A DNA stretch of 64,000 nt, taken from a virus. Of this stretch, positions 1-64,000 are shown piece after piece (positions within the stretch are counted from its first letter, which is position 1; each line of letters opens with the position of its first letter). The notes under the pieces were generated by a model. That model did no database searches, was not told where the DNA came from, and saw only the letters and a program-made list of their open reading frames with translations. The position numbers and the translations under genes are program-made. Location of the stretch: the IMG/VR virus record IMGVR_UViG_3300037852_000046, positions 1 to 64,000 of that record. One strand, written 5' to 3'.

Positions 1-519
1 GAAGGTGAGCGCATGGTTGCCGTGGCCGACTGGATCTCGCCTGTTTCTCCTGCTCAAGCTGTACCGGACATCGTGCGCCTTGTCCGCGCGACTTTCCCGC
101 GTGCGAAGGTGAACACCTGGTTGCCGGCGGACGTGATGGATCAGGCGGACCGCATGCCGCTACTCGCGGCGATGAGGAGTGAGGGTTTGCAGCCGATGAG
201 GGGGGCCTACGCCTCATTATCCCGTGGGGCGCTAAGTCCGATGATCCGCACGGAGATGAAGGGAAAGCGGCTGTTCCTTGTGGATAGCCAGGCGCGGCAT
301 ACTATGAATGCGATAGCCGGAGGCTATGTATTTCCGATGAGCAAAAGCGGCCAGCAAGGTTCAGAGCCGGAACGCGGCCCTCATCGGACCCTGATGGAAG
401 GGGTCGAGAGCGCCGCCTACGTGATATGCTCGCAAAGTGGCAATTCCTTGCCAGATGAGTTACATTCTGCTAGAAATCCGCAAGGTGCAACCTATTTCAC
501 TTCTCTTCCAAGGAGATAG
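1..519 (+). CDS. terL: Terminase large subunit, C-terminal part (5' truncated)
   Basis: Near-identical to the C-terminal 170 aa of the full TerL at 37393-39396. Confidence 0.9.
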   Translation, partial: EGERMVAVADWISPVSPAQAVPDIVRLVRATFPRAKVNTWLPADVMDQADRMPLLAAMRSEGLQPMRGAYASLSRGALSPMIRTEMKGKRLFLVDSQARHTMNAIAGGYVFPMSKSGQQGSEPERGPHRTLMEGVESAAYVICSQSGNSLPDELHSARNPQGATYFTSLPRR

Positions 520-521
520 CC

Positions 522-683
522 ATGGCCGTATCCCGCACAATTCATCCGAAATCCCCGACGCAAAACCCCGTTGCCTTCTACAAGGGCGAGCAGCAGGGCG
601 GCGCGCACGGCAAGCCAACCAGCGTTGGTGAGAAGCTTCAGGGCGGCCCGCAGCGCGAAGTCATGCGCCGCAAGGGGCTGTAA
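522..683 (+). CDS. Small basic peptide, 53 aa (MAVSRTIHPKSPTQNPVAFYKG...RRKGL)
   Basis: AGGAGA RBS; frame conserved in copy B at 39399-39560; below the ORF track cutoff. Confidence 0.75.
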   Translation: MAVSRTIHPKSPTQNPVAFYKGEQQGGAHGKPTSVGEKLQGGPQREVMRRKGL

Positions 684-848
684 GTGGAGGGCAAGAAAGG
701 CCGCATGAACCGGGTGTACACGGCACCCGGTATCAAGGCATCGCCTGAAGCCGTGAAGAAGGGCGGGCGCACGGACGACCCCGGCAAGGGCAAGATGCCG
801 ATGCGCGGCGAGCGTACGTCGACGCACAAAGGCAAGATGGGCGGCTGA
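684..848 (+). CDS. Small Lys/Gly-rich peptide, 54 aa (MEGKKGRMNRVYTAPG...KMGG)
   Basis: GTG directly after the previous stop; conserved at 39562-39723. Confidence 0.7.
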   Translation: MEGKKGRMNRVYTAPGIKASPEAVKKGGRTDDPGKGKMPMRGERTSTHKGKMGG

Positions 849-850
849 CC

Positions 851-988
851 ATGGGCTATCGCGACCATCACAAGAGCGAAGGTAGCCAGGGGAAAGAGCG
901 CGATACGCGCAAGACTCCCGGCAAAGGCGCGAAGCCCCCGCCGATGGGCGCGAAGCGCAAGATCGCACCGAAAAAGAGGCCAGCATGA
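851..988 (+). CDS. Small Lys/Pro-rich peptide, 45 aa (MGYRDHHKSEG...KKRPA)
   Basis: ATGA overlap with the next gene; conserved at 39726-39878. Confidence 0.7.
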   Translation: MGYRDHHKSEGSQGKERDTRKTPGKGAKPPPMGAKRKIAPKKRPA

Positions 989-1200
989 AGGTATCGAAAA
1001 AGGACCGCGCCGGCAACAACGGGCGCAACTGGTCACAGTCGGTAGAACTGCGCGACGGCAAGATGTGGGCGGATTCGAAAACGCCGTTCGGACGCACGTC
1101 TAAGAAGCCGGAAGAGGACGACCGGCCGAAAGCCACGCCGAAAGACCGGAATACGGGAAGCCCCCTGTCACGCAAGCTGGCGGGTAAGGTTATCGGATAA
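985..1200 (+). CDS. Small basic protein, 71 aa
   Basis: Conserved at 39880-40092; stop overlaps the portal start. Confidence 0.8.
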   Translation: MKVSKKDRAGNNGRNWSQSVELRDGKMWADSKTPFGRTSKKPEEDDRPKATPKDRNTGSPLSRKLAGKVIG

Positions 1201-3374
1201 TGGCCCGCAAAAAGAAAGAAGAAAAGCACGAAGACCTGCCCGTCATCGAAACGGTCGATGCACGGGCAATTGACGCTGAACGCACCGGGGAAGAGCTGGA
1301 GAATTTCGCAGAGGATATGTCCTCGGATGCCTATATTGAGGCTTGTAAGTTATACCCTAAAATTCAGCGTTGCTTCGAAAATAAACAACAGCAGTCGGAT
1401 TGGATCGAAGAATATTGGAACGTGTACAATGCGCGCCCTGATGAAAACCAGCAATACACCGGGAACTCCCAGTGCTATATCCCCGCTGTCAGGGATGCCA
1501 TCAACGCTCGTTGTAAGCGGACCCTTGCAACTCTTTTCCCCGCGAATTACAAGCACGTCGACGCTGTCGGCCCTGCCTCAGTCACCCCTTTCCCGACGTT
1601 GGCTTTACTGGAACACTACATCCGTAAGACGAATCTGAAAGATATCGTTCGCGCGGATCTGCTCTCGGGCGATGTCTCCGGCCAGTGGCTGCTTTACATC
1701 GACTGGATGCGCACCACGCGCCGCGTCACCGAACTCGTCAAGAAACCGCCTATCGTCGAGACGATGGCCGGCGACGAAGAGGACATGACGATTGAGGAAG
1801 AGTGGGACATCGAGGAGAAGACGGTCGTCGATGAGATGCCGGATATCACGCCAATGGCGGTTGACGATCTGGCAGTCTACCCGCCCACGGTGAACGATAT
1901 TGAGCGCGCGACAGCTACGGCGATTCGTCTGCGCCTGTCGAAGGAATCGGTGGAGCAGTTTATTGAAGAAGGCGTCTTCGTCGGATGGAACGCGAAAGAG
2001 ATCATGGACAATCTGAACGAGCCAGACGGCGGCCGTCAGAAGCGTGTCCCGAATAAACGCCGCACGGCAGATGCGGGCGTGCGCACCGAGGGCACGTACA
2101 AGTACGCGCTGATTTACGAAGTCCATACGAATCTGGAACTGGAAGAAGGCAAGGGCAAAGAGCCCTGCTTTGTCTACTACGCCGGTCCGGAAGTCATTCT
2201 CGGCATCATCCGTAACCCATTCTGGTCGAAGAAGCGCCCGATCATCACAGCACCCGTCGAACGGATTCAGGGAACGATTTACGGGATCTCGCGCGTCGAA
2301 CCGGTCAAATACCTCCAGTGGAATCTTAACGACTACTGGAATATGGGGCAGGACAGCGCGCAGTATGCGCTTTTGCCTATCGTCATGACCGATCCGTTAG
2401 CCAACCCCAATTACCAGAGCATGGTGATGGGGCTCGCCGCTGTGTGGTTGACGAACCCCCAGACGACCCAGTTCGCGCAGTTTCCGGCCATCTATAAAGA
2501 CGCCGTGGCTTTGTGTCAGGCGATCAAGGCGCAGATCAACGAGAGCATGGAAGTCAACGACGCCATGCTCGGCAAGATGCCGGCGGGCCGGAAGAATCAG
2601 GCACAGGCCGCAGCGCAGGCGCAGGAACAGCAGTCGAACATCATCGACCATGCGAAGCGCTACGAGGGTTGCATCCTGAACCCGTTGCTTGAGCGCATGT
2701 TCGAGCTCGACCGCCAGTTCCGCACGAAGGAACTGACCGTAGTGACGATGGGCGAGGTTGGCGCGCGTGCCAAGCAGGAAGAGATTCCGGTGCAGGCCTT
2801 CTCAGAGCGCTATTTCTTCCGCTGGTGCGGCACGGCCTACCAGACCGGTATGCAGCGCATGCAACAGATGATTGCGTGGATGAACGTGCTTCGCGGCATT
2901 CCCCCGCAGCAGCTGGACGGCAGGCGGCTCAATGTTGGTCCAATCCTGGAGATGGGAACCGAACAGATTTTCGGGCCTGAAGTCGGCCCGCGCATCCTGA
3001 TCGACGAGCGCAACCTGTTTCATGTCGAGCCATCAGACGAGAACCTGATGATGCACAACGGCTTGCCGGCGGAAGTGCATCCGGCGGACGACGATCAGCG
3101 GCACATCGCGGAGCATATGCGCGGTGCGACGCTGACCGGCGATCCGGTCGGCCTGTTCCGCGCGCACATCCAGCAGCATCAGCAGGCCATGAATCAGAAG
3201 ATGCAAAAGGCGCTTGGTCCTCCGCAAGGGCAGCAAGGCGTACCGGGCGGCGCAGGGCCAGGCGTGGCAGGTACTCCGCGCCCCGGCGCGCAACCGGGCC
3301 AGCCTCGCCCGCAAGGGCCCGCCGGAATGATTCATCCGGACACGGTTCAGGATGCACAAATGGGGCCTCGCTAA
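1200..3374 (+). CDS. Portal protein (podovirus type)
   Basis: 724 aa after TerL; Q/P/G-rich C-terminal tail typical of P22/N4-like portals. Confidence 0.85.
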   Translation: MARKKKEEKHEDLPVIETVDARAIDAERTGEELENFAEDMSSDAYIEACKLYPKIQRCFENKQQQSDWIEEYWNVYNARPDENQQYTGNSQCYIPAVRDAINARCKRTLATLFPANYKHVDAVGPASVTPFPTLALLEHYIRKTNLKDIVRADLLSGDVSGQWLLYIDWMRTTRRVTELVKKPPIVETMAGDEEDMTIEEEWDIEEKTVVDEMPDITPMAVDDLAVYPPTVNDIERATATAIRLRLSKESVEQFIEEGVFVGWNAKEIMDNLNEPDGGRQKRVPNKRRTADAGVRTEGTYKYALIYEVHTNLELEEGKGKEPCFVYYAGPEVILGIIRNPFWSKKRPIITAPVERIQGTIYGISRVEPVKYLQWNLNDYWNMGQDSAQYALLPIVMTDPLANPNYQSMVMGLAAVWLTNPQTTQFAQFPAIYKDAVALCQAIKAQINESMEVNDAMLGKMPAGRKNQAQAAAQAQEQQSNIIDHAKRYEGCILNPLLERMFELDRQFRTKELTVVTMGEVGARAKQEEIPVQAFSERYFFRWCGTAYQTGMQRMQQMIAWMNVLRGIPPQQLDGRRLNVGPILEMGTEQIFGPEVGPRILIDERNLFHVEPSDENLMMHNGLPAEVHPADDDQRHIAEHMRGATLTGDPVGLFRAHIQQHQQAMNQKMQKALGPPQGQQGVPGGAGPGVAGTPRPGAQPGQPRPQGPAGMIHPDTVQDAQMGPR

Positions 3375-3703
3375 TGATTGCGCGATCGACGCTATGGGGC
3401 ACTATCCAGTTCGGTGATGAGTTTTACAGGCTCACCGAACTGGAGCAGTGCGCCATCGTCGCGCACGAACAGGGCCATATCCATCACCGGCACACGTGGA
3501 AGCGCCTCGCGCGGCTCGTGACTTTCCGATGGAAGGGTTTCTTCGAGTTCTGCGAAGCGCAGGAACTGGAAGCGGATCGGTACGCCGCGGAACGCGGACA
3601 CGCGGCCGGCCTGATCTCTTTCCTGTTTCGCAGTAACCTGCATGTAAAATCCGCTGGATATCCGACGCATAAACAGCGCATAGAGGCTATCCATGTCCGA
3701 TGA
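3374..3703 (+). CDS. Minimal M48/M56-like zinc metallopeptidase
   Basis: AHEQGH (HExxH) plus downstream QELEADRYA (ExxAD); conserved in copy B. Confidence 0.75.
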   Translation: MIARSTLWGTIQFGDEFYRLTELEQCAIVAHEQGHIHHRHTWKRLARLVTFRWKGFFEFCEAQELEADRYAAERGHAAGLISFLFRSNLHVKSAGYPTHKQRIEAIHVR

Positions 3704-5552
3704 ATTCCGCATCATCCCCTACGTTGTGCGCTCGGCAGGCACCGATGTGCCTCCGGAAGAAGTGCAGGCCGCGATCAACTCGCTCGCGCAGCAGACCACG
3801 GTTGACCTGAACATTCTCGCCAGCCAGGCGCAAAGCCCGACTGGGCCGGCAGGCGGCGATCTCGGCGGCACCTATCCGAACCCAACTGTGGTAGGTCTGC
3901 ACGTAACGACCGGTACGGAAAGCGGTGTCACGGTTACTGGAAATACAATCAATAGTTCACCGATCGGCCAGACTACGCCGGCCGCCGGGGCTTTCACGAC
4001 GTTGACCGCGACCACGCCAATTGGCGCGGCAAGCGGCGGCACGGGCCAGAATACGTTAAGCGCGCACAATGTCCTGCTAGGTGAAGGTACAGGCGCGGTA
4101 GGCTTCGCGGCTCCGGGCGTCACTGCTCAACCCCTTGTTTCGAACGGTTCAGGCGTTGATCCTTCTTTTCAAACCCTGGGTGTAGCCGGAGGGGGGACCG
4201 GTCAGGCGTCGTTACTTTCGCATGGCGTTTTGATAGGCGAAGGAACAGGAGCCATTCATTCAACTGCCGGAACGACCGGGCAGATGCTGCTTGGCGTGAC
4301 CGGAGCGGATCCGGCTTTCGGAAACAATCCGACGATTACCGGCGGCACAATCGACAATGCGCCTATCGGAGGCACAACACCGGCTTCTGCTAAAGTTACA
4401 AGTCTGATCATCCCCAGCACAGGCACGGGCGTAAGCCAGACCTTCATAGGCTCCGGCGGCGCGGCGCTGATGTGGGAAAATCAGACAGCAGTAGCGGCGA
4501 ACGCCACCACTCCCGAAATCGGTGCGCAGTTCACCATAAATTCCAACGTTGGAACGGCCAACAAGACAACGGCGTACAAGATAGGTTTGACCTCTTCCGC
4601 CATCGGAGGAGCGAATTCTGCCAACGTCTACGGGCTCAACACTATTACGCAGGGTTTCGGCGGAACGTATCTGGTAACGGGTATCGAAAGCGATGTCAAC
4701 AATGTCGGCGCGGACTCCATAACCCTCGGGGGTTCGGCGGCGGTGTACGGACTGGTTGCGGTCGCCGCCGGAAGTTTCAAGTCAACCGCCGGCCTGTGGT
4801 TGACGAACGGGGGCTCTTCCGGCTCATGGACGTACGGATGCGCTGTATCGCAGGCGAACGTCGCAGCGTACTACGAAGCCAGCACGGCAACCGCCGGCCT
4901 GAACATCGCAGGCACGCATACCGCCGGGATAGACATGACCGCCGGCACGATGACGCATCTTATGACGTTGCCGAATAACGTCGATATCGCGCAAAAGGAT
5001 AGCGGCGGAACGCTCAGAACCCTGATCTATACTGACAACACGAACAACGTCCACTTAGGCGATCCCGCCCTGAGTTCCGTAACTTCAGAAACAAATTTCA
5101 TATCTGTTGGTTCGGTAACGCCTTCGCAGACCGGCGGCATCGTTGGCACCACTACAAACAACAATGCGAACACGGGCAGCGTGGGCGAGTATGTAACCAA
5201 CACGACGACCGGAACATCCCTCGCTACAGGTACTACCGCAAATGCAACCAGTGTTTCACTGACTGCCGGCGACTGGGACGTTACAGGTGTCGTTCGTTTT
5301 AACCCGGCGGGGACTACCACAGTAAGCAATGAATACGCAGGAATCAGTACAACATCAGCTACGCTCGGCATATTGGGCACCTTTGTACAGGATTCCGGCC
5401 CGCTCAATACCGGGTCGCAGATGTACACCACATGCCCCGTCGTGAGAGTCAGCATCGCGGCGACTACGACTGTGTACGCTGTGGCGCAGGCCACGTTCGG
5501 TACGAGTACGATGTCTTGTGATGGTTTTATCCGGGCGCGTCGTGTCCGTTGA
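3693..5552 (+). CDS. Gly/Thr-rich virion fibre protein (variable)
   Basis: GGDLGGTYPNP motif and repeated GGTGQxxLxxHxVLxGEGTGA units; mosaic relative to 43109-44893. Confidence 0.7.
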   Translation: MSDEFRIIPYVVRSAGTDVPPEEVQAAINSLAQQTTVDLNILASQAQSPTGPAGGDLGGTYPNPTVVGLHVTTGTESGVTVTGNTINSSPIGQTTPAAGAFTTLTATTPIGAASGGTGQNTLSAHNVLLGEGTGAVGFAAPGVTAQPLVSNGSGVDPSFQTLGVAGGGTGQASLLSHGVLIGEGTGAIHSTAGTTGQMLLGVTGADPAFGNNPTITGGTIDNAPIGGTTPASAKVTSLIIPSTGTGVSQTFIGSGGAALMWENQTAVAANATTPEIGAQFTINSNVGTANKTTAYKIGLTSSAIGGANSANVYGLNTITQGFGGTYLVTGIESDVNNVGADSITLGGSAAVYGLVAVAAGSFKSTAGLWLTNGGSSGSWTYGCAVSQANVAAYYEASTATAGLNIAGTHTAGIDMTAGTMTHLMTLPNNVDIAQKDSGGTLRTLIYTDNTNNVHLGDPALSSVTSETNFISVGSVTPSQTGGIVGTTTNNNANTGSVGEYVTNTTTGTSLATGTTANATSVSLTAGDWDVTGVVRFNPAGTTTVSNEYAGISTTSATLGILGTFVQDSGPLNTGSQMYTTCPVVRVSIAATTTVYAVAQATFGTSTMSCDGFIRARRVR

Positions 5553-5577
5553 CTTTTCTGTAACAATCGCATATAAC
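5549..5577 (+). promoter_or_regulatory. Sigma70-type promoter for the head genes
   Basis: TTGACT-17 bp-TATAAC; conserved at 44890-44918 although the upstream gene differs. Confidence 0.75.
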
Positions 5578-5604
5578 CGGCGAAAGCCTACACAGGAGCT
5601 TATC

Positions 5605-6129
5605 GTGCGAAAACTCAGCAAATTGACCGCGATGATTCGCGCGTTGTTTCCCGGCGTTCAGGGGCAAACTCCCGTCATTTCTCCGATGCTCGGCGCACTG
5701 GCGGATCAAACCGGCATTATCAATTCGATTCTGTCCATCAACCCGTGGCAAGCTGCTATCTACAACGCAGCCTCGAACACGACGGGCTTCACGGCTACCC
5801 AGTCGCAGATCATGGGTGCGGAAACAACCGTACTGAACCTGACGGGCACGCTCGGCGCGGGCGCTGCACTTACGCTCCCTACGGCGGCCGTGATGCAGGC
5901 GACGATGACCCCGCAGCAGGCAGTAGTCGGGTCAACTACTACGCTTCGCGTAATCAATAGCTCGGGCGGTGCTTTCTCCTGGACAGTTACTACGGCCACT
6001 GGATGGACGCTTAACGGAACCATGACGGTAGCGCAAAATACCTGGCGCGATTTCATCGTGACGATCACGGCTGTCGGGGCTACGCCGACGATGACGCTTC
6101 AGGCGATCGGCACTGGCACGCAATCGTAA
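5605..6129 (+). CDS. Putative head decoration/minor capsid protein with LFPG leader
   Basis: CAGGAG RBS, GTG start; Thr-rich beta-type protein upstream of scaffold and MCP. Confidence 0.65.
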   Translation: MRKLSKLTAMIRALFPGVQGQTPVISPMLGALADQTGIINSILSINPWQAAIYNAASNTTGFTATQSQIMGAETTVLNLTGTLGAGAALTLPTAAVMQATMTPQQAVVGSTTTLRVINSSGGAFSWTVTTATGWTLNGTMTVAQNTWRDFIVTITAVGATPTMTLQAIGTGTQS

Positions 6130-6138
6130 GGAATGACA

Positions 6139-6864
6139 ATGAACAAGCTGCTTAAAAAGCTGCTCGGCCTTCTTTTCCCGGGGATTGACGGCGATGATAC
6201 TGATGTTGATCCTCCTGAACTTCCTGAGTCACCTGATCCCGATGGTGATGATCCTGATCTTGATCTTGACCTTGATCTGCCTGACGATACTCCTGCACGC
6301 GCCGCCCCGCGCCGTGACGATTCTGGTGAGCGCCTGGCTCGGCTGGAAGCTGAAGTCTCGGCAGCGAAGCGTTATGCGGATGAAGTCAAATCTCGCCAGC
6401 CCGCTCCGGTAGACAGCGAGTTCCAGCGGGAAGAGGAAAAGCTTCGCAATCCGGAAACGACGGAACTGGAGCGCTGGCAGATCCAGTCAAATCGCACTCT
6501 ACGGGAAGCGAAAGCCGAAGCGCGCCAGGCGAGGCTTGAAGCGGCCGACATGATCGACCGCACGCGGTTCGAGTCGAAGAATTCGACCGACCCGCGCCGC
6601 GCGAAGTATGCGGAGCGCGTGGAAGAGGCGATCCAGCAGGAGCGTGCGCAGGGGCGCAACGCGTCGCGCGAGGCTGTCTACTTCTACATGCTTGGCAAGG
6701 ATATCGCAGAGGGCAAGCTCAAAGCGAAGGCGAAACCGGCATCGAAAACGCCGGACGTGCCGCGCGGCAGGTCTCCGGGGGTTCGGAGCGACGTTCAGGG
6801 CCGGGGCAGGCCCACGACTGATAAAGACAAGCTTCGTGCTCGTCTCGAAAATCAGAATATTTAA
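6139..6864 (+). CDS. Putative scaffolding protein with LFPG leader
   Basis: Acidic disordered N-region, coiled coil and basic C-terminus; directly upstream of MCP. Confidence 0.75.
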   Translation: MNKLLKKLLGLLFPGIDGDDTDVDPPELPESPDPDGDDPDLDLDLDLPDDTPARAAPRRDDSGERLARLEAEVSAAKRYADEVKSRQPAPVDSEFQREEEKLRNPETTELERWQIQSNRTLREAKAEARQARLEAADMIDRTRFESKNSTDPRRAKYAERVEEAIQQERAQGRNASREAVYFYMLGKDIAEGKLKAKAKPASKTPDVPRGRSPGVRSDVQGRGRPTTDKDKLRARLENQNI

Positions 6865-6879
6865 CCACGAGAGGAAACC

Positions 6880-8301
6880 ATGTCCTACCTCAAGAAACTG
6901 GGCCTCATGTGGGCCTCGCTGTTCCCCGGCGTGACAAACCAGTCAACCAGTTTTACGGCTGACGTTGAAGCATACATTCAGGAAGAAGTCGAGCCACTGG
7001 CCCGCCGGCAACTGGTCGCATACCAGTTCGGCAAGCCGCTCAAGCTCGATACGAATCGCGGCACGACCTACACGGCTTCGCGCTACCAGCGTCTTCCGCT
7101 GCCGTTCGCGCCGTTGCAGGAAGGCGTCGCGCCCCCCGGCGAGGCGATGGCGCTGCAACAGGTCTCGGCGACCGCGCAGCAATGGGGCGATCGCGTCATC
7201 ATCACCGACGTGGCGAACCTGACCATCAAGCACCCGCTCTTCCAGCAGGCCTGCGAACTGGTCGCGCTTCAGCTTCCGGAAACGCTCGAACGCAACACGA
7301 TGAATACGCTGATGGCGGCCACGCAGGTGAACTTCGCCAACGGCAAAACGTCGCGCGCCAACCTGCTCGCCACCGATGTCATGACGCCGCACGAGAACAA
7401 CCGCATTGTCGGAACGTTCCTGACCTATGGCGTTCCGCGCTTCATGGGCGACGAGCGGGAAGACATGATGATCGAGGCGGGCGCGTATCGCGATCCATCG
7501 AAGTCGCCGGCCGTGATGCAGCACTACATCGGCCTGATTCACCCGCTGTCGGCGCAGGATATGCGCGAGAACACGACCGTGGCCAATGCCTGGTCGTACA
7601 GCGACATCAACCGCCTGTACAACAACGAACTCGGCCCGTTTGGCGGCACGCGCTTTGTCGAATCGAACATGATTCCGTTCTTCACGGGCGTGGCTGCGAT
7701 CCAGGGCACGGCTTCGGCTTCGGGCGGCACGCTCGCGACGAACGCCGGTTACCAGATCATCGTAACCGCTTCGCCGGCGCAGACTTCGGTTGAACAGCAG
7801 ATCTACCAGGTGTCGAATGCGATCTCGGTTACTGGCCCGACTGGTTCTATCAGCGTTGTCCTGCCCCAACTGGCCGGCTACGTGTTCAACATCTACATCG
7901 GCACGTCGGCCACGCCGTCCAACCTTGCAACCGCAATCGGTCTCGGCGTTCCGGCTACCGGCCCCCTGGCCGGCCAGGCAACGCAGCTTCTGCCGAACCA
8001 AACTGTCACCCTGACAGGCATCGGCGTCGCGCAAACGCCGCCGGCCGCTCCGGCCACGGGCGTTTCAGTATTCCCGACGATATACATCGGCAATCACTCG
8101 TACGGTCAGGTGCTGCTCGAAAACCCCGAGTTTCACTATCTGACGGGCCCTGACAAGTCAGATCCGCTGAATCAGACGCGCGTGGTAAGCTGGAAAGTGT
8201 TCTACGGCTCGATCATCCTCAACCAGGCGTTTTTGGCTCGCGTTGAAGCCGGTTCTGCCTTCAGCACGACGTTCTCCGCCGGCACTGTGACAACCCCGTA
8301 A
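6880..8301 (+). CDS. Major capsid protein, N4-gp56-like, with an internal beta-rich insertion
   Basis: LQEGVAPPG, QWGDRVIITD, KSDPLNQTRVVSWK motifs; nearly identical in copy B. Confidence 0.9.
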   Translation: MSYLKKLGLMWASLFPGVTNQSTSFTADVEAYIQEEVEPLARRQLVAYQFGKPLKLDTNRGTTYTASRYQRLPLPFAPLQEGVAPPGEAMALQQVSATAQQWGDRVIITDVANLTIKHPLFQQACELVALQLPETLERNTMNTLMAATQVNFANGKTSRANLLATDVMTPHENNRIVGTFLTYGVPRFMGDEREDMMIEAGAYRDPSKSPAVMQHYIGLIHPLSAQDMRENTTVANAWSYSDINRLYNNELGPFGGTRFVESNMIPFFTGVAAIQGTASASGGTLATNAGYQIIVTASPAQTSVEQQIYQVSNAISVTGPTGSISVVLPQLAGYVFNIYIGTSATPSNLATAIGLGVPATGPLAGQATQLLPNQTVTLTGIGVAQTPPAAPATGVSVFPTIYIGNHSYGQVLLENPEFHYLTGPDKSDPLNQTRVVSWKVFYGSIILNQAFLARVEAGSAFSTTFSAGTVTTP

Positions 8302-8313
8302 TCAGGAGCGTAA

Positions 8314-8808
8314 ATGCCCCCGCGTACCCCTAACACCCCGCCCGATGGCGGGGTTTTTGAAGACAACGACGAACCGATTGAACAACCGGCAAAGGTTGAA
8401 TCGCCGGATGATCTGAAAGCGCGCATCAAGGCGCTTGAGGCTCAACTCGCGCGCTCGCAGGCCGGAAAGGCAATCGCGGAGGAAGAATCCGCGCGCCTTT
8501 CCGCGCAGGCTCAATCCTCGATGTTCACGACGAACGTTACCGAACGGTTCTCCCGCAAGACGGAAGCCGGGAAGGATCTGTGGTGGTATCGTATTGACCT
8601 CGCGCCGTGCGGCGGAACGGAAGTCAAGATCAACGGCGTCCCGTACTACCACGGTTCAACTTACGAGTTCGAGACGGATCTTCTGCGCTCCATCAAGGAA
8701 ATCGTGGCGCGCACGTGGGATCACGAGAACAACATCCAGGGCAGCAACGAGAACGTCTACAAGGTCGCGCAGGAGCGCATCCTTCGCGGCGGCGAACGTC
8801 GGCGATAA
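8314..8808 (+). CDS. Conserved hypothetical virion-module protein
   Basis: CAGGAG RBS; nearly identical in copy B. Confidence 0.8.
   Translation: MPPRTPNTPPDGGVFEDNDEPIEQPAKVESPDDLKARIKALEAQLARSQAGKAIAEEESARLSAQAQSSMFTTNVTERFSRKTEAGKDLWWYRIDLAPCGGTEVKINGVPYYHGSTYEFETDLLRSIKEIVARTWDHENNIQGSNENVYKVAQERILRGGERRR
8336..8358 (+). terminator. Intrinsic terminator after MCP, lying inside the next ORF
   Basis: CCCCGCC-CGAT-GGCGGGG-TTTTT; identical at 47668-47690. Confidence 0.75.
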
Positions 8809-8817
8809 GAGGAAACA

Positions 8818-9207
8818 ATGAGCGAAGAAAAGATTGCGGTAGTGGTCGGTAACTTCCAGATCAACATGCCGGCACCGAACGGCGCTTCACTGTCGATCAG
8901 CGAATACATTCGAGAGGGGGAAACGCTGGACGAACTGAATGAACGCGTGGACGTGGCTCGTGAGGTTTTGGTACGCCAGCAACAGGCCCTGGAAATTCCG
9001 GTTCTTGAAGAGCGGATGGGGCAACTTGAACGTACGCGCGTCCAGATCATGGAAGCGTACGCGGATCTGCTCGAAAAGCAGAAGCGCAAGACGCTCCCAA
9101 GCGCTGAAATGTCGCACCTGAAAAATTACCCAACTCAACTCAAGCACATTGAAGAAGAGATCGAGAAGGGCAAAGCGAAAATCGCCGTCGTGAAAAAGGT
9201 CGCGTAA
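8818..9207 (+). CDS. Hypothetical coiled-coil protein
   Basis: GAGGAAA RBS; diverged homolog at 48149-48532. Confidence 0.75.
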   Translation: MSEEKIAVVVGNFQINMPAPNGASLSISEYIREGETLDELNERVDVAREVLVRQQQALEIPVLEERMGQLERTRVQIMEAYADLLEKQKRKTLPSAEMSHLKNYPTQLKHIEEEIEKGKAKIAVVKKVA

Positions 9208-9911
9208 TGGCTTATCTAACGTCTCAGCAAATTGTCAATCTGGCATGCACTATCGCCAAATGCCCTGGCTTTCTGGCTCAGGGCGGACAGTTTCTGAACA
9301 TGACGTTAGAAGACCTCTGGCTGCACCGTGATCTGAAGATCAACCGCAAGACGGAATCGATCACGGTGCAGGCAAATAACTTCGGCCCGTTCACGCTGCC
9401 GTTGAATTATCTGCGTACGTACGATCTGTTCTTCACGCAAAACAATCTGCCGTATTTCCTGAATCCGATCTCGACTGAAGAATACGATCAGGAGTTCAAG
9501 GATCCGTCAATCGCGAACTATCCGTATGAGTTCATGACGATTCTGGTCGACGAGACGGCGGCGATCGCGCAGGGTTCCGCCGGCACGCTCTTCATCTATC
9601 CACAGTCGTCCGGCCAGATCGTCCTGACGCACCGGTACATGGTGAAGCAACCGGACATCGCGGCGCCGGAAACGTCAGTCGTAATCCCGTGGTTTCCGGA
9701 TCAGGATTACCTGATCACGGCCACGGCTTCACGTCTGATGCAGATCACGGATGACACGCGCCGGCCGGAATTCATCGCGGAATGTGAGAAGATGCTTCGC
9801 ATCCATCTGATCATGGAAGGCGACGAACAGCAGGTAGTGAAGTCCGTTCGCCTCGATCCTCGGCGCTTCCACACAAACCGGACGCTCAAGCCGACCAAAA
9901 TCACCGACTAG
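9207..9911 (+). CDS. Putative head-tail adaptor (tail tubular A / gp4-like)
   Basis: Size, position and IYP...WFP...L motifs typical of podovirus adaptors. Confidence 0.65.
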   Translation: MAYLTSQQIVNLACTIAKCPGFLAQGGQFLNMTLEDLWLHRDLKINRKTESITVQANNFGPFTLPLNYLRTYDLFFTQNNLPYFLNPISTEEYDQEFKDPSIANYPYEFMTILVDETAAIAQGSAGTLFIYPQSSGQIVLTHRYMVKQPDIAAPETSVVIPWFPDQDYLITATASRLMQITDDTRRPEFIAECEKMLRIHLIMEGDEQQVVKSVRLDPRRFHTNRTLKPTKITD

Positions 9912-9919
9912 GAGACGCT

Positions 9920-11545
9920 GTGGCAATCCGCAACGACCAGCCGGTAAGATTCACGCCCAAGGGTATCTGCGATGCGTTCGACGCAACGGACGCCTTTCCG
10001 GGCGCGTGCGCGTTGCTCACGAACCTGATTTTCGATCAGGCGAACCCCGAAGTGGTGATAAGCCGACCCGGCGTCGGCGCACCGGTTACATCCTTTGCCA
10101 GCTTCACGCCCCCGACTTTCGTTTCCGGCTTCATCACGATTGGATCAGTCGTGTACGGCATGGTCTCGACCGCGCGCAACGCAGGGCATGATGAGCCATT
10201 CGCGTTCGATCTGAACGCTGGAACGTTCATCACGATCAGCGGTGTTACAGCGGGCAATACGCCGACCTCACCCGCGACCACGGGCCCGTGGACGCCTCCG
10301 ACCTTCGCCGTGATCAGCACCAAGATTATCGTCGCGCATCCGGGGTTTAACGGCGCGGGGTCGAACTTCTTCGGCGTGATCGACATCACGACTCCGGCCA
10401 CGCCTGCGTGGAGTTCAAGCAATCTGGCGACGAACGGGCTCACTGGGGTTCCGACTTCGGTTTCGAACTACAATAACCGGGCGTACTTCGCTGTCGGGAA
10501 CACGCTTCAATTCAGTGACGTGCTCGTGCCGACGACGCGCACGAACGCGAGCCAGGCTTTGACGCTCGGCGATACGACGCCGATCACCGCGCAATCCGGC
10601 CTGCCTGTCCAGACGACTTCGGCCGGTGTGGTAGGAGCGCTCGTGGTATTCAAGGCGTCGCAGATCTGGCAGGTTACCGGCGATCCGGCAACCAGCAATC
10701 TGGCGTTGAACTACGTCACCCTGACGACGGGCACCATCGCGCCGCGCACCGTCGTGCAAGGTCCGTTCGGGATCTTCTTCATCGGTATTGATGCGCCCTA
10801 CATCCTGAACTTCCTTGGCGTGCTATCGCCTCTGTCGCACACCCCCGGCAATGACGGCGTGGCCGACGTGCAAGTCCCGTTCCAGAACGCGACAACGCCC
10901 TCACGCCAGGCCGCATCGTTCTCCGGCAACATCTTTCGGGTATGCTCCGCGACGATCATTCAGGGCGTACAGCAGACCAACGATTACTGGTACGACATAC
11001 GACGCAAGCGCTGGACCGGGCCGCACACTTTCACTTACGATTCGATATCGCAATTCGGGAATAACTTCGTGCTGTCGGGCATCGATCATGGCGCGGCGCT
11101 GTTTGTGAGTCAAAGTCTTCCGGCAGTGGGCAGTGTCTATACAGACAACGGTGCGCAGCTCGTCAGTCATCTGCGCTCGTCGTCTTTCCCGAAAACGGGC
11201 CACATGGCGGAAGTTCAGGTAGTCGAGTCGACACAGGAATTTGCGTCTTCTGGTGCATCCGTGAACTACAATATTACGGCCCTGGATGACCAGAACGGCA
11301 CGCTAAACTCGACTTCTGTCTCAACGCCGGCCGCGGGGATCACTTGGGGCGGCGGAGCGCTGTGGGGCGGTGGCGCGCCGTGGGCGTCCACTGCGAAGAT
11401 TCCCCACGTCTACACCATCCCCTGGACAGCGCCGCTCGTATTCCAGAAAATGGCAATCGACATAACAGGGACTTCGTCTAACAGCCTGTCGATCGGGACT
11501 TTTTTCGCCCGGTACCAGGATACGGGTTACACCAATCAGGGGTAA
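9920..11545 (+). CDS. Putative tail nozzle / packaged-DNA stabilisation protein (P22 gp10-like)
   Basis: 541 aa beta-rich protein with SRPG N-terminal motif, following the adaptor. Confidence 0.7.
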   Translation: MAIRNDQPVRFTPKGICDAFDATDAFPGACALLTNLIFDQANPEVVISRPGVGAPVTSFASFTPPTFVSGFITIGSVVYGMVSTARNAGHDEPFAFDLNAGTFITISGVTAGNTPTSPATTGPWTPPTFAVISTKIIVAHPGFNGAGSNFFGVIDITTPATPAWSSSNLATNGLTGVPTSVSNYNNRAYFAVGNTLQFSDVLVPTTRTNASQALTLGDTTPITAQSGLPVQTTSAGVVGALVVFKASQIWQVTGDPATSNLALNYVTLTTGTIAPRTVVQGPFGIFFIGIDAPYILNFLGVLSPLSHTPGNDGVADVQVPFQNATTPSRQAASFSGNIFRVCSATIIQGVQQTNDYWYDIRRKRWTGPHTFTYDSISQFGNNFVLSGIDHGAALFVSQSLPAVGSVYTDNGAQLVSHLRSSSFPKTGHMAEVQVVESTQEFASSGASVNYNITALDDQNGTLNSTSVSTPAAGITWGGGALWGGGAPWASTAKIPHVYTIPWTAPLVFQKMAIDITGTSSNSLSIGTFFARYQDTGYTNQG

Positions 11546-11548
11546 GGC

Positions 11549-12178
11549 ATGGCGATCATCGGAACGCTACCGAACAACATCCAGAACGGCCAGGTGGTTG
11601 ACGCTAACCCTGTGATGGCGGATTTTAACTATATTGTCAATCAGGTGAACGCGAACGCCAATCCGCTGGGCACACTGACAGCGCCGAGCGGGACCGTTAT
11701 GCCCTTCGCACAGGCAACCGCACCCTTGGGATGGACCGCTTCAACAGACGCAGCTCACAATGATGCGGCGATGCGGTGCATGACCCCGGCAGGATACGGG
11801 GGGACTCAAGGTGTTAGCGCTTTCGGCCTGCTGCTTGAGGGGGGCGCGGTAACCGATGGCCATTCATTGTCGATCGGCGAACTGGCGGCGCACAATCACA
11901 CGGACTCGGGTCACATTCACAACATAAACGACTTGGGCCACAGTCACGGACCATCTGGCGGGGGAAGTTTTTATACCACGCAGGCCAGCGGGGTCAACTA
12001 CGGCGGGGGCGGCACTTCTTTTACCCCTGTAGCTTCGACTGCCACTGTGGCAACCGGGATTAATATTCTGACAGGAAACGCGCAGATCCAGAACACCGGC
12101 AGCGGCTCGGCGCACACGCATACGCTGACCAACTTCAATTACAAGATTGTCGATTACATCCTTTGCACGAAGAGCTAA
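11549..12178 (+). CDS. Short tail fibre with collar-like domain
   Basis: PSGTVMPFAQATAPLGW and HxH repeats; N-terminal anchor shared with 51398. Confidence 0.7.
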   Translation: MAIIGTLPNNIQNGQVVDANPVMADFNYIVNQVNANANPLGTLTAPSGTVMPFAQATAPLGWTASTDAAHNDAAMRCMTPAGYGGTQGVSAFGLLLEGGAVTDGHSLSIGELAAHNHTDSGHIHNINDLGHSHGPSGGGSFYTTQASGVNYGGGGTSFTPVASTATVATGINILTGNAQIQNTGSGSAHTHTLTNFNYKIVDYILCTKS

Positions 12179-12182
12179 CCCG

Positions 12183-12512
12183 ATGCGCAAGAAAGAACCT
12201 ATTTGCCCGCTCCTGAAGAAAGAATGCATTGGGGATGGCTGCATGTTCTGGACGCATATGCTCGGTACGAACCCTCAAACCGGGCAGCCGGTAGACCAGT
12301 TCGACTGCTCGATCAGATGGCTGCCGGTGTTGATCCTCGAAAATGCGCGTATGACGCGCGGCGCGCAGGCGGCGGTAGAATCGATGCGAAATGAAGTAGT
12401 GCAGCGGCAGGACGCTCTTAATAACGCCGTGGCGCTAGGCCAGCGTGAAGCGGCAAAGCGAATCGGGGAACAGGAATGCCAGACGATAGAACGCTTACCG
12501 AATCAGACGTAA
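12183..12512 (+). CDS. Cys-containing fibre-associated protein (copy A only)
   Basis: CPLLKKECIGDGCMFW; lost together with the collar fibre in copy B. Confidence 0.65.
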   Translation: MRKKEPICPLLKKECIGDGCMFWTHMLGTNPQTGQPVDQFDCSIRWLPVLILENARMTRGAQAAVESMRNEVVQRQDALNNAVALGQREAAKRIGEQECQTIERLPNQT

Positions 12513-12670
12513 AGGCGATAGTCGATGAGTTGGAAAGACGCGCTACACAGCGGTTTCAGATCAATATTGGGCGGGGGGTGCTTGGTCTGGCGTGGAAAGC
12601 CTGCCTGTACCTCGCGATATGGCTTGCCGCCTACGGCGCTGCCGGAGGCTTCAAGAAATTTTTCAACTAG
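12476..12670 (+). CDS. Single-TM protein (holin/antiholin candidate)
   Basis: C-terminal hydrophobic helix; upstream of the endolysin; conserved in B. Confidence 0.6.
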   Translation: MPDDRTLTESDVKAIVDELERRATQRFQINIGRGVLGLAWKACLYLAIWLAAYGAAGGFKKFFN

Positions 12671-12680
12671 GAGTAGCATC

Positions 12681-12893
12681 ATGAGTTTCTGGACTGATAT
12701 CGAAGCCGAATTCAATTCCGTCGTCGCGAGCGCGGATAGCATCCCGGCAAAGCTCGAAGCCCTGGTCGGGATCCAGAGCAAGGCCGCGCAGATGACCGCG
12801 CTCACCAACCAGATCACGGCCATCCTTGAAGACGGTTCGAAAGCGAACGCCGACAAGGTGACGGAAATCCTGACGGCGGTAGGCAAACTGTGA
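12681..12893 (+). CDS. Hypothetical helical protein, 70 aa
   Basis: TAGGAG RBS; conserved at 52401-52613. Confidence 0.7.
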   Translation: MSFWTDIEAEFNSVVASADSIPAKLEALVGIQSKAAQMTALTNQITAILEDGSKANADKVTEILTAVGKL

Positions 12894-13432
12894 GCCCCGA
12901 GACACTGGCAGCGGCGCTTGGGGTTCCTTCGGCTCGCGCGCAAACGTGGGCCGATCCGCTTTCTGCGGCGATGGCTCTTTATGCTATCGATTCGCTCAAG
13001 AGGCAGGCGGCGTTCCTCGCCCAGGTAGGTCACGAGTCCGGCAGGTTGATCTATGTCCGGGAACTGTGGGGGCCGACGCCCGCACAGGAAGGCTACGAGG
13101 GACGCGCGGATCTCGGCAATACCGAGCCAGGTGACGGGTTCAAGTTCCGTGGCCGTGGCCTGATTCAGGTCACAGGGCGCGCGAATTACGCGACATGCGG
13201 CGCGGCGCTGTGTCTGCCTCTGACCGACTCGCCGGAACTGCTTGAGTCTCCGTCCAATGCTGCGCAGTCGGCGGCGTGGTTCTGGAATTCGCGCGGTCTG
13301 AACGCTTTCGCCGATGTCATGGACTTCGAGACGATCACGCGAAGGGTTAATGGCGGTTTGAACGGGTGGGATGACCGCGTGGCGCTCTGGAAAATGGCGC
13401 TCGCCGCATTTGGAGCAGACAATGGCACTTGA
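12890..13432 (+). CDS. Endolysin, glycoside hydrolase family 19
   Basis: FLAQVGHES, FRGRGLIQVTGRANY, SAAWFW, ITRRVNGG motifs. Confidence 0.92.
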   Translation: MSPETLAAALGVPSARAQTWADPLSAAMALYAIDSLKRQAAFLAQVGHESGRLIYVRELWGPTPAQEGYEGRADLGNTEPGDGFKFRGRGLIQVTGRANYATCGAALCLPLTDSPELLESPSNAAQSAAWFWNSRGLNAFADVMDFETITRRVNGGLNGWDDRVALWKMALAAFGADNGT

Positions 13433-13811
13433 TCCGGTCACGGCAGGAATCGACCTAGCTACTACGATCGTTGGACGCATCTGGCCGGACAAGACGGCGC
13501 AGGAGCAACAGCAACTCGCCGCTACCCTATCCATGATCCAGGGGCAAATGACGATCAACCAGGCGGAAGCGGGCAACGCCAGCACCTTCGTCGCCGGCTG
13601 GCGGCCCTTCATCGGTTGGGTATGCGGTCTCGCATGCGCCTGGAACTGGATGGGCTTGCCTGTCGCCAAGGTAGTTCTCGATTACTTCGGGCACACAATC
13701 TTGATGTCGCCCGCCGATCTGTCGGAGATGATGCCGGTTTTGATGGGCATGCTTGGGCTTGGCGGGCTGCGCACGTTTGAGAAGGTGCAGGGCGTGGCGA
13801 GGATGAAATGA
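13422..13811 (+). CDS. Holin (GTA 3TM / DUF3154-like)
   Basis: FVAGWRPFIGWVC and GMLGLGGLRTFEK motifs. Confidence 0.85.
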   Translation: MALDPVTAGIDLATTIVGRIWPDKTAQEQQQLAATLSMIQGQMTINQAEAGNASTFVAGWRPFIGWVCGLACAWNWMGLPVAKVVLDYFGHTILMSPADLSEMMPVLMGMLGLGGLRTFEKVQGVARMK

Positions 13812-14371
13812 ACCACCTTGTAAAAATCGCTCACGGCATCGATACGGCTCCGGTCCTGCTTGAGATCGCGCGCCAGCCCAAGCTATGGAACCGGCACACG
13901 GTCAGGAAGACGGCACCGGAGACCCCGCACGCCGCGATGGACGATATCTGGCTGCGCTACCGGGATGAGAAGCCGTTTAGGGAATCGGGCGACTACTCGA
14001 CATTCAATGACGAGCATGACGCGATCTTCTACCCGGAATGGTTCGCGCTGCCCAGCGTGCGCCCTATCGTCTACAGTCTCATGGCGCGCGTTCAGGCGGT
14101 ACGCCTGGGCGGTGTGATGATCACCCGGATCCCGCCGGGGGGTCGAATTGACCCGCACGCAGACGACGGCTGGCACGCCACGTATTACAATACGAAATTG
14201 TATGTCGTGCTTCAGTCGAATCCGCAGTGCGTCAATCGCGTGGAAGAGGAGCGCGTCTCGATGGCACCGGGCGATGTCTGGTACTTCGACAACCTGAAAG
14301 AGCATGAAGTCGTGAACGACGGTCCGGACGACCGGATCACGCTGATTGTGTGCCTGAGGTGCGAAAAATGA
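13808..14371 (+). CDS. Asp/Asn beta-hydroxylase family 2OG-Fe(II) oxygenase
   Basis: PGGRIDPHAD (HxD), WYFDNLKEHEVVN (distal H), DRITLIV (2OG-binding R). Confidence 0.85.
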   Translation: MNHLVKIAHGIDTAPVLLEIARQPKLWNRHTVRKTAPETPHAAMDDIWLRYRDEKPFRESGDYSTFNDEHDAIFYPEWFALPSVRPIVYSLMARVQAVRLGGVMITRIPPGGRIDPHADDGWHATYYNTKLYVVLQSNPQCVNRVEEERVSMAPGDVWYFDNLKEHEVVNDGPDDRITLIVCLRCEK

Positions 14372-14649
14372 TCAGGCATTACTTTTCAGGTGGCGCTTAC
14401 GTACGGGAGCAAACGCTGGCGGAAGGGCTCGAAGTCGAAAAGCACGAACACGACTACGACCACGTGAGTTACCTGTGCGCCGGTCGCGCGCTGCTCGACG
14501 TGGACGGCGAACTGGAATATCTGACCGGGCCGTGCGCCATTCTGATCAAGGCGGGCTGTAGACACCGGATTGCGGCTCTGACAGACATCACCTGGCTTTG
14601 CATTCACGCGGAGAGCGTTGCGGATCCGGAAACCATTGTGAAGGAGTGA
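14368..14649 (+). CDS. Cupin-fold protein
   Basis: HEHDYDH...G...HRIAAL...WLCIH. Confidence 0.8.
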   Translation: MIRHYFSGGAYVREQTLAEGLEVEKHEHDYDHVSYLCAGRALLDVDGELEYLTGPCAILIKAGCRHRIAALTDITWLCIHAESVADPETIVKE

Positions 14650-14653
14650 CATC

Positions 14654-15652
14654 ATGCCATGGGGCGTAGCGGCAGCAGCAGTAGGCGCGGGGGTATCAGC
14701 GGCGCTCGCCCCCTCTCCTTCAGGTGGATCGGGCGGCAGTCAATCCTATTACGTTCCGACGGGTTTGCAGACCGCCGACCAGCAATGGCAGGCGCTTCAG
14801 CAGGGCAACCTTAATGCGTATAACGCCAGCAATCTGTCTCAATACGGTCTGCAATCCCTTAATCAAGGGATGGAAAGCTATAACCAGTATGCGCCGGGAT
14901 ACCAAAATGCCGCGAATGCGGCGGGCGCACAGTATGGCGCGCTCGGCCAGCAACTAGGTGCTGCTTCAGGACAGCAATTCGGTGCAGCAAATCAGGTCTA
15001 CCAGACCGCTTTCGATCCGCAAAGCGCGCTTTACAATCGCACTGTTCAGCAGTTGCAGGACCAGACCGGAGCCACGAATAGCATGTACGGGCTCGGATCC
15101 TCGGCCGCCGGCGCGGGCGTCGCGAATCAGGCGCTCGGCAACTTTAATATCGACTGGCAGAATCAGCAGCTTCAGCGTCAGATTCAGGGTTTAGGCGCGG
15201 CGGGGCAAGCCTACGGGCAGGCTGGCGCACTCGGGCAGGCCGGGGGGCAAGCCACGCTTCAGGGCGGTCAATTGCCGTATCAGACCGCGCAGAGCCTCGC
15301 CGCAGTGCCCGGACAGCTTGGCGGCGCGTATGGGCAGTTCCTGCAAAGCAACGTGTACGGACCGGCGCAGGGGTTCCAGTCGCAGGCGATTCCGTATATG
15401 AATTACGGACAGGGGGCGCAGGCCGTACCTTACCAGAATGCGCAGCAAGGCGCGGGAGCGGCCGGCGCACTGATATCACAGGGTATCCAGGGCTTGGGCA
15501 GCAATCCGCAAGTCCAAAGCGGACTTGGAAGCCTGTTCGGCGGGAATAGCGCTAGCGGGTCTTTCAGCGGCGGCGACTTCTCCGGTGCGTTCTCATCCAA
15601 TCCGTACTATGGCGGTGGCGGTAACAGCTACGGCTTCACCATGGGGTATTGA
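14654..15652 (+). CDS. Ejection/pilot protein 1 (P22 gp7-like position)
   Basis: Hydrophobic Ala/Gly N-terminus and Q/G/A-rich body. Confidence 0.65.
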   Translation: MPWGVAAAAVGAGVSAALAPSPSGGSGGSQSYYVPTGLQTADQQWQALQQGNLNAYNASNLSQYGLQSLNQGMESYNQYAPGYQNAANAAGAQYGALGQQLGAASGQQFGAANQVYQTAFDPQSALYNRTVQQLQDQTGATNSMYGLGSSAAGAGVANQALGNFNIDWQNQQLQRQIQGLGAAGQAYGQAGALGQAGGQATLQGGQLPYQTAQSLAAVPGQLGGAYGQFLQSNVYGPAQGFQSQAIPYMNYGQGAQAVPYQNAQQGAGAAGALISQGIQGLGSNPQVQSGLGSLFGGNSASGSFSGGDFSGAFSSNPYYGGGGNSYGFTMGY

Positions 15653-15654
15653 TC

Positions 15655-17214
15655 ATGGCCGGACTTGGGGGACTTCCCTACTTCATTCAGTACCAGGGGC
15701 AGTTGCAGGAACAGGCAGCAGCGAAGCAGCAACAGCAGATGCAGCTTATGCAGTTCCAGCAGCAGCAGCAGGACCGCCAGCGGCAACAGGCCGCAATGGC
15801 GGCGGCCGGCAACGCACTCCCTCAACTGGTGCAACCGCCTCCGCAGGCGATGCAGCAGCCCGCGCCGCAACCTCCGGCACCCGGTCAGGCATCACAACCG
15901 ATGCAGCAGGCCGGCGGAGGCGTTCCGTTGCCCCAAGGCCCGGTTCCCGGCCAGGTGTTGCGTCCGCCATTGCTTCCGGGCGGCGCGCAGGGCGCTATGT
16001 CCCCGCAGGGCATTCCGCCTTTCCGTCCGATGCCTAGCGCGCCGCCCCCGCAACAGGCGCAACCGGCAGGGATTCCCGCGCCCCCGCAACAGGCACCGCA
16101 AGCCGCGCCACCCCAGCAAGACCAGATGGAAGGCGGCTTCTCGCTCTCGAACATCATCCAGTCGGGGCAGAAGCAAGGGCTCTCCGGTTCGGATCTGTAC
16201 GACTACGTGCAGACCATGGAACCGTACATGACCGCGCAGCAAAAGGCGAAAGCGGAGCAATTCAAGACACAACTCGAACTGAAGAAGCTCGATGCGGAAA
16301 TTGCTTTGCATACGCAGGCTGCTCAAAACCAGAACCTGTCTTTTCAGGAACGCGAGCGACACGATCGGGCGCTTGAGGATCTGGCATCGCGCCGTATCGG
16401 TATCGCGCAGGGCAATCTGAACATCCGGATTCAGGCAGCAGGAGGCGGAGCGGGGTCCGCCCCTGTGGCCGACCTGACACCGGACACGCAGGGTAATTTG
16501 CCTGCCCCGAAAGCGGTCGGCGGCTATTCGAGTGAAGCAATCAAGGCCTTGGGTGAAGACTTCGCGCAGCGGGGTTCCGCTGCATTCACAGGTATGGGGC
16601 GCGGGAAGAGCGAGGCAGCGGTACGCGCCGAGGCGATCAACTACGGCACTGCGGTAAATGCGCAGAAGGGCGGGAACGTTGCAACCAACCGCATCCAGTA
16701 CGCGGCGGATACGGCCGGCGCACGCTCGAACGCGGTACAAGCCGCCAAGGTGGACGCGGCGGCGAACGCGCTTGTGCAGAAGGGCGGGATTGGCGACCAG
16801 TTGCAGGAGGCGACGGACGCATTGGAGCGAACAGGAATTCCAGTCGCCAATCAGGTGCAGATGGAAGCGCTCCGGCGTACGTTCGATCCGCGCGTCGCGG
16901 CTTACGACGCGGCACAAAATGGCGTGGTATCGGAAGCCGCGCAGATCCTCGGACGCGGCACGCTTACCGTGAACTCGATGGAAGAAGCGCGGCGCGTAGT
17001 AAGCCAGTGGCATACTTCCGAACAGACGCGGGCAGGCCTTGCGCAGCTTAAACGTGAAGCCGCGACCACGGTTAGGGCGTCTTCGGAAGAGGTAGCGAAG
17101 TCCGCGCGCACGCCGAAAGGTCAACCGGGTGTACAGGCAGGCAATGCGCCTGAAACAAAGACGATCGGCAACAAGACATATGTAAAACACGGTTCTGACT
17201 GGTACGAGCAATGA
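15655..17214 (+). CDS. Ejection protein 2 (gp20-like position)
   Basis: Q/P-rich N-half and helical C-half; variable C-terminal tail. Confidence 0.65.
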   Translation: MAGLGGLPYFIQYQGQLQEQAAAKQQQQMQLMQFQQQQQDRQRQQAAMAAAGNALPQLVQPPPQAMQQPAPQPPAPGQASQPMQQAGGGVPLPQGPVPGQVLRPPLLPGGAQGAMSPQGIPPFRPMPSAPPPQQAQPAGIPAPPQQAPQAAPPQQDQMEGGFSLSNIIQSGQKQGLSGSDLYDYVQTMEPYMTAQQKAKAEQFKTQLELKKLDAEIALHTQAAQNQNLSFQERERHDRALEDLASRRIGIAQGNLNIRIQAAGGGAGSAPVADLTPDTQGNLPAPKAVGGYSSEAIKALGEDFAQRGSAAFTGMGRGKSEAAVRAEAINYGTAVNAQKGGNVATNRIQYAADTAGARSNAVQAAKVDAAANALVQKGGIGDQLQEATDALERTGIPVANQVQMEALRRTFDPRVAAYDAAQNGVVSEAAQILGRGTLTVNSMEEARRVVSQWHTSEQTRAGLAQLKREAATTVRASSEEVAKSARTPKGQPGVQAGNAPETKTIGNKTYVKHGSDWYEQ

Positions 17215-18758
17215 AACTGGTAACCGATCCGGCGCTCCTGGCGCAATTGAATGGCGGTGGCGGTGACTCCTCATCCGGAGGGAAAGTCACTGATCCGGCT
17301 TTGCTCGCGCAACTTAACAACCCGGCAACCGGTCTGGAGAAACTTCCGCCGGCCGCTGGCGCTCCGCAGAATCCTGTGTACGTCGCGCCGCCCTCTGAAA
17401 GCATCGGGCAGCGCATCAAAGGCAGTGCGGAGGCTGGAGCGGCGTTGGCAACGGGTGCGCTCGGCGGCGCTGCCGGCCAGTTGTATGGGCTCGGCAAGAC
17501 ACTTACCGGCGGCAAGTACGGCACGCCGCAGGGCGCGGCGGAAGGCGAGGCAGCGGGCGTCAATCTCGCGAACAAGCTTACCTACCAGCCGCGTACGCAA
17601 ACCGGACAGGCGATCACGCAGGGCGTTGGTAAGGCGCTTTCCCCTTTGCAGGCGCTGCCGGCGGACGCCGGTTTACTCGGTCGGATTGGTGAAGTACCGC
17701 GCGGTGTACTGGCGGGCGAAGAGGCAGCCGGCGCGGCGGGGCGCGTGGTCGGCAAAGGCGCAGCAACCGCTGCCGCGAAGGCGTTACCCGCCATAGATGA
17801 GGAAACCCGACAACTCGCGCAGCAGGCTCATCAGATGGGTTTTCGCCTGACTCCGGAACAGGTGGTAGGCGGCAAGTACAGCAAGATTGCTGGCGAAAGC
17901 CTGGCCTCTGTTCCGCTATCGGGCAGCAATGCGGAATTCAATAAAGGCGTATTCCTTCGCAACCTGTCAGAGCAGGCAGGCATAGAAGGCGGAAAGCCGA
18001 CGCGTAAAGCCTTCGGGCAGGCGACGAAAAAAGTGGGCAAGGAGATTGGAGCGCTTAATCAGAAGTACGATGTACCTATCGACCGTTCTGCAACGCAGGC
18101 TTTTAAGTCGAACGCTAACGGTCAGTTGCCGGAAGTGCAGAGCGTCGTCAACTACTACTCTGATCTGATCTCGAAGAGTGCCAAGGGCGGCGTGCTTCCG
18201 GGCAGCACTTTCCGGAAGATCAATACGAAACTTAACACTCAGATCAAGCAGACTTCGAATGGTGATCTGAAGTACGCACTTAGCAATTTGCAGGACGATC
18301 TTCTGGAGCTTCAGCAAAAGCAGATGAGCCCTGAAGATAACGCGCGCCTCAACACTTTGCGACGGCAATATGCGATACAGCGCACGATAGAGCCGCTTGC
18401 AGCGAAGAGTCCTACAGGCGACATCCCGCCGTCGGCGCTACTCGGGGCGCTTACTGCCACAAAGACGGGGAAGTCTTTCGTCGCGCGTAACGCGGCCGGC
18501 GATCTCGGCAATCTGGCGGACATCGGCGCACGCTTTTTGAAAGAGCCGAAGTCTTCGGGAACCGCAGAACGCCGATTGCTGCAAGGTATCCCTCCTGCAC
18601 TTGCCAGTGCGGCCGGCGCGGGTGCGGGCGTCGCCGGAGGGGCTGGCGCTCTTCCTGCCATTTTGGGGGGCGTGGGCGCTACGTACGGCGCGGCTAATCT
18701 GTACAATCGCGCAGGGCCGGCTATAACACGTGCATTGATCGACAGACCGCCTCAATGA
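17211..18758 (+). CDS. Ejection protein 3 (gp16-like position)
   Basis: Ala/Gly-rich helical protein; N-terminal VTDPALLAQLN twice; SSGTAER motif near the C-terminus. Confidence 0.65.
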   Translation: MKLVTDPALLAQLNGGGGDSSSGGKVTDPALLAQLNNPATGLEKLPPAAGAPQNPVYVAPPSESIGQRIKGSAEAGAALATGALGGAAGQLYGLGKTLTGGKYGTPQGAAEGEAAGVNLANKLTYQPRTQTGQAITQGVGKALSPLQALPADAGLLGRIGEVPRGVLAGEEAAGAAGRVVGKGAATAAAKALPAIDEETRQLAQQAHQMGFRLTPEQVVGGKYSKIAGESLASVPLSGSNAEFNKGVFLRNLSEQAGIEGGKPTRKAFGQATKKVGKEIGALNQKYDVPIDRSATQAFKSNANGQLPEVQSVVNYYSDLISKSAKGGVLPGSTFRKINTKLNTQIKQTSNGDLKYALSNLQDDLLELQQKQMSPEDNARLNTLRRQYAIQRTIEPLAAKSPTGDIPPSALLGALTATKTGKSFVARNAAGDLGNLADIGARFLKEPKSSGTAERRLLQGIPPALASAAGAGAGVAGGAGALPAILGGVGATYGAANLYNRAGPAITRALIDRPPQ

Positions 18759-18895
18759 TGTTCGTGTGCGGCGGCAAGGAACATTCCGACGAACATCCCG
18801 AACACAATCGCAGGAACGAAACCTATATGCGTGCAGATGAAGAAGAAGCCGCCGATAAGTGCGCAGCCCCAAAGGAATTCAAGTAAGCCTTTCAT
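18752..18895 (-). CDS. Small hydrophobic membrane protein, 47 aa (MKGLLEFLWGCALIGGFFF...AAAHEHH); superinfection exclusion candidate
   Basis: GGGAGA RBS and own TGCTATAGT extended -10; same slot as 59200-59325. Confidence 0.7.
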   Translation of the reverse strand: MKGLLEFLWGCALIGGFFFICTHIGFVPAIVFGMFVGMFLAAAHEHH

Positions 18896-18920
18896 GGTGA
18901 TCTCCCAGGTTGTTACGGCC

Positions 18921-18938
18921 ACTATAGCAAATGCGAAA
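18921..18938 (-). promoter_or_regulatory. Extended -10 promoter with partial palindromic operator
   Basis: Reverse strand GCATTTGCTATAGT; motif recurs five times in the window. Confidence 0.6.
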
Positions 18939-20281
18939 TGAAAATACTAGTCATCGATGTGGGTAGCAATGCGCTCGACCTCTGCATGCGCTGGCAGCAT
19001 CAGGGCCATGAGGTGAAGTGGTACGACAAACCGCGTCCCGATGGGACGGACCGCCATGCCGGAGAGGGAATCGTGGAGAAGATCCGCGATTTCAACGACC
19101 TGAGAAAGAAGTGGATCGGGTGGGCGGACCTCATCTATACCCCTGACAACGTTTCCTACCTCGATCTGCTCGAACCGTATCGCAGGATCGGTTACCCTAT
19201 CTTTGGATGCAACCTTGCCGGTGTTGAGTGGGAGCTCGACCGCGAAGTCGGCCAGAAGGTCATGGCCGACTGCGGCATGCCGATCATTCCGGGCAAGACG
19301 TTTCATGACTACGATTCAGCGATCGCTTACGTAAAGAAGGAGGGTAAAGCGTTCGTCTCCAAGCCGTCCGGTGACGGCGAGCGTGCAATGTCCTACGTCG
19401 CGAATAACGCGGCGGATATGGTCTACATGCTGGAGCGCTGGAAGAAGATTCCGAAGTACGTGAAAGCGGCCAAGGAAGAAGGGTTTATTCTCCAGACCAA
19501 GATAGACGGGATGGAAATGGCAGTCGGCGGATGGTTTGGCTCGGCGGGCTGGAGCCGTGCCGGGTGGGTGGAGAACTTCGAGAACAAGAAGCTCATGAAT
19601 GGCGATCTCGGAGTCAACACCGGCGAAATGGGCACGACGGTTCGCGTCGTCAAGAAATCCCGGCTGGCGGATATGGCCCTGAAGCCAGCGACAGATCACC
19701 TCCACCGCATCGGGTATGTGGGCTACGTCGACGTGAATTGCATGATAACGCACGATGGAACCCCCTACCCTCTTGAGTGGACGATGCGCGACGGCTGGCC
19801 GATCCGCCACAACCTGACTGCGTTGATCGAAGGCGACCAAGCGCAGTGGATGCTCGATCTGGTAAACGGTAAGGACTCACTTAAAATCAAGACCGACACC
19901 GTGTGTATCTCTGTCCTGATGGCGCTTCCTGATTTCCCGTACTCGAAGATCACGAACAAGGAACTCTGCGGAATTCCGATTTACAATGCGGAAGACATGG
20001 ATCACCTTCACTTTTCCGAAGTCATGATCGGCAACGCGCCGCGCGAGATTAACGGGAAGGTGGTTGATCTTCCGGGACCGGTTACCGCCGGGGATTACGT
20101 TCTGGTTGCCACGGGTACGGGGCAGTCCATAACAGGTGCGCGGCGCAGTGCTTACAGCGCCCTGAAAAAGGTAAAGATACCCAATAGCCCGTTTTACAGG
20201 ACGGACATTGGCGCAGGACGGTTGAAGAAGCAGTTGCCGGAACTTCAGGCTCTTGGCTTTGCGACGGGTCTTTCTTACTAG
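18938..20281 (+). CDS. PurD (GAR synthetase)-like ATP-grasp ligase
   Basis: WELDRxxG, VSKP, GDLGVNTGEMG, GYVDVN, PLEWTMRDGWP, YRTDIG parallel the PurD motifs NTGGMG, LEFNxRFGDP, YRxDIG. Confidence 0.8.
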   Translation: MKILVIDVGSNALDLCMRWQHQGHEVKWYDKPRPDGTDRHAGEGIVEKIRDFNDLRKKWIGWADLIYTPDNVSYLDLLEPYRRIGYPIFGCNLAGVEWELDREVGQKVMADCGMPIIPGKTFHDYDSAIAYVKKEGKAFVSKPSGDGERAMSYVANNAADMVYMLERWKKIPKYVKAAKEEGFILQTKIDGMEMAVGGWFGSAGWSRAGWVENFENKKLMNGDLGVNTGEMGTTVRVVKKSRLADMALKPATDHLHRIGYVGYVDVNCMITHDGTPYPLEWTMRDGWPIRHNLTALIEGDQAQWMLDLVNGKDSLKIKTDTVCISVLMALPDFPYSKITNKELCGIPIYNAEDMDHLHFSEVMIGNAPREINGKVVDLPGPVTAGDYVLVATGTGQSITGARRSAYSALKKVKIPNSPFYRTDIGAGRLKKQLPELQALGFATGLSY

Positions 20282-20289
20282 GAGTCATT

Positions 20290-20439
20290 ATGCCGCTCAA
20301 AAAAGGTAAGTCGAAAGATACGGTTTCGTCCAACATAAAGACCGAGATGAAACACGGCAAGCCGCAAAAGCAGGCCGTGGCTATCGCTCTGAATCAGGCT
20401 CGCAAGTCGGGCGCGCACATTCCGAAGAGGAAGAAGTGA
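20290..20439 (+). CDS. Small basic protein, 49 aa (MPLKKGKSK...KPQKQAVAIAL)
   Basis: TAGGAG RBS; conserved at 61254-61403. Confidence 0.8.
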   Translation: MPLKKGKSKDTVSSNIKTEMKHGKPQKQAVAIALNQARKSGAHIPKRKK

Positions 20440-20969
20440 CTAGTCGCGCACGAAAGAATGGTCTGATCAGCGAGCAGTCAATAAAGGCGGCGATCAGTGA
20501 AGCAAAGGGTGACCTCTTCCTCGCTTCGTGCGCCCTTGACTGTACGGCACGTGAACTCGACGGATATATCCGTCGCTCCGTCGAGTTGCAGCACTTCATA
20601 ACTGCTGTTGAACAGGTCAAGATCGATCCTGCCTACTCGCGTCTGAGCGTCGAGCAGTTTGAGAATCAGCTCGCCGATCAAACGCGCGCGCTCCGGATAG
20701 AAGGACTCAACGAAATCCATAAGCTCGCGACGATGGAATTCGGTGATAGTGCTGCCCTTGCGAAGGTCAAGCTCGATGCGGCGCTCGCCCTTCGCGGTGG
20801 AGTGCAGGGTAGTGTCTCCAATAGTGAGACAGAGTCGGCGCTGGCCGAATTGAACCATCTGTATCATCAAAATGCTCCTCGTATCAAAGAGATTCGCCAG
20901 ACTGTTCTAGTGCTTCGGGACGAACGCGATATCACACCAAATCTAACCCTGGATTCCGACAAAGTTTAG
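20436..20969 (+). CDS. HTH protein, candidate terminase small subunit
   Basis: Fis-like HTH (GDLFLASCALDCTARELDGY) followed by a helical oligomerisation-like region. Confidence 0.5.
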   Translation: MTSRARKNGLISEQSIKAAISEAKGDLFLASCALDCTARELDGYIRRSVELQHFITAVEQVKIDPAYSRLSVEQFENQLADQTRALRIEGLNEIHKLATMEFGDSAALAKVKLDAALALRGGVQGSVSNSETESALAELNHLYHQNAPRIKEIRQTVLVLRDERDITPNLTLDSDKV

Positions 20970-21519
20970 CCACTTCAACGAGCCATTTTGCTAACGAAGT
21001 CGGGGTATGTTCTCGCTCTGCTTTCGTGACCTCTGGGCGGTATTGAGGATGCCCTTTGGGAAAGCGGTGCGCCCCGATAACATGTGTTGGCGGAACCAAT
21101 GACATCGACCACGTGGGCAAGTTCTCGGGTTCGCAACCCGCGATGTAAAGAAGCGTCTGTTTTTCGGCTTTATGCCCAAACCAGCTTTGATGGATGAGAA
21201 TCGAAAAACCGCCGAACTCATCGCGTAATCCTGGCTTGGGCAGGTTGTACTCAGGCCACAAGCGGGATGCGCGCGGGTGCTCTAGCACCCCGCCATATTC
21301 CCGGATGCGGTCAACCGCCCACATTGCTAATTCACGCTCCCCCAGTCTAGGATTCGCCATGTGACTTAACGCGCCCCACGCGCGACAAGGCGGATGCGCA
21401 ACGATAGGCGCTCCACCTTGCCACTTAAGGGCGTCGCGCTCTGTATCCCATACGTCACAGTCGGGCATCGTCTTGTAGATGCTATCCGCGCGCGCAAACA
21501 GAACGACTACTGATGACAA
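20932..21519 (-). CDS. Divergent C5 cytosine methyltransferase-like protein (copy A only)
   Basis: AHPPC (motif IV-like), VLEHP (motif VI-like), GHKAEKQT; no FxGxG; TTG start behind GGAGG. Confidence 0.6.
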   Translation of the reverse strand: MSSVVVLFARADSIYKTMPDCDVWDTERDALKWQGGAPIVAHPPCRAWGALSHMANPRLGERELAMWAVDRIREYGGVLEHPRASRLWPEYNLPKPGLRDEFGGFSILIHQSWFGHKAEKQTLLYIAGCEPENLPTWSMSLVPPTHVIGAHRFPKGHPQYRPEVTKAEREHTPTSLAKWLVEVAKLCRNPGLDLV

Positions 21520-22310
21520 GGCAGATCCTCCACAAGTAATCGAACAGAAGACATATCCCTGAGCGCGTCTTCCCGGCCGCGCTCCAGTGCTTTCCATTCG
21601 GGTGTTTCCGCCGGGTAGTGCTGGATCTTCTTCAACTGGATGTAGCCGAAACGCGCCATCTCTTCAACCCAGTTCCTGTAACCTGCCTTGGTGATTTCCT
21701 TGCGCGGGTACTCCTTACTTTCCAGCCAGTCCCAAACCGGGATGAACTCTTCACGCTCCGGGGCCAGGCGTTTCTTGATATGCCAGAATTCCACCGGCCG
21801 AAGTGCGGTCTTCATGAACTGCACGTTGACGACCGGAACGCCAAGTTCGTTCGCCAGTTCGCTGTTCGACATGCGCTGGCCGCCGCACACGCTCCACAGG
21901 TCTTGCAGGAAGGGCACAGGAGGGAAGCGGAGGTCTACCGTCTCATCATGCTGCGCCCAACTCACGGGGCGCGGCACGACCCCGTACGCCGCGTTACGCT
22001 GGCAGCATGCCTCTATCCGCTTCATCTGGTATGGGCACTCGACCATTAGCGTTACATCGGGCGCAAGCTCGATCGCAGGGCGGGGGTCCTGCTCGATCAG
22101 CACGCCCCCTGTCTCCTTCCACATCGTTACCTGTCGTTCGGTCGCCGGAATCCAGCTTGCGTACTGGTGAATCGGGAGATCATCGAGCGTGGAGCTATTA
22201 AACAGCGTCGGCTTCACGAGCGAGTACCCCCGGTTCAGGATCACATGCGTGAACTGGTCATAGGCGACGTGAATCGACCTTGACAGATCGTCGGTTGCGT
22301 AGAGCTTCAT
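21507..22310 (-). CDS. Conserved hypothetical protein with an internal HTH-like segment
   Basis: MSNSELANELGVPVVNV; highly conserved at 61848-62681. Confidence 0.7.
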   Translation of the reverse strand: MKLYATDDLSRSIHVAYDQFTHVILNRGYSLVKPTLFNSSTLDDLPIHQYASWIPATERQVTMWKETGGVLIEQDPRPAIELAPDVTLMVECPYQMKRIEACCQRNAAYGVVPRPVSWAQHDETVDLRFPPVPFLQDLWSVCGGQRMSNSELANELGVPVVNVQFMKTALRPVEFWHIKKRLAPEREEFIPVWDWLESKEYPRKEITKAGYRNWVEEMARFGYIQLKKIQHYPAETPEWKALERGREDALRDMSSVRLLVEDLPCHQ

Positions 22311-22696
22311 ATGTCGTGAAGTCCCCCTTGGACCTCCTGCAAACCCAAAGCGCGGCGCGCTGCCTGCCGTACCTCAAACGATACTGCGTGTCCGAGATCC
22401 TGCGGATCGAGCAGACGGCGCGCGAATGCGGCGAGATCCAGTACGGCCTTCGTATCGTTGCGTAGGGGGGCGTACAGGTTGGCGTGCAGTTCAGGACCGG
22501 ATGCCGTACGGTTGGTCATTGCTTCGTGCTGTGCGGCCTGCTCTTTAAGGCGTGCATTTACGGAAGCGACATCGGTTTTCAAGGAAGCTGGATAGTGAAC
22601 AAGCTTTTCGAGTTGCGTGATCCTCGCTTGATGCTCGTTGACGCGCGTAGTAGTGGCCTTTATCAATTCATAGATCAAGTCAATATGCTCTTTCAT
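22307..22696 (-). CDS. Hypothetical protein
   Basis: C-terminal FARRLLDPQDLGHAV conserved in B; N-terminus variable. Confidence 0.7.
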   Translation of the reverse strand: MKEHIDLIYELIKATTTRVNEHQARITQLEKLVHYPASLKTDVASVNARLKEQAAQHEAMTNRTASGPELHANLYAPLRNDTKAVLDLAAFARRLLDPQDLGHAVSFEVRQAARRALGLQEVQGGLHDI

Positions 22697-24063
22697 TTTC
22701 GCCTCTTCATAGCCTGCATAAGAATGTCCTGCACTGAGCGCTTGCTTTCAAGCCGCTCCAGTACGTCGAAGTCCACTGTGTCATTCGCCAGTATGAAGTG
22801 GATGAATACCGGCCTGTCGTGCCCCGCCTGCATCTGCCTGGTCGGGCCTATCCGCTCGATTATCTGCTGATGCTCTTCGAGGTTCCAGTTGACGGAGAAA
22901 AAGACCAGTATGTTCCCTCCGTCCTGTAAATTGAGGCCATGGCCAGCACTAGCAGGATGAGCAAACAGAACCGGTATTTTCCCCGCGTTCCAAGCTCTAA
23001 TAGTTTCTGGATCGGAATCAAGCACGCGGCCACGAGGAAAAGCGGCGCGCAGGCGATGCAGATCATGCTTAAAATGATATGCCACCAGAACAGGCGCACC
23101 GCCGGCCTCTTCGATAATGTCGTCAAGTGCCGCAATCTTGGCATCATGAACCTCTGTCCAGTTTCGTTGCTCATCGGTATAAATCGCGCCGTTTGCCAGC
23201 TGGAGGCACTTCTGTGTCTTGCTGGCCGCATTCAGCGCTTCGACTTCTGTCGGCCCCAGACGCCCCTCCAGTTCCAGGAACATCTTCTTCTCCATGTCCC
23301 GGTATTGCTGCCGCGCCTTGTAAGGCAGATCCACTACTATCCTGTTCGTGATTGGCTCTGAGAGATTGAAGTAGTCCTTCACATCCAGTGACAAGCACAC
23401 GTCGGAGATGAGCTGCTGTATCTCCCGCTGCGCTGTATCCAACGGTTCCAGGCCATACCCGTCGTAAGTGGAACGGAACCAGCGTTGTGAAAACGCTGAA
23501 AAAGATTTCCCAAGTCGCTGGCCCCCATCCACGAACCACATCGGCCCCCATAAATCTTTTAGCCCATTCGGTGCAGGCGTACCTGTCAGACCAATCCATC
23601 TATCCACCTTTCGATGTGCGACTTCCGCAAGCGCCTTGGCGCGCTTCGTACCCTGGCGCGTGCGAAAGCCTTTGAGTTTCGTTACTTCATCCGCGACGAT
23701 AGTTTTAAACGGCCACGGGCGGGGATTGTACTTAAACCACTCTACGAGCCACGGTACGTTTTCGTAGTTGATAGTAAAGATGGCGGAATCCTCGCGAAGC
23801 GCCATAGCCCGTTGCTCCGCTGTACCGACGACAGGCGTGACTGGCAAATCGAGATCCCACTTCTTGACTTCGTCAGGCCACGTACTTTGCGCAACCCGGA
23901 GAGGCGCAAGGACCAACGTCGGGCCTTGATCGACCAGCGCTGTAGCTTCGATGGCTCGAAGGGTGCTGATCGTTTTGCCAAGACCCATTGGTACGAAGGC
24001 ATTGCATCTCTCCTTTTCCAGAATGTGAGCGATGATCAGTTGTTGGTAGGGACGAAGTTTCAT
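22693..24063 (-). CDS. SNF2-family helicase
   Basis: LRPYQ, MGLGKT, DEVT, LTGTP, GHGLNLQ motifs. Confidence 0.92.
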   Translation of the reverse strand: MKLRPYQQLIIAHILEKERCNAFVPMGLGKTISTLRAIEATALVDQGPTLVLAPLRVAQSTWPDEVKKWDLDLPVTPVVGTAEQRAMALREDSAIFTINYENVPWLVEWFKYNPRPWPFKTIVADEVTKLKGFRTRQGTKRAKALAEVAHRKVDRWIGLTGTPAPNGLKDLWGPMWFVDGGQRLGKSFSAFSQRWFRSTYDGYGLEPLDTAQREIQQLISDVCLSLDVKDYFNLSEPITNRIVVDLPYKARQQYRDMEKKMFLELEGRLGPTEVEALNAASKTQKCLQLANGAIYTDEQRNWTEVHDAKIAALDDIIEEAGGAPVLVAYHFKHDLHRLRAAFPRGRVLDSDPETIRAWNAGKIPVLFAHPASAGHGLNLQDGGNILVFFSVNWNLEEHQQIIERIGPTRQMQAGHDRPVFIHFILANDTVDFDVLERLESKRSVQDILMQAMKRRK

Positions 24064-24143
24064 CGCGGACGCACGGCCCATCCGCAGGCGAAGGCCAGAA
24101 TCGCGATACCCCAGCACAAAAGCACCATTGGCAGACCGCTCAT
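24060..24143 (-). CDS. 27-aa single-TM peptide (MSGLPMVLLCWGIAILAFACGWAVRPR)
   Basis: ATGA overlaps at both ends fill the VRR-NUC/helicase gap exactly. Confidence 0.6.
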   Translation of the reverse strand: MSGLPMVLLCWGIAILAFACGWAVRPR

Positions 24144-24415
24144 TTCGTCACCTTTTCAATAAAGTAATCGACACCTTCCTTGCTGTCGATTGTGAATACG
24201 TGCGCGCCGACGGTACGAAGCTTCGCATGCTCGCGAACCTGGCCGGGGCGCAGGAACTTGCCGGGTGCTTTCAATTCCACGAAGTACACCCGACCGTCGA
24301 GAACAACAATGCGATCAGGTACGTCCTTGTGGCCGGGGGAAGTGAACTTGCGTTGCTCGCCGCCGATTTCCTTAACCCGACGAATGAGATACTGTTCGAC
24401 TTCGCGCTCTTTCAT
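24140..24415 (-). CDS. VRR-NUC nuclease
   Basis: EREVE, VPDRI, FVELKAPG, Q motifs. Confidence 0.9.
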   Translation of the reverse strand: MKEREVEQYLIRRVKEIGGEQRKFTSPGHKDVPDRIVVLDGRVYFVELKAPGKFLRPGQVREHAKLRTVGAHVFTIDSKEGVDYFIEKVTK

Positions 24416-24591
24416 CCGCGCCACCCAATCAGCAAACCGTAAACAACTCCGAGCGCGATCACGCCGAGCGCCACAGAGAGAATGTCCTTTCGCACGCGAC
24501 GATACTCGACATTCAACCCGTGATAAGGCCCAAACGCCTCATTGAGCGTGCGGGGCGTAGCGCGATAGTGTGTCCTGTCTTTGGGGAACAT
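24412..24591 (-). CDS. 59-aa protein with C-terminal TM (MFPKDRTHYRATPRTLNEAFGPY...)
   Basis: AAGGAG RBS; stop overlaps the VRR-NUC start. Confidence 0.7.
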   Translation of the reverse strand: MFPKDRTHYRATPRTLNEAFGPYHGLNVEYRRVRKDILSVALGVIALGVVYGLLIGWRG

Positions 24592-24613
24592 GTTTGCTCC
24601 TTCGTTGTTAAGG

Positions 24614-24690
24614 GTGCGCTGGCCAGACCTTTTACCTCTTGAGTCCCCTGACTAGCCGAATGTGGACGGTAGCTGTTACCCGCAGCGCAC
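24614..24690 (-). ncRNA. Candidate structured 5' leader RNA, 77 nt
   Basis: 8-bp closing stem GUGCGCUG/CAGCGCAC starts at the predicted +1; internal GGUA/UACC hairpin. Confidence 0.4.
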
Positions 24691-24696
24691 GACTTC

Positions 24697-24725
24697 ACTA
24701 TAGCAATTGCTATAGGAAATGTCAA
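24697..24725 (-). promoter_or_regulatory. Strong sigma70 promoter with perfect palindromic operator
   Basis: TTGACA-17 bp-TATAGT; CTATAGCAATTGCTATAG at 24698-24715. Confidence 0.85.
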
Positions 24726-26767
24726 CCCTTCCTGTATCGGTATCCTTCAAAACCCGCTGCAGCTAAGGGTAATCCTGGTGCCCATGCCGGAACCACGGCC
24801 ATGAGCGACGACAGGTGCTTCGGCCCATACATCAGACCGTCCGGAGCGTACGTGATGTTCTCATCGTGCACTGGTAGACGGATCTCGTATCCGGCTTCAA
24901 GAATCGCGGGATAGCTTGCCTTGAACACATCACGGGCGACGGCTTGCGTACGGTTTTCAGTTATTTTGCCCCCATACGTTGTAAGTCTTTGCCATTTCCG
25001 GCTGTACTGGTTCAAGCCCATATAGGACAGTCTACTGTCCGTCTGCGGTGCGGGGTAGGAGACGGAACGCCCACTCGGTAGAATGACACGCAACCAGTTG
25101 CCCTTGCGCACGAAGGTGCAACGCCCTGAGACAAACTCCTTACCTTCATTGCTAACCGCATTGCTGAATGAAAGATCGTCGCTTGTCCACATCTGAACCG
25201 TTTTCGGATGCGCGCGTCGCCATAGGCGTTTCAAGGAATCGCAAGCGATGAATACGTCTTTCGGCAGACCGTACGTGGAGCGCTTCGTCTCAATAGACCA
25301 TTCCCAAAAATTGAGGGCTTCTCTCACGGCATCATCCGGCAATGACAGGCCGCTCGTCATCTGTTCAAGGTCCAGAGCGTAAACCGCAGCAAATGTAATG
25401 AACGATCCGACCCCGCCTCCGAAACCCATAGCCAGTTCCAGCACCTTGCCTACTTGGCGCTTTGCTTCTTCAAGAGAGACGCCGAAAGTCCGCGCATACG
25501 AAGCAATGTAAAGATCCGGACCTTCGCCTCTATCAAAATCCCGAAACGCCTGTAGCTTCCACTCTTCGCCGGCCAGCCAGGCCAGTACACGCCCTTCGAT
25601 ATTCGACAGGTCGGCTATGACGATCTTCTTACCCGGCGGCGCGATGATCACTCCGCGCATCGCGTTCGCGCATAGTTCCATCACGTTACCCGTAACGAGA
25701 TCCGCGCAACCGGCCTTGATGGCGTCAATGCCCGCGTCGATCTCACCACCCGGTAGCGTAGGGCGCATCAGATTCTGAGGCTGGAAGAGTCGGCCGGCAT
25801 CGCGTCCGGTCCGCCCAGCGCCCGAGAACTGGATCACGCCTCGCAGGCACCCGTCCGAACTGGTAGAACGAATCACCCTCTTGTACTTGCTTACGGATGA
25901 CGTAGAGGCCATAAGGCGGATGCCGATCAGATCTCTGACTCCATCGGGCAAAGACGAATCCGTAAGGCGTCGTTCAAGTGTATCCGCCCGCATATCGGGC
26001 AGTGATACCCCATGTTCTCTGAGTATGTGTTCAAGCAATTTATCTCTTTGCGTCGCGGATGTAACTGCTCCATCCGTTGCTTCGCTAACAGCGACCGCAA
26101 GGCCGGCTTGCGCAACATCGACCGCTTCAACGGCAGACCTCGCGAGATCCAGATCGACATAAATGCCCTCCTGATTGATTCGCTGATCCAGTTTCCAAAG
26201 CTTAAGTTCGAATTCGTGATTCGGGTAATTCCACTTCGGCATTTTCTGATGCAGGATGCGCATCGAAGTGATATCCGACTCCGCGTACTCGATGAATTCC
26301 GCCCACTCTGCTGGATGCGTTTCGCGCGTATAGCGCCTGATCGTGCTGTTAACAGGGCGCGGTTTGCAAAACAGTTGAATCAGCTGCTTACCGCGCTTGT
26401 GCTTTGCTATATCCGTGTCGAGTTTGAAAATCTCGCACAAGGTATCCAACTTTCCAGGGAGTCCATGGCAAAGCGCCTGAACCATTGTGTCGCGGTGGCG
26501 CGCTTCATCGGCCATGAAGTACGGCAAGGCGTGTTTTAAAACCACGCGGTCAAACATCCCGGAGTTATGCCCCCAAAATTCGTCGGCGTCCTGTACGGCT
26601 TCAATGAGTTCACCGGGCATAGGGGTGTACGTCGCATCCCAACACTGAACCGGCCCGTCATCGACCGCCCACGCAAATAGCAATACCTCTGCTGCCTCCG
26701 CATATTTATGCGCGCCATCCGTGATTGGGATTTCGCTGTATGTTTCCAGATCCCACCAGAGTTTCAT
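24722..26767 (-). CDS. Family A DNA polymerase with 3'-5' exonuclease domain (APSE-like)
   Basis: DLET, HNSGMFD, YAESD; DLSNIEGR (A), RQVGKVLELAMGFGG (B), VHDE (C). Confidence 0.93.
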   Translation of the reverse strand: MKLWWDLETYSEIPITDGAHKYAEAAEVLLFAWAVDDGPVQCWDATYTPMPGELIEAVQDADEFWGHNSGMFDRVVLKHALPYFMADEARHRDTMVQALCHGLPGKLDTLCEIFKLDTDIAKHKRGKQLIQLFCKPRPVNSTIRRYTRETHPAEWAEFIEYAESDITSMRILHQKMPKWNYPNHEFELKLWKLDQRINQEGIYVDLDLARSAVEAVDVAQAGLAVAVSEATDGAVTSATQRDKLLEHILREHGVSLPDMRADTLERRLTDSSLPDGVRDLIGIRLMASTSSVSKYKRVIRSTSSDGCLRGVIQFSGAGRTGRDAGRLFQPQNLMRPTLPGGEIDAGIDAIKAGCADLVTGNVMELCANAMRGVIIAPPGKKIVIADLSNIEGRVLAWLAGEEWKLQAFRDFDRGEGPDLYIASYARTFGVSLEEAKRQVGKVLELAMGFGGGVGSFITFAAVYALDLEQMTSGLSLPDDAVREALNFWEWSIETKRSTYGLPKDVFIACDSLKRLWRRAHPKTVQMWTSDDLSFSNAVSNEGKEFVSGRCTFVRKGNWLRVILPSGRSVSYPAPQTDSRLSYMGLNQYSRKWQRLTTYGGKITENRTQAVARDVFKASYPAILEAGYEIRLPVHDENITYAPDGLMYGPKHLSSLMAVVPAWAPGLPLAAAGFEGYRYRKG

Positions 26768-26994
26768 CGCTGATCCTCGTAGTCCGCGAAGTCAACGGGC
26801 TCATCCCATTCGTGACCGCATTCCGGGCACGTCATCGCGATATCAAACTCATGCCGTTTTTCGCTGTCGTCTTCCGGTTCCTGTTTCGCAAAACGCTTTG
26901 CGGCTTCCAGAATCGCGCACACATCATCGTCATCCGCAATCAGTGCGCTGCGTAACTCTTCGTCGCTCCAGCTTGAATAATTTATGTCTCGCAT
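26764..26994 (-). CDS. Small acidic protein with CPECG
   Basis: ATGA-coupled to the polymerase. Confidence 0.6.
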   Translation of the reverse strand: MRDINYSSWSDEELRSALIADDDDVCAILEAAKRFAKQEPEDDSEKRHEFDIAMTCPECGHEWDEPVDFADYEDQR

Positions 26995-27027
26995 CTGCTG
27001 AACCCGGCTTTCGCCGGGCCTCCATAG

Positions 27028-27615
27028 TTACGCCAGATCGTCTTCCGCATCGACAACATCAAATCCGTCATCCGTAGCGCGCGACGCGCCGCCGAAGCTG
27101 TCACCGTGGTCCCGGAACTGTACGCCGAGCAGCCCGCAGCGCATGCCACTATACGTGCCTGACTGAGCCCACATTTCCACCTTGGCGTTGACGTAGCACC
27201 CGGCGTAGATCACGCCCTCCTTGCCGGTCAACTTTTGAGCCTTGCCGGTTTCCGGATCCTTGAACTTGTGCAGAAAGATCGGCGCGCCGTCCTTCTGCTT
27301 GCGCACTGCCGACAGCGCATAGCGGTTCTCGAACCCTTCATACACTTCGCCCGTCTTGTCTTTCTTGTTTTTCATGTATGAGAACTTGTTCTTGTTCCCT
27401 CGCATGTCTTCAAGAAAAGCATCGGCCTTCTTCCCCCACAAGGCGACTGCCTCTTTCTGGATTGCGTCCTGAATCGCAGCGTCGTTTGCGCTACCCGGCT
27501 CCACGATGAACGCGGCAGTGTGGCGGAAATCGCCTTGGCCTTCATACTGCGCGGGCTCGAAAAGATCATCGATAAACGCGATGCGGACATTCTTCAATTG
27601 CACGATGGTACCCAT
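27028..27615 (-). CDS. ssDNA-binding protein (DUF2815, T7 gp2.5-like)
   Basis: IYAGCYVNA, LLGVQF..GDSFGG, acidic C-terminal tail. Confidence 0.88.
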   Translation of the reverse strand: MGTIVQLKNVRIAFIDDLFEPAQYEGQGDFRHTAAFIVEPGSANDAAIQDAIQKEAVALWGKKADAFLEDMRGNKNKFSYMKNKKDKTGEVYEGFENRYALSAVRKQKDGAPIFLHKFKDPETGKAQKLTGKEGVIYAGCYVNAKVEMWAQSGTYSGMRCGLLGVQFRDHGDSFGGASRATDDGFDVVDAEDDLA

Positions 27616-27628
27616 TTTCTACATCTCC

Positions 27629-28867
27629 TTAACAAAGGTCTTCGGCTTCAAAGCCGTCTTCCAAGGGTTTGACTTCAATAGCCGGACGCTTGTCCGATTC
27701 GTGGACTACATGCGGCTTTCCTTCAGCCTGAATCACCAAAGCCTCAATCTGTTTCAGGCGTCGCGGTTGATCCTTCAGCGCTTCAAGGATAGGCTTGGGG
27801 CCGAGCAGTTTGAAGCTGTACATATGGTCCTGTTTCATCTTGAACTTCTTCATGAGGCTTTCCGCTTCCTCATCCGACGCCCATTGCCGGTTACCGCGCT
27901 TGCCTGCCACAACCTTGACGCCCGGTACGGTCTTGCCTGCGAACACTTCCAGTTCGATACGCGCGCGTACAGCCTTGATCCAGTCTTCGACCATCTCCAG
28001 CCTGGCGAACTTCTGCCCGAGTGACTCGACGCGGATCAGTTCAATGTTGTCGATGACTGGATCTTCAGCTTCGAAATCCGCGCCTGTCACTTCCTCTACT
28101 GCTTTCAGCAATGCAGGGCAGACCGCCTTCGCCTTGCACCACTGGCAGGTCTTCTCCGACGGCGCAAAGTCCGATTCCTTCAGCGCGCGTTTATCCACCA
28201 TCTTGTGAATCAAAATTGCCTTCTGCGCTGCCGGAGTCGCGTACGCATGCGCCCATCCAGTAATGAAGTCAGGCGTCGTAAACCATTCTTTCGATGCGGA
28301 AGAGCGAAGCGGCTGCTCAATGATCAGGTTCACATGCGTGAACTCTTCCGTAAGCCCGAACTTCTCAAGCGCTCCGGAACCGTACATAAGCAGCTGCGGA
28401 TTCTCTTCGACTTCGACTTCGGAGTATCCGAATTTCGCATCGACTACATCAAGCACAGAATGACCATCAGGATAGCTAACGACAAGCACGATATCCCCGC
28501 GTCCAGTAGCACCCTCCTCGCCCGTGATGTGCTCAATCGGGAGATCCTGCTCCACTTCGACAGTAACGTGACAGCCGAGCAGAATGTAACTACGAATACG
28601 CTCGCGTACGTTATCAATAACAGTCTGTACGTCGGCGGCTAACTCCCGGTTGACGGTATGTCCTTTCTTCAGGATATGACCTTCATACTTCATCGCATCG
28701 TTTCCGAAGGCCATGCACAAGGTCAGCAATTCGTGCTTGTCCGTTCCGAGATCCGCAGCCTTCGTATCGCCTTCCGGCTGGCCGATCTCCATGGCGAGCG
28801 AGTTTGCGCAATACAGCCAGCGGTGCGCGCTCGACGGGCTGGCTAGGGCGTGGTATTCCTCACTCAT
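27629..28867 (-). CDS. DUF2800 Cas4-like/PD-(D/E)xK exonuclease
   Basis: HA..SPSSAHRW..C, GTxxHE, DAKFG, NPQLLMY, CQWCKAKAVC. Confidence 0.88.
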   Translation of the reverse strand: MSEEYHALASPSSAHRWLYCANSLAMEIGQPEGDTKAADLGTDKHELLTLCMAFGNDAMKYEGHILKKGHTVNRELAADVQTVIDNVRERIRSYILLGCHVTVEVEQDLPIEHITGEEGATGRGDIVLVVSYPDGHSVLDVVDAKFGYSEVEVEENPQLLMYGSGALEKFGLTEEFTHVNLIIEQPLRSSASKEWFTTPDFITGWAHAYATPAAQKAILIHKMVDKRALKESDFAPSEKTCQWCKAKAVCPALLKAVEEVTGADFEAEDPVIDNIELIRVESLGQKFARLEMVEDWIKAVRARIELEVFAGKTVPGVKVVAGKRGNRQWASDEEAESLMKKFKMKQDHMYSFKLLGPKPILEALKDQPRRLKQIEALVIQAEGKPHVVHESDKRPAIEVKPLEDGFEAEDLC

Positions 28868-28968
28868 TTGCTTAACCCCCACGCGATGGCAAACAGGACA
28901 ACGGAACAACACATAAAAGTCATCCCTGCTGAAACGCAAACAAAGATTCCTAGGAGGTCATGCTTCAT
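28864..28968 (-). CDS. 34-aa single-TM peptide (MKHDLLGIFVCVSAGMTFMCCSVVLFAIAWGLSK)
   Basis: GGAGG RBS; ATGA overlap with the exonuclease start. Confidence 0.6.
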   Translation of the reverse strand: MKHDLLGIFVCVSAGMTFMCCSVVLFAIAWGLSK

Positions 28969-29386
28969 GTGGAGCCTCCGGATCGACTTCGCGGTTCGCA
29001 ACGCGTGTCAAGTAAGTCACGGCTTCCGGCCACTGAGTTTCGGTCAGTTCCTTGCCGTGCTTCACGCCGAGACGCGCGAGCGCTGCCTTCGCTTTCGCCA
29101 GATCGGTCTTTGCGATCTGCGTCACCAGCTTGGCGACGTCGCTATAGGCAACCGGCTTTGATTCTTCTGCGGAAGTCTGCGAAGTGCTGGTAGTGGTCGG
29201 TGAGGGTTCGTTTGGGAGGTCTTCGACCTTCATCGAAGCCGTAGCGAGCGGCGCACCTTTCAATTCGTGGACGATCGAATCTGGCCTTGGCGCTTGCATA
29301 CCGCTGTTCGGCTCAAAACGATCCACAAGCACCTTGATCAAGCCTTCAACGGCTTGCGTCAACTCTTCAATACGTGTTTCAAGCAT
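28958..29386 (-). CDS. Hypothetical protein typical of the gene upstream of DUF2800
   Basis: N-terminal coiled coil, linker, C-terminal LARLGVKHGKEL domain; AAGGAG RBS. Confidence 0.75.
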   Translation of the reverse strand: MLETRIEELTQAVEGLIKVLVDRFEPNSGMQAPRPDSIVHELKGAPLATASMKVEDLPNEPSPTTTSTSQTSAEESKPVAYSDVAKLVTQIAKTDLAKAKAALARLGVKHGKELTETQWPEAVTYLTRVANREVDPEAPHEA

Positions 29387-29423
29387 TCTTCATCTCCTTC
29401 GGTTGATGGGTAACGCAGACCAG

Positions 29424-29452
29424 AATTTAGGCGCTAAAATTCCCCTTGTCAA
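29424..29452 (-). promoter_or_regulatory. Sigma70 promoter of the replication operon
   Basis: TTGACA-17 bp-TAAATT with an imperfect palindrome overlapping the -10. Confidence 0.75.
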
Positions 29453-29459
29453 GACATAT

Positions 29460-29488
29460 TTTACGGATAAATTTTCTCTTGCTATACT
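29460..29488 (+). promoter_or_regulatory. Promoter for the HNH gene
   Basis: TTTACG-17 bp-TATACT with TG extension. Confidence 0.6.
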
Positions 29489-29513
29489 TTCGGCACTTGA
29501 AAGGACACTGAGC

Positions 29514-29975
29514 ATGGAATACTCCGACGAAGAACTAGCAGCTTTGGATGCCTACTACGAAAGCGTGAAGGAAAATTTTGAGCGCAAAGTTCGCACCTAT
29601 CAGAGCGAATACGCCAAATCTCCTGCTGGACGACTCGCCGCGAAGCGCTACAGGGAAAGTAACCGCGAAAAATTGACTGCCTACCATGTGGGGTATCAAG
29701 CGGCACATCGCGGGGCGATCAACGCACGCGCCAACAAACGCAACGCTACAAAGATCAAAGCTACGCCGTCTTGGGCAGATCTCAAAGCCATAAAAGAAAT
29801 CTATGAACTGGCGGTTTTTCTTAGCGAGACGTTAGGAGAGCCTTATCACGTGGACCACATCGTGCCATTGAGGTCAAAGCTGGTATGCGGTTTGCACTGG
29901 GAGCAGAATTTACAAGTTCTGCCCTGGTTAGAGAACATCCAGAAATCCAACAAAACATGGCCTGACATGCCTTAG
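29514..29975 (+). CDS. Free-standing HNH endonuclease
   Basis: ATPSWAD...YHVDHIVPL...VCGLH..NL...N..KSN. Confidence 0.88.
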   Translation: MEYSDEELAALDAYYESVKENFERKVRTYQSEYAKSPAGRLAAKRYRESNREKLTAYHVGYQAAHRGAINARANKRNATKIKATPSWADLKAIKEIYELAVFLSETLGEPYHVDHIVPLRSKLVCGLHWEQNLQVLPWLENIQKSNKTWPDMP

Positions 29976-29978
29976 CAC

Positions 29979-30007
29979 TTGCGAACTGAGTTTGCATTTG
30001 CTATAGT
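29979..30007 (+). promoter_or_regulatory. Sigma70 promoter with partial operator
   Basis: TTGCGA-17 bp-TATAGT; GCATTTGCTATA. Confidence 0.7.
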
Positions 30008-30034
30008 CCAGTCACCATCAACGAAGGAGAAATC

Positions 30035-30792
<758 letters not shown>

Positions 30793-30793
<1 letters not shown>

Positions 30794-31077
30794 TGTCGAT
30801 TGGAAAATTCAAGCAGTGGCTGGCGGAATCGACTCCCGCTGAGAAACGGGAGCTTGCGATTAAAGCATCCACGTCCGTCAGTACGCTCTGGCAGATTTCC
30901 TACGAGGTGCGCGGCAACGGTAAACCGTTCAACGCATCTTCGGAACTCGCAGGGCGTATCGAGCGGGCAATCACATCGATCAACAAGCGCCGTCGTCATG
31001 CCCCGCTTCCTGAAGTGCGGAAGGGGGACATCTCGAAGGATTGCGCGAAGTGCCGTTTCTACAAGGAATGCGAATAA
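30793..31077 (+). CDS. Cro-like HTH protein with C-terminal Cys cluster
   Basis: RELAIKASTSVSTLWQI...ASSELAGRIE; CAKCRFYKEC. Confidence 0.6.
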
Positions 31078-31166
31078 TGAAACTCGGTTTAGTTATTGGT
31101 GTATTTGGCGTAATCGTAGGTATCTTTATCTTTTTTCTCTATCTGGTTTTTTTTGCGGACTACTGA
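31077..31166 (+). CDS. 29-aa single-TM peptide (MKLGLVIGVFGVIVGIFIFFLYLVFFADY)
   Basis: TAATG coupling; AT-rich. Confidence 0.55.
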   Translation: MKLGLVIGVFGVIVGIFIFFLYLVFFADY

Positions 31167-31168
31167 AA

Positions 31169-31432
31169 ATGGTACCTCTTGTAGATTTTGCGGTACGTCT
31201 GGTGCAGCTCAAGAATGAAGGGAAGTGGAGCCAGAAGGATCTTGCGGAAAAGATCCGCGTTAACCCGGCCACGTTGTCGAACTATGAACACCGGCATTTC
31301 GTCCCGGATCTGTGGACGCTGCTTGAGATCGCAAAGGTGTTTGACGTGTCGCTCGACTATCTTTGCGGTTTGTCAGAAGTGCGCAAACCGGTGGTGAACA
31401 TGCTGCTCAAGGACTGGAAGGAAAGACAATGA
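31169..31432 (+). CDS. XRE-family HTH regulator
   Basis: SQKDLAEKI.V...TLSNYE....PD...L..IAKVFDVSLDYLCG. Confidence 0.88.
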   Translation: MVPLVDFAVRLVQLKNEGKWSQKDLAEKIRVNPATLSNYEHRHFVPDLWTLLEIAKVFDVSLDYLCGLSEVRKPVVNMLLKDWKERQ

Positions 31433-32076
31433 AACTCGCTGCCCTGCTTATCGCTTTACCCATCGTCGCGCACGCTCAATCTTTCTTCCAGATGGAAGCC
31501 GGTCTTGGCGTCACGCACTACCAGACAGAGAATGGACGCTGGTATCAGAACGGCCAGCCGGATAACCGCGTCACGTCAACCGTGCCAGCGTTCACGCTGG
31601 GGCTGACCGGGCCTGTCGTCACGCTCGGCGCGTGGGGCGTTGACTGGCATGCGGATTACGTGAACCTTGGGCGCGCTGCGGCTTCCTGCCAGTGTGATAC
31701 GAGCGATGCAGACTACGCAGCGCATACCACGAAGCACACGGCGTTCTACAGCGGTTCCGGCCGCGCGCAGGGCGTCGCGTTGACCCTGGAACCCTACCGG
31801 TACTACGCGGGACTGCGATGGGCTGCGGAGGCCGGTGCTTACGTCTACCACTCCAGCTGGAACGAGTCGGTAACCGGCTGGACGGCAGGCGGGCCGCCGG
31901 TCGACCTGTCACTATCCGAAAGCCGGTGGAGCGTAGCGCCAGTCGCGGGCCTGTCAGTCGGTAACGGCAAATGGACTGCCGGATACCGGCATTACTTCAT
32001 GCGTTATCGCAAGGCGGAGAACGTTCCGCCTTTGTGGAACGATGCTGACGTTTTGATGTTCACGAAGAGATTCTGA
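31429..32076 (+). CDS. Outer-membrane beta-barrel protein with signal peptide
   Basis: Sec signal ending AHA; alternating amphipathic strands; terminal Phe (..MFTKRF). Confidence 0.7.
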   Translation: MKLAALLIALPIVAHAQSFFQMEAGLGVTHYQTENGRWYQNGQPDNRVTSTVPAFTLGLTGPVVTLGAWGVDWHADYVNLGRAAASCQCDTSDADYAAHTTKHTAFYSGSGRAQGVALTLEPYRYYAGLRWAAEAGAYVYHSSWNESVTGWTAGGPPVDLSLSESRWSVAPVAGLSVGNGKWTAGYRHYFMRYRKAENVPPLWNDADVLMFTKRF

Positions 32077-32150
32077 TGACCGGAATATACTGGCTGGACT
32101 GGTTGATGACGTGGATCGAAGCCATCATCAACGCTTTGGGAGACGGGTAA

Positions 32151-32288
32151 ATGCTCATCGGTGTTTTCATCTGGTTTTTCGGATTGCTGTCGGCGGTCCC
32201 CTCATGGGTATGGGTCGTTTCCTTCGTCCTGTGCTGCATCGCATCTGTCGTCGGGCTGTTTGCGATCGCGAAAAGCATGCTAGACTGA
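32151..32288 (+). CDS. 45-aa hydrophobic membrane protein
   Basis: GGAG RBS; MLIGVFIWFFGLLSAVPSWVWVVSFVLCC... Confidence 0.55.
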   Translation: MLIGVFIWFFGLLSAVPSWVWVVSFVLCCIASVVGLFAIAKSMLD

Positions 32289-32312
32289 TCCCGTCTCCTT
32301 CTGTTGTCTTCG

Positions 32313-32336
32313 GCCCGCTTGCCTAGCGGGCTTTTT
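32313..32336 (+). terminator. Intrinsic terminator
   Basis: GCCCGCT-TGCCT-AGCGGGC-TTTTT. Confidence 0.8.
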
Positions 32337-32337
32337 C

Positions 32338-32366
32338 TTGCCTGCTCCAAAAAGACAGAGTATGCT
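32338..32366 (+). promoter_or_regulatory. Promoter for the AlpA/primase operon
   Basis: TTGCCT-17 bp-TATGCT directly after the terminator. Confidence 0.6.
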
Positions 32367-32401
32367 CCTTGAACACCGTTGAACAACCAAGGAGATGTCC
32401 C

Positions 32402-32578
32402 GTGCTGATCCCTATTGCCGATGTTCTGGCGCTTATTCCCGTTTCCCGTGGCACGCTTTACAACCGTATGCAGGAACCTGATTTTCCGAAACCTGTGAAG
32501 ATCGGAGGCCGGATCTTCTGGAAGTCCGAAGAGATCCAGGCATACATCGATTCGAAGCAGGTCAAAGCGGAGGCGTAA
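32402..32578 (+). CDS. AlpA/excisionase-like HTH protein
   Basis: VSRGTLYN....FPKPVKIG....WKSEEIQAYI. Confidence 0.85.
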   Translation: MLIPIADVLALIPVSRGTLYNRMQEPDFPKPVKIGGRIFWKSEEIQAYIDSKQVKAEA

Positions 32579-34596
32579 TGCCGCAATTCCTGAAAGACTA
32601 CGGCGAGCGGCTCGTCGAGCTCGGGTATACCGTCCTGCCGATCCGGCCGGGAACCAAACGTCCGGACCTGAAGAACTGGCCGCACCACGCTACCGCTGCC
32701 GACGACGTGCGCGCCTGGTACAGCAATGGGCGGGCAGGCCACGGGGTCGGCATCAATGCGCGCAACACCCCGGCCATCGATGTTGACGTAATGGACCGGG
32801 AAATTGCGGACGCGATGTCAGACGCCATCGACCGGATCTTCCCGGGCGTGGCGCTGCTCACGCGCACGGGCCTCGCTCCGAAGTTCCTGATTCCGTTCCG
32901 GAGCGACGAACCGTTCCGCAAGATCACCAGTTCTGTCTACACGGATGGTACAAATGAACACAAGGTCGAAATCCTCGGCGACGGTCAGCAATGGGTTGCC
33001 TATCACGTCCACCCTGACACTGGAAAACCGTACGCGTGGTGGGATGGATTGGGAGCCGGTGGAATTGTTGACATGGAGCATGAAGCACTACCCGTTTTGG
33101 GAAGAGAAGACGCTCAACGCGTTCTTGACGCATTCGAGGTACTTGCGCACGCTCGGATGTCTTCAGGCCAATGGCGAGCCGTTACGCGCGCGTCAGAGGC
33201 AAAAGATCGATCATCCGATGCCGATCCCTTTGCGGAGTACGCTCAACCCGTAACCGATCTCACACGTAGCCAGATCGAAACCCTGATCCACAAACTGGAC
33301 TGGGATTCGCGCGACGACTGGGTGCGCGCGGGCCGGATACTGCACCACCAGTACAGCGGTGGTGAAGAAGGTTTCGAGATCTGGAACGCATGGGCAACGA
33401 ACTCCAGCAAGTGGCAGGCCGAGACGGAAGCTGCGGTTTGGGAGTCGTTCGGGCGTCGCCACGACGCGCCAGAAACGATTCGCGCTCTCATCAAGGATTT
33501 CGGGCAACCGCCGGCAGAAGAGCACAAACCCGCGCCGCCGCATCCGCAAGCCACCAAAGAAGATCCTGTGCCTTTCAGCGAGGGTTCGCAGTTCGCAATC
33601 GGCTTTGAGGATATCGACTGGCTGATTGAGGACGTGGTGCCGCGTGCGCAGGTTGGCGTCATCTACGGTGCATCCGGTTCCGGAAAGACCTTCTTCGCCC
33701 TCGATATGGCCTGCGCCGTCCAGAGGGGCGGTGTGTGGCGTATGAAGCATATCGAGCAGGCGGATACCTTCTACGTCGCGGCGGAGGCGGGCAACGGCAT
33801 CAAAAAGCGCATCGCGGCCTATCTCCAGTTTCACGGTGCAGGTCCCATGCCGTGGTTCGTTGATTATCAGCCGAACCTTGCGACCCTCGAATCAGTTCAC
33901 GCTATCTCAACCTCCATCAAACTCCGGTCGCAGAACGCCGGCCTGATCTTCCTGGACACGCTCTCCCTGTCGCATGACGGCGACGAGAACAGTAGCAAAG
34001 ACATGTCCTTGGTCCTGCGCCACTGCAAGATTCTGTCTGATGATACGGGAGCGCTCGTAGTTCTCGTACACCACACGGGCAAGGATGAGTCGAAAGGCAT
34101 GCGGGGGTCCAGTTCACTTTACGCTGGCGCGGATTTCGTGCTCGAAGTCGTGTCGAAAGACAAAGACCGCACGATGATCGTTGACAAGCTCAAAGACGGC
34201 GAGCGCGGCGCGAAGTTCGGGTTTTCCCTTCAGTCGGTCGAGGTCGGCACCACGCCGCGCGGCAAGGTCATTACGTCTTGCTACGTCAGGGAGGAAGTGA
34301 AAACCATCTCGAAAGCGGAAGGCAAGCCTCTTACCAACGAGCAACAGATTTTCATCTTTGAAGTATTTCGCGAGTCTCTGGGCATGGCAACCGAGATGAC
34401 GGAAACGGAACTCGTTGATGCGGTCAAGGCGAAACAGAAGGCGAACGATAACGTTCCGTCGCAGGGGCAGAGCATCCGGAAAAGCATCGCAAAGATCGTA
34501 ATCGCAGGCCATATTTGTAAGGAAGGTGAAAGACTTAGCCTACCTCATTCGGGGTCATTCGGGGTCATTCGGGGTCATCCGAATGAGGGTGAATGA
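32578..34596 (+). CDS. Prim-Pol + PriCT-2 + AAA_25 primase-helicase
   Basis: KRP, IDVD, WVRAG..LHH, GASGSGKT, FLDT, VHHTGK, RGSS motifs. Confidence 0.9.
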   Translation: MPQFLKDYGERLVELGYTVLPIRPGTKRPDLKNWPHHATAADDVRAWYSNGRAGHGVGINARNTPAIDVDVMDREIADAMSDAIDRIFPGVALLTRTGLAPKFLIPFRSDEPFRKITSSVYTDGTNEHKVEILGDGQQWVAYHVHPDTGKPYAWWDGLGAGGIVDMEHEALPVLGREDAQRVLDAFEVLAHARMSSGQWRAVTRASEAKDRSSDADPFAEYAQPVTDLTRSQIETLIHKLDWDSRDDWVRAGRILHHQYSGGEEGFEIWNAWATNSSKWQAETEAAVWESFGRRHDAPETIRALIKDFGQPPAEEHKPAPPHPQATKEDPVPFSEGSQFAIGFEDIDWLIEDVVPRAQVGVIYGASGSGKTFFALDMACAVQRGGVWRMKHIEQADTFYVAAEAGNGIKKRIAAYLQFHGAGPMPWFVDYQPNLATLESVHAISTSIKLRSQNAGLIFLDTLSLSHDGDENSSKDMSLVLRHCKILSDDTGALVVLVHHTGKDESKGMRGSSSLYAGADFVLEVVSKDKDRTMIVDKLKDGERGAKFGFSLQSVEVGTTPRGKVITSCYVREEVKTISKAEGKPLTNEQQIFIFEVFRESLGMATEMTETELVDAVKAKQKANDNVPSQGQSIRKSIAKIVIAGHICKEGERLSLPHSGSFGVIRGHPNEGE

Positions 34597-34660
34597 AGTC
34601 AGAAGCCTCATTCACCTCATTCGCGCTTTATAAGCGAATGAGTGAATGAGCTGAATGAGG
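34544..34660. promoter_or_regulatory. Candidate replication origin (iterated TCATTC/GAATGA)
   Basis: TCATTCGGGG x3 plus convergent TCATTC/GAATGA copies around CGCTT-TAT-AAGCG, at the 3' end of the primase gene. Confidence 0.65.
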
Positions 34661-34687
34661 TAATTTTTGAAGTGTAAGGAGAATGAA

Positions 34688-34873
34688 ATGTTTATCGCAC
34701 TAACCGCAGCAGAGACGGGCGTAAGGGTTTACGTGAATATGAGTCTCATCAAGCATTTTTGGCGGGCAGCAGGATGGACTGTCATGTATTCGGTAGAGGC
34801 AAAGTTTCCGACAGAGGTTCAGGAAACGCCGGACGAGATCCTGACGCTACTGGCCGGAGACAACGAACGATGA
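34688..34873 (+). CDS. Small hypothetical protein (FlbD-like pattern)
   Basis: AAGGAG RBS; VYVN...I...VQETPDEI. Confidence 0.6.
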   Translation: MFIALTAAETGVRVYVNMSLIKHFWRAAGWTVMYSVEAKFPTEVQETPDEILTLLAGDNER

Positions 34874-35052
34874 AACGCGATTCGGTTTTGTGTGTTGCCT
34901 GCGGCAGGGCCTTCGATGTCGGTTTGCTGGAGCTTGTACGCTGGTCGGGGCCGCTGTGGTGCCAGCCGTGCATCCTGAAGGCGGATGAGGCTTTAAATCA
35001 GGCCGCCCAGCGGGCCGCGAGGGTTGGGGAGGTAGTTGGGGACCAGAAATGA
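34870..35052 (+). CDS. Small zinc-finger protein
   Basis: CVAC...CQPC; ATGA coupled. Confidence 0.6.
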   Translation: MKRDSVLCVACGRAFDVGLLELVRWSGPLWCQPCILKADEALNQAAQRAARVGEVVGDQK

Positions 35053-35079
35053 GAAACGGCCCGTTGTGGACCGCTCTCG

Positions 35080-35262
35080 TCATTGAAGAGGCGCGTAGCC
35101 GAGTTGTATGCCGGGATTCACGTGGAGGAAGTGATCCCGGTTCGTGAACCCCCCGACCGCGGCCAGGTGATCGGCCATTTCCTCCGGAGTAGGCGCACCG
35201 GCGCTGCGGATGTAGCCAAGAGGGTCTTCGGATTCAGGCGACAGGATGACGTAGGTGATCAT
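35080..35262 (-). CDS. Small early protein, 60 aa
   Basis: AGGAGG RBS; ATGA coupling. Confidence 0.65.
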   Translation of the reverse strand: MITYVILSPESEDPLGYIRSAGAPTPEEMADHLAAVGGFTNRDHFLHVNPGIQLGYAPLQ

Positions 35263-35384
35263 GCGTTGAGCCTCCTGACGAAGAGTGAAGCCGCCATTGC
35301 GGCCCGCGTTAAAAGAAGGGAACAACGGCCTTCGCGAACCGTGACCCACCAGATGCCCTCGAATTTGAAGATGTGAGGTTTCAT
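35259..35384 (-). CDS. Small early protein, 41 aa (MKPHIFKFEGIWW...)
   Basis: ATGA overlaps at both ends. Confidence 0.6.
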   Translation of the reverse strand: MKPHIFKFEGIWWVTVREGRCSLLLTRAAMAASLFVRRLNA

Positions 35385-35569
35385 TGCAGGCAGATCCTCG
35401 CATAGTCAACGGTGCGACGCACAACCCAGTGGCGTTTTACCTCCGGGAGCCACGGGTCATAGCACACGCACTCGATGTAGGCGTTGGCAAGGAACGTGAG
35501 CACCACATGGGCGGTGGTGCGTTCCAAGAGCCTGCGCTCCTGTTCGAGCAGCTGCGATTCGGATTTCAT
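35381..35569 (-). CDS. Small early protein, 62 aa
   Basis: GAGG RBS; coupled to the next ORF. Confidence 0.6.
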   Translation of the reverse strand: MKSESQLLEQERRLLERTTAHVVLTFLANAYIECVCYDPWLPEVKRHWVVRRTVDYARICLQ

Positions 35570-35579
35570 GATCAACCTC

Positions 35580-35711
35580 TCAGACAGGACGGATAACGTG
35601 ATTGATGCCAAGTTTAGCCAGACGCAGGGAGGCGCGCTTCGCGGCATTGAAGTTGCGGAACACGTCACGGCATACGGCTTCGTTTGTTGCAGGGTTGACC
35701 AGACGGAACAT
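35580..35711 (-). CDS. Small early protein, 43 aa (MFRLVNPATNEAVC...)
   Basis: GAGGAG RBS directly downstream of the operator-containing promoter. Confidence 0.65.
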   Translation of the reverse strand: MFRLVNPATNEAVCRDVFRNFNAAKRASLRLAKLGINHVIRPV

Positions 35712-35740
35712 GATGTTTTCTCCTCGCTGTTGATGACTTA

Positions 35741-35758
35741 ACTATAGCATTTGCTATA
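35741..35758 (-). promoter_or_regulatory. Extended -10 promoter with palindromic operator
   Basis: TATAGCA-TT-TGCTATA. Confidence 0.7.
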
Positions 35759-35893
35759 CGGAAATTACATTGATTGTCACTATGATCGCGCGTGCGTAAA
35801 TAGGCGGAGGCTTCAGTTCGCCTAGCGAACAATTGTTCGCGTTTTGTGATTTGGTTGCAAAACGGACACCGATGCCCGCCTTCAAAACATCGA

Positions 35894-36147
35894 TAGTGAG
35901 CGCTCACTAACAAGTTCCACGAAAGATGACTGTAAGTTCCACGACAGCTTGTGAACAGGGGTTTGCGGCCTGATAACGCAGATCTGTATATGCACTTTCG
36001 ATTATCCCTTTGCAATCAATGGCTTACGATTTGTTTAAGCGTTCGCCTAATTTGACATAATGGAAAGTATCGATGTTGCACTCAATTCTCATTTAGATTG
36101 GAGGCCGTGGAACCTCACTTTGTAAGTTCCACGAAAGCTTTGTAAAC
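35894..36147. repeat. Repeat cluster in the non-coding region upstream of the packaging genes
   Basis: Palindrome TAGTGAGCGCTCACTA (35894-35909); AAGTTCCACGA at 35912, 35934, 36124; inverted CGTGGAAC at 36106. Confidence 0.75.
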
Positions 36148-36294
36148 TCTGGGAAAGCCGGGGGCGGACGGCGGACGGGTGGCTAATTTTTGGAAACACG
36201 TTTCCCGATCCGCGAATCGAAAAAACATCGATGAAGCCTGAAGCGCAAGCGCGGTGCTAAACTGTCCGCAAATTCCAATCCCCCAGAGGACGCC

Positions 36295-37077
36295 ATGGGC
36301 AACGGTTATCTGAAAAACGTCTCGCAGGATCCGGTTGCCATCCAGTTCCCGCTGGCTGCAACCCTGAACCGGATCGGCGGGCACTCCCGCGTGGCCGTGT
36401 ACGGGCATCATCCGAGTCCGGTTACTGCTGGCGCGGACATCTGGGAAGGAAGCGGGGCGTACCCGTTTCAGGCGGCGGCTACCGTTCTGGAGATTCTTTC
36501 CGCTTCAGCGAGCGACACGGCAGCAGGCACCGGAGCCAGGACATTCCTGCTGAACGGACTGGACGCGAATTACAACGTGATAAGCGAGACGCTTACGTTA
36601 AACGGCACGACGCCGGTTCAGACGGTGAACAGCTATCTGCGCGTGAATTCGTTGAACATCGCTACCGCTGGCAGCGGGCAGGTGAATGCAGGCGACATCA
36701 CCTTGCGCGTGACGGGGGCAGGAGCTACACAGGCGCTGGCACGGGCGGGGTACGGTTACGCGAAACAGGCTATCTACACGGTACCGGCGGGTTTTACGTT
36801 ACTGGTGACGGATCTGCTGCTCGAATGTGGGGGCACCGGTACGACGAGTGTGATTACGTTCAGTTTCACGCGTATCAACGCTTTCACAGGCAATATCATC
36901 CAGACGACCAGTGAATACCTGGCGGGGCCTTTGTTCCCGGTCCAACGCAGCGTAATCGTGGGCGCGATGGTACAGCAGCGGACGACGCTTACAACGCGCG
37001 TCAAGGCGGTGACCGGTACGGTAGACGGGTTCGCGGCTTTCGAGGGTATCCTGATCGACAATACGCAACTGGTGTAG
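36295..37077 (+). CDS. Beta-rich hypothetical (probably virion) protein
   Basis: GAGGA RBS; SASDTAAGTGART..GLDANY....E...LNG motif. Confidence 0.75.
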   Translation: MGNGYLKNVSQDPVAIQFPLAATLNRIGGHSRVAVYGHHPSPVTAGADIWEGSGAYPFQAAATVLEILSASASDTAAGTGARTFLLNGLDANYNVISETLTLNGTTPVQTVNSYLRVNSLNIATAGSGQVNAGDITLRVTGAGATQALARAGYGYAKQAIYTVPAGFTLLVTDLLLECGGTGTTSVITFSFTRINAFTGNIIQTTSEYLAGPLFPVQRSVIVGAMVQQRTTLTTRVKAVTGTVDGFAAFEGILIDNTQLV

Positions 37078-37079
37078 CC

Positions 37080-37199
37080 ATGACGAAACAGCCATTCACG
37101 CATAAGCCGAACTTGCCGCGCCATCCGAAAGAGAAGCAGAAGCACGAACAGCACGGCGAGAAGGTCCAGAAGCAGCGCGAACTTGCGAAGCGCAAATGA
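37080..37199 (+). CDS. 39-aa basic peptide (MTKQPFTHKPNLPRHPKEKQK...)
   Basis: Fills the gap; ATGA overlap with the next gene. Confidence 0.55.
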   Translation: MTKQPFTHKPNLPRHPKEKQKHEQHGEKVQKQRELAKRK

Positions 37200-37393
37200 G
37201 GAAGTGCAAAACCCCAGGGGCCATGTTTCATTTCATGGTCGGCGCGCCTAATGCGGCGGGTCAGACTGAGATCCGCGCGGGCGTCACGCTACCCGGGGGG
37301 GTCACCGTCGATGAGGCCACGGCCGAAAAACTGGACAGGGCGTTTCACGACGCGATGGAAAGGGTTCTGGCTCCTTTGTGGAAGGTGAAATAA
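37196..37393 (+). CDS. Hypothetical protein, 65 aa
   Basis: Coupled to TerL by TAATG. Confidence 0.65.
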   Translation: MRKCKTPGAMFHFMVGAPNAAGQTEIRAGVTLPGGVTVDEATAEKLDRAFHDAMERVLAPLWKVK

Positions 37394-39396
37394 TGAGCCT
37401 GACGAACGCCTCCATGCTCCGGGTGATATCGGAGGACCGGGCACTCGCCAGCGCCATGGTGTTCCCGCACCGGCATCCGCAGCAAAGTCCCCCGGCGCAC
37501 GTGAGGATCATGGACGCATGGCGCAGTGTTGACCCGCTGGTGCTCATCGAGATGTTCCGGGAAGGAGGGAAGAGCACCCTGTCGGAGGAGTTCCTGCTGC
37601 TCGAAGCCGGCTTCGGCAACATGGGCTATTGCATCATCATTGGCGAGACATACACCAAGGCGTGCCAGCGACTGGAGGCGATCAAGTTTGAGGCGGCGAC
37701 CAACACGAAGCTCCTGAGCCTGTTCGGCAAGATGGCGAAGTGCGCCGGCAGGCTGTGGAACGAACACCAGTTCGAACTTCCAAACGGCGTGCTTCTGGAA
37801 GCGCACGGTTGGGAGGAAGAGTTCCGGGGGTTCAAGTGGCATGACCTGCGGCCTGACCGCGCGTATCTGGACGACATCGAGAACCGGGAGCGGGTGAAGG
37901 ACGCTGCGACGGTGAAGAAGAGCGTGAACAAGCTCTATCTCGAACTGATGCCTGCGATGGACAAGGAGAAGGGGAAAATCCGCATCACCGGGACGCCACT
38001 GGCCGAGGACTGCATGATCACGCGGCTGCGGGCGAACCCCGACTGGACGAGTTTCCAGTTTCCGATCTGCAACGGGGAAATTGACGACCCGGCGACCGTT
38101 GCCACGTGGCCGGAGCGGTATCCGATGGAGTGGGTCCGGGGGAAGCGCGACCAGATGGAGCGCGCCGGGGAACTGAACGGATTCTTGCAGGAGTACATGC
38201 TCAAGGCAATCGGCACGGCCGACAAGCCATTCGAGGAGCGCCATTTACATGAGATTGCGATCGATCCTGCACCTTGGCTGCCGCGTACTCTGGTGGTGGA
38301 TCCTGCCCGCACTGCTAACGTGGGCAGTTCTGACCGGACGGGCCGAGTGGTTCTTTCTCGGCTCGGAACCCGTATCTACGTGCATGCAAGCTCCGGCGAG
38401 TACTGGAAGCCAGATGCCATCATCGCCGACGCTTTTGACACATCCCGCAGATTTGATGCCGCAACTGTGGCGATAGAGAAGAATTCGCTGGACGAGTGGC
38501 TTTTGCAACCGCTGCGCGCGGAGATGCTGCGACGCGGGGAGAGCCTGCCGCTGAAGGCGATTCAGGCACCGCAGGACCGTTCGAAAGAACAGTTCATCCT
38601 CGGGCTGCAACCCTTCTTCGAAGCCGGGGACATCGTGCTCGTCGGAGGACGCGGCGCGCACAGCCAGCTTGTGGCGGAAATCCTGAACTTTCCGAGCGGC
38701 AAGCGGGATATACTGAACGCGCTGGCGTACGCCCAGCGGGTGTTTTCAGGAGTACCGGTGTATGAAGACTTCGGGGCATGGAATCTCATCGAAGGGTACG
38801 AGCCAAGCGCGCGAGATAGCTTGGCTCTGTGTTTTAACGCTTCAGGTTCTGACACTACGGCTGCTCTGGTTTCTGTTGAAGGTGAGCGCATGGTTGCCGT
38901 GGCCGACTGGATCTCGCCTGTTTCTCCTGCTCAAGCTGTACCGGACATCGTGCGCCTTGTCCGCGCGACTTTCCCTCGAGCGAAGGTGAACGCGTGGCTG
39001 CCGGCCGACGTGATGGATCAGGCGGACCGCATGCCGTTGCTCGCCGCGATGCGCGCGGCGAAACTGATGCCGATGCGCGGCGCGTACCCCTCACTGGCGC
39101 GCGGCGCGCTTAGCCCGCTGATCCGCACGGAGATGAAGGGCAAGCGCCTGTTCCTCGTTGACTCTCAGGCGCGGCATACGATGAACGCCCTGGCCGGCGG
39201 ATACGTGTTCCCGATGAGCAAGTCCGGGCAGCAGGGCACGGAACCGGAGCGCGGGCCGCATCGCACGTTGATCGAAGGGCTGGAAGCGGCGGCGTACGTA
39301 ATCTGCTCCAGCGCTGGAAATTCCTTGACAGATGAGTTACATTTGGCGTCAAACCCCCATGGGGCTCAATATTTCACTTCTCTTCCTCGGAGATGA
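37393..39396 (+). CDS. terL: Terminase large subunit
   Basis: FREGGKST Walker A variant, YLDDIE Walker B, GTPL, FLQEYM, VVDPA nuclease motif, AIEKN. Confidence 0.9.
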   Translation: MSLTNASMLRVISEDRALASAMVFPHRHPQQSPPAHVRIMDAWRSVDPLVLIEMFREGGKSTLSEEFLLLEAGFGNMGYCIIIGETYTKACQRLEAIKFEAATNTKLLSLFGKMAKCAGRLWNEHQFELPNGVLLEAHGWEEEFRGFKWHDLRPDRAYLDDIENRERVKDAATVKKSVNKLYLELMPAMDKEKGKIRITGTPLAEDCMITRLRANPDWTSFQFPICNGEIDDPATVATWPERYPMEWVRGKRDQMERAGELNGFLQEYMLKAIGTADKPFEERHLHEIAIDPAPWLPRTLVVDPARTANVGSSDRTGRVVLSRLGTRIYVHASSGEYWKPDAIIADAFDTSRRFDAATVAIEKNSLDEWLLQPLRAEMLRRGESLPLKAIQAPQDRSKEQFILGLQPFFEAGDIVLVGGRGAHSQLVAEILNFPSGKRDILNALAYAQRVFSGVPVYEDFGAWNLIEGYEPSARDSLALCFNASGSDTTAALVSVEGERMVAVADWISPVSPAQAVPDIVRLVRATFPRAKVNAWLPADVMDQADRMPLLAAMRAAKLMPMRGAYPSLARGALSPLIRTEMKGKRLFLVDSQARHTMNALAGGYVFPMSKSGQQGTEPERGPHRTLIEGLEAAAYVICSSAGNSLTDELHLASNPHGAQYFTSLPRR

Positions 39397-39398
39397 TC

Positions 39399-39560
39399 AT
39401 GGCCGTTTCCCGTACCATTACCCCGAAAGCCCCGACGCAAAACCCCGTTGCCTTCTACAAGTGCGAGCAGCAGGGCGGGTGCCACGGCACGCCCACGAAG
39501 GTTGGCGAGAAGCTGACCGGCGGTCCGATGCGCGAAGTAATGCGCCGCAAGGGGCTGTAA
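39399..39560 (+). CDS. Small basic peptide (homolog of 522-683)
   Basis: Frame-conserved homolog. Confidence 0.75.
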   Translation: MAVSRTITPKAPTQNPVAFYKCEQQGGCHGTPTKVGEKLTGGPMREVMRRKGL

Positions 39561-39561
39561 G

Positions 39562-39723
39562 GTGGAAGGCAAGAAAGGCCGCATGAACCGGGTGTACACG
39601 GCACCCGGTGTCAAGGCTTCTCCTGAAGCCGTGAAGAAGGGCGGGCGCACGGACGACCCCGGTAAGGGCAAGATGCTCGCGCGCGCGGGCACTTCGAAGC
39701 ACAAAGGCAAGATGGGGTACTGA
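39562..39723 (+). CDS. Small Lys/Gly-rich peptide (homolog of 684-848)
   Basis: Frame-conserved homolog. Confidence 0.7.
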   Translation: MEGKKGRMNRVYTAPGVKASPEAVKKGGRTDDPGKGKMLARAGTSKHKGKMGY

Positions 39724-39725
39724 TC

Positions 39726-39878
39726 GTGGGCTATCGCGACCATCACAGGAGCACAGGCAGCGAGTCAGGCGCGAAGGATGTGCGCAAGACTCCCGGCAAG
39801 TCGCCGAAAGTGCCCCCGAAGGGCGCGAAGCGCAAGATCATCGCGCGGCATGCGGACCAGAAACGCAAGGTGAAATGA
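39726..39878 (+). CDS. Small basic peptide (homolog of 851-988)
   Basis: Frame-conserved homolog. Confidence 0.7.
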   Translation: MGYRDHHRSTGSESGAKDVRKTPGKSPKVPPKGAKRKIIARHADQKRKVK

Positions 39879-39879
39879 C

Positions 39880-40092
39880 ATGGTAACGAAAGCGGATCGT
39901 CGGGGTAATACCGGGAAGAACTGGTCGCAGTCGGTCGAATTGCGCGATGGCAAGATGTGGGCGGATTCGAAGACGCCTTTCGGTCGCACGTCGAAGAAGC
40001 CGGAAGAAGATGACCGCACAGCCCCGTCCAAGAAAGAGCGCAATACCGGGACGACCGTCGCGAAGCGCCTGGCGGGTAAGGTGATTGGGTGA
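39880..40092 (+). CDS. Small basic protein (homolog of 985-1200)
   Basis: Homology to copy A. Confidence 0.8.
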   Translation: MVTKADRRGNTGKNWSQSVELRDGKMWADSKTPFGRTSKKPEEDDRTAPSKKERNTGTTVAKRLAGKVIG

Positions 40093-40628
40093 AGACCTGT
40101 TCTAAATGCGGACAGGAAAAGCCATTGACAGAGTTTTCATTTCTGAAAGGCGTTCCACGTTCACATTGCAAAGTATGCAAGGCGACCACGGCAGCAGAAT
40201 GGCGTAAGGCAAACCCCGGCCGGATGGAGGCAAAATCCGCCGAATGGTACGCGCAAAACGCAAAACGCAAACAGGAAACGAACGCGACATGGCGCGCGGC
40301 GAATCCTGAGAAAGCGAAAGCGGCGCAAGTGAAGGCTACGGCGCGTTGGCGTGAAGCGAATCCGCATCGAGTGACCGCCAAGCAGGCTAGGCGGACGGCG
40401 GCGCAACTTCAGGCGACGCCCACGTGGGCGGATGAAAAGGCTATCAGGCAGTATTATCTGATAGCAAATTACCTGTCGGTGGAATTGAATTCTCCGTTTC
40501 AGGTAGATCACGTAGTGCCGCTTCAGTCAAAAGAGGTATGCGGCTTGCATGCCCAAACTAATCTGTCGATCCTGCCAGCGGCATGGAACGCAAAGAAAGG
40601 CAATCGGACATGGCCCGGAAAGCCGTAA
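40089..40628 (+). CDS. HNH homing endonuclease (copy B only)
   Basis: CSKC..CKVC zinc finger; ATPTWAD...QVDHVVPL..VCGLH. Confidence 0.88.
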   Translation: MKTCSKCGQEKPLTEFSFLKGVPRSHCKVCKATTAAEWRKANPGRMEAKSAEWYAQNAKRKQETNATWRAANPEKAKAAQVKATARWREANPHRVTAKQARRTAAQLQATPTWADEKAIRQYYLIANYLSVELNSPFQVDHVVPLQSKEVCGLHAQTNLSILPAAWNAKKGNRTWPGKP

Positions 40629-42790
40629 AAAAGAAAGAAGAATTTGAGGACCAGCCGGTTATTGAGACCGTGGGTTCGCGCGTCATCGACGCGGAACGCC
40701 TTGATGAAAAGCTGGAAAATTTCGCGGAAGACCTCGGCTCAGACGCGATGATCGAAGCGGCCAAGTTGTACCCGAAAATTCAGAAGAGCTACGAGAACAA
40801 GCAACAGCAGTCCGACCGCGTGGAAGAATGCTGGAACATCTTTAATGCAATTCCCGATGAGAATCAGCAGTATACCGGAAATTCGCAATGTTATGTTCCA
40901 ATAGTCAGAGATTGCATCAATGCACGTTGTAAACGCACTCTCGCTACTCTCTTTCCCGCCAATTACAAGCACGTAGACGCCATTGGACCTTCCAGCGTTA
41001 CGCCGTTTCCTACACTCGCCCTGCTCGAACACTACATCCGAAAGACGAATCTGAAGGATATCGTTCGCGCGGATCTGCTTTCGGGCGATGTAACCGGCCA
41101 GTGGCTGCTTTACGTGGACTGGATGCGTACGACACGGCGAATCACTGAGCTTGTAAAGAAGCCACCGATTGTCGAGACCCTGTCGGGCGAGGAAGAGGAC
41201 GTTACGATCGAAGAAGAATGGGATGTTGAAGAAAAGACGATCGTTGACGAAATGCCGGACATTACCCCGATGGCCGTTGACGATCTCGCGGTCTACCCCC
41301 CTACAGTGAACGACATCGAGAAGGCTACGGCCACGGCGATTCGTCTGCGCCTGTCGAAGGAATCCGTCGAGCAGTTCATTGAAGAAGGTGTCTTCGTCGG
41401 CTGGAACGCGAAAGAGATCATGGACAATCTGAACGAGCCGGACGGCGGCCGCCAGAAACGCGTCCCGAACAAGCGCCGCACGGCAGATGCCGGCGTGCGC
41501 ACCGAGGGCACGTACAAGTACGCGCTGATTTACGAAGTCCATACGAATCTGGAACTGGAAGAAGGCAAGGGCAAAGAGCCTTGTTTTGTCTATTACGCCG
41601 GCCCGGAAGTCATTCTCGGTATCATCCGAAACCCGTTCTGGTCGAAGAAGCGCCCCATCATTACGGCACCCGTTGAGCGGATTCAGGGAACGATTTACGG
41701 GATCTCGCGTGTCGAACCCGTGAAGTACCTCCAGTGGAACGTGAACGATTTCTTCAACATGGGGATGGATAGCGCTCAATACGCGCTTTTGCCTATCGTC
41801 ATGACCGATCCGTTAGCCAACCCCAATTACCAGAGTATGGTGATGGGGCTAGCCGCTGTGTGGCTCACGAACCCGCAAACAACACAATTCGCGCAGTTCC
41901 CGGCGATATACAAAGATTCCATCGCGCTTTGTAATGCAATCAAGGCGCAGATCAAAGAATCGATGGATGTCAATGACGCGATGCTTGGGACCCTCCCCCC
42001 AGGCAGGAAGAATCAGGCGCAGGCCGCAGCGCAGGCGCAGGAGCAACAGTCGAATATCATCGACCACGCGAAGCGTTACGAAGGTTGCATTTTGAACCCG
42101 TTGCTGGAACGCATGTTTGAGCTCGACCGTCAGTTTCGTACGAAGGAACTTACGGTCGTCACGATGGGCGAAGTCGGAGCTCGAGCAAAACAGGAAGAAA
42201 TCCCGGTTCAGGCATTCAGCGAGCGCTACTTCTTCCGCTGGTGTGGCACAGCCTATCAGACCGGAATGCAGCGCATGCAGCAGATGATTGCGTGGATGAA
42301 CGTGCTGCGCGGCATCCCCCCGCAGCAACTGGACGGCCGGCGGCTCAACGTCGGCCCGATTCTGGAGATGGGCACTGAGCAGATTTTCGGGCCGGAAGTC
42401 GGCCCGCGTATCCTGATCGATGAGCGCAATCTGTTCCACGTTGAGCCGTCAGACGAGAACCTGATGATGCACAACGGTTTGCCAGCGGAAGTGCATCCGG
42501 CGGATGACGATCAGCGGCACATCGCGGAGCATATGCGCGGTGCGACGCTGACCGGCGATCCGGTCGGCCTGTTCCGCGCGCACATCCAGCAACATCAGCA
42601 GGCCATGAACCAGAAGATGCAAAAGGCACTTGGGCCGCCGCAAGGGCAACAGGGCATACCCGGCGGCGCGGGCCCAGGCGTGGCCGGCACCCCGCGACCG
42701 GGCGCACAACCCGGCCAGCCTCGCCCGCAAGGCCCGCCCGGTATGGTGAATCCGGATCAGGTTCAGGATGCACAGATGGGGCCGCGCTAA
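40610..42790 (+). CDS. Portal protein
   Basis: Homolog of 1200-3374; start overlaps the HNH 3' end. Confidence 0.85.
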   Translation: MARKAVKKKEEFEDQPVIETVGSRVIDAERLDEKLENFAEDLGSDAMIEAAKLYPKIQKSYENKQQQSDRVEECWNIFNAIPDENQQYTGNSQCYVPIVRDCINARCKRTLATLFPANYKHVDAIGPSSVTPFPTLALLEHYIRKTNLKDIVRADLLSGDVTGQWLLYVDWMRTTRRITELVKKPPIVETLSGEEEDVTIEEEWDVEEKTIVDEMPDITPMAVDDLAVYPPTVNDIEKATATAIRLRLSKESVEQFIEEGVFVGWNAKEIMDNLNEPDGGRQKRVPNKRRTADAGVRTEGTYKYALIYEVHTNLELEEGKGKEPCFVYYAGPEVILGIIRNPFWSKKRPIITAPVERIQGTIYGISRVEPVKYLQWNVNDFFNMGMDSAQYALLPIVMTDPLANPNYQSMVMGLAAVWLTNPQTTQFAQFPAIYKDSIALCNAIKAQIKESMDVNDAMLGTLPPGRKNQAQAAAQAQEQQSNIIDHAKRYEGCILNPLLERMFELDRQFRTKELTVVTMGEVGARAKQEEIPVQAFSERYFFRWCGTAYQTGMQRMQQMIAWMNVLRGIPPQQLDGRRLNVGPILEMGTEQIFGPEVGPRILIDERNLFHVEPSDENLMMHNGLPAEVHPADDDQRHIAEHMRGATLTGDPVGLFRAHIQQHQQAMNQKMQKALGPPQGQQGIPGGAGPGVAGTPRPGAQPGQPRPQGPPGMVNPDQVQDAQMGPR

Positions 42791-43119
42791 TGATTGCACG
42801 TTCGACGCTATGGGGCACTATCCAGTTCGGTGATGAGTTTTACAGGCTCACCGAACTGGAGCAGTGCGCCATCGTTGCACATGAGAAGGGCCACATCCAC
42901 CACCGGCACGCATGGAAACGCCTCGCGCGTCTCGTGACTTTCAGATGGAAAGGCTTTTTCGAGATGTGCGAAGCGCAGGAACTGGAAGCGGACCGCTACG
43001 CCGTGGCGCGCGGCCATGTGCCCGGACTGATCTCTTTCCTGCTTCGCAGTAACCTGCATGTAAAATCGGCCGGATATCCGACGCACAAACAGCGCATAGA
43101 GGCTATCCATGTCCGATGA
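42790..43119 (+). CDS. Minimal M48-like zinc peptidase
   Basis: AHEKGH, ELEADRYA. Confidence 0.75.
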   Translation: MIARSTLWGTIQFGDEFYRLTELEQCAIVAHEKGHIHHRHAWKRLARLVTFRWKGFFEMCEAQELEADRYAVARGHVPGLISFLLRSNLHVKSAGYPTHKQRIEAIHVR

Positions 43120-44893
43120 ATTTGTCTTCAATATCCCGGTAGTCAAAGGCGAGGGTGTTGGCGTACCGGTGAGCGAGGTTCAACGCGCGATCAATTCGAT
43201 CTGCCAGCAGACAGCGGCGGATCTGAACCTGATTGCATCAGGTGGCTTCCCTCTCAACAACGTGAACATCACCGGCGGCACGATCACGGGCGTTACTGGC
43301 GCGACGCAAGGCCCGACGGACAACTCTCTACTGCTCGCGACGGATGCCTTCGTCAATCAGCAGGTCATCCGGAATACAGCGACCGTTCCCCTTTCGATCA
43401 CGGGCGGTATCTACAATCAGGAATCGCTCGGTTCAGGGCTTCAGGTAGTCGTCTTTGCCTCTGGCGGAGTGATCACAGGTATTCTGTCTATCGCCGTACC
43501 CGGCAGCGGTTATGCCGTGGGCGATATTCTGGTGCTTCCGGGCGGTAATTCGGATGCGGTGATCCGCGTCACCGTAGTTGGGGGCGGCGGTTCGGTAACC
43601 ACGACGCAGATCCTGTACGGCGGCACGGGCTATTCGACCGGCGCGCAGATCGCTGGAGCCGTTGTGCCGCCCGGAGAGCGTCAGGTTATCCTGACAGGAA
43701 CGCTTACCAGCAACGCGACGATCATTATCGCGGCAGGGAATTTCAATAACGCTTCCCGCCGACCGGCATTCGTCAACAATACGACGGGAGCCTTCACCGT
43801 CACAGTGGCGTTGAGTAATGGCGCGGGCGGTACAACAGGCTCCAGCGTCGTTCTGCCGCAAGGCACTGCCAATTCCTCCGCTGTCGTTCTGGAAACGGAC
43901 GGTGAGACGGGCGTATGGATTGCGAATACGCCTCTCGGGATTGGCGCTTTGCCCTCGACCTCGCCGACGATTACCGGCGCAACGATTACCAGCAGCACGA
44001 TCAACAGTACATCGGTCGGCGCGACGACGCCTTCAACCGGCGCTTTCACGACGTTGACCGCGTCCACGCCGGTAGGTGTCGCGAGCGGCGGCACGGGCCT
44101 TGGGGCTTTGACGGCGTTTAACGTCCTGGTCGGCAACGGTACGGGAAACGTCGCGCTGATTGCGCCTGGCGCAGCCGGAATTCCACTTACCTCGCGCGGC
44201 GCGGGCACGAATCCGGCATTCCAGGGGATCACAGTCCCCGGCGGCGGAACCGGACAGACGACGCTCACAGCGCATAGTGTCCTGCTCGGCGAAGGCACAG
44301 GTGCAGTAGCGTTCGCGACGGGCACGACAGGGCAGATGTTGATTGGCGTCACGGGGGCCGATCCGGCGTTCGGAAATAACCCGACGATCACGGGCGGAAC
44401 AATCGACAACGCGGTAATTGGCGGCACGACTCCGGCGGCGGTTACCGCTACTACGCTCGTAGCAACCGGAATGTCGCGCGTTATCGCTAGTACGACGAAC
44501 GCATTAAGTTTGACAAGTGGGGCAACGACTGTCGTTACGACCTTTACGGCAACGGTGAACGTCGGAGCAAACTTTGTGGCGTCCACGGGTGTTTATACCG
44601 CGCCGGCCACGGGGCAGTATGCGGTAAGCGCGGCGTTTCGAACGACTTCTGCCACCGTGGCGGCCAATACCCAATTCATCGTCATTTTCAACGTGAACGG
44701 CGCGGCGGTTCAGCAAGCGGGCGTAACGTATCAGTCTAACGTGGCCACTACCTGCCAGGCGACTTGCGCCACAGTTCTCAACGTGACTTCAGGCCAGACG
44801 ATAACGGTATCGATTTTCCAGAGCACAGCGGCGACGTTGACGCTAGACGGGGCCGCCGCCGCCAACTGGCTTACGATATCCAGGCTTTATTGA
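43109..44893 (+). CDS. Virion fibre protein with C1q-like C-terminal domain
   Basis: NFVASTGVYTAPATGQY motif; central repeat module shared with copy A. Confidence 0.7.
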   Translation: MSDEFVFNIPVVKGEGVGVPVSEVQRAINSICQQTAADLNLIASGGFPLNNVNITGGTITGVTGATQGPTDNSLLLATDAFVNQQVIRNTATVPLSITGGIYNQESLGSGLQVVVFASGGVITGILSIAVPGSGYAVGDILVLPGGNSDAVIRVTVVGGGGSVTTTQILYGGTGYSTGAQIAGAVVPPGERQVILTGTLTSNATIIIAAGNFNNASRRPAFVNNTTGAFTVTVALSNGAGGTTGSSVVLPQGTANSSAVVLETDGETGVWIANTPLGIGALPSTSPTITGATITSSTINSTSVGATTPSTGAFTTLTASTPVGVASGGTGLGALTAFNVLVGNGTGNVALIAPGAAGIPLTSRGAGTNPAFQGITVPGGGTGQTTLTAHSVLLGEGTGAVAFATGTTGQMLIGVTGADPAFGNNPTITGGTIDNAVIGGTTPAAVTATTLVATGMSRVIASTTNALSLTSGATTVVTTFTATVNVGANFVASTGVYTAPATGQYAVSAAFRTTSATVAANTQFIVIFNVNGAAVQQAGVTYQSNVATTCQATCATVLNVTSGQTITVSIFQSTAATLTLDGAAAANWLTISRLY

Positions 44894-44918
44894 CTTTTTT
44901 GTAACAATCGCATATAAC
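44890..44918 (+). promoter_or_regulatory. Head-gene promoter
   Basis: TTGACT-17 bp-TATAAC. Confidence 0.75.
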
Positions 44919-44945
44919 CGGCGAAAGCCTATACAGGAGCTTATC

Positions 44946-45452
44946 GTGCGAAAACTCAAACTGGCCGAAGTGATCGGCGCTCTTTTCCCCGCGATCCAGG
45001 GCCAGACTCCTGTTATCGCTGACAACGGCTCCATGCCTGATCAGGTCGGCCTGATCAATGCGCTGATTTCGGTCAACCCGTGGCCGGCGACGGCATACAA
45101 CCTCGACACGCACACGGGTGCTTTTACCGCCACGCAGCAGCAGGTCATGGCGGCGGAGAATACCTTTCTCGCCCTGTCCCTCACCGGCGCGGCGGCGGTT
45201 ACTCTGCCGACTGTAGCTACGCTCCTTTCGACGATGACTCCGCAGCAAGCGGTAGTCGGGTCAACGACCAACCTTCGCATCATTAACGCCACCGGCTTTA
45301 CTGCTACCGTCACGACCAACACTGGCTGGACGTTAAATGGCACGATGACGGTCGCCACTACCGTGTGGCGCGACTTCGTGATTCAGATCACGGCCACAGG
45401 CGCGACTCCTACGGCGACCATCCAGAATGTCGGCGCTGGCGACGCAACGTAA
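44946..45452 (+). CDS. Putative head decoration protein (LFPA leader)
   Basis: Homolog of 5605-6129. Confidence 0.65.
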   Translation: MRKLKLAEVIGALFPAIQGQTPVIADNGSMPDQVGLINALISVNPWPATAYNLDTHTGAFTATQQQVMAAENTFLALSLTGAAAVTLPTVATLLSTMTPQQAVVGSTTNLRIINATGFTATVTTNTGWTLNGTMTVATTVWRDFVIQITATGATPTATIQNVGAGDAT

Positions 45453-45461
45453 GGAACAACA

Positions 45462-46196
45462 ATGAACAAGCTGCTTAAAAAGCTGCTCAAAAAGCTGCTC
45501 GGCCTTCTATTCCCGGGGATTGACGGCGATGACGATAATGTTGATCCTCCTGACGATCCTGACACACCTGATCCCGATAGTGGCGATCCTGATCTTGATC
45601 TCGACCTTGATCTGCCTGACGATCCTCCTCCACGCACCGCCGCGCGTCACGACGATTCTGGTGAGCGCCTGGCTAGGCTGGAAGCTGAAGTCGAAAGGCG
45701 CGGCCGCCTGGCGGCAGAAGCCGCAGCACGCCAGCCCACGGTAGACAGTGAGTTCCAGCGGGAAGAAGAGCGTCTCCGCAATCCGGAAACGACGGAGCTT
45801 GAGCGCTGGCAGATCCAGTCAAACCGCACACTGCGCGAAGCGAAGGCCGAAGCGCGTCAGGCAAGACTCGAAGCGGCCGACATGATCGACCGTACGCGGT
45901 TCGAGTCGAAGAACACGACCGATCCGCGACGCGCGAAGTACGCGGACCGCGTGGAAGAAGCGATACAGCAGGAGCGGAATCAAGGGCGCAACGCGTCGCG
46001 CGAGGCGGTCTACTTCTACCTGCTCGGCAAGGATATCGCGGAAGGCAAGCTTAAAGCGAAGGCAAAACCGGCATCGAAAGCGCCGGACGTGCCGCGCGGC
46101 AGGTCTCCGGGGGTTCGGAGCGACGTACCAGGCCGGGGTCGGCCCACGACTGATCAGGACAAGCGTAGAGCGCGTCTTGAGAATCAGAATATTTAA
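45462..46196 (+). CDS. Putative scaffolding protein
   Basis: Homolog of 6139-6864 with a 4-residue duplication in the leader. Confidence 0.75.
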   Translation: MNKLLKKLLKKLLGLLFPGIDGDDDNVDPPDDPDTPDPDSGDPDLDLDLDLPDDPPPRTAARHDDSGERLARLEAEVERRGRLAAEAAARQPTVDSEFQREEERLRNPETTELERWQIQSNRTLREAKAEARQARLEAADMIDRTRFESKNTTDPRRAKYADRVEEAIQQERNQGRNASREAVYFYLLGKDIAEGKLKAKAKPASKAPDVPRGRSPGVRSDVPGRGRPTTDQDKRRARLENQNI

Positions 46197-46211
46197 CCAC
46201 GAGAGGAAACC

Positions 46212-47633
46212 ATGTCCTACCTCAAGAAACTGGGCCTCATGTGGGCCTCGCTGTTCCCCGGCGTGACAAACCAGTCCACCAGTTTTACGGCGGACGTTGA
46301 AGCGTACATTCAGGAAGAAGTTGAACCGCTCGCGCGCCGCCAACTGGTCGCGTACCAGTTCGGAAAGCCGCTCAAGCTCGATACGAATCGAGGCACGACC
46401 TACACGGCATCGCGCTACCAGCGTTTGCCGTTGCCTTTCGCGCCGTTGCAGGAAGGCGTAGCGCCTCCCGGCGAAGCGATGGCGCTGCAACAGGTCTCCG
46501 CTACCGCGCAGCAATGGGGTGACCGCGTTATCATCACCGACGTGGCGAACCTGACCATCAAGCATCCGCTCTTCCAGCAGGCCTGCGAACTGGTCGCGCT
46601 GCAACTGCCGGAAACGCTGGAGCGCAACACGATGAATACGTTGATGGCGGCCACGCAGGTGAACTACGCCAACGGCAAAACGTCGCGCGCCAACCTGATT
46701 GCAACCGATGTCATGACGCCGCATGAGAACAATCGTATCGTAGGCACGTTCCTGACCTACGGCGTTCCTCGCTTCATGGGCGACGAGCGGGAAGACATGA
46801 TGATCGAAGCGGGCGCGTATCGCGATCCGTCGAAGTCGCCGGCCGTGATGCAGCACTACATCGGCCTGATTCATCCGCTGTCGGCGCAGGACATGCGCGA
46901 GAACACGACCGTGGCTAACGCGTGGTCGTACAGCGACATCAACCGCCTGTACAACAACGAGCTCGGCCCCTTCGGCGGTACGCGCTTCGTCGAGTCGAAC
47001 ATGATTCCCTTCTTCGTCGGCAATGCCGCGATTCAGGGAACGGCCTCGACTTCGGGTGGCACGCTCGCGACGAACGCCGGTTACCAGATCATCGTGACCG
47101 CTTCGCCGGCCCAAACTTCGGTTGAGCAGCAGATTTACCAGGTGTCGAACGCGATCAGCGTCACCGGCCCCACGGGCTCGATCAGCGTCGTACTGCCGCA
47201 GCTTGCCGGCTACGTGTTCAATATCTACATCGGCACGTCGGCCACGCCGTCGAACCTCGCCACGGCCATCGGCCTCGGCGTCCCGGTCACCGGCCCCCTC
47301 GCTGGTCAGGCAACGCAGCTTCTGCCGAACCAGACCGTGACGCTCACGGGCATTGGTGTAGCGCAAACGCCGCCGGCCGCTCCGGCAACGGGCGTTTCAG
47401 TGTTCCCGACTATCTATATCGGCAACCACTCGTACGGTCAGGTGCTGCTCGAAAATCCTGAGTTCCATTACCTGACCGGGCCGGACAAGTCGGACCCGCT
47501 GAACCAGACTCGCGTCGTATCATGGAAAGTATTTTATGGAAGTATTATCCTCAACCAGGCGTTTCTTGCCCGCGTTGAAGCCGGTTCCGCGTTCAGCACG
47601 ACGTTCTCCGCTGGTACTGTGACAACCCCGTAA
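46212..47633 (+). CDS. Major capsid protein, N4-gp56-like
   Basis: Near-identical to 6880-8301. Confidence 0.9.
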   Translation: MSYLKKLGLMWASLFPGVTNQSTSFTADVEAYIQEEVEPLARRQLVAYQFGKPLKLDTNRGTTYTASRYQRLPLPFAPLQEGVAPPGEAMALQQVSATAQQWGDRVIITDVANLTIKHPLFQQACELVALQLPETLERNTMNTLMAATQVNYANGKTSRANLIATDVMTPHENNRIVGTFLTYGVPRFMGDEREDMMIEAGAYRDPSKSPAVMQHYIGLIHPLSAQDMRENTTVANAWSYSDINRLYNNELGPFGGTRFVESNMIPFFVGNAAIQGTASTSGGTLATNAGYQIIVTASPAQTSVEQQIYQVSNAISVTGPTGSISVVLPQLAGYVFNIYIGTSATPSNLATAIGLGVPVTGPLAGQATQLLPNQTVTLTGIGVAQTPPAAPATGVSVFPTIYIGNHSYGQVLLENPEFHYLTGPDKSDPLNQTRVVSWKVFYGSIILNQAFLARVEAGSAFSTTFSAGTVTTP

Positions 47634-47645
47634 TCAGGAGCGTAA

Positions 47646-48140
47646 ATGCCCCCGCGTACCCCTAACACCCCGCCCGATGGCGGGGTTTTTGAAGACAACG
47701 ATGAACCGATTGAACAACCCGCAAAGGCTGAATCTCCGGAGGATCTGAAAGCGCGCATCAAGGCGCTTGAGGCTCAACTTGCGCGCTCTCAGGCCGGAAA
47801 GGCGATTGCGGAAGAAGAATCCGCGCGCCTCTCCGCGCAAGCCCAGTCGTCGATGTTCACCACGAATGTGACTGAACGGTTCTCCCGCAAGACGGAAGCC
47901 GGAAAGGATCTGTGGTGGTATCGTATTGATCTCGCACCGTGCGGCGGAACGGAAGTCAAGATCAACGGCGTTCCGTACTACCACGGTTCGACTTACGAGT
48001 TCGAGACGGACCTTCTGCGCTCCATCAAGGAAATCGTGGCGCGCACGTGGGACCACGAGAACAATATCCAGGGCAACAACGAAAACGTCTACAAGGTTGC
48101 GCAGGAACGCATTCTGCGCGGCGAAGGCCGTCGTCGATAA
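47646..48140 (+). CDS. Conserved hypothetical protein
   Basis: Homolog of 8314-8808. Confidence 0.8.
   Translation: MPPRTPNTPPDGGVFEDNDEPIEQPAKAESPEDLKARIKALEAQLARSQAGKAIAEEESARLSAQAQSSMFTTNVTERFSRKTEAGKDLWWYRIDLAPCGGTEVKINGVPYYHGSTYEFETDLLRSIKEIVARTWDHENNIQGNNENVYKVAQERILRGEGRRR
47668..47690 (+). terminator. Terminator after MCP
   Basis: Same hairpin and T5 as 8336-8358. Confidence 0.75.
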
Positions 48141-48148
48141 GAGGAAAC

Positions 48149-48532
48149 ATGGAAAAGACAACTCCCGTTCTCGGTAACTTCCAGATCAACCTTCCGGGCC
48201 CGAATGGCGCTTCCATGTCGATCAGCGGCTATCTGTACGCCGATGAATCGAAAGAATCGCTCGACGAGCGCATGGACCTTTGTCGCGAGTCGCTGACTCG
48301 TCAGCAACGCGCGCTCGAAGTCCCAGTACTGGAAGAGCAGATCATCCAGCTTGAGCGCAAGCTGGAAGAGATGCGCCTGGCCTACGTCGATCTGCTCGAA
48401 AAGCAGAAGCGCAAGGCGTTGCCGAGTGCGGAAACTGCCAATCTTAAGAACTATCCGATTATCATCAAGAACATCACCGATGAAATCGAGAAAGGCAAAA
48501 AGAAGATCGAAGCCGTGAAAAAGGTCGCGTAA
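48149..48532 (+). CDS. Hypothetical coiled-coil protein
   Basis: Homolog of 8818-9207. Confidence 0.75.
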   Translation: MEKTTPVLGNFQINLPGPNGASMSISGYLYADESKESLDERMDLCRESLTRQQRALEVPVLEEQIIQLERKLEEMRLAYVDLLEKQKRKALPSAETANLKNYPIIIKNITDEIEKGKKKIEAVKKVA

Positions 48533-49242
48533 TGGCTTACCTCCAGAGTCAGCAGATTGTCAATCTGGCATGCACTATCGCCAAGTGTCCGGGCTTTCTG
48601 AGTCAGGGCGGACAATTCCTGAACATGACTCTGGAGGATCTTTGGCTGCACCGTGATCTGAAAATCAATCGAAAGAACGAATCAATCACGGTACAGGCCA
48701 ATAACTTCGGCCCCTTCGTGCTTCCGCAGAATTATCAGCGCACGTACGATCTGTTCTTTCAGCAGAACAACCTCCCGTATTTTCTGAATCCGATCAGCAC
48801 TGAAGAGTACGATCAGGAGTTCAAGGACCCGTCGATTGCGAACTATCCGTACGAGTTCATGACTATCCTGTACGACGAAGTGCAGGCACTGCAACAGAAC
48901 CCGCCCTCCGCCGGTCAGTTGTTCATCTATCCGCAGTCGTCCGGCCAGATCGTGCTCACGCACCGGTACATGGTGAAGCAGCCCGACATCACGACGCCCG
49001 AGACTTCGACCATCATTCCGTGGTTTCCGGACCAGGACTACCTGATCACGGCCACGGCTTCGCGACTGATGCAGATTACGGACGATACACGACGGGAATC
49101 GTTCCTCGCTGAATGCGATAAGATGCTGCGAATCCATCTGATCATGGAAGGCGATGAACAGCAGGTTGTGAAGTCGGTAAGGCTAGACCCCAGACGTTTT
49201 CATACTAATCGGACCCTAAAACCCACCAAGGTGACCGACTGA
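48532..49242 (+). CDS. Putative head-tail adaptor
   Basis: Homolog of 9207-9911. Confidence 0.65.
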   Translation: MAYLQSQQIVNLACTIAKCPGFLSQGGQFLNMTLEDLWLHRDLKINRKNESITVQANNFGPFVLPQNYQRTYDLFFQQNNLPYFLNPISTEEYDQEFKDPSIANYPYEFMTILYDEVQALQQNPPSAGQLFIYPQSSGQIVLTHRYMVKQPDITTPETSTIIPWFPDQDYLITATASRLMQITDDTRRESFLAECDKMLRIHLIMEGDEQQVVKSVRLDPRRFHTNRTLKPTKVTD

Positions 49243-49250
49243 ATCACTGA

Positions 49251-49715
49251 TTATACGACATTTTTCCAATTCTTGCGATGCACGATATCCCAAATTCCTT
49301 GGAACGTCATACCATAGTGCTCCGCAATACTGCGTTGAGTGCTGCCTTCGGCATGCATCTTTCGGATCTGTCGTACATCATCTTCTGTCAACTTTGCCTT
49401 CCATTGGCCTTCGCCCACTGGGCAGCGATGGCGTTTCTTTTCCATCTTATCGGTCATGTTCGCTTGCGCATCGCCAAGAAAGATGTGAAAAGGATTGCAA
49501 CAAAGAGTGATATCGCATCGGTGGCAGACATATCCGCCGGCGGGGATCGGACCTTTGAACAAACGCCAGGCCGCACGATGCGACCCGTCGTAGTCTTTCG
49601 GCCCCATGTAGAATTTTCCGTATCGCCCATCGGGATACGTCGAAGCCATCCAGATCCAGCAACCCGATTCAGGAATCATTTCGATATTTCGCATGAAGCG
49701 CTGAAGAACGTCCAT
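49251..49715 (-). CDS. HNH endonuclease with C-terminal HTH (copy B only)
   Basis: GCWIW, YG, SHRAAW, VCHRCD...CCNPFH..G...N, AKLTEDDV; AGGAGG RBS; own TGATATAGT -10. Confidence 0.88.
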   Translation of the reverse strand: MDVLQRFMRNIEMIPESGCWIWMASTYPDGRYGKFYMGPKDYDGSHRAAWRLFKGPIPAGGYVCHRCDITLCCNPFHIFLGDAQANMTDKMEKKRHRCPVGEGQWKAKLTEDDVRQIRKMHAEGSTQRSIAEHYGMTFQGIWDIVHRKNWKNVV

Positions 49716-49768
49716 AAATCCCTCCTGATCAGTGAGTCCTACTATATCACAGATATGGAGTGCGCGTA

Positions 49769-51394
49769 ATGGCAATCCGCAACGGCCAGCCGGTACGATT
49801 CACGCCAAAAGGCGTCTGCGATGCGTTCGACGCTACGGACGCCTTTCCGGGCGCGTGTGCACTGCTCTCGAATCTGATTTTCGATCAGGCAAATCCCGAA
49901 GTGGTCGTCAGTCGCCCAGGTGTCGGCTCGCCGGTTACGTCCTTCGCCAGTTTCACGACTCCGACTTTCGTTTCAGGCTACATCACGATTGGATCTGTCG
50001 TGTACGGCATGGTCTCGACCGCGCGCAACGCGGGGCACGATGAGCCTTTTGCCTACGATCTGAACGCGAATGCCTTCATCACGATCACCGGGGTAACAGC
50101 CGGGAACACCCCGACATCGCCCGCGACGACAGGCCCGTGGACGCCGCCGACGTTCGCCGTGATCAGCACGAAGATCATCGTCACTCATCCGGGGTTCAAC
50201 GGAGTCGGGAACAACTTCTTCGGCGTGATCGATATCACGAACCCGGCAGCGCCCACGTGGACGGATACGAACACCGCGACGACTCCGCTCACAGGGGTCC
50301 CAACTTCGGTTGCGAACTACAATAACCGCGCGTACTTTGCCGTCGCGAATACGCTCCAGTTCAGCGATGTCCTTGTCCCGACCACGCGCACGAACGCGAG
50401 CCAGTCTGTCACGCTCGGCGACACGACGCCGGTAACGGGTCAATCCGGCCTGCCGGTTCAGACGACATCGGCCGGCGTCATCGGCGCGCTGGTAGCGTTC
50501 AAGGCGTCGCAAATCTGGCAGGTGACCGGCGATCCGACGACGAACAATCTCGCGCTGAGCTACATCTCCCTGACCACGGGGTGCATCGCTCCGCGCAGCA
50601 TCGTGCAGGTGCCCTTCGGGATCTGCTTTATCGGCATCGACGCGCCGTACGTGCTCAACTTCCTCGGTACGCTCTCGCCGCTCTCGCATACCCCCGGCAA
50701 TGACGGCGCGGCCGACGTGCAGGTTCCGTTCCAGAACGCGACTACCCCTTCGCGTATCGCGGCGTCCTTCTCTGGCAACATCTTCCGGGTATGCGTCGCG
50801 ACGATCATCCAGGGTGTACAGCAGACCAACGATTACTGGTTCGACATCCGGCGCAAGCGCTGGAACGGTCCGCACACGTTTACTTACGATTGCCTTGCGC
50901 AATTTGGGAACAACTTCGTCGTGTCGGGCATCGACCACGGCGCGGCGCTCTTCGTGAGCCAGAGCCTTCCGCAGATCGGCAGTGTGTATTCAGACAACGG
51001 CGTGCAGTTGATCAGTCACGAGCGCTCATCATCATTCCCGAAAACCGGACGCATGGCGGAAGTGCAAGTAGTTGAATCGACGCAGGAATTTGCTTCTTCC
51101 GGATCGGCGGTGAACTACAATATCACCGCACTTGACGATCAGGGAAACACGCTCAATTCGACGTTCATCATGACGCCGGCAGCCGGTATCACGTGGGGCG
51201 GCGGGCACCTGTGGGGAGATGGTTCGCTATGGTCGTCATCGGCGAAGGTTCCGCACGTCTACAACATCCCGTGGACGATCCCGCTTGTGTTTCAGAAAAT
51301 GGCGCTCGACATAACGGCGACTTCATCCAATAGTCTGTCAATCGGGACGTTCTTCGCCCGGTATCAGGACACCGGCTACACGAACCAGGGCTAA
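49769..51394 (+). CDS. Putative tail nozzle / gp10-like protein
   Basis: Homolog of 9920-11545. Confidence 0.7.
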   Translation: MAIRNGQPVRFTPKGVCDAFDATDAFPGACALLSNLIFDQANPEVVVSRPGVGSPVTSFASFTTPTFVSGYITIGSVVYGMVSTARNAGHDEPFAYDLNANAFITITGVTAGNTPTSPATTGPWTPPTFAVISTKIIVTHPGFNGVGNNFFGVIDITNPAAPTWTDTNTATTPLTGVPTSVANYNNRAYFAVANTLQFSDVLVPTTRTNASQSVTLGDTTPVTGQSGLPVQTTSAGVIGALVAFKASQIWQVTGDPTTNNLALSYISLTTGCIAPRSIVQVPFGICFIGIDAPYVLNFLGTLSPLSHTPGNDGAADVQVPFQNATTPSRIAASFSGNIFRVCVATIIQGVQQTNDYWFDIRRKRWNGPHTFTYDCLAQFGNNFVVSGIDHGAALFVSQSLPQIGSVYSDNGVQLISHERSSSFPKTGRMAEVQVVESTQEFASSGSAVNYNITALDDQGNTLNSTFIMTPAAGITWGGGHLWGDGSLWSSSAKVPHVYNIPWTIPLVFQKMALDITATSSNSLSIGTFFARYQDTGYTNQG

Positions 51395-51397
51395 ATC

Positions 51398-52174
51398 ATG
51401 GCGATCATCGGAACGCTACCAAACAACATCCTGAATGGGCAGGTAGCCGATGCCAATCCGGTAATGGCGGATTTCAATTTTATCGTCAACCAGGTGAACG
51501 CCAACGCTGCGCCCTCGAGTGCGCTTATTATCGGCTCAAGATTGATTGGCGTACAGGTGTTCAGCACGCCAGGCACATTCACCTACACTCCAACGGCGGG
51601 CGCTACACGCGCATACGTTGAAGTGCTCGGGGGTGGGGGAGCAGGTGGGGGCGCAGCAGCCACAGGGGGCAACTTTTCTGTGGGCTCCGGCGGCGGATCG
51701 GGTGCTTACGCCAAAGGCGTGATTATCAACCCGGTTTCGGGCGCGGTGGTAGTGGGCGCGGCAGGAACTGCCATCGCCGGAAGCACGGGCGGAACGGGGG
51801 GAAATTCAGGGTTTCAGGGGCTTATCGTTTGCACCGGGGGACTGGGAGGCAATACCGCACCCGCCGGAGTATCAATAGGGACGACGGGGGGCGCAGGCGG
51901 CACGGTATCGACTCCCGGAACGATCATCAACATACCGGGGCAACCCGGAGGGTCCGCCTTTGGCTACTCCACAGGCACTATCGGGTTGACGGGGTTTGGC
52001 GCGAGCGGTATTTATGGTTCTGGCGGGGTTGCCCTGGTATCCGTAAACTTGCCGGGGATTAGCGGAACAGGCTTTGGGTCCGGCGGAAGCGGGGCTTTCA
52101 ACGGGGGCGGCCAATCCGCACAGGTAGGCGGTAATGGCGCATCCGGAATAATAATCGTATACGACTATGCATAA
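51398..52174 (+). CDS. Short tail fibre with glycine-rich domain
   Basis: N-terminal 38 aa shared with 11549; GTFTYTP...GGGGAGG..GGGSG glycine-rich domain. Confidence 0.7.
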   Translation: MAIIGTLPNNILNGQVADANPVMADFNFIVNQVNANAAPSSALIIGSRLIGVQVFSTPGTFTYTPTAGATRAYVEVLGGGGAGGGAAATGGNFSVGSGGGSGAYAKGVIINPVSGAVVVGAAGTAIAGSTGGTGGNSGFQGLIVCTGGLGGNTAPAGVSIGTTGGAGGTVSTPGTIINIPGQPGGSAFGYSTGTIGLTGFGASGIYGSGGVALVSVNLPGISGTGFGSGGSGAFNGGGQSAQVGGNGASGIIIVYDYA

Positions 52175-52195
52175 AAATGCAGACCGGGGAAAACA

Positions 52196-52390
52196 ATGTC
52201 AGAAGAAAGAACACTCACTGACGGGGATGTAAAGGCGATAGTCGATGAACTGGAAAGACGTGCCACTCAGCGTTTTCAGATTAATATCGGCAGGGGGGTG
52301 TTGGGCCTGGCGTGGAAAGCAGGACTCTACCTCGCAATATGGCTTGCCGCCTACGGCGCTGCCGGGGGCTTCAAGAAATTCTTTCAATAG
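52196..52390 (+). CDS. Single-TM holin/antiholin candidate
   Basis: Homolog of 12476-12670. Confidence 0.6.
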   Translation: MSEERTLTDGDVKAIVDELERRATQRFQINIGRGVLGLAWKAGLYLAIWLAAYGAAGGFKKFFQ

Positions 52391-52400
52391 GAGCAGTATC

Positions 52401-52613
52401 ATGAGCTTTTGGGCAGACATCGAAGCTGAAGCCAATGCTGTATGGGCTAGCGCGGATAGCATTTCCGTCAAACTGGAAAACCTTGTCGGTATTCAAACGC
52501 GCGCTCAACAGGTGACGGCGTTAACGAACCAGTTCACAGCGATCATTGACGACGGCACGAAGGCAACGCCGGAGAAGGTGACGGAACTGTTGACCCTGGT
52601 CGGCAAGCTGTGA
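52401..52613 (+). CDS. Hypothetical protein
   Basis: Homolog of 12681-12893. Confidence 0.7.
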   Translation: MSFWADIEAEANAVWASADSISVKLENLVGIQTRAQQVTALTNQFTAIIDDGTKATPEKVTELLTLVGKL

Positions 52614-53152
52614 GTCCTGAAACACTGGCGGCAGCACTTGGGATCGGATTGCCCCGCGCGCAAACGTGGGCCGATCCGCTTTCTGCGGCGATGGCTCTTT
52701 ATGCGATTGATTCGCCAGCGCGCCAGGCGGCGTTCATTGCTCAGGTAGGCCACGAGTCGGGGCGGTTGATCTACGTGCGCGAACTGTGGGGGCCGACGCC
52801 GACACAGGAAGGCTACGAAGGCCGCGAGGATCTAGGCAATACCGAACCGGGCGATGGGTTCAAGTTCCGGGGTCGGGGGCTGATTCAGGTCACCGGGCGC
52901 GCGAATTACGCGAAGTGCGGCGCGGCGCTCTGTCTTCCGCTTACCGATTCGCCGGAACTGCTTGAGTCTCCGTCCAATGCTGCGCAGTCGGCCGCGTGGT
53001 TCTGGAATTCGCGGAACCTGAACGACCTTGCGGACATCGGGGATTTCAACACGATCACGCGCCGGATCAATGGCGGGTTGAATGGGCTGCAAGACCGGCT
53101 TGCACTGTACGCGCTCGCGAAGAGCGCTTTGGGGAATGGCGATGGCACTTGA
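52610..53152 (+). CDS. GH19 endolysin
   Basis: HES, GRGLIQVTG, SAAWFW. Confidence 0.92.
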   Translation: MSPETLAAALGIGLPRAQTWADPLSAAMALYAIDSPARQAAFIAQVGHESGRLIYVRELWGPTPTQEGYEGREDLGNTEPGDGFKFRGRGLIQVTGRANYAKCGAALCLPLTDSPELLESPSNAAQSAAWFWNSRNLNDLADIGDFNTITRRINGGLNGLQDRLALYALAKSALGNGDGT

Positions 53153-53531
53153 TCCGATCTCGGCGGGAATTGACTTCGCCAACACGATAGTCTCTCGCAT
53201 CTGGCCAGACAAGACAGCGAAAGAACAGCAGCAGTTGTCCGCCGTCCTGGCGATGGTTCAGGGGCAAATGGCGATTAATCAGGCAGAAGCATCGAACGCC
53301 AGCACTTTCGTAGCCGGCTGGCGGCCGTTCATCGGCTGGGTATGTGGTCTCGCGTGCGCATGGAACTGGATGGGGTTACCTGTCGCCAAAGTGGTCCTTG
53401 ATTATCTCGGGCACCCAATCGCGATGTCCCCCGCCGATCTGTCGGAGATGATGCCGGTTCTTATGGGCATGCTCGGCCTCGGCGGTCTGCGCACATTCGA
53501 GAAAGTGCAGGGCGTAGCGAGGATGAAATGA
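53142..53531 (+). CDS. Holin (GTA 3TM-like)
   Basis: GWRPFIGW, GLRTFEK. Confidence 0.85.
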   Translation: MALDPISAGIDFANTIVSRIWPDKTAKEQQQLSAVLAMVQGQMAINQAEASNASTFVAGWRPFIGWVCGLACAWNWMGLPVAKVVLDYLGHPIAMSPADLSEMMPVLMGMLGLGGLRTFEKVQGVARMK

Positions 53532-53773
53532 TCGGGCGCTTCCTTCTGAACGTTCTGCGCTGGCTGGACGAAGGCTTGAACGTCTTCTCAGGCGGCGACG
53601 CCAACGAGACTTTAAGCTCGCGCGCAGGCAAGGAGCAGATCAAGGGCGCAGAGTGGGCATGCGTGCTATGCAAGTCAATAGACTGGGTGACGCACTGGTT
53701 CAAGGTTCCTCCCGGCCACTGCTTGCGCGCGATCAATCCTGACGACGGTAAAAACGCAACTATTCCCGACTGA
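53528..53773 (+). CDS. Lysis-cassette accessory protein (copy B only)
   Basis: LDE..N...GGD..ETLSSRAG..C..C...GHC; coupled on both sides. Confidence 0.7.
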   Translation: MIGRFLLNVLRWLDEGLNVFSGGDANETLSSRAGKEQIKGAEWACVLCKSIDWVTHWFKVPPGHCLRAINPDDGKNATIPD

Positions 53774-54336
53774 TGAAACACTTGATTAAAATCGCCGCTG
53801 GTGTAGACACTGCTCCCGTCCTGCTTGAGATCGCGCGCCAGCCCAAACTGTGGAACCGGCATTCGGTCAGGAAGACTGCGCCTGAGACTCCGCACGCCGC
53901 GATGGACGATATCTGGTTGCGCTACAGGGATGAGAAGCCGTTCAAGGAATCGGGCGACTACTCGACGTTCAACGATGAGCATGACGCGATCTTCTACCCG
54001 GAATGGTTCGCGATACCCAGCGTACGCCCGATTGTCTACAGCCTCATGGCCCGCGTCCAGGCGGTACGCCTCGGCGGCGTGATGATCACCCGGATTCCGC
54101 CGGGGGGTCGAATTGACCCGCACGCGGACGACGGCTGGCACGCCACGTATTACAATACGAAATTGTACGTTGTGCTTCAGTCGAATCCGCAGTGTGTGAA
54201 CCGCGTGGAAGAAGAGCGGGTCTCGATGGCACCAGGTGAAGTCTGGTACTTCGACAATCTGAAAGAGCATGAAGTCGTGAACGACGGGCCGGACGACCGG
54301 ATCACGTTGATTGTGTGTCTGAGGTGCGAGAAATGA
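53773..54336 (+). CDS. Asp/Asn beta-hydroxylase family oxygenase
   Basis: Near-identical to 13808-14371. Confidence 0.85.
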   Translation: MKHLIKIAAGVDTAPVLLEIARQPKLWNRHSVRKTAPETPHAAMDDIWLRYRDEKPFKESGDYSTFNDEHDAIFYPEWFAIPSVRPIVYSLMARVQAVRLGGVMITRIPPGGRIDPHADDGWHATYYNTKLYVVLQSNPQCVNRVEEERVSMAPGEVWYFDNLKEHEVVNDGPDDRITLIVCLRCEK

Positions 54337-54614
54337 TCAGGCATCTATTCGCCGGAGGGGTGTACGCGCGAGAGCAGACACTGGCGGAAGGTCACGAGGT
54401 CGAGAAGCACGAGCACGACTACGATCACCTGAGCTATCTGTGCGCGGGCCGTGCGCTGCTCGACGTGGACGGCGAATTGCAGTATCTGACGGGCCCGTGC
54501 GCGATCCTCATCGCCGCCGGCAAGAAACATCGGATTCAGGCTTTGACGGACATCACCTGGCTTTGCATCCACGCAGAGAGCGTCGCAGATCCGGAAATCA
54601 TCGTAAAGGAGTAG
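54333..54614 (+). CDS. Cupin-fold protein
   Basis: Homolog of 14368-14649. Confidence 0.8.
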   Translation: MIRHLFAGGVYAREQTLAEGHEVEKHEHDYDHLSYLCAGRALLDVDGELQYLTGPCAILIAAGKKHRIQALTDITWLCIHAESVADPEIIVKE

Positions 54615-54617
54615 ATC

Positions 54618-55661
54618 ATGCCCTGGGGCGTAGCGGCATCAGTAGCAGGAACGGTGATATCAAGCGCGCTCGCCCCTTCCCCTTCGGGCGGATCGAGCGG
54701 CGGAGGGGGCGGGCCGAACTATTACGTTCCGACCGGTTTGGGCACGGCCGATACCGCCTGGCAACAACTCCTGGCGCAGCAGCAGGCGCAGCAGGGCGGT
54801 ATCGAAGGCATGTTGCCCTATTACCAACAGGCGTTTGGGCAAGGGTACAACGCGAATCAGGCATACGGTCCGGGTTATCAGAACGCCGCGAACGCGGCCG
54901 GTCAGCAGTACAGCAACCTCGGACAGGCTCTGACAAGCTACGGCCAGGGGGCGTACGATCTGTCGGCGAATCTCGCCGGGGCAGGCCGGCAGGCGTACCA
55001 GACTGCGTTAGATCCGCAAAGCGCGCTTTACAATCGCACCGTCCAGCAATTGCAGGACCAGACCGGAGCCACGAACAGCATGTACGGGCTCGGGTCTTCC
55101 GCTGCCGGCGCGGGCGTTGCGAATCAGGCATTGAGCAATTTCAACATTGATTGGCAGAACCAGCAACTCCAACGCCAGTTGCAAGGGCTTCAGGGCTTGG
55201 GTACAGCGTACGGACAGGCAGGCCAGTTGGCGGGGCAAGGCGCGTCGCTTCAAGGTCTTGGCGCGGGCTATACACTTCAGGGCGGGCAGTTGCCGTACCA
55301 GACGGCGGCGGGTATCGCGGCGGTTCCCGGCCAGTTGGCGGGGCAATACGCTCAGGGTATCGAATCCGGTCCTTTGTCGTCGGCGCAGTCGATCAACAGT
55401 CAGATCATTCCGTATCTGAATTACGGTCAGGGGGCGCAACAGGTTCCCTACCAGAGCGCACAGCAAGGCGCGGGCGCGGCGGGTGCGCTGGTTAGTCAAG
55501 GGATTCAGGGCTTGGGGAGCAATTCGCAAGTTCAAAGCGCGCTTGGCAATGTGTTCGGCGGGGGCCCTACGGGCTCGTTCGGCGGTGGCGACTTCTCCGG
55601 CGCATTCTCGTCCAATCCGTACTACGGCGGTGGCGGTAATAGCTACGGCTTCACGATGTAG
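54618..55661 (+). CDS. Ejection/pilot protein 1
   Basis: Homolog of 14654-15652. Confidence 0.65.
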   Translation: MPWGVAASVAGTVISSALAPSPSGGSSGGGGGPNYYVPTGLGTADTAWQQLLAQQQAQQGGIEGMLPYYQQAFGQGYNANQAYGPGYQNAANAAGQQYSNLGQALTSYGQGAYDLSANLAGAGRQAYQTALDPQSALYNRTVQQLQDQTGATNSMYGLGSSAAGAGVANQALSNFNIDWQNQQLQRQLQGLQGLGTAYGQAGQLAGQGASLQGLGAGYTLQGGQLPYQTAAGIAAVPGQLAGQYAQGIESGPLSSAQSINSQIIPYLNYGQGAQQVPYQSAQQGAGAAGALVSQGIQGLGSNSQVQSALGNVFGGGPTGSFGGGDFSGAFSSNPYYGGGGNSYGFTM

Positions 55662-55669
55662 GAGCAATC

Positions 55670-57217
55670 ATGGCCGGACTCGGGGGGCTTCCCTACTTCA
55701 TCCAGTATTCGGGCGAGTTGCAGCAGCAGGCAGCGGCGAAGCAGAAGCAGCAACAGGACATGCTCATCTTCCAGCAACAGCAGCAGGACCGTCAGCGGCA
55801 ACAGGCCGCGCAGGCGGCGGCTGGCAATGCGCTCCCGCAACTCGTGCAACCGCCCCCGCCGATGCAGCAACCCCCGGCACCCGGTCAGGCATCGCAACCG
55901 ATGCAGCAGGCTGGCGGGGGCGTTCCATTGCCTCAAGGTCCGGTTCCCGGCCAAGTGGTGCGTCCGCCGTTGCCCCCCGGCGGCGCGCAGGGCGCTATGC
56001 CTCCGCAAGGCGTTCCGCCGTTCCGCCCGATGCCGACCACGCCCCCTCAAGCGCAGGCCGCGCCGCAGGGGGCTATTCCCGCACCCCCGGCGCAGGCCGG
56101 CGCTTCGCCTGTGAATCCGCAACAGGACCAGATGGAGGGCGGGTTCTCGCTTTCGAATATCATCCAGTCGGGGCAGAAGCAGGGGCTTTCCGGTACGGAT
56201 CTGTACGACTACGTACAGACGATGGAACCTTACATGACCTCGCAGCAGAAGGCGAAAGCGGAGCAGTTCAAGACGCAACTAGAACTGAAGAAACTTGATG
56301 CGGAAATCGCGCTTCATAGCCAGGCGGCACAGAATCAGCAACTCTCGAGGGAAGAGCGGGAGCGGCACGATCAGGCGCTAGAACGTCTCGCGACACAGCG
56401 CATTGGTATTGCGGAGCAGCGAGTCGGGATTGCTGAACGGAAAGGAGGGGCGGGTGCTGTTCCGGCCCCTGAAGCGCAGGGAGACCCTCTCAGCCCGAAA
56501 GGCACGGCGGGGTATTCGAGCGATGCAATCAAGGCACTGGGCGATGATTACGCCGTGCGCGGCCCGACTGCGCTCGCTGGGTTCGGCTACAAGAATCTGC
56601 CTCCGGCGGCACGCGCGGAAATCGTCAACTACGCCGCCGCAAAAAACGCGGCCGGGGGGCAGAACTTCGCCAGTAACAAGATCCAGTACGCGGCGGATAC
56701 TGCCGGCGCGAGGGTCAACGCCCAACAGGCCGCGAAGACGGACGCTGCATCGAACGCCTTGACCAGTGCGGGGGGAATCGGCGATCAGTTCCAGCAGGCT
56801 ATCGATGCGCTCAATCGTACCGGCGTCCCGATTGCCAATCAGGCGCAGATGCAGGCGCTTCGACTGACCAACGATCCGCGCGTCGCGACTTATGATACGG
56901 CGATGAATGGTGTTGTGTCGGAATCCGCGCAGATCCTTGGTCGTGGGCAGATCACCGTGAACTCGATGGAAGAAGCGCGCAAAGTCGTCAACGGCTGGCA
57001 TACTTCCGAACAGGCGAAGGCGGGTCTCGCGCAACTCAAGCGCGAAGCCGCGACCACGGTTAAGGCGTCTTCGGAAGAGGTAGCGAAGTCCGCGCGCACC
57101 CCGAAAGGCCAGCCGGGTGTTCAGGCGGGCGGTCCGGCTGTCGGCACCGTGGAAAGCGGCTATCGATTCAAGGGCGGCGATCCGTCATCCCCTGCCAGTT
57201 GGGAGCGTGTGCAATGA
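55670..57217 (+). CDS. Ejection protein 2
   Basis: Homolog of 15655-17214 with a different C-terminal tail. Confidence 0.65.
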   Translation: MAGLGGLPYFIQYSGELQQQAAAKQKQQQDMLIFQQQQQDRQRQQAAQAAAGNALPQLVQPPPPMQQPPAPGQASQPMQQAGGGVPLPQGPVPGQVVRPPLPPGGAQGAMPPQGVPPFRPMPTTPPQAQAAPQGAIPAPPAQAGASPVNPQQDQMEGGFSLSNIIQSGQKQGLSGTDLYDYVQTMEPYMTSQQKAKAEQFKTQLELKKLDAEIALHSQAAQNQQLSREERERHDQALERLATQRIGIAEQRVGIAERKGGAGAVPAPEAQGDPLSPKGTAGYSSDAIKALGDDYAVRGPTALAGFGYKNLPPAARAEIVNYAAAKNAAGGQNFASNKIQYAADTAGARVNAQQAAKTDAASNALTSAGGIGDQFQQAIDALNRTGVPIANQAQMQALRLTNDPRVATYDTAMNGVVSESAQILGRGQITVNSMEEARKVVNGWHTSEQAKAGLAQLKREAATTVKASSEEVAKSARTPKGQPGVQAGGPAVGTVESGYRFKGGDPSSPASWERVQ

Positions 57218-59172
57218 TGCCTTGGGAGAAGTACGCGGCGCAGGCCGCGCCGGAAGGCGCTCCGGCGATTCCACCTTGGGAGAAGTACGGCGCGCAAAAA
57301 GCCGCCGTTCCCGCTACGCCTGAGCAGCCCCAAAGCATGACAGGATTCGTGGGCGGCAATCTGGCGAAAGGCGCGGCGCAAGTTGCGGGCATGCCGGCGG
57401 AAGTCGGAAAGCAATTGCTGTCGGCCACTGAGGGGCCGGGGCGTGAGCGCTTCGAGAAACTGACGAAAGCGCCAGCGCTTCCGAAGTCAACGCAACCGAT
57501 GGCCGGCAGTCAGCAGCACATCGAGGATCTGCTCAAGCGAAACGGAATCATCACGCAGTCCGCTGAACCACGAGGACGCGGGCAGCAGATCGCGGCGGCC
57601 GGCTTGCAGGCTCTTCCTTCTGCTGTCATACCGGACGGCGGAATGAAGGCGATTCCGCGCATTGCAGCTGCGCTCGGCGGGGGCGTGGGCGGCGAGGTCG
57701 GTCGGCAGATCGGCGGCACGCCGGGGCAACTAGCAGGCGCACTGGTCGGCGGCGGCCTTGGCGGTACGGTCGGCGCGCCGCGCGGCATTCCGAAACCGCC
57801 TAGCGAACCACAGCGCGCGTCGCAGGCGTCAGGCATCCCGCTCACTCTTGGGCAAGAAACGGGCAGCAAGGCGCTCACTTCTATTGAGAACCGTCTACGT
57901 GAACTGTTCCCGTCCAAGGGTACGGCGCACGCCGACGAAGTGGCGCAGGTTACCGCAGGCGTGAAGCGTGTAGACGATCTCGCAAGCCAGATGGGTAGCG
58001 CGACAGCGGATCCGGAAGCTATTGGCAATCAATTACGCCAGTCGTACAAGGATACTGTTGGAAAAATCGACAAAATGCGTTCCTCGCAAGCCGCAACGGA
58101 CTATGGCGACGTACGCAAACTGGCGGCGGACCAGAAAGTTATCGGCTACAAAAACACGCTCGACACGCTCGATCAGATCATCGCGGCGAACAAAAATGTG
58201 CCAGCCGGCGACGCCAAGCGTATCGCAGCACAGGCACAGTCGATACGCGATCTGCTCAAAAAGCAAGGTACGGCCACGGTGGACGACGCGATGAAGACTC
58301 GCAGCGCGTGGGGCAAAGCAGCGCAGCGCACGGGGAACATCTTCTCTGACATCGATCCGAACGCCAATCAGGTATTGGCGAAGCGCCTTTTCGCAGCCGT
58401 GAATAAGGACTTCGATGACGCCAGTACAGCAAGCACTCCAATTGCCCAAGCTTTGAGGAAAGCGAACCAGAATTATGCGAAGGCTTCACAGTCGATCGAT
58501 TTCATCAAGAAATCGGCGCTCGGAAAACTGCTTGGCGAAGATGTGACCGACGCAGCATTCACCGGAAACGTCGCGTCAACCAAAGCACCAGAGGCGATAG
58601 CCAAGCGCTATCTGACGATGAACCCGAGCGAGGCGAAGTCAGTAACCGCAATCCTCCAGCAACATGATCCGCAAACCTTGCAGGACGTGAAGTCTTTCGT
58701 CCTGCGTAACGGACTGGAAGCGGCGAAGAATGACGTACCGGGGGCGGCTCCGATCTCCTTCGCCAAATTCAGGAAAGAGATAGACAAGGTACAGCCCAAG
58801 CTTCAGGAGATGGGGTTCACGAACAAGGAAATCGCGGACATCAAGGACGTTACTGACACGATGGCACGAGCGGGTGACAAGGCCGGCGCAAACCCGTCGG
58901 GTACGTCCGCAGCGCTGCACATGGGTGCAACAGGCGCGGCCGCATTTGCGCATCCTCTGGCAGCGGTTGCCTCAGTCGTAACGCCCTACGTGGCTTCCAA
59001 GGCGCTACTCACGCAACCCGGTCGGGATCTACTGCGCGCGGCGTACAACGCCACGAACGGCAAAGCACAGGCCGCAGCTATTGGAGCGCTTCGCAGTACC
59101 TTCGCACAGCCTAGTGGCCGTGATCAGAATCCGCCGACCACAGGCACACAATTAGCATCACCGCCCCAATGA
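57214..59172 (+). CDS. Ejection protein 3 (highly diverged allele)
   Basis: PWEKY twice at the N-terminus; GIPLTLGQETG and NPSGTS motifs parallel copy A. Confidence 0.65.
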   Translation: MMPWEKYAAQAAPEGAPAIPPWEKYGAQKAAVPATPEQPQSMTGFVGGNLAKGAAQVAGMPAEVGKQLLSATEGPGRERFEKLTKAPALPKSTQPMAGSQQHIEDLLKRNGIITQSAEPRGRGQQIAAAGLQALPSAVIPDGGMKAIPRIAAALGGGVGGEVGRQIGGTPGQLAGALVGGGLGGTVGAPRGIPKPPSEPQRASQASGIPLTLGQETGSKALTSIENRLRELFPSKGTAHADEVAQVTAGVKRVDDLASQMGSATADPEAIGNQLRQSYKDTVGKIDKMRSSQAATDYGDVRKLAADQKVIGYKNTLDTLDQIIAANKNVPAGDAKRIAAQAQSIRDLLKKQGTATVDDAMKTRSAWGKAAQRTGNIFSDIDPNANQVLAKRLFAAVNKDFDDASTASTPIAQALRKANQNYAKASQSIDFIKKSALGKLLGEDVTDAAFTGNVASTKAPEAIAKRYLTMNPSEAKSVTAILQQHDPQTLQDVKSFVLRNGLEAAKNDVPGAAPISFAKFRKEIDKVQPKLQEMGFTNKEIADIKDVTDTMARAGDKAGANPSGTSAALHMGATGAAAFAHPLAAVASVVTPYVASKALLTQPGRDLLRAAYNATNGKAQAAAIGALRSTFAQPSGRDQNPPTTGTQLASPPQ

Positions 59173-59199
59173 CATCGTAGAACATGTCAGGGGTTAGCA

Positions 59200-59325
59200 T
59201 CATTTCTGGTAGTTTTCCCAAGGGCCATGCACGACGGGCGGGTCGCTGCGTACAGGACTCTTAAGAATCAGGAAGTCGAAGAGCAGAACTTGCGATACGA
59301 TCAAGATTGCGGCGAATAGTTTCAT
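59200..59325 (-). CDS. 41-aa membrane-anchored peptide ending GPWENYQK; superinfection exclusion candidate
   Basis: GGGAGA RBS; TTGCTT-17 bp-TATAGT promoter; N-terminal hydrophobic helix. Confidence 0.7.
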   Translation of the reverse strand: MKLFAAILIVSQVLLFDFLILKSPVRSDPPVVHGPWENYQK

Positions 59326-59350
59326 GGTGATCTCCCAGGTTGTTACGACC

Positions 59351-59379
59351 ACTATAGCAAATGCTAAATAGGAAAGCAA
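59351..59379 (-). promoter_or_regulatory. Sigma70 promoter with operator
   Basis: TTGCTT-17 bp-TATAGT; TATAGCA-AA-TGCTAAA. Confidence 0.7.
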
Positions 59380-59380
59380 G

Positions 59381-60727
59381 GTGAAGATACTGGTTATTGA
59401 CGTTGCTTCTAACGCCTTGGATCTTTGCCTGCGGTGGCAAGCGGAAGGCAACGAGGTTAAATGGTATGACAAACCCCGAGACGACGGTTCACCTCGTCGC
59501 GCCGGAGAGGGCTTTGTCGAAAAGATCAGGGACTTTAACGACCTCCGTAAAAAATGGATCGGATGGGCCGATCTCATTTACACACCAGACAACACGTGCT
59601 ACCTCGATCTGCTCGAACCGTATCGGCGGATCGGATACCCCATCCACGGGTGCAACCTCGACACTGTGGAGTGGGAACTTGACCGTGAAATCGGTCAGAA
59701 AGTCATGCAGGAGTGCGGATTAAAAACCATTCCGGGCAAGACGTTTCACGATTACGATACGGCCGCAGCATACGTCAAAAAACAGGGCGTAGCGATGGTT
59801 TCCAAGCCTTCAGGCGACGGTGAGCGCGCCATGTCATACGTGTCGAAAAATGCTGCCGATCTGGTGTACATGCTTCAGCGGTGGAGCAAAGTAGATAAGT
59901 ACCGTAAAGCCGCTAAAGAGATGGGGTTCATCCTTCAAGAGAAGGTCAATGGTATCGCGGAGATGGCCGTTGGCGGGTGGTTCATACCGGGCGTAGGTTG
60001 GTCGAAGGCTGGATGGGTGGAAAACTTCGAACATAAATCCCTCTTCGCCGGGGATCTTGGTGTTTCGACCGGGGAGATGGGCACTATCGTACGCGTAGTG
60101 AAAAAATCAAAACTCGCGGACATGATGCTCAAGCCTGTTACTGAGCATCTGCACAAGATAGGGTATGTCGGCTATCTGGACGTAGCTACGATTATCGGGG
60201 AAGACGGCACGCCCTGGCCTCTGGAATTTACCTGCCGGGACGGCTGGCCTATCCGCCACAATCTGACCTCGTTAATTGAGGGTAGCCAGTCGCAGTGGAT
60301 GCTAGACGCTATAAACGGCAAAGATACTCTCAAGATCAAGACGGATGTAGTAAGCGCCAGTGTAGTTATGGCATTGCCTGACTTTCCCTATTCTCATGTT
60401 ACGAATCGCGAACTGTGCGACATTCCGATTTACGGGGCAGAAGACACCGGCCACGTGCATTTTTCCGAGGTAATGCTGGGCGCGGCACCGCGCGAGGTAA
60501 ACGGTAAGGTGGTTGATCTTCCTGGCCCAGTGACGGCAGGTGATTACACCCTTGTTGCAACAGGGCAGGGCGAAACAGTATCCGGCGCGCGCCGAAGCGT
60601 GTACAGTGCGCTGAAGAAAATCTCAGTGCCGAACAGCCCGTTCTATCGAATCGACATCGGCGTAAAATTGAGAAAGCAACTCCCCGAATTGCAACGGTTA
60701 GGCTTCGCTACCGGAATGGAATTTTGA
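59381..60727 (+). CDS. PurD-like ATP-grasp ligase
   Basis: Homolog of 18938-20281. Confidence 0.8.
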   Translation: MKILVIDVASNALDLCLRWQAEGNEVKWYDKPRDDGSPRRAGEGFVEKIRDFNDLRKKWIGWADLIYTPDNTCYLDLLEPYRRIGYPIHGCNLDTVEWELDREIGQKVMQECGLKTIPGKTFHDYDTAAAYVKKQGVAMVSKPSGDGERAMSYVSKNAADLVYMLQRWSKVDKYRKAAKEMGFILQEKVNGIAEMAVGGWFIPGVGWSKAGWVENFEHKSLFAGDLGVSTGEMGTIVRVVKKSKLADMMLKPVTEHLHKIGYVGYLDVATIIGEDGTPWPLEFTCRDGWPIRHNLTSLIEGSQSQWMLDAINGKDTLKIKTDVVSASVVMALPDFPYSHVTNRELCDIPIYGAEDTGHVHFSEVMLGAAPREVNGKVVDLPGPVTAGDYTLVATGQGETVSGARRSVYSALKKISVPNSPFYRIDIGVKLRKQLPELQRLGFATGMEF

Positions 60728-61245
60728 TGAAAACCTGTACTAAGTGCGGACTTACTAAAGACTTCTCCTGCTTTCGCCGCCGTGGCGAAATCGGGTACAA
60801 GCCTGACTGTAAAGACTGCGCTCGACTCTACAATCTCGCGAACCGTGAAAAGCAACTAGCGCAGATGAAAGTCTATCGCGAAGCAAACAAAGAGAAGATT
60901 CTTCCGTTCAAACAGGCGTGGAAAGAACGGAACCGCGAACAGGTCAGAGAAGCGAACAGGACGTACCAGAAAGCCGCGAAAAGTCTGATAAACGCCCGCA
61001 CAGCTAAGCGCAGGGCGTTGAAGAAAAATGCAACGCCAGCATGGGCCGACGCGGGGAAGATGAAGGAATTCTATTTTGCGGCTGATTTCCTCGGCATGGT
61101 GACCGGCGAGTGGTACCACGTCGATCACATCGTGCCTTTGCAAAGCAAACTTGTTCGCGGTTTGCACTGCGAGGAAAATTTTCAGGTTCTCCCCGGCATT
61201 GAGAACTGGAAGAAAGGCAACACCCAATGGCCGGATATGCCTTAG
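60727..61245 (+). CDS. HNH homing endonuclease (copy B only)
   Basis: CTKC..CKDC; ATPAWAD...YHVDHIVPL...GLH. Confidence 0.88.
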   Translation: MKTCTKCGLTKDFSCFRRRGEIGYKPDCKDCARLYNLANREKQLAQMKVYREANKEKILPFKQAWKERNREQVREANRTYQKAAKSLINARTAKRRALKKNATPAWADAGKMKEFYFAADFLGMVTGEWYHVDHIVPLQSKLVRGLHCEENFQVLPGIENWKKGNTQWPDMP

Positions 61246-61253
61246 GAGTCATC

Positions 61254-61403
61254 ATGCCACTCGACAAGAGTAAATCGAAATCGGCTATCGGGAAGAACAT
61301 CAAGACCGAGATGAAACACGGCAAGCCTCAGAAGCAGGCTGTGGCGATTGCGCTCAACACTGCGCGTAAGGCCGGCGCGCACATTCCGAAGAGGAAGAAG
61401 TGA
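61254..61403 (+). CDS. Small basic protein
   Basis: Homolog of 20290-20439. Confidence 0.8.
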   Translation: MPLDKSKSKSAIGKNIKTEMKHGKPQKQAVAIALNTARKAGAHIPKRKK

Positions 61404-61933
61404 CTAGCCGCGCGCGTAAAAACGGTCTGATCAGCGAGCAGTCAATCAAGGCCGCGCTTGGCGAAGCTAAGGGAGACCTCTTCCTCGCTTCGTGCGCCCT
61501 TGACTGCACGGCTCGTGAACTCGACGGTTATATCCGTCGCTCCGTCGAGTTGCAACACTTCATAGCTGCTATTGAACAGGTCAGGATCAACCCGGCCTAC
61601 TCGCGTTTGAGCGTCGAGCAGTTTGAGAATCAGCTGGCCGATCAGACTCGCGCGCTCCGGATAGAAGGGCTCAACGAAATCCATAAGCTCGCGACGATGG
61701 AATTCGGTGATAGTGCCGCCCTTGCGAAGGTCAAACTGGATGCGGCGCTCGCCCTTCGCGGTGGAGTGCAGGGTAGTGTCTCCAACAGTGAGACAGAGTC
61801 GGCGCTTGCCGAATTGAACCACCTGTATCATCAAAATGCCCCTCGTATCAAAGAGATTCGCCAGACTGTGATAACGCTTCAGGATGATCGGGAAGCGATT
61901 CCACAAGTAATCGAACAGAAGCCATATCCATGA
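61400..61933 (+). CDS. HTH protein, candidate TerS
   Basis: Homolog of 20436-20969. Confidence 0.5.
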   Translation: MTSRARKNGLISEQSIKAALGEAKGDLFLASCALDCTARELDGYIRRSVELQHFIAAIEQVRINPAYSRLSVEQFENQLADQTRALRIEGLNEIHKLATMEFGDSAALAKVKLDAALALRGGVQGSVSNSETESALAELNHLYHQNAPRIKEIRQTVITLQDDREAIPQVIEQKPYP

Positions 61934-62681
61934 GGGCCGCGTCGCGGCCTTCTTCCAGATTCTTCCAGTTCGGGGTTTCCGCCGGGTAGTGCTGGATCTT
62001 CTTCATCTGGATGTAGCCGAAGCGCGCCATTTCCTCGATCCAGTTCCGGTACCCCTTTTTGGTGATCTCGTTACGCGGATAGTCCTTGCTTTCCAGCCAG
62101 TCCCAAACCGGAATGAACTCTTCGCGCTCCGGTGCCAGGCGCTTCTGGATGTGCCAGTGTTCTTTCGGATTCAACGCCGTCTTCATGAACTGCACATTCA
62201 CGACCGGAACCCCAAGTTCCGACGCCAGTTCACTGTTCGACATCCGCTGGCCGCCGCATACGCTCCACAGGTCTTGCAGGAAGGGCACTGGCGGGAAGCG
62301 GAGGTCTACCGTCTCATCGTGTTGCGCCCAACTCACGGGGCGCGGGATGACCCCGTACGCCGCGTTACGCTGGCAGCAAGCCTCGATACGCTTCATCTGG
62401 TATGGGCACTCCACCATCAGCGTGACATCGGGCGCAAGCTCGATCTCAGGGCGCGGGTCCTGCTCGATCAGCACGCCGCCGGTCTCCTTCCACATCGTGA
62501 CCTGTCGGTCAGTCGCCGGGATCCAGCTTGCGTACTGGTGAATCGGGAGATCGTCGAGCGTGGAGCTATTGAACAGCGTCGGCTTCACGAGCGAGTACCC
62601 CCGGTTCAGGATCACGTGTGTGAACTGGTCGTAGGCGATGTGGATCGACCTTGACAGATCGTCAGTTGCGTATAGTTTCAT
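61848..62681 (-). CDS. Conserved hypothetical protein
   Basis: Homolog of 21507-22310. Confidence 0.7.
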   Translation of the reverse strand: MKLYATDDLSRSIHIAYDQFTHVILNRGYSLVKPTLFNSSTLDDLPIHQYASWIPATDRQVTMWKETGGVLIEQDPRPEIELAPDVTLMVECPYQMKRIEACCQRNAAYGVIPRPVSWAQHDETVDLRFPPVPFLQDLWSVCGGQRMSNSELASELGVPVVNVQFMKTALNPKEHWHIQKRLAPEREEFIPVWDWLESKDYPRNEITKKGYRNWIEEMARFGYIQMKKIQHYPAETPNWKNLEEGRDAALMDMASVRLLVESLPDHPEALSQSGESL

Positions 62682-63030
62682 CGATAGTAGCCTCTGGCAA
62701 ACCCAAAGCGCGCCGTGCGCATTGCCGGACCTCGAACGTTACCGCGTGGCCGAGGTCTTGCGGATCGAGCAGTCGGCGCGCGAACGCGGAGAGGTCCAGC
62801 ACAGCCTTCGTATCGTTGCGCAAGGGGGCGTATAGATTTTGCTCGCACGGCTGGCCGATCTGCGTCTCGTTCAAGCCCCGCGCTTGCTGTTGTGCGGATT
62901 GCGACATCAGTCCGGTATCGATCTCTTTCTTCGTGGCGACCGGATAGTGAACAAGCTTTTCGAGTTGCGTTACGCGCTCACCTAGTTCTTCCATGCATTG
63001 CTGCCACGTGTAGTGTGCTGGGTACATCAC
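62662..63030 (-). CDS. Hypothetical protein
   Basis: Homolog of 22307-22696. Confidence 0.65.
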   Translation of the reverse strand: MMYPAHYTWQQCMEELGERVTQLEKLVHYPVATKKEIDTGLMSQSAQQQARGLNETQIGQPCEQNLYAPLRNDTKAVLDLSAFARRLLDPQDLGHAVTFEVRQCARRALGLPEATIDETIRN

Positions 63031-64000
63031 TTTCTCCTCTTCATAGCCTGCATCAAAATGTCCTGTACTGAACGCTTGCTCTCAAGCCGCTCCAGCACAT
63101 CGAAGTCTACTGTGTCGTTCGCCAGTATGTAGTGGATGAATACTGGCCTGTCGTGCCCTGCCTGCATCTGCCTGGTCGGACCTATCCGCTCGATTATCTG
63201 TTGATGCTCTTCGAGATTCCAGTTGACGGAGAAAAAGACCAGTATGTTCCCTCCGTCCTGCAAATTAAGACCGTGGCCAGCAGAAGCAGGATGAGCAAAC
63301 AGAACCGGTATTTTCCCCGCGTTCCAAGCTCTAATAGTTTCTGGATCGGAATCAAGCACGCGGCCGCGAGGAAAAGCGGCGCGCAGACGATGCAGATCAT
63401 GCTTAAAATGATATGCCACGAGAACAGGCGAACCGCCCGATTCCTCGATGATGTCGTCAAGTGCTGCAATCTTGGCATCGTGAACCTCTGTCCAGTTTCG
63501 TGATTCATCGGTATAGATCGCGCCGTTTGCCAGCTGGAGGCATTTCTGTGTCTTGCTGGCTGCGTTCAGAGCCTCCACTTCCGTAGGTCCGAGATGCCCC
63601 TCCAGTTCTAGGAACATTCTCTTCTCCATATCCCTGTATAACGATCGTGCTTTTGCGGGCAGGTCCACAACTATCTTGTTGCTGATCGGCTCTGAGAGAT
63701 TGAAGTAGTCCTTCGCATCCAGCGATAAGCACACGTCGGATATCATCTGCTGTATCTCCGTCTGCGCACATTCCACCGGTTCCAGCCCGTAGCCGTCGTA
63801 ACTGGTCCGGAACCACCGTTGAGAGAAAGCCGCAAACGACTTGCCAAGTCTCTGGCCCCCATCCACGAACCACATCGGCCCCCATAAGTCTTTCAAGCCA
63901 TTCGGTGCCGGCGTACCCGTCAGACCAACCCATCTTGTCACCTTTCGATGTGCGACTTCCGCGAGCGCCTTGGCGCGCTTCGTACCCTGGCGCGTACGGA
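63027..64000 (-). CDS. SNF2-family helicase (5' end outside the window)
   Basis: Homolog of 22693-24063. Confidence 0.9.
   Translation of the reverse strand, partial: RTRQGTKRAKALAEVAHRKVTRWVGLTGTPAPNGLKDLWGPMWFVDGGQRLGKSFAAFSQRWFRTSYDGYGLEPVECAQTEIQQMISDVCLSLDAKDYFNLSEPISNKIVVDLPAKARSLYRDMEKRMFLELEGHLGPTEVEALNAASKTQKCLQLANGAIYTDESRNWTEVHDAKIAALDDIIEESGGSPVLVAYHFKHDLHRLRAAFPRGRVLDSDPETIRAWNAGKIPVLFAHPASAGHGLNLQDGGNILVFFSVNWNLEEHQQIIERIGPTRQMQAGHDRPVFIHYILANDTVDFDVLERLESKRSVQDILMQAMKRRK

Follow-up and report, generated by a model that had tools for sequence, protein, structure and literature searches.

Background

To our knowledge, all head-maturation proteases characterised in tailed phages are serine proteases, with the host cysteine protease borrowed by 80alpha as the exception. 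HK97 gp4 (S78), T4 gp21, P2 gpO, lambda gpC and phiKZ gp175 are serine proteases of the assemblin or the ClpP/SppA type. Podoviruses of the N4 and T7 types are, as far as we know, generally thought to need no head protease. In the Staphylococcus phage 80alpha, the capsid and scaffold proteins share an N-terminal motif, and a single protease, Prp, cleaves both with the removal of 13–14 residues (PMC5744158). The shared leader of 80alpha is needed for assembly and its removal is dispensable (PMC5744158), so a leader can be important even where its cleavage has no maturation role of its own. In the literature searched, which was incomplete, no paper was found on an M48 or other metalloprotease as the prohead protease of a tailed phage.

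Two groups of metallopeptidases are the nearest described counterparts of the protein reported here. Members of the M48 family (Ste24p/ZMPSTE24, HtpX, BepA and Oma1; PF01435) have an HExxH motif, a downstream Glu in an ExxAD-type helix and a C-terminal [H/Y]P..R motif. The minigluzincins (proabylysin, 4JIU; projannalysin/selecase) are soluble archaeal proteins of ~105 aa with a stand-alone core that contains HExxH and the Glu; we know of no phage or head context for them. The present analysis concerns a 109-aa protein encoded in the head operon of a phage group of Burkholderiales and their relatives. We consider this protein, with a probability of roughly 0.6, to be a soluble minimal M48-fold zinc endopeptidase that serves as the head-maturation (leader) protease of the group.

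Gene Position and Conservation

The window analysed covers the initial 64 kb of a virus record of 79,073 bp. This record consists of two related phage genomes of ~39.4 kb each, joined head to tail (units A and B), with 71–92% nucleotide identity in shared blocks. The two peptidase copies described below are one per genome unit and not paralogues of a single genome.

The portal of unit A (positions 1200..3374, + strand) is a 724-aa protein of the T7/N4 type (PHROG 332/1216 portal/connector, E 4e-11 and 7e-10). The portal stop codon and the ATG of peptidase copy A (3374..3703, + strand) have one base in common (TAATG, 3372–3376), and the peptidase ORF runs 11 nt into the following gene, whose ATG is at 3693. 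With these start/stop overlaps at both ends, the gene is translationally coupled on both sides, which bears out the coupling to the portal that a preliminary description had noted for the 109-aa ORF. The next gene (3693..5552, + strand) encodes a leaderless fibre-like protein of 619 aa (PHROG 11393 tail fibre, E 1e-4); it separates the peptidase gene from the leader-bearing genes, differs among relatives and has only 103 nt matched in unit B. In unit B, peptidase copy B (42790..43119, + strand; 109 aa, 93% identical to copy A) directly follows the second portal gene (40583..42790, + strand). As described earlier, the HExxH and ExEAD motifs are intact in both copies, as HEQGH (residues 31–35) with ELEAD (64–68) in copy A and as HEKGH with ELEAD in copy B.

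The peptidase gene is present in 154/154 related loci that span the end of the portal gene to the start of the capsid gene, and it lies between the two in each. These loci extend to a capsid identity of 55% and encode 102 distinct peptidases. The earlier placement of the gene after the portal needs one correction: in part of the clade the gene stands just before the scaffold gene and not right after the portal. The peptidase gene is a constant part of the head module.

Some phages encode small metallopeptidases whose targets are not known, BFVD contains M48-like proteins from other viruses, and the peptidase evolves faster than its neighbours (identity among relatives 36–100%, against 67–100% for the portal and 78–99% for the capsid). 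These observations would suit an accessory gene that acts against a host or rival-phage protein in takeover, exclusion or counter-defence and whose place in the head operon is incidental. We regard this as improbable: accessory genes are usually patchy and carry their own signals, whereas the present gene is found in every one of the 154 deeply divergent loci and never outside the block from portal to capsid, is translationally coupled, has a GC3 like that of its neighbours and is missing from leaderless relatives.

Identity and Fold of the Peptidase

Several lines of evidence place the protein in the M48 family, as the preliminary description had suggested. The Pfam M48 model (PF01435) matches at 21.6 bits against a cut-off of 20.3, a match that covers the HExxH stretch only. 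A family profile search reaches Ste24p (E 4.6e-9) and ZMPSTE24 (E 1.6e-8), and the matched region takes in the HExxH helix as well as the Glu helix, with Glu64, Ala67 and Asp68 aligned to the 'E[YF]QADA[YF]A' helix of Ste24/ZMPSTE24. The C-terminal [H/Y]P....R motif of M48 is also present, as Y96-P97...R102. Across 60 homologues, no substitution occurs at His31, Glu32, His35, Glu64, Ala67, Asp68, Pro97 or Arg102.

The AlphaFold (AF2) model of the peptidase (pLDDT 96) has four main helices and a short turn helix. It superposes on ZMPSTE24 (6bh8_A) with Z 10.0 and an rmsd of 2.0 over 103 of the 109 residues at 24% identity; the next structural matches (3c37, BepA, Ste24 and BlaR1) also belong to M48/M56, and the top 10 Foldseek matches are all M48. 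No transmembrane-length hydrophobic span was found in the 109 residues, and the seven-helix membrane chamber of the Ste24 type is absent. Taken together, the Pfam score, the Ste24p profile E-value and the Z of the ZMPSTE24 fold place the match far beyond a chance HExxH. Judged by sequence and predicted structure, the protein is a genuine minimal, soluble M48-fold zinc peptidase, presumably catalytic. It is scarcely probable that only the fold has been retained, in a non-catalytic relic or a chaperone-like protein, since HExxH, Exx[A/S/C]D and P..R, and with them the zinc ligands and the catalytic Glu, are kept in 102/102 distinct peptidases of the related loci, and dN/dS between copies A and B is 0.09.

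Compared with described M48 proteins, the phage protein has only 109 residues and lacks a transmembrane chamber, a TPR or periplasmic domain and a signal peptide. It is also phage-encoded in a head operon, and its presumed substrates are cytoplasmic head proteins. Like the minigluzincins, it is a soluble stand-alone catalytic core of ~100–110 aa with HExxH and the Glu. Its similarity to them is weak (profile E 0.068; against 4jiu, Z 4.6 over 68 residues; against 4qhf, Z 3.7), and it is closer to Ste24 than to them. The gene resembles those of the classical prohead proteases in its place between portal and capsid, and the presumed job, the processing of capsid and scaffold in head maturation, is the same. 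In contrast to the S78, S77, S80, S73, S49 and S14 prohead proteases, the fold here is M48 and not assemblin or ClpP/SppA. The earlier statement that no S78/U35/ClpP-type head protease is recognisable elsewhere stands for the ORFs of ~100 aa or more of one genome unit, by Pfam and PHROGs, and the other ORFs in this set gave no Pfam or PHROGs match to any other protease family either.

Distribution and Hosts

The capsid type is encoded in at least 388 IMG/VR stretches. The clade consists of podovirus-like phages of ~38–42 kb and of prophages of Burkholderiales and relatives. Members are integrated in Paraburkholderia and Burkholderia genomes, and the phages are therefore temperate; Paraburkholderia phenoliruptrix LMG 22037 and P. 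tropica LMG 22274 are two lysogens with a relative. A cI-like HTH protein is encoded at 30800–31432 of the window, 27 kb from the peptidase gene. The peptidase matched nothing in a set of 50,697 deposited phage records, and the capsid protein nothing there above 27.5% identity, so that no cultured member is at hand. Scans of viral contigs with three single distant homologues (P0104, P0131 and P0083) gave no matches. A search of 401 sampled genomes from the host phylum yielded only the prophage copy, M48 proteins of ~420–450 aa that belong to the hosts themselves and one lipoprotein-type M48 of 226 aa, which is not phage-borne. This sample thus offers no independent second context for the phage peptidase.

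In temperate phages with a cI-like HTH protein, a small zinc peptidase might also be a regulatory protease of the ImmA/IrrE or BlaR1 type that cuts a repressor to control lysogeny. A Pfam M78 (IrrE) match exists, weak at E 0.053 and below the cut-off (13.8 bits against 22). However, the peptidase gene sits in the late structural operon, far from the HTH gene, and the fold is nearest to Ste24/ZMPSTE24 and not to IrrE, for which no match of that type stands out. Such a role is very unlikely.

Leaders of the Head Proteins

An N-terminal leader of 13–25 residues is common to the capsid, the scaffold and a spike-like protein; three leader-bearing head proteins are encoded per genome here and 3–5 in relatives. 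The leaders have a basic start, a hydrophobic or amphipathic helix of 8–15 residues and a junction that ends in a small residue, and the residue after the junction is invariably hydrophobic (Val/Ile/Leu). In this window, the junction reads LFP[G/A] followed by [V/I]. In unit A, the first such protein, p5518 (5605..6129, + strand; 174 aa), has its leader at residues 1–17 (nt 5605–5655), with LFPG then V. Its GTG start and leader are conserved in relatives. The leader is followed by a linker and then by a predicted beta-sandwich that resembles a phage capsid spike module (AF2 pLDDT 84; Z 8.7 to the Pa223 capsid spike, 9ny6_C). Next comes the scaffold-like protein (6133..6864, + strand; 243 aa, acidic, coiled-coil), whose leader (nt 6133–6183) ends in LFPG then I and precedes an acidic low-complexity tract. 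Its gene is directly upstream of that of the major capsid protein (6880..8301, + strand; 473 aa), which belongs to the N4 gp56 family (TIGR04387, E 4.9e-37; PHROG 1357) and has its leader at residues 1–17 (nt 6880–6930), with LFPG before V18. The unit B counterparts are the leader-bearing head protein (44946..45452, + strand), with LFPA then I, the scaffold-like protein (45462..46196, + strand), with LFPG then I, and the major capsid protein (46212..47633, + strand), with the same leader as in unit A.

The capsid leader varies in sequence and length among relatives, with Pro16 and most positions from Val18 on invariant. The N4 gp56 profile begins at about residue 20 of the capsid protein, and six capsid homologues without a leader have their Met1 aligned with residues ~15–20. 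Likewise, the p5518 homologues of two related loci, L137 and L143, begin at the junction and have no leader. Such a break in conservation at the junction, with a small P1 and a hydrophobic P1' and with leaderless homologues that start there, is typical of a removed propeptide. A hydrophobic P1' also fits the usual S1' preference of gluzincins. The preliminary description had taken LFPG as the leader motif; across the clade this motif is not fixed and is replaced by lineage-specific junctions such as FPG, L-x-L-G, SP[GA], [ST]RG, RPA, ESQ and others, with P1 being Pro, Gln or Arg in some lineages. A Sec-type signal peptide was considered for the leaders and rejected on the basis of the short hydrophobic core, the cytoplasmic nature of head components and the P1 residues Pro, Gln and Arg.

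The 80alpha system is alike in that a short N-terminal motif is common to capsid and scaffold. It differs in that Prp is a host cysteine protease with ribosomal protein L27 as its main substrate, whereas the candidate here is a phage-encoded zinc peptidase. The present motif is unrelated to that of 80alpha and changes between phage lineages, and the hosts are Burkholderiales.

Co-occurrence of Peptidase and Leaders

Profiling of the gene against the leaders, as had been proposed, gave the expected pattern: the peptidase is encoded in 154/154 leader-bearing relatives and in 0/6 leaderless genomes. In the latter, phages with an N4-type capsid, the peptidase profile had no match at E <= 1, and the same profile recovers the gene in every positive genome. 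Within the clade (154 loci), no lineage has leaders without the peptidase or the peptidase without leaders. Both traits mark one clade, which makes their co-occurrence weak as statistics, and one gain of each trait may lie behind its perfection.

Junction motifs differ by lineage, and within a genome those of the capsid and the scaffold match. With scaffold junctions placed by a heuristic that puts several a few residues out of register, the P4–P1 identity between capsid and scaffold was 1.93, against 1.19 in shuffles (0/10,000 came up to 1.93); when each motif class was represented once, it was 1.54 against 0.83 (0/10,000). Co-variation of this kind fits any common reader of the junctions, including the scaffold, the portal or a chaperone. 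The peptidase might then be a head-assembly protease with another job, for example degradation of the scaffold after assembly, while the leader would be an assembly or targeting signal that is left uncleaved or is cut by the host. A gene fixed in the head module of 154/154 loci makes a head role likely either way, and the acidic, largely low-complexity scaffold can be taken as an easy protease substrate. The scaffold leader of 80alpha is essential for assembly, cleaved or not (PMC5744158). On the other hand, conservation breaks exactly at the junction, the P1 and P1' residues have the small and hydrophobic character noted above, leaderless homologues start there, and no other candidate reader stands out. 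We judge a job other than leader removal to be unlikely, though the strongest of the alternatives.

Proposed Mechanism and Significance

Leader removal by the M48-like peptidase, as put forward in the preliminary description, is partly supported by these results; we infer that the enzyme is catalytic, which proteins it cuts, at which bond and at what point of assembly. The capsid, scaffold and spike-like head proteins would be made with a short N-terminal leader, and the junction would be bound as an extended strand in the peptidase cleft. His31, His35 and Glu64 would hold the zinc, with Glu32 as the general base. The cut would fall just ahead of the Val, Ile or Leu that always follows the junction, which in this window is the bond between LFP[G/A] and [V/I], and would release N-termini where leaderless homologues begin. 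A predicted complex of the peptidase alignment, the N-terminal 50 residues of the capsid protein and zinc had scores of 0.20 and 0.11, where the mark is 0.32, and carries no weight either way. We lean, by a little, towards an undescribed head-maturation system in which a minimal soluble M48 protease strips lineage-specific leaders from the capsid, scaffold and spike-like proteins and in which protease and junction co-evolve.

If true, this would be the smallest natural M48 enzyme with defined substrates and a soluble model for the catalysis of Ste24, HtpX and BlaR1. Short leaders with matching specific proteases could serve as orthogonal pairs for tag removal. With a phage-encoded zinc protease of 109 residues and a leader code that co-evolves with it, virus maturation would gain a further catalytic class. 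The enzyme would be the first metalloprotease among the prohead proteases of tailed phages, found in an N4/T7-type capsid lineage that was thought to need none, and it would mean that capsids of this type can depend on proteolysis.

The peptidase gene and its genomic setting

The most economical reading of the head module, at a probability of roughly 60%, is that a 109-residue M48-like enzyme takes short leaders off the head proteins. Copy A of the peptidase (3374-3703, + strand) carries HEQGH at residues 31-35 and ELEAD at 64-68. Copy B (42790-43119), located after the second portal gene, shows 93% protein identity to copy A and keeps both motifs, so that the HExxH and ExEAD motifs are intact in both, as the preliminary description had stated. 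The 724-residue portal of T7/N4-type (1200-3374) lies directly 5' of copy A. The portal TAA stop and the peptidase ATG have one base in common and the final 11 nt of the peptidase ORF overlap the ATG of the gene at 3693; these overlaps on both sides place the peptidase within a tightly coupled late operon. Comparison of the copies gave a dN of 0.037 and a dS of 0.41, and the ratio of 0.09 indicates strong purifying selection; that the protein is a non-catalytic relic is very improbable.

The window covers the first 64 kb of a 79,073-bp virus record, in which two related ~39.4-kb phage genomes (units A and B) follow each other head to tail, their shared blocks being 71-92% identical in nucleotides; the record carries a terminal repeat of 71 bp. 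It represents either a tandem prophage pair or two strains joined chimerically during assembly. The peptidase copies are not paralogues of one genome, each belonging to a separate phage unit. No integrase was recognised in the record; the ORF at 12506-13669 (- strand) is without a Pfam match. Paraburkholderia and Burkholderia genomes carry integrated relatives. Deposited phage records yielded no match to the peptidase and no capsid protein more than 27.5% identical to the capsid here.

One unit encodes a large terminase (37378-39396), T7-like replication genes and a cI-like HTH protein; a role of the peptidase as a repressor protease is given very little weight. The terminase-portal gap (519-1200) holds only short, very basic + strand ORFs (45-71 residues) plus a long antisense frame. 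Directly after peptidase copy A lies a variable fibre-like gene (3693-5552), swapped between the units with ~100 nt alone in common with its counterpart (43109-44893). Relatives share only its first ~110 or last ~150 residues, and it forms a receptor-binding-type cassette amid the head module, with the peptidase on one side and the leader-bearing genes on the other. Further downstream, a PurD-like ATP-grasp protein (18938-20281; GARS_A E 1.6e-9, GARS_C E 5.5e-8) is encoded within the virion/ejection-protein block with purine genes absent nearby, and could conceivably act as a protein ligase or modification enzyme. An Asp/Asn beta-hydroxylase-like protein (13808-14649; PF05118, E 8e-16) and an adjoining small cupin protein in the late region may form a pair that serves lysogenic conversion or virion modification. 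Pfam and PHROGs searches of the ORFs of at least ~100 residues in one unit turned up no further protease family, which bears out the earlier statement that a conventional head protease is unrecognisable elsewhere.

Family and fold of the peptidase

The Pfam Peptidase_M48 match covers the HExxH stretch only (21.6 bits against a cut-off of 20.3). The 58 close homologues have 108-123 residues, many on 38-42-kb contigs, and forms of 138 residues occur in the related loci L137 and L216. At E <= 1e-3, 215 representative clusters matched, the best 150 of them nearly all of 80-240 residues. An alignment of 60 homologues has invariant His31, Glu32, His35, Glu64, Ala67, Asp68, Pro97 and Arg102, which are recognisable as the three M48 signatures, namely HExxH, the putative Glu ligand in an ExxAD-type helix, and a C-terminal [H/Y]P..R. 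Both helices take part in the matches of this alignment's profile to Ste24p (E 4.6e-9) and ZMPSTE24 (E 1.6e-8); proabylysin is matched only weakly (E 0.068). The AlphaFold2 model (pLDDT 96) has two short strands and four main helices, and M48 proteins made up 10/10 top Foldseek matches. In an exhaustive structural comparison, 103/109 residues matched the ZMPSTE24 catalytic domain (Z 10.0, rmsd 2.0), followed by 3c37 (7.9), BepA (7.0), Ste24p (6.9), BlaR1 (5.5) and proabylysin (4.6). The peptidase is thus predicted to be a bare, soluble M48 catalytic core, since it shows neither a signal peptide nor a transmembrane span. It is alike in concept to the archaeal minigluzincins, but nearer to Ste24 than to these.

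Leaders on the head proteins

Leaders of 17-19 residues were found on three proteins, the 174-residue protein (5605-6129), the acidic scaffold-like protein (6133-6864) and the major capsid protein of the N4 gp56 family (6880-8301; TIGR04387, E 4.9e-37), and on no other protein of units A and B. Each has a basic start, a hydrophobic or amphipathic stretch and LFP[G/A] at the end, followed by Val or Ile. The leaders of 25 capsid proteins differ in both length and sequence, with Pro16 invariant and Gly17 nearly so, whereas most positions of Val18-Phe50 are invariant; a variable leader before invariant sequence is the pattern of a putative propeptide boundary. In the model of the 174-residue protein (pLDDT 84), a helix formed by the leader is connected through a linker to a beta-sandwich. 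This sandwich is similar to tailspike modules and to the C-terminal module of the capsid spike of phage Pa223 (Z 8.7), and therefore all three leader-bearing proteins are head or virion parts.

In two divergent relatives (L137:11023-11469 and L143:9246-9698), the homologue of the 174-residue protein has no leader and begins at the junction (the leader end), while capsid and scaffold retain theirs; this natural 'pre-cleaved' form could be used as a control. The portal-to-capsid blocks of four other divergent members (L243, L256, L269 and L272) encode four or five leader-bearing proteins, including one of ~265-285 residues and one of ~120 residues directly after the peptidase, and in each block all bearers have the same lineage-specific junction.

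Co-occurrence and co-variation

The capsid type is widespread, with relatives encoded in at least 388 IMG/VR stretches, and 274 loci were fetched for profiling, 154 of which include the portal end as well as the capsid start. A peptidase (profile E < 1e-3) lies between portal and capsid in 154/154, and the three motifs are kept in 102/102 distinct sequences. It is within 30 nt of the portal in ~90 of the 154 loci, and up to 4.3 kb downstream in the others, in some directly before the scaffold. The leader was present on every capsid with a readable N-terminus, and relatives have 3-5 leader-bearing head proteins per genome. The capsid starts of the six nearest leaderless phages checked (MW202637, MW202477, Bacillus phage Pony, Pseudoalteromonas phage vB_Pun_Y3, Pseudomonas phage Rollin and Stenotrophomonas phage StenR_269) align to residues ~15-20 of the capsid here, and none of these genomes has the peptidase (0/6 at E <= 1). 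The profiling proposed earlier thus favours an association of peptidase and leaders, and that the peptidase is an accessory gene directed at host proteins is quite improbable. Three viral-contig scans with single distant peptidase homologues gave no match. The full co-occurrence may represent one evolutionary gain, because peptidase and leaders are traits of one clade.

The LFPG motif proposed for the leaders holds in the window as LFP[G/A] but is not fixed in relatives, where the junctions ('|' marks the presumed cut) include FPG|V, L-x-L-G|V, SP[G/A]|[V/I/L], [S/T]RG|V, RPA|V, ESQ|L and LPL|V. Capsid and scaffold junctions agree within a genome (LFRPA|V with FIRPA|I, VFSRG|V with VLSRG|I, VFESQ|L with RLECQ|V, and FLTLG|V with FLTLG|I). 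P4-P1 identity in 58 distinct capsid-scaffold pairs was 1.93 against 1.19 (sd 0.09) after shuffling, and 1.54 against 0.83 with one representative for each of 26 motif classes, 0/10,000 shuffles reaching the observed value in either case, with scaffold junctions placed by a heuristic that left several out of register, an error working against co-variation. It follows that whatever reads the motif co-evolves with it. Co-variation would also be expected with scaffold, portal or chaperone as the reader, and a head protease with a target other than the leaders is an unlikely alternative. Val, Ile or Leu occupies P1' almost without exception, in keeping with the usually hydrophobic S1' pocket of gluzincins.

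Implications for head maturation

If leader removal is indeed the function, the mini-M48 peptidase would cut the leaders off the capsid, the scaffold and the spike-like 174-residue protein. In phage 80alpha, a shared leader can be essential although its removal is dispensable (PMC5744158). The literature searched, whose coverage is partial, yielded no description of a tailed phage whose head-maturation protease is a metalloprotease. M48, minimal gluzincins, proteolytic head maturation and leader trimming are already known, and their combination is new. Under this reading, the peptidase would be a metalloprotease analogue, encoded by the phage itself, of the 80alpha system in which trimming of the capsid and scaffold proteins depends on Prp (PMC5744158).

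Follow-up and report, generated by a model that had tools for sequence, protein, structure and literature searches.

A shared N-terminal leader on three head proteins of an uncultured Burkholderia-type phage, and a small M48-like peptidase as the candidate for its removal

The 79-kb record of an uncultured Burkholderia-type phage encodes, in each of two copies of its head operon (A and B), a common N-terminal leader on three unrelated head proteins: the spike-like protein p174 (p168 in copy B), a scaffold-like protein and an N4-gp56-type major capsid protein (MCP). The leader is a basic, hydrophobic segment of 11–15 aa followed by LFP[GA][VI]. We lean, by a small margin, toward the view that these segments are removed at G|V/I by a phage-encoded leader peptidase. 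On the wider picture we are evenly divided; it would hold that in the roughly 40-kb phages and prophages of a large uncultured clade from Burkholderiales and other soil and freshwater Proteobacteria a single N-terminal leader tags the MCP, scaffold, spike and up to three more head proteins, that a phage-encoded M48-type zinc metallopeptidase of 109–160 aa removes it with a specificity that co-evolves with the motif (FPG|V versus TLG|V), and that such a system has not been described for tailed phages. The features concerned are as follows, in coordinates of the 64-kb window (the whole stretch of DNA that was analysed, 64,000 nucleotides).

1200..3374, + strand: portal protein, copy A, 724 aa; PHROG portal and adaptor matches; its stop overlaps the peptidase start (ATGA)
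3374..3703, + strand: mini M48-like zinc metallopeptidase, copy A, 109 aa, candidate leader peptidase; Pfam match, invariant residues, AF2 model
3693..5552, + strand: fibre-like protein, 619 aa, between the peptidase gene and p174; weak PHROG tail-fiber match
5605..5655, + strand: p174 leader, copy A, M1-G17; from the sequence, DNA motif match at 5644-5657
5605..6129, + strand: p174, copy A, probable capsid spike or decoration protein; AF2 beta-sandwich, PDB matches
6139..6183, + strand: leader of the scaffold-like protein, copy A, M1-G15; from the sequence, DNA motif match at 6172-6185
6139..6864, + strand: scaffold-like protein, copy A, 241 aa, ATG start; immediately 5' of the MCP gene in all loci
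6880..6930, + strand: MCP leader, copy A, M1-G17; DNA motif match at 6919-6932
6880..8301, + strand: MCP, N4-gp56 family, copy A, 473 aa, ATG start; PHROG_1357 and source names
42790..43119, + strand: mini M48-like peptidase, copy B; 93% identical to copy A
44946..44993, + strand: p168 leader, copy B, M1-A16, motif LFPA|I; from the sequence, DNA motif match at 44982-44995
45462..45518, + strand: scaffold leader, copy B, M1-G19; DNA motif match at 45507-45520, codon view
46212..46262, + strand: MCP leader, copy B, the same peptide as in copy A; DNA motif match at 46251-46264

Good Shine-Dalgarno sites precede all three leader-gene starts; that of p174 in copy A is a GTG at 5605 behind AGGAG, and the GTG is kept in most homologues. 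In copy B the genes start at 44946 (p168), 45462 (scaffold) and 46212 (MCP), and a tandem duplication of 12 nt (KKLL) makes the scaffold leader 4 aa longer than its copy A counterpart. The fibre-like protein, whose N-terminus reads MSDEF..., has no leader.

The original prediction of a leader shared by three consecutive head proteins in both copies is borne out. All six N-termini it quoted are present at these positions, and a degenerate DNA pattern for [LF]-F-P-[GA]-[VI] matches the window exactly 6 times, always at these N-termini, while dinucleotide shuffles of the window give a mean of 0.5 and a maximum of 2 matches (a 12-fold enrichment). When ORFs of at least 80 aa were scanned by regular expression from every start codon across the whole 79-kb record, the only real matches were the same three genes per copy; two more matches were discarded as spurious, lying in antisense frames. 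The codons used for the motif vary among the three genes (TTG/CTT/CTG, TTT/TTC, CCC/CCG, GGC/GGG, GTT/ATT/GTG), which places the constraint at the level of the protein and not of the DNA. That the three proteins are otherwise unrelated also stood up, since comparison outside residues 4–27 gave no meaningful mutual similarity and their folds differ. The leader had been called basic and amphipathic as well, and here the outcome is divided: the p174, scaffold and MCP leaders are indeed basic, with 2–4 K/R and almost no D/E, and the scaffold leaders have a helical hydrophobic moment of 0.61 that only 2–5% of shuffles reach, but the moments of the p174 and MCP leaders do not differ significantly from those of shuffles, so amphipathicity is no general property of the leader.

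What kinds of proteins carry it? The AF2 model of p174 has a beta-sandwich at residues 51–172 and a predicted helix at leader residues 3–14 that runs into a low-confidence linker. Its best PDB match is the capsid spike gp52 of Pa223 (E 5.6e-4, TM 0.37), with tailspike and fibre domains next, and it matches PHROG_673 weakly; p174 is thus probably a capsid spike or decoration protein, and its homologues retain the leader down to 44% identity. The scaffold-like protein consists of the leader, an acidic tract rich in Asp and Pro and a charged, helical, coiled-coil-like C-terminal part; among 30 scaffolds of 42–86% identity, leader residues L4, L5, L8, L9, L12, F13, P14 and G15 are invariant or nearly so. 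The MCP is of the N4-gp56/HK97 type by its match to PHROG_1357 (major head protein, 1.7e-37) and by the source names of many 72–88% identical homologues ("N4-gp56 family major capsid protein"); its score against Pfam Phage_capsid_4 falls below the cut-off, a sequence search of the PDB found nothing and a profile search gave one marginal PDB match (E 0.03). The more distant leader-bearing MCPs bear names such as Rhodanobacter. Among 50,697 phage records the best MCP match is 27% identical, and no cultured relative was found there.

The leader is conserved in relatives in a peculiar way. Two expectations of the original prediction, that the motif would survive divergence of its flanks and that it would turn up in homologous head operons, agree with what we found, in that some 150 related loci retain the leader on each of the three proteins even though the sequences around it diverge (across L001–L080 the MCPs are 78–99% identical, and the scaffolds and p174 proteins 42–75%). 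Among 115 MCP homologues the leader body has 23% pairwise identity and the motif 45%, compared with 89% for the next 40 mature residues (the N-arm), and the leaders, between 9 and 27 aa long, contain 10.8% K+R and 0.5% D+E; one lineage carries a 32-aa in-frame insert immediately before LFPGV. Judged from these alignments, the MCP leader appears to evolve like a removable signal whose body drifts and whose length varies. Distant N4-gp56-family MCPs (at most 58% identity) mostly begin MA(T)... and have no leader, their own residue 2–4 aligning to residue 18–20 of the query, and leaderless scaffold homologues begin at the acidic tract.

The motif itself also changes, and it changes in concert. 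A sister subclade has L[TS]LG[VI] (L-type) in place of the LFPG form (P-type), and single genomes have LFP[RQ]V or [FL][LF]PL[VA]; in each case the variant is shared within the genome by the MCP, the scaffold and 2–4 further head-module ORFs (leader proteins number six in each of L094 and L102). In permutation tests that ignore phylogeny, the MCP hexamer agrees with that of its own scaffold at 3.96 of 6 positions and with the scaffolds of other genomes at 2.89 (0 of 20,000 permutations), and the matching persists within the groups (P-type p = 0.002; L-type p = 0.036). The P-type and L-type forms are essentially one split on the MCP tree, so that clade-level co-variation and co-occurrence (below) do not represent many independent events.

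That cleavage happens, where the cut lies, which enzyme makes it and what the leader does before its removal are what we infer from these comparisons, and the scheme would run as follows. The first 15–19 residues of p174/p168, of the scaffold-like protein and of the MCP would form propeptides, each with a variable, basic, hydrophobic, helix-prone body and a recognition motif (hydrophobic-F-P-G/A, then V or I) that would be recognised by the M48-type zinc metallopeptidase of 109 aa whose gene directly follows that of the portal. The enzyme would cut between the small and the beta-branched hydrophobic residue, which predicts the sites G17|V18 in p174 and MCP and G15|I16 in the scaffold (in p174 of copy A, G17 at 5653-5655 and V18 at 5656-5658), and the mature N-termini would equal those of the leaderless relatives. 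Gluzincins usually prefer a hydrophobic P1' residue and Ste24 cuts before an aliphatic residue of CaaX, so G|V/I is a plausible site for such an enzyme. Before its removal the leader probably has a part in assembly, for example in subunit solubility or co-recruitment, as the corresponding sequences of 80alpha (scaffold leader) and T4 (capsid-targeting sequence) do. Cleavage near LFPG|V, as originally proposed, draws its support from comparison: leaderless homologues start there, the leader is hypervariable and an M48-like gene co-occurs with it.

The candidate enzyme is recognised mainly by its active site and predicted fold. Pfam PF01435 matches the 109-aa protein marginally, over 27 residues (21.6 bits, cut-off 20.3), and in 41 homologues the HExxH residues H31, E32 and H35 and the downstream ExxAD residues, which would supply the third zinc ligand Glu (Q63-E64-x-x-A67-D68), are invariant. 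The AF2 model (pLDDT 94) is one compact domain of three short strands and five helices, and VIA-align superposes it on ZMPSTE24 with Z 10.5 and rmsd 2.1 Å over 103 of 109 residues, followed by Ste24p (Z 8.3), BepA (Z 8.1), BlaR1 (Z 5.7) and abylysin (Z 4.4). Its nearest Atlas cluster is named "Peptidase M48 domain-containing protein" and is 57% viral, and its Atlas neighbours include a viral M48/U49 (Lit-like) cluster; sequence searches gave no match to any PDB chain or in the 50,697 phage records. The protein has what looks like an active M48 catalytic site on an M48 fold, and we consider it a predicted peptidase; the membrane-embedded or multi-domain architecture of Ste24, HtpX, Oma1 and BepA is absent from it. 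Its start codon overlaps the portal stop, an arrangement of translational coupling. A complex prediction of the peptidase with Zn and scaffold residues 1–40, run without controls, scored 0.29 and 0.11 against a mark of 0.32 and speaks neither in favour of binding nor against it.

Does the peptidase gene accompany the leader? The interval between portal and MCP is covered for 74 distinct MCPs. An M48-like gene occurs there in 64 cases, and every one of these MCPs bears a leader; the other 10 have neither the gene nor the shared leader. For 52 of the 64, the M48-like gene follows the portal gene directly, its ORF ending no more than 700 nt from the portal's end, and in every covered locus a homologous portal lies 5' of the module. 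Because the leader-bearing members form a single, monophyletic clade on the MCP tree, the co-occurrence counts as roughly a single acquisition, shared with the fibre and p174 genes, and carries little statistical weight. Other N4-gp56 lineages (L086, L207, L208 and L210) have MCP N-terminal extensions without any M48-like gene; the P0141- and P0135-type lineages among them (L207, L208, L210) were considered as a second independent co-occurrence and rejected, having neither an M48-like gene nor a scaffold leader, and L086 is similar.

Two further considerations weigh against the leader-peptidase reading: one enzyme would have to reach both p174, if that protein is an external spike, and the internal proteins, and many podophages need no maturation protease. 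The main competing explanation, which we regard as rather unlikely but worth serious thought, is that the leader stays on as a permanent or transient assembly or targeting helix with an FPG hinge, and that the M48-like protein has another role (Lit-like, in anti-defence or in lysis, for instance). Without cleavage, the leader could hold the MCP, scaffold and spike together at their N-termini, attach to the portal or to the scaffold core, or associate peripherally with the inner membrane; tethering through a membrane span, which the original prediction had raised, does not fit the p174 and scaffold leaders, which are too charged and too short for one. The predicted p174 helix with its flexible linker, the significant amphipathicity of the scaffold leaders and the Lit-like cluster near the peptidase all suit a retained leader, and within-genome co-variation is equally expected if leaders bind each other or a common partner. 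In 80alpha, moreover, assembly requires the scaffold leader but can dispense with its cleavage (PMC5744158), so it could be in its uncut form that the leader does its essential work. It is hard, however, to fit lengths of 9–27 aa, a 32-aa insert and a 4-aa duplication into a defined packing interface of an icosahedral shell; conservation is confined to the last five residues, leaderless relatives make the same capsid and scaffold, and the peptidase gene sits in the head operon, coupled to the portal, in every leader-bearing genome. That the leader has no common function at all (the resemblance being due to chance, to wrongly assigned starts, to an element acting at the nucleotide level or to past recombination within the genome) seems to us very improbable. 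Short leaders are easily over-read, p174 starts with GTG, and identical 6–7 aa stretches of MCP and scaffold in some genomes (AYLFPG in L031) could reflect gene conversion; but the enrichment over shuffles, the good Shine-Dalgarno sites and conserved GTG, the differing codons and conservation over about 150 loci despite diverging flanks (above) all speak against it.

Removal by a host protease, either a signal-peptidase-like enzyme or a housekeeping endopeptidase that cuts at a small|hydrophobic site after a hydrophobic stretch, is improbable in our estimation, though less so than a leader without function. Its composition is signal-peptide-like (basic N-terminus, hydrophobic core, small residue at -1), and the L-type variant T-L-G|V presumably fits the -3/-1 rule. 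The leaders nevertheless do not look like Sec-type signal peptides, for the n-region is basic but K/R interrupt the p174 and scaffold leaders (RKLSKLTAMIRAL, NKLLKKLLGLL), where an unbroken hydrophobic core of at least 10 residues would be expected, and the -3 residue is Phe and not that of an AxA-type site; signal peptidase, furthermore, targets exported proteins, and capsid proteins are not exported. The MCP leaders of the L-type subclade look more signal-like. There is a precedent in 80alpha, where the host enzyme is Prp (PMC5744158), but Prp (PF04327) has no match in the genomes of Burkholderia semiarida and Paraburkholderia tropica, both of which carry related prophages (controls from Bacillus, Lactococcus and Thermotoga were positive), and L27 of both hosts begins MAHKKAGGSS with no extension. 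The same two genomes hold 44 DNA motif matches, most of them internal and chiefly the MFS-transporter motif EAGFFPG[VI]. The N-terminal ones are confined to the MCP and scaffold of the prophage itself and a single Tat signal peptide (L196), and among host proteins N-terminal [LF]FPG[VIM] was found only in that Tat signal peptide, so there is no host substrate to mimic. The signal thus differs from the Firmicute L27/Prp motif, as predicted, and the proposed search of host proteomes yielded, in these two, no host protein with such a leader. The motif also drifts between phage subclades and hosts (Burkholderia, Paraburkholderia), always in the company of the phage-encoded peptidase. As for other phage enzymes, the serine prohead protease domains PF04586, PF00574 and PF01343 (HK97-type S78, S14 ClpP, lambda C-type S49) have no match in the 79-kb record; PF03420 (S77, T4 gp21) has none either, and its controls also gave none.

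Proteolytic maturation of phage heads is a textbook process, and to our knowledge the enzymes known to perform it are serine proteases (HK97 gp4, T4 gp21, ClpP/S49-like) or, in 80alpha, the host cysteine protease Prp; a literature search returned no relevant paper pairing prohead protease with metalloprotease. If the leader-peptidase reading is right, the system would be the first in Caudoviricetes to mature its capsid with a metalloprotease, a new enzyme class for the task, and would combine a minimal zinc metallopeptidase with a simple, transplantable leader. It would give a function to a very common "hypothetical" gene that accompanies the MCP in the leader clade (the MCP has more than 2,000 homologues), make it possible to follow cleanly how a recognition motif co-evolves between one protease and its several substrates, and supply a natural, portable leader-and-peptidase pair for targeting, loading and release of cargo in HK97-fold particles. 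If cleavage holds, it would also provide an annotation rule, by which mature N-termini begin after hydrophobic-F/T-P/L-G.

Among known systems, the gene position between portal and scaffold/MCP and the proposed role in capsid maturation recall the prohead proteases of the HK97, lambda and P2 types (S78, S49/ClpP-like), from which the candidate differs in catalytic class and in the lack of a scaffold-like delta domain, those families being undetected in the record. With the M48/M56 gluzincins (Ste24/ZMPSTE24, HtpX, BepA, BlaR1) it shares HExxH, the downstream Glu in ExxAD and a superposing catalytic domain, and at 109 aa it resembles soluble minimal forms, the archaeal "minigluzincins" (abylysin, PDB 4jiu); it differs from the group in its location in a phage head operon and in the absence of membrane spans and of a TPR domain. 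T4 uses an N-terminal capsid-targeting sequence of about 10 aa to bring proteins into the prohead, after which the sequence is removed, with gp21 as the protease (PMC9958956; Mullaney and Black 1996 as cited there). T4 gp21 and the gp21-like proteases of jumbo phages are thus, like the predicted enzyme here, phage-encoded and trim short N-terminal peptides from many head proteins; gp21, however, is a serine protease of herpesvirus-assemblin fold and a core component with an LxE-type site, whereas here a 109-aa M48-type metallopeptidase would cut at small|V/I after a hydrophobic leader, and the MCP carries the same leader as the accessory proteins. The closest parallel is 80alpha, in which, according to PMC5744158 (Wall et al. 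2015 as cited there), capsid and scaffold begin with a common leader of 13–14 aa, which has a conserved motif at its end and is cut off by host Prp. In both systems one leader marks unrelated head proteins (MCP and scaffold, and here p174 too), and some Firmicute-type members of the same MCP family have Prp-like leaders (NLxLF[DA], LQYFA). The 80alpha site FF|A mimics host L27, whereas the motif here, hydrophobic-F-P-G|V/I, mimics no host protein; a host cysteine protease acts there and a phage-encoded zinc metallopeptidase is the candidate here; and the leader proteins, which in 80alpha are the capsid and scaffold, number up to six per genome in relatives of the present phage.

The 79,073 bp virus record, which IMG/VR classes as having direct terminal repeats, consists of two related phage genomes of ~39.4 kb each, arranged in tandem, head to tail (copies A and B; copy B offset 39,383). 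They are 70–91% identical in nucleotide sequence with cassettes swapped between them; polylysogeny with the prophages in tandem could account for the record, as could a chimera assembled from two variants that occur together. The head-module gene set is the same in both:

Head-module genes of copies A and B
Portal: 1200–3374 (copy A), 40583–42790 (copy B)
109-aa HExxH protein: 3374–3703 (copy A), 42790–43119 (copy B)
Fibre-like protein: 3693–5552 (copy A), 43109–44893 (copy B)
p174 (copy A) or p168 (copy B): 5605–6129 (copy A), 44946–45452 (copy B)
Acidic scaffold-like protein: 6139–6864 (copy A), 45462–46196 (copy B)
Major capsid protein (MCP): 6880–8301 (copy A), 46212–47633 (copy B)

The MCP is an N4-gp56 family member. 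Most of its >2,000 homologues are encoded on contigs of ~40 kb and in genomes of Burkholderia, Paraburkholderia and Rhodanobacter; the nearest MCP of a cultured phage is only 27% identical.

All six N-termini which the original prediction quoted as sharing a leader that ends in LFP[GA][VI] (those of p174/p168, scaffold and MCP) were found in the sequence. As a degenerate DNA pattern, [LF]FP[GA][VI] has 6 matches, every one at these N-termini (shuffles give 0.5), and a protein-level scan of all ORFs with all start codons in the 79 kb record places the leader motif only on these genes, each of whose starts is preceded by a Shine-Dalgarno site. The motif codons differ among the three genes, so the constraint falls on the peptide, and the proteins are unrelated beyond their first ~25 residues. 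The leader had also been called amphipathic; this has statistical support for the scaffold leader and lacks it for those of p174 and the MCP. A 12-nt tandem duplication at 45489–45500 (AAAAAGCTGCTC, encoding KKLL) makes the copy B scaffold leader four residues longer than that of copy A. The p174 model displays a leader helix (residues 3–14), then a floppy linker and a beta-sandwich whose protein has as its closest structural neighbours the Pa223 capsid spike (10.1101/2025.06.11.659172) and tailspike or fibre domains; p174 may plausibly be a spike or decoration protein. The p174 start codon is GTG in the window (5605 and 44946) and in 31 of the 45 distinct homologue sequences listed, which suggests a translation rate deliberately below those of scaffold and MCP.

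The motif survives divergence of its carriers, as had been noted: in 80 viral loci whose MCPs are 78–99% identical, identity drops to 42–75% for the homologues of scaffold and p174, which nonetheless retain at the N-terminus a leader that closes with [LMIF]-F-P-[GAS]-[VI]. The segments of the MCP itself are conserved to very different degrees:

Mean pairwise identity among 115 MCP homologues
Leader body: 23%
Five-residue motif: 45%
Mature N-arm (next 40 residues): 89%

The leader of these homologues is 9–27 residues long and contains 10.8% K+R and 0.5% D+E. Such a loose body with a fixed end before a highly conserved, putatively mature N-terminus is the pattern of removable signals. In one MCP lineage, present in several related samples, 96 nt (32 aa) are inserted in frame into the leader, directly before LFPGV (L034:3500–3598; also the related loci L035, L036, L037, L042, L123, L131 and L141); the composition of the insert is not leader-like, and its 30-mer is absent from all other fetched loci.

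Within genomes the motif co-varies. L-[TS]-L-G-[VI] (L-type) replaces LFPG[VI] (P-type) in a sister subclade (L087–L117; MCP ~72–76% identical), single-genome variants occur (LFP[RQ]V in L103, [FL][LF]PL[VA] in L140), and each genome's own variant is common to its MCP, its scaffold and 2–4 further head-module ORFs, with six leader-bearing proteins each in L094 and L102. The L-type runs (L094:6923–10001, L102:1337–7005, L088:7006–10001 and L103:5425–9974) comprise 4–6 consecutive leader-bearing head-module ORFs (~115, 180–255, 262–286 and 157–167 aa, plus scaffold and MCP), compared with three such proteins in the window phage. Between the MCP hexamer and the scaffold of the same genome 3.96 of 6 positions match, versus 2.89 of 6 for the scaffolds of other genomes; in permutation tests, which ignore phylogeny, 0 of 20,000 permutations reach 3.96 (p = 0.002 in the P-type and p = 0.036 in the L-type group). 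The P-type/L-type difference is essentially one split on the MCP tree, and finer co-changes of MCP and scaffold recur (LLLPGV in L144, Ala at −1 in L099, AYLFPG in L031). The co-variation is most simply explained by one common reader of the motif.

The 109-aa HExxH protein, whose start codon is overlapped by the portal stop, is a candidate leader peptidase. It lies marginally above the Pfam M48 threshold, and 41 homologues (30–93% identity) all retain H31, E32, H35 and Q63-E64-x-x-A67-D68. Its model (pLDDT 94) superposes on the ZMPSTE24 catalytic domain with Z 10.5 and an rmsd of 2.1 Å over 103 of its 109 residues and on the Ste24p and BepA catalytic domains; its fit to BlaR1 and abylysin is weaker. 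The phage record collection searched yielded no homologue of it, and S78, ClpP and S49 proteases have no match in the 79,073 bp record. Among 74 distinct MCPs with the portal-to-MCP interval covered, 64 have an M48-like gene in that interval (immediately after portal in 52), and every one of these 64 MCPs bears the shared leader. None of the 10 MCPs without this gene has it; nine are leaderless on both MCP and scaffold, and the tenth, from L086, has a 22-aa extension unrelated to the shared leader. This co-occurrence amounts in essence to a single evolutionary event. Further MCP lineages have N-terminal extensions and no peptidase gene.

In an all-against-library search, N4-gp56-family MCPs of ≤58% identity mostly start MA(T)..., and residue 2–4 of leaderless MCPs aligns with residue 18–20 of the window MCP; in nine leaderless-MCP loci the scaffold opens directly with its acidic tract. 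Leaderless MCPs and scaffolds thus begin just past the motif, so that a cut at G|V/I would recreate their N-termini. Leaderless sisters (L081:8065–8554, L148, L158, L159 and L162) run from portal to scaffold to MCP, and since the peptidase, fibre and p174 genes are all missing there, this block behaves like a unit inserted or lost as a whole. Some Burkholderia/Paraburkholderia relatives (L143:6756–8630, L153:7175–8356, L155:7263–8357 and L157:7189–8388) have at the position of the fibre-like ORF a gene with an apparent Sec signal peptide (...ALAQ|SYPSPT), an odd start for a virion fibre. Related prophages lie in Paraburkholderia tropica LMG 22274, P. phenoliruptrix LMG 22037 and Burkholderia semiarida CCRMBC74 (L157, L150 and L155). 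Some Firmicute-type members of the MCP family bear L27/Prp-like leaders (NLxLF[DA], LQYFA), for example ...DLQYFAN or MLKLNLRLFD among the distant representatives P0253, P0240, P0261, P0266, P0223, P0219, P0255 and P0258, which are presumably from Firmicute phages; N-terminal leaders therefore arose more than once in this family.

The best-supported reading, which we consider somewhat probable, is that the leaders form a propeptide system, in which the phage-encoded M48-type peptidase would cut at small|V/I. That the leader is instead an uncleaved assembly or membrane-targeting helix, the peptidase having another job, seems rather unlikely. Cleavage by a host protease is improbable: the genomes of Burkholderia semiarida and Paraburkholderia tropica, both with related prophages, contain no Prp family member, and the L27 of both begins MAHKKAGG, without the extension, as had been stated. 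Of 44 DNA motif matches in these two genomes, the only N-terminal ones are in a prophage MCP, a prophage scaffold and one Tat signal peptide, so this is no case of 80alpha-type host mimicry and the leader is distinct from that type, as originally proposed. The Tat case (L196; G001:C25:833887, minus strand) belongs to a host protein whose twin-arginine signal peptide (MQSRRTFM...) ends by chance in ...CSLFPGVSGA. A leader without common function is very improbable.

Under the propeptide reading, the leader would probably play an assembly role before cleavage, which is proposed because of two precedents: 80alpha assembly needs the scaffold leader but not its cleavage (PMC5744158), and in T4, gp21 removes the capsid-targeting sequence (PMC9958956). 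The literature searched yielded no paper linking a metalloprotease to prohead maturation. T4, jumbo phages and 80alpha are already known to have head proteins trimmed at a common site; what is new here is the leader with its motif, how many different proteins bear a single uniform tag at the N-terminus, and the protease class inferred.

Follow-up and report, generated by a model that had tools for sequence, protein, structure and literature searches.

A small antisense membrane peptide beside putative phage ejection genes carries motifs resembling ejection-protein N-termini: a candidate for exclusion by motif mimicry

Introduction

What does a 41-codon gene do that lies on the opposite strand directly behind a putative ejection gene and ends in a short motif resembling the one with which that ejection protein begins? 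The locus that raises this question lies in a 64,000-nt stretch of viral DNA (the window; positions 1 to 64,000 of IMG/VR record IMGVR_UViG_3300037852_000046). A first-pass annotation of the letters had proposed that the peptide displays a membrane-tethered copy of the ejection protein's docking motif and thereby excludes incoming phages that use the same docking allele. To our knowledge, the molecular mode by which P22 SieA, HK97 gp15, and others stop DNA entry is not yet known.

Results

Three consecutive genes, E1 (347 aa), E2 (515 aa), and E3 (652 aa), end the virion operon and match the size and order pattern of P22 gp7, gp20 (471 aa), and gp16 (609 aa). E3 matched no Pfam, PHROG, or PDB entry (Phage_P22_gp16 and Inj_translocase were absent at E ≤ 10), hhalign of its profile against P22 gp16 found no similarity (probability 0.4%), and tblastn with E3 gave no match in 50,697 phage records; a PDB sequence search with E2 was likewise negative. 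The language-model features of E3 are nearest to a cluster with Phage_P22_gp16 (0.96; 187 of 256 features), and those of E2 are near an Inj_translocase cluster (0.91; 138 shared). E3 is thus a putative member of the ejection-protein class, by gene order and language-model lead only. It has many glycine-zipper-like hydrophobic stretches. Compared with cultured phages, the region has one 60–77-nt match only, and no phage record exceeds 28% identity to the capsid protein. The features discussed below are as follows.

57131..57214, plus strand: C-terminal tail of E2, its last 28 codons (GYRFKGGDP...SWERVQ), an allelic module
57214..59172, plus strand: E3 copy B, 652-aa putative ejection protein in the P22 gp16 position (open reading frame, gene order, language-model lead)
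57220–57234 and 57274–57288, plus strand: duplicated N-terminal motif of E3, PWEKY (sequence)
59111..59203, minus strand: peptide 2 (P0006), 30 aa plus stop, with one hydrophobic helix and an acidic/His tail
59200..59325, minus strand: peptide 1 (P0001), 41 aa plus stop (open reading frame, seven family members, in-frame indels relative to locus L004)
59203..59226, minus strand: tail motif GPWENYQK of peptide 1 (HGPWENY invariant in five of seven variants)
59331..59379, minus strand: expression signals of the antisense unit (by inspection; conserved in relatives)
59381..60727, plus strand: PurD-like ATP-grasp gene, which bounds the slot on the right (Pfam GARS_A/GARS_C)
18752..18895, minus strand: occupant of the copy A slot, an unrelated 47-aa hydrophobic peptide (same promoter, Shine-Dalgarno sequence, and ATG position)

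As the first-pass annotation had claimed, the 41-aa open reading frame directly past E3 on the opposite strand consists of a hydrophobic helix, a linker, and GPWENYQK (59226..59203). Its coding frame runs from 59325 to 59203 with the stop codon at 59202–59200 (from the list of open reading frames), and 27 nt separate its end from the E3 stop (59172). Residues 3–21 (59319..59263) form a hydrophobic 19-mer with a mean Kyte-Doolittle value of 2.57, the one predicted transmembrane helix, which is followed by KSPVRSDPPVV and then HGPWENYQK, a tail of 20 residues. A check of the sequence bore out that E3 copy B itself opens with PWEKY twice, in MMPWEKYAAQ and then PPWEKYGAQK.

Upstream of peptide 1, a −35 element TTGCTT (59379–59374), a 17-nt spacer, and an extended −10 element TGcTATAGT (59359–59351) precede a Shine-Dalgarno sequence GGGAGA (59336–59331) that stands 5 nt before the ATG. 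The promoter escaped a simple sigma-70 scan; both it and the ribosome site, which the peptide had been said to own, were located by inspection, and they recur in 14 of 14 distinct related loci, all of whose slot-upstream sequences keep TGnTATA(G/A)T and the Shine-Dalgarno sequence. The element gcaWWtgCTATAGT occurs in seven copies in the 79-kb contig, each upstream of an open reading frame, and one copy is a TTGACA-17-TATAGT promoter ahead of a helicase operon; the peptide 1 unit shares this sigma-70 extended −10 promoter class with the replication genes of the phage. A T7-type promoter was considered for CACTATAG and rejected: all seven copies read as sigma-70 extended −10 promoters on the opposite strand, and no phage RNA polymerase was seen. 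The promoter core sits in a palindrome, CTATAGCAwwTGCTATAG, which could be a repressor operator, so expression of peptide 1 from the prophage is not assured.

The ATG of peptide 2 overlaps the peptide 1 stop (ATGA), and the 3′ two-thirds of peptide 2 are antisense to the end of E3. Homologs of peptide 2, of the type (M)xTPDMxxNxIEAVML...DHH, are found in all loci with a long (B-type) E3 body, whatever their peptide 1.

Low in GC (0.48–0.50 versus 0.60 in E3 and 0.576 genome-wide), the slot that separates E3 from the ATP-grasp gene is an accessory insertion. Many Burkholderia/Paraburkholderia isolate prophages have no slot; there, the stop codon of E3 and the beginning of the ATP-grasp gene overlap (gap −4). 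In other loci, the slot cargo is always a small exported or membrane protein. The peptide 1 unit therefore combines three hallmarks of a moron, namely its own promoter, absence from relatives in which the flanks abut, and deviant GC; with regard to the fourth, a terminator of its own, a simple scan found no terminator-like site past peptide 2 on the minus strand, which is a weak result. Judged by these features, the 41-aa open reading frame is a real accessory gene (a moron), the first of a two-gene antisense unit. In copy A, the occupant of the slot (18895..18755, 47 aa) does not carry the VTDPALL motif, a caveat that the first-pass annotation had itself entered and that stands.

Two other roles suggested by the neighborhood were set aside. 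A lysis cassette (holin-like, GH19 lysozyme, and membrane protein genes) lies elsewhere, at 52196–53531, which makes a holin or lysis role for peptide 1 unlikely. The idea of a RiPP or graspetide, prompted by the adjacent ATP-grasp gene and a microviridin-like look (PSDWEEY), was rejected because the ATP-grasp protein is PurD-like and present in many relatives that lack the slot peptide, and because the other cargo is unrelated.

Two independent protein searches yielded seven variants of peptide 1, which itself matched no Pfam, PHROG, or PADLOC family. Relative to the L004 homolog, the indels are 3, 6, and 15 nt long, all multiples of three. Conservation is highest in the tail: five variants with helices just 37–76% identical all share HGPWENY unchanged, variant P0007 has HGPWEMY, and variant P0009 is without the GPWENY motif. 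By this pattern of conservation, the variants constitute a new, real micro-protein family. In the environmental and host data, peptide 1 was found in none of 80 metagenome loci among the matches listed (HGPWENY pattern), IMG/VR contained the L004 type only, a motif scan for P0009 gave one match, which was unrelated, and HGPWENY had no match in 401 Burkholderiaceae species genomes. The charge of the residues flanking the helix favors a tail-out orientation in four of five variants, whereas the window's own peptide is ambiguous, with +1 on both flanks. Peptide 1 is thus probably a single-pass inner-membrane micro-protein, its tail predicted to face the periplasm.

The tail is modular. WQDAP is combined with GPWE[NM]Y in four variants, GPWENY stands alone in two, and a single variant has WQDAP without GPWENY. 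Another E3 allele (c-type) has WQDAP duplicated at its N-terminus: in the L004 group, E3 begins with GWQDAPLI and AAWEDAPVV, and the peptide carries AWQDAPIV followed by HGPWENY. GPWENY is thus retained in the L004 peptide beside a WQDAP-type E3 that itself lacks it. Genomic context is available for two of the seven variants (the window and L004), so the tracking of cognate alleles rests on n = 2.

The E3 motifs vary together with the end of E2. P-W-x-[KR]-Y hardly varies among 19 a-type E3 N-termini. An a-type E2 tail always accompanies a PWEKY-type E3 N-terminus, and the two types agree in each of 53 distinct loci. The nucleotide similarity of copies A and B stops at 17142/57130, and the invariant columns of E2 proteins that are otherwise 29–35% identical sit in this tail. 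With SWERVQ or NWEK at its end, the a-type tail has a WE[KR] motif of its own, so E2 may be another carrier of the motif and not its receptor. Complex prediction with the C-terminal 120 residues of E2 (A2) and the peptide (A1) gave 0.06 and 0.08 against a mark of 0.32, values that speak neither for nor against binding.

How strong is the match between tail and E3? In the full six-frame translation (153,871 residues), PWE.Y occurs three times, twice in E3 copy B and once in peptide 1. The match is five residues long; in a Smith-Waterman comparison of the tail with all frames, chance scores reach 40 and the E3 match scores 30, and when peptide 1 is shuffled and compared with residues 1–40 of E3, p is about 0.01–0.03 (0.013–0.034). 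Within the window alone, the match is weak and suggestive only; its significance comes from the relatives. The L004 peptide matches the first 40 residues of its own E3 with a Smith-Waterman score of 41 (p = 2.5e-4), the top match in 13.7 kb of six-frame translation and above every chance match in 122 k residues of unrelated frames. The WQDAP-bearing variants match c-type E3 with p ≤ 6e-4, and every GPWE-bearing variant matches a-type E3 with p = 0.002–0.016; since the variants are homologs, these p-values are not independent. Against b, d, or e type E3, the variants gave no signal, and 12 other slot proteins compared with five E3 types gave nothing comparable (minimum p 0.0115). The matching motifs show synonymous codon differences, and the likeness is therefore not a recent DNA copy.

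The proposal that the tail copies the E3 motif held in part. It extends to a second motif, WQDAP in L004, but at motif position 4, the 19 aligned E3 N-termini (38 copies) invariably have K or R and every peptide carrying GPWE has N or M, and GPWENY also occurs beside a WQDAP-type E3. The expected co-occurrence of PWExY peptides with PWEKY alleles did not materialize: among the PWEKY loci seen, the window alone has such a peptide, and the others hold signal-peptide Q/Y-rich proteins, two-helix peptides, or no slot. That most PWEKY-type phages are without such a peptide counts against mimicry.

Comparison with known systems

In P22, the order of the ejection genes is 7-20-16, gene 16 ends at 13313, sieA occupies 13336–13830 on the minus strand, and its promoter lies at 13861–13891. 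The likeness of position to sieA that had been pointed out was upheld, in that peptide 1 too is a membrane protein, and its gene immediately follows the third of three ejection-type genes, in antisense and with a promoter of its own. SieA blocks DNA entry by acting on the gp20/gp16 conduit, with escape mutations in the ejection proteins gp16 and gp20 (PMC10883804). It has 162–164 aa, three predicted helices, and a cytoplasmic FxRYPxEAxxFNK motif (PMC10883804), whereas peptide 1, with 41 aa and one helix, falls short of the roughly 160–200 aa and three or four transmembrane helices of the SieA family. The motif is absent from P0001–P0005, P0007, and P0009, and no sequence relation between peptide 1 and SieA was detected. 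SieA is not reported to copy an ejection-protein motif, and neither the P22 SieA paper (PMC10883804) nor a 2024 review describes an exclusion system that works by short-linear-motif mimicry. HK97 gp15, the YebO-like product of a moron in the virion operon, is, like peptide 1, a small inner-membrane protein, and its block of genome entry depends on features of the incoming phage tail, not on surface receptors (PMC3594210). It differs in belonging to another family (YebO-like similarity was not found for peptide 1), in sharing the orientation of the tail operon, in a siphovirus tail/tape-measure target, and in having no described motif mimicry.

The arrangement of E3 and peptide 1 is also analogous to that of colicins. 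Immunity genes of pore-forming colicins encode a small membrane protein antisense to and downstream of a membrane-active protein, from their own promoter, and colicin translocation domains have disordered N-terminal Tol/Ton-box motifs that dock to envelope partners, some imitating a host protein. The gene arrangement and the short N-terminal motifs would thus be comparable, but the immunity proteins differ: they have three to four helices, and their contact is with the pore domain inside the membrane rather than with an N-terminal motif.

Discussion

What the sequences show directly is that the frame carries gene signals and belongs to a conserved family, that its motif match is modular, that the slot is accessory, and that its position resembles that of sieA. 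The best reading of these sequence data, which we hold tentatively, is that peptide 1 excludes incoming related phages by motif mimicry, binding and exclusion being our extrapolation. The host phage would be a temperate phage of Burkholderia or Paraburkholderia, P22-like in organization. The tail is composed of short tryptophan motifs of the WQDAP and GPWE[NM]Y types, in one or two copies; in tandem pairs, motifs of these types begin different E3 alleles. Tethered to the membrane, the tail would occupy the docking partner of E3 in competition with the N-terminus of E3 from a superinfecting phage, and, with docking blocked, the envelope-spanning DNA conduit would not be assembled and related incoming phages would be excluded. 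The target may be the co-varying C-terminal tail of E2 or a host envelope factor. The wider proposal, that the anchored family consists of mono- or bivalent periplasmic decoys conferring allele-specific exclusion through short-linear-motif mimicry, is possible but doubtful.

A generic envelope moron, perhaps with an exclusion or host-modifying effect, that acts through its helix or an unrelated interaction, the tail likeness being a relic of sequence exchange long ago or a coincidence of Trp/Pro/acidic-rich motifs, is likewise conceivable, if doubtful. It would fit a slot that houses many unrelated small exported or membrane proteins unlike E3, a short match near chance level in the window, the consistent difference at motif position 4, and a peptide mostly missing from PWEKY phages; however, the invariant part is the tail rather than the helix, there are two tail modules, each matching another E3 allele class and found both apart and combined, and the synonymous differences oppose a recent relic. 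The same slot could serve the producer, peptides 1 and 2 shielding it from a membrane-active E3 or tethering or timing E2/E3 in assembly. The joint swap of E3 and both peptides between the two copies, the way in which peptide 2 types go with E3 body types, and an antisense unit with its own promoter after a large hydrophobic-rich protein, which recalls colicin operons, are in line with this. We nevertheless consider a self-serving role unlikely: many relatives of the same E3 classes are without any slot, so the phage can complete its cycle without one, the L004 group retains a GPWENY module absent from its own E3, and the co-swapping is explained by adjacency alone.

It is quite unlikely, in our estimate, that the peptide instead occupies a periplasmic or inner-membrane host protein bound by the E3 motifs, and not an incoming E2. 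The a-type E2 tail ends in WE[KR], so that E2 and E3 might both be carriers, a single peptide bears two motif types whose E2 tails are unrelated, and colicin translocation domains mimic envelope proteins by short motifs; against this, there is no candidate host protein, and the 53 of 53 matches of E2 tail and E3 type fit phage-phage contact at least as well. Very improbable is a chance open frame in a regulatory spacer conserved for the plus-strand ATP-grasp gene. The frame has just 41 codons and no database family match, and no RNA contig covers the slot in two soil metatranscriptome runs, whose contigs match E2, E3, and the HNH gene in part at 100% identity; with a depth of about 2–4 and strandless contigs, the missing RNA is uninformative and says nothing about expression of peptide 1. 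Seven homologs with an invariant tail and in-frame indels, a Shine-Dalgarno sequence and ATG at a fixed distance from a conserved promoter, and the absence of the spacer wherever the cargo is missing all argue for a gene.

Motif mimicry, the reading preferred here, makes of peptide 1 a concrete proposal: a 20-residue tail with two motifs, for each of which a defined ejection-protein allele has a counterpart. If it is true, phages would use short-motif mimicry against one another, the N-terminal motifs of E3 would be docking points of the envelope conduit, and the variability of the E2 tail and E3 head would be explained as an arms race with decoys. Even without mimicry, a new conserved micro-protein family is gained, together with a well-defined moron slot in an uncharacterized group of Burkholderia/Paraburkholderia prophages.

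Host phage and putative ejection proteins

The window (1–64000) belongs to a 79,073-bp contig that extends a further 15 kb; this contig bears a 71-bp terminal repeat and consists of two related phage genomes, copies A and B, of ~39.5 kb each, arranged head-to-tail and 70–91% identical where alignable. Each copy carries genes for replication (DNA polymerase, helicase, a gp2.5-like SSB, exonuclease, and primase) and for structure and lysis (terminase, portal, capsid, tail fibre, and a GH19 lysozyme). Word depth in the DNA run from which the contig probably derives is 42–46 for B-type contigs versus 9.8 for an A-type contig; the two phages thus differ in molar abundance, and the A/B tandem may be an assembly chimera instead of a single molecule. 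Relatives are common in IMG/VR and occur as insertions in the chromosomes of Burkholderia and Paraburkholderia. Contigs 100% identical to parts of the copy B E2, E3, and HNH genes (56000–61500) were found in two soil metatranscriptome runs, and the phage, or its DNA, is thus present in soil RNA libraries.

In each copy, the structural and lysis genes are followed by three large putative ejection proteins, E1, E2, and E3 (347, 515, and 652 aa in copy B). E1–E3 are without any family match, and no E3 homolog is detectable in any cultured phage. Their order and sizes parallel those of P22 genes 7-20-16; the clusters nearest to E3 and E2, by language-model features only, are those that include the P22 gp16 and gp20 families, respectively, and direct profile comparison of E3 with P22 gp16 reveals no similarity. 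The virion/ejection operon also contains two cupins (53773–54614), one of them Asp/Asn beta-hydroxylase-like, and a PurD-like ATP-grasp enzyme (59381–60727), with no metabolic context around them; these may be protein-modifying enzymes.

The peptide 1 locus

The first-pass annotation had described a 41-aa antisense ORF directly downstream of the copy B E3, with a hydrophobic helix and a copy of the PWExY motif that begins E3; all elements of this locus were found at the coordinates given. The small genes in this interval between E3 and the ATP-grasp gene (the slot) and the separate lysis genes are as follows.

59325..59203, minus strand: peptide 1, 41-codon ORF, 27 nt beyond the E3 stop
59203..59114 (to 59111 in all), minus strand: peptide 2, 30-aa hydrophobic ORF in antisense overlap with the E3 3' end
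52196–53531: probable lysis cassette, comprising a 64-aa protein with a C-terminal helix, a GH19-type lysozyme (52610–53152), and an overlapping membrane protein

Residues 3–21 of peptide 1 are very hydrophobic, and its tail terminates in HGPWENYQK. A simple promoter scan detected no promoter for peptide 1; the sigma70 promoter and RBS attributed to it could nevertheless be located in the spacer as TTGCTT, 17 nt, and TGcTATAGT, with GGGAGA beyond them, 5 nt ahead of the ATG. The extended -10 element, gcaWWtgCTATAGT, has seven occurrences in the contig, each 20–30 nt upstream of a Shine-Dalgarno (SD) sequence and start codon:

Window, about 18921, 24697, 30001, 35741, and 59351: gcaWWtgCTATAGT
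Contig, about 69988 and 76725: gcaWWtgCTATAGT

These elements precede the slot peptides, the helicase operon, a gene at 30035, and small genes around 35700. As the same element precedes the helicase operon, there with a perfect TTGACA, the predicted promoter of peptide 1 is assigned to the class serving the replication genes of this phage. The promoter core belongs to a palindrome, CTATAGCAwwTGCTATAG, that may be an operator, and the element may double as the operator for an HTH protein at 30800–31432.

Copy A has an identical promoter, SD, and ATG position before a completely different peptide, and the slots of relatives retain these features in each of 14 distinct sequences. Two protein searches yielded seven peptide 1 variants; for two of these, the gene call begins upstream and includes a translation of the conserved 5' leader, which assigns them to the same slot. 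Between peptide 1 and its homolog in the L004 group (relatives whose genomic context is known), indels in the coding part are of 3, 6, and 15 nt only.

The stop of peptide 1 overlaps the start of peptide 2 (ATGA), an arrangement by which peptide 2 is predicted to be translationally coupled to peptide 1. Homologs of peptide 2 (xTPDMxxNxIEAVML...DHH) accompany the long E3 body in all loci that have it, and in two loci (L016 and L049) such a homolog is the sole slot gene.

The slot is a moron. It is absent from many isolate prophages, in which the stop of E3 and the start of the ATP-grasp gene overlap; an occupied slot contains one or two small genes in antisense, preceded by the conserved promoter. 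Its GC content is 0.48–0.50 versus 0.60 for E3. The cargo comprises signal-peptide Q/Y-rich proteins, Cys-rich peptides, and one- or two-helix peptides. Among loci L001, L010, L041, L043, L047, L050, L057, L071, and L086 we observed families of 75–120-aa signal-peptide proteins with a high content of Q, Y, and N, cysteine pairs being present in some, as well as 50–75-aa two-helix peptides ending in ...GRL[TS]AE.

Similarity of the peptide 1 tail to E3 N-termini

The E3 N-termini of the relatives fall into five discrete types.

E3 N-terminus types among relatives
Type a: PWEKY twice
Type b: VTDPALLAQLN twice
Type c: GWQDAPL.. then AAWE[DS]APV.
Type d: PKFTFTSPEGK...
Type e: single other type

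Every type is paired with a particular E2 C-terminal tail, as seen in 53 of 53 distinct loci (loci L001–L092; window 57131–57300 and 17143–17330), a perfect co-variation that linkage alone can explain, because few nucleotides separate tail and head. Each N-terminus type is combinable with either E3 body type, and recombination freely joins the E2-tail/E3-head module to various E2 bodies and to E3 bodies of both types. Within E2, no part is better conserved than the tail when the module is a-type.

The copy B E3 starts with two copies of PWEKY, and PWE.Y occurs only three times in 153,871 six-frame residues, twice in E3 and once in peptide 1. The alignment of peptide 1 with E3 scores 30, with chance scores elsewhere of up to 40, and shuffling against the first 40 E3 residues gives p = 0.013–0.034 for the window's peptide 1; on its own, the window thus provides a motif match barely above chance. 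In the L004 group, which has a c-type E3, the peptide 1 homolog carries AWQDAPIV immediately before HGPWENY. Its match to E3 (score 41, p = 2.5e-4) is the best on its own contig and exceeds every chance match in the window's 122 k six-frame residues. Five of the seven variants share an unchanged HGPWENY, although the helices of those five are just 37–76% identical. Four variants have both tail motifs, two have GPWENY alone, and one has WQDAP alone; the window's peptide 1 is among the two with GPWENY alone, its first module having decayed to RSDPPVV. The 12 other slot proteins gave no comparable match to any of the five E3 types. The matching motifs differ in codons, and the likeness is therefore one at the protein level; motif position 4 holds a basic residue in E3 without exception, and in none of the peptides.

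The variants are homologs, and their p-values are not independent; even so, accident is not a plausible account of these sequences, because the two tail modules match different E3 allele classes. The expected co-occurrence of PWExY peptides with PWEKY alleles was not borne out: most PWEKY alleles lack this peptide, and GPWENY also persists next to a c-type E3; the variants with known genomic context number two.

Discussion

The place and orientation of the slot match those of P22 sieA. In HK97, a moron encodes gp15, a small protein of the inner membrane that blocks entry (PMC3594210); peptide 1 resembles gp15 in being the product of a moron and, putatively, a small inner-membrane protein as well. 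A lysis role for the slot peptide is unlikely, because a separate lysis cassette is present.

Peptide 1 would be a single-pass inner-membrane peptide with its tail outside, an orientation favored by flank charges in four of five variants and ambiguous in the window's own. Its tail and the E3 head of an incoming phage would be rivals for the partner to which that head docks. A WE[KR] motif closes the a-type E2 tail, a hint that a third component, possibly from the host, may bind both E2 and E3.

The first-pass annotation had proposed decoy-type superinfection exclusion through mimicry of the E3 N-terminus. Its observation was confirmed and extends to relatives; its interpretation is supported in part, the pairing with PWEKY alleles having failed. 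Exclusion by motif mimicry is the leading hypothesis, unproven and held tentatively, at appreciably less than an even chance. Peptide 1 and its variants constitute a new predicted micro-protein family in a sieA-like slot.
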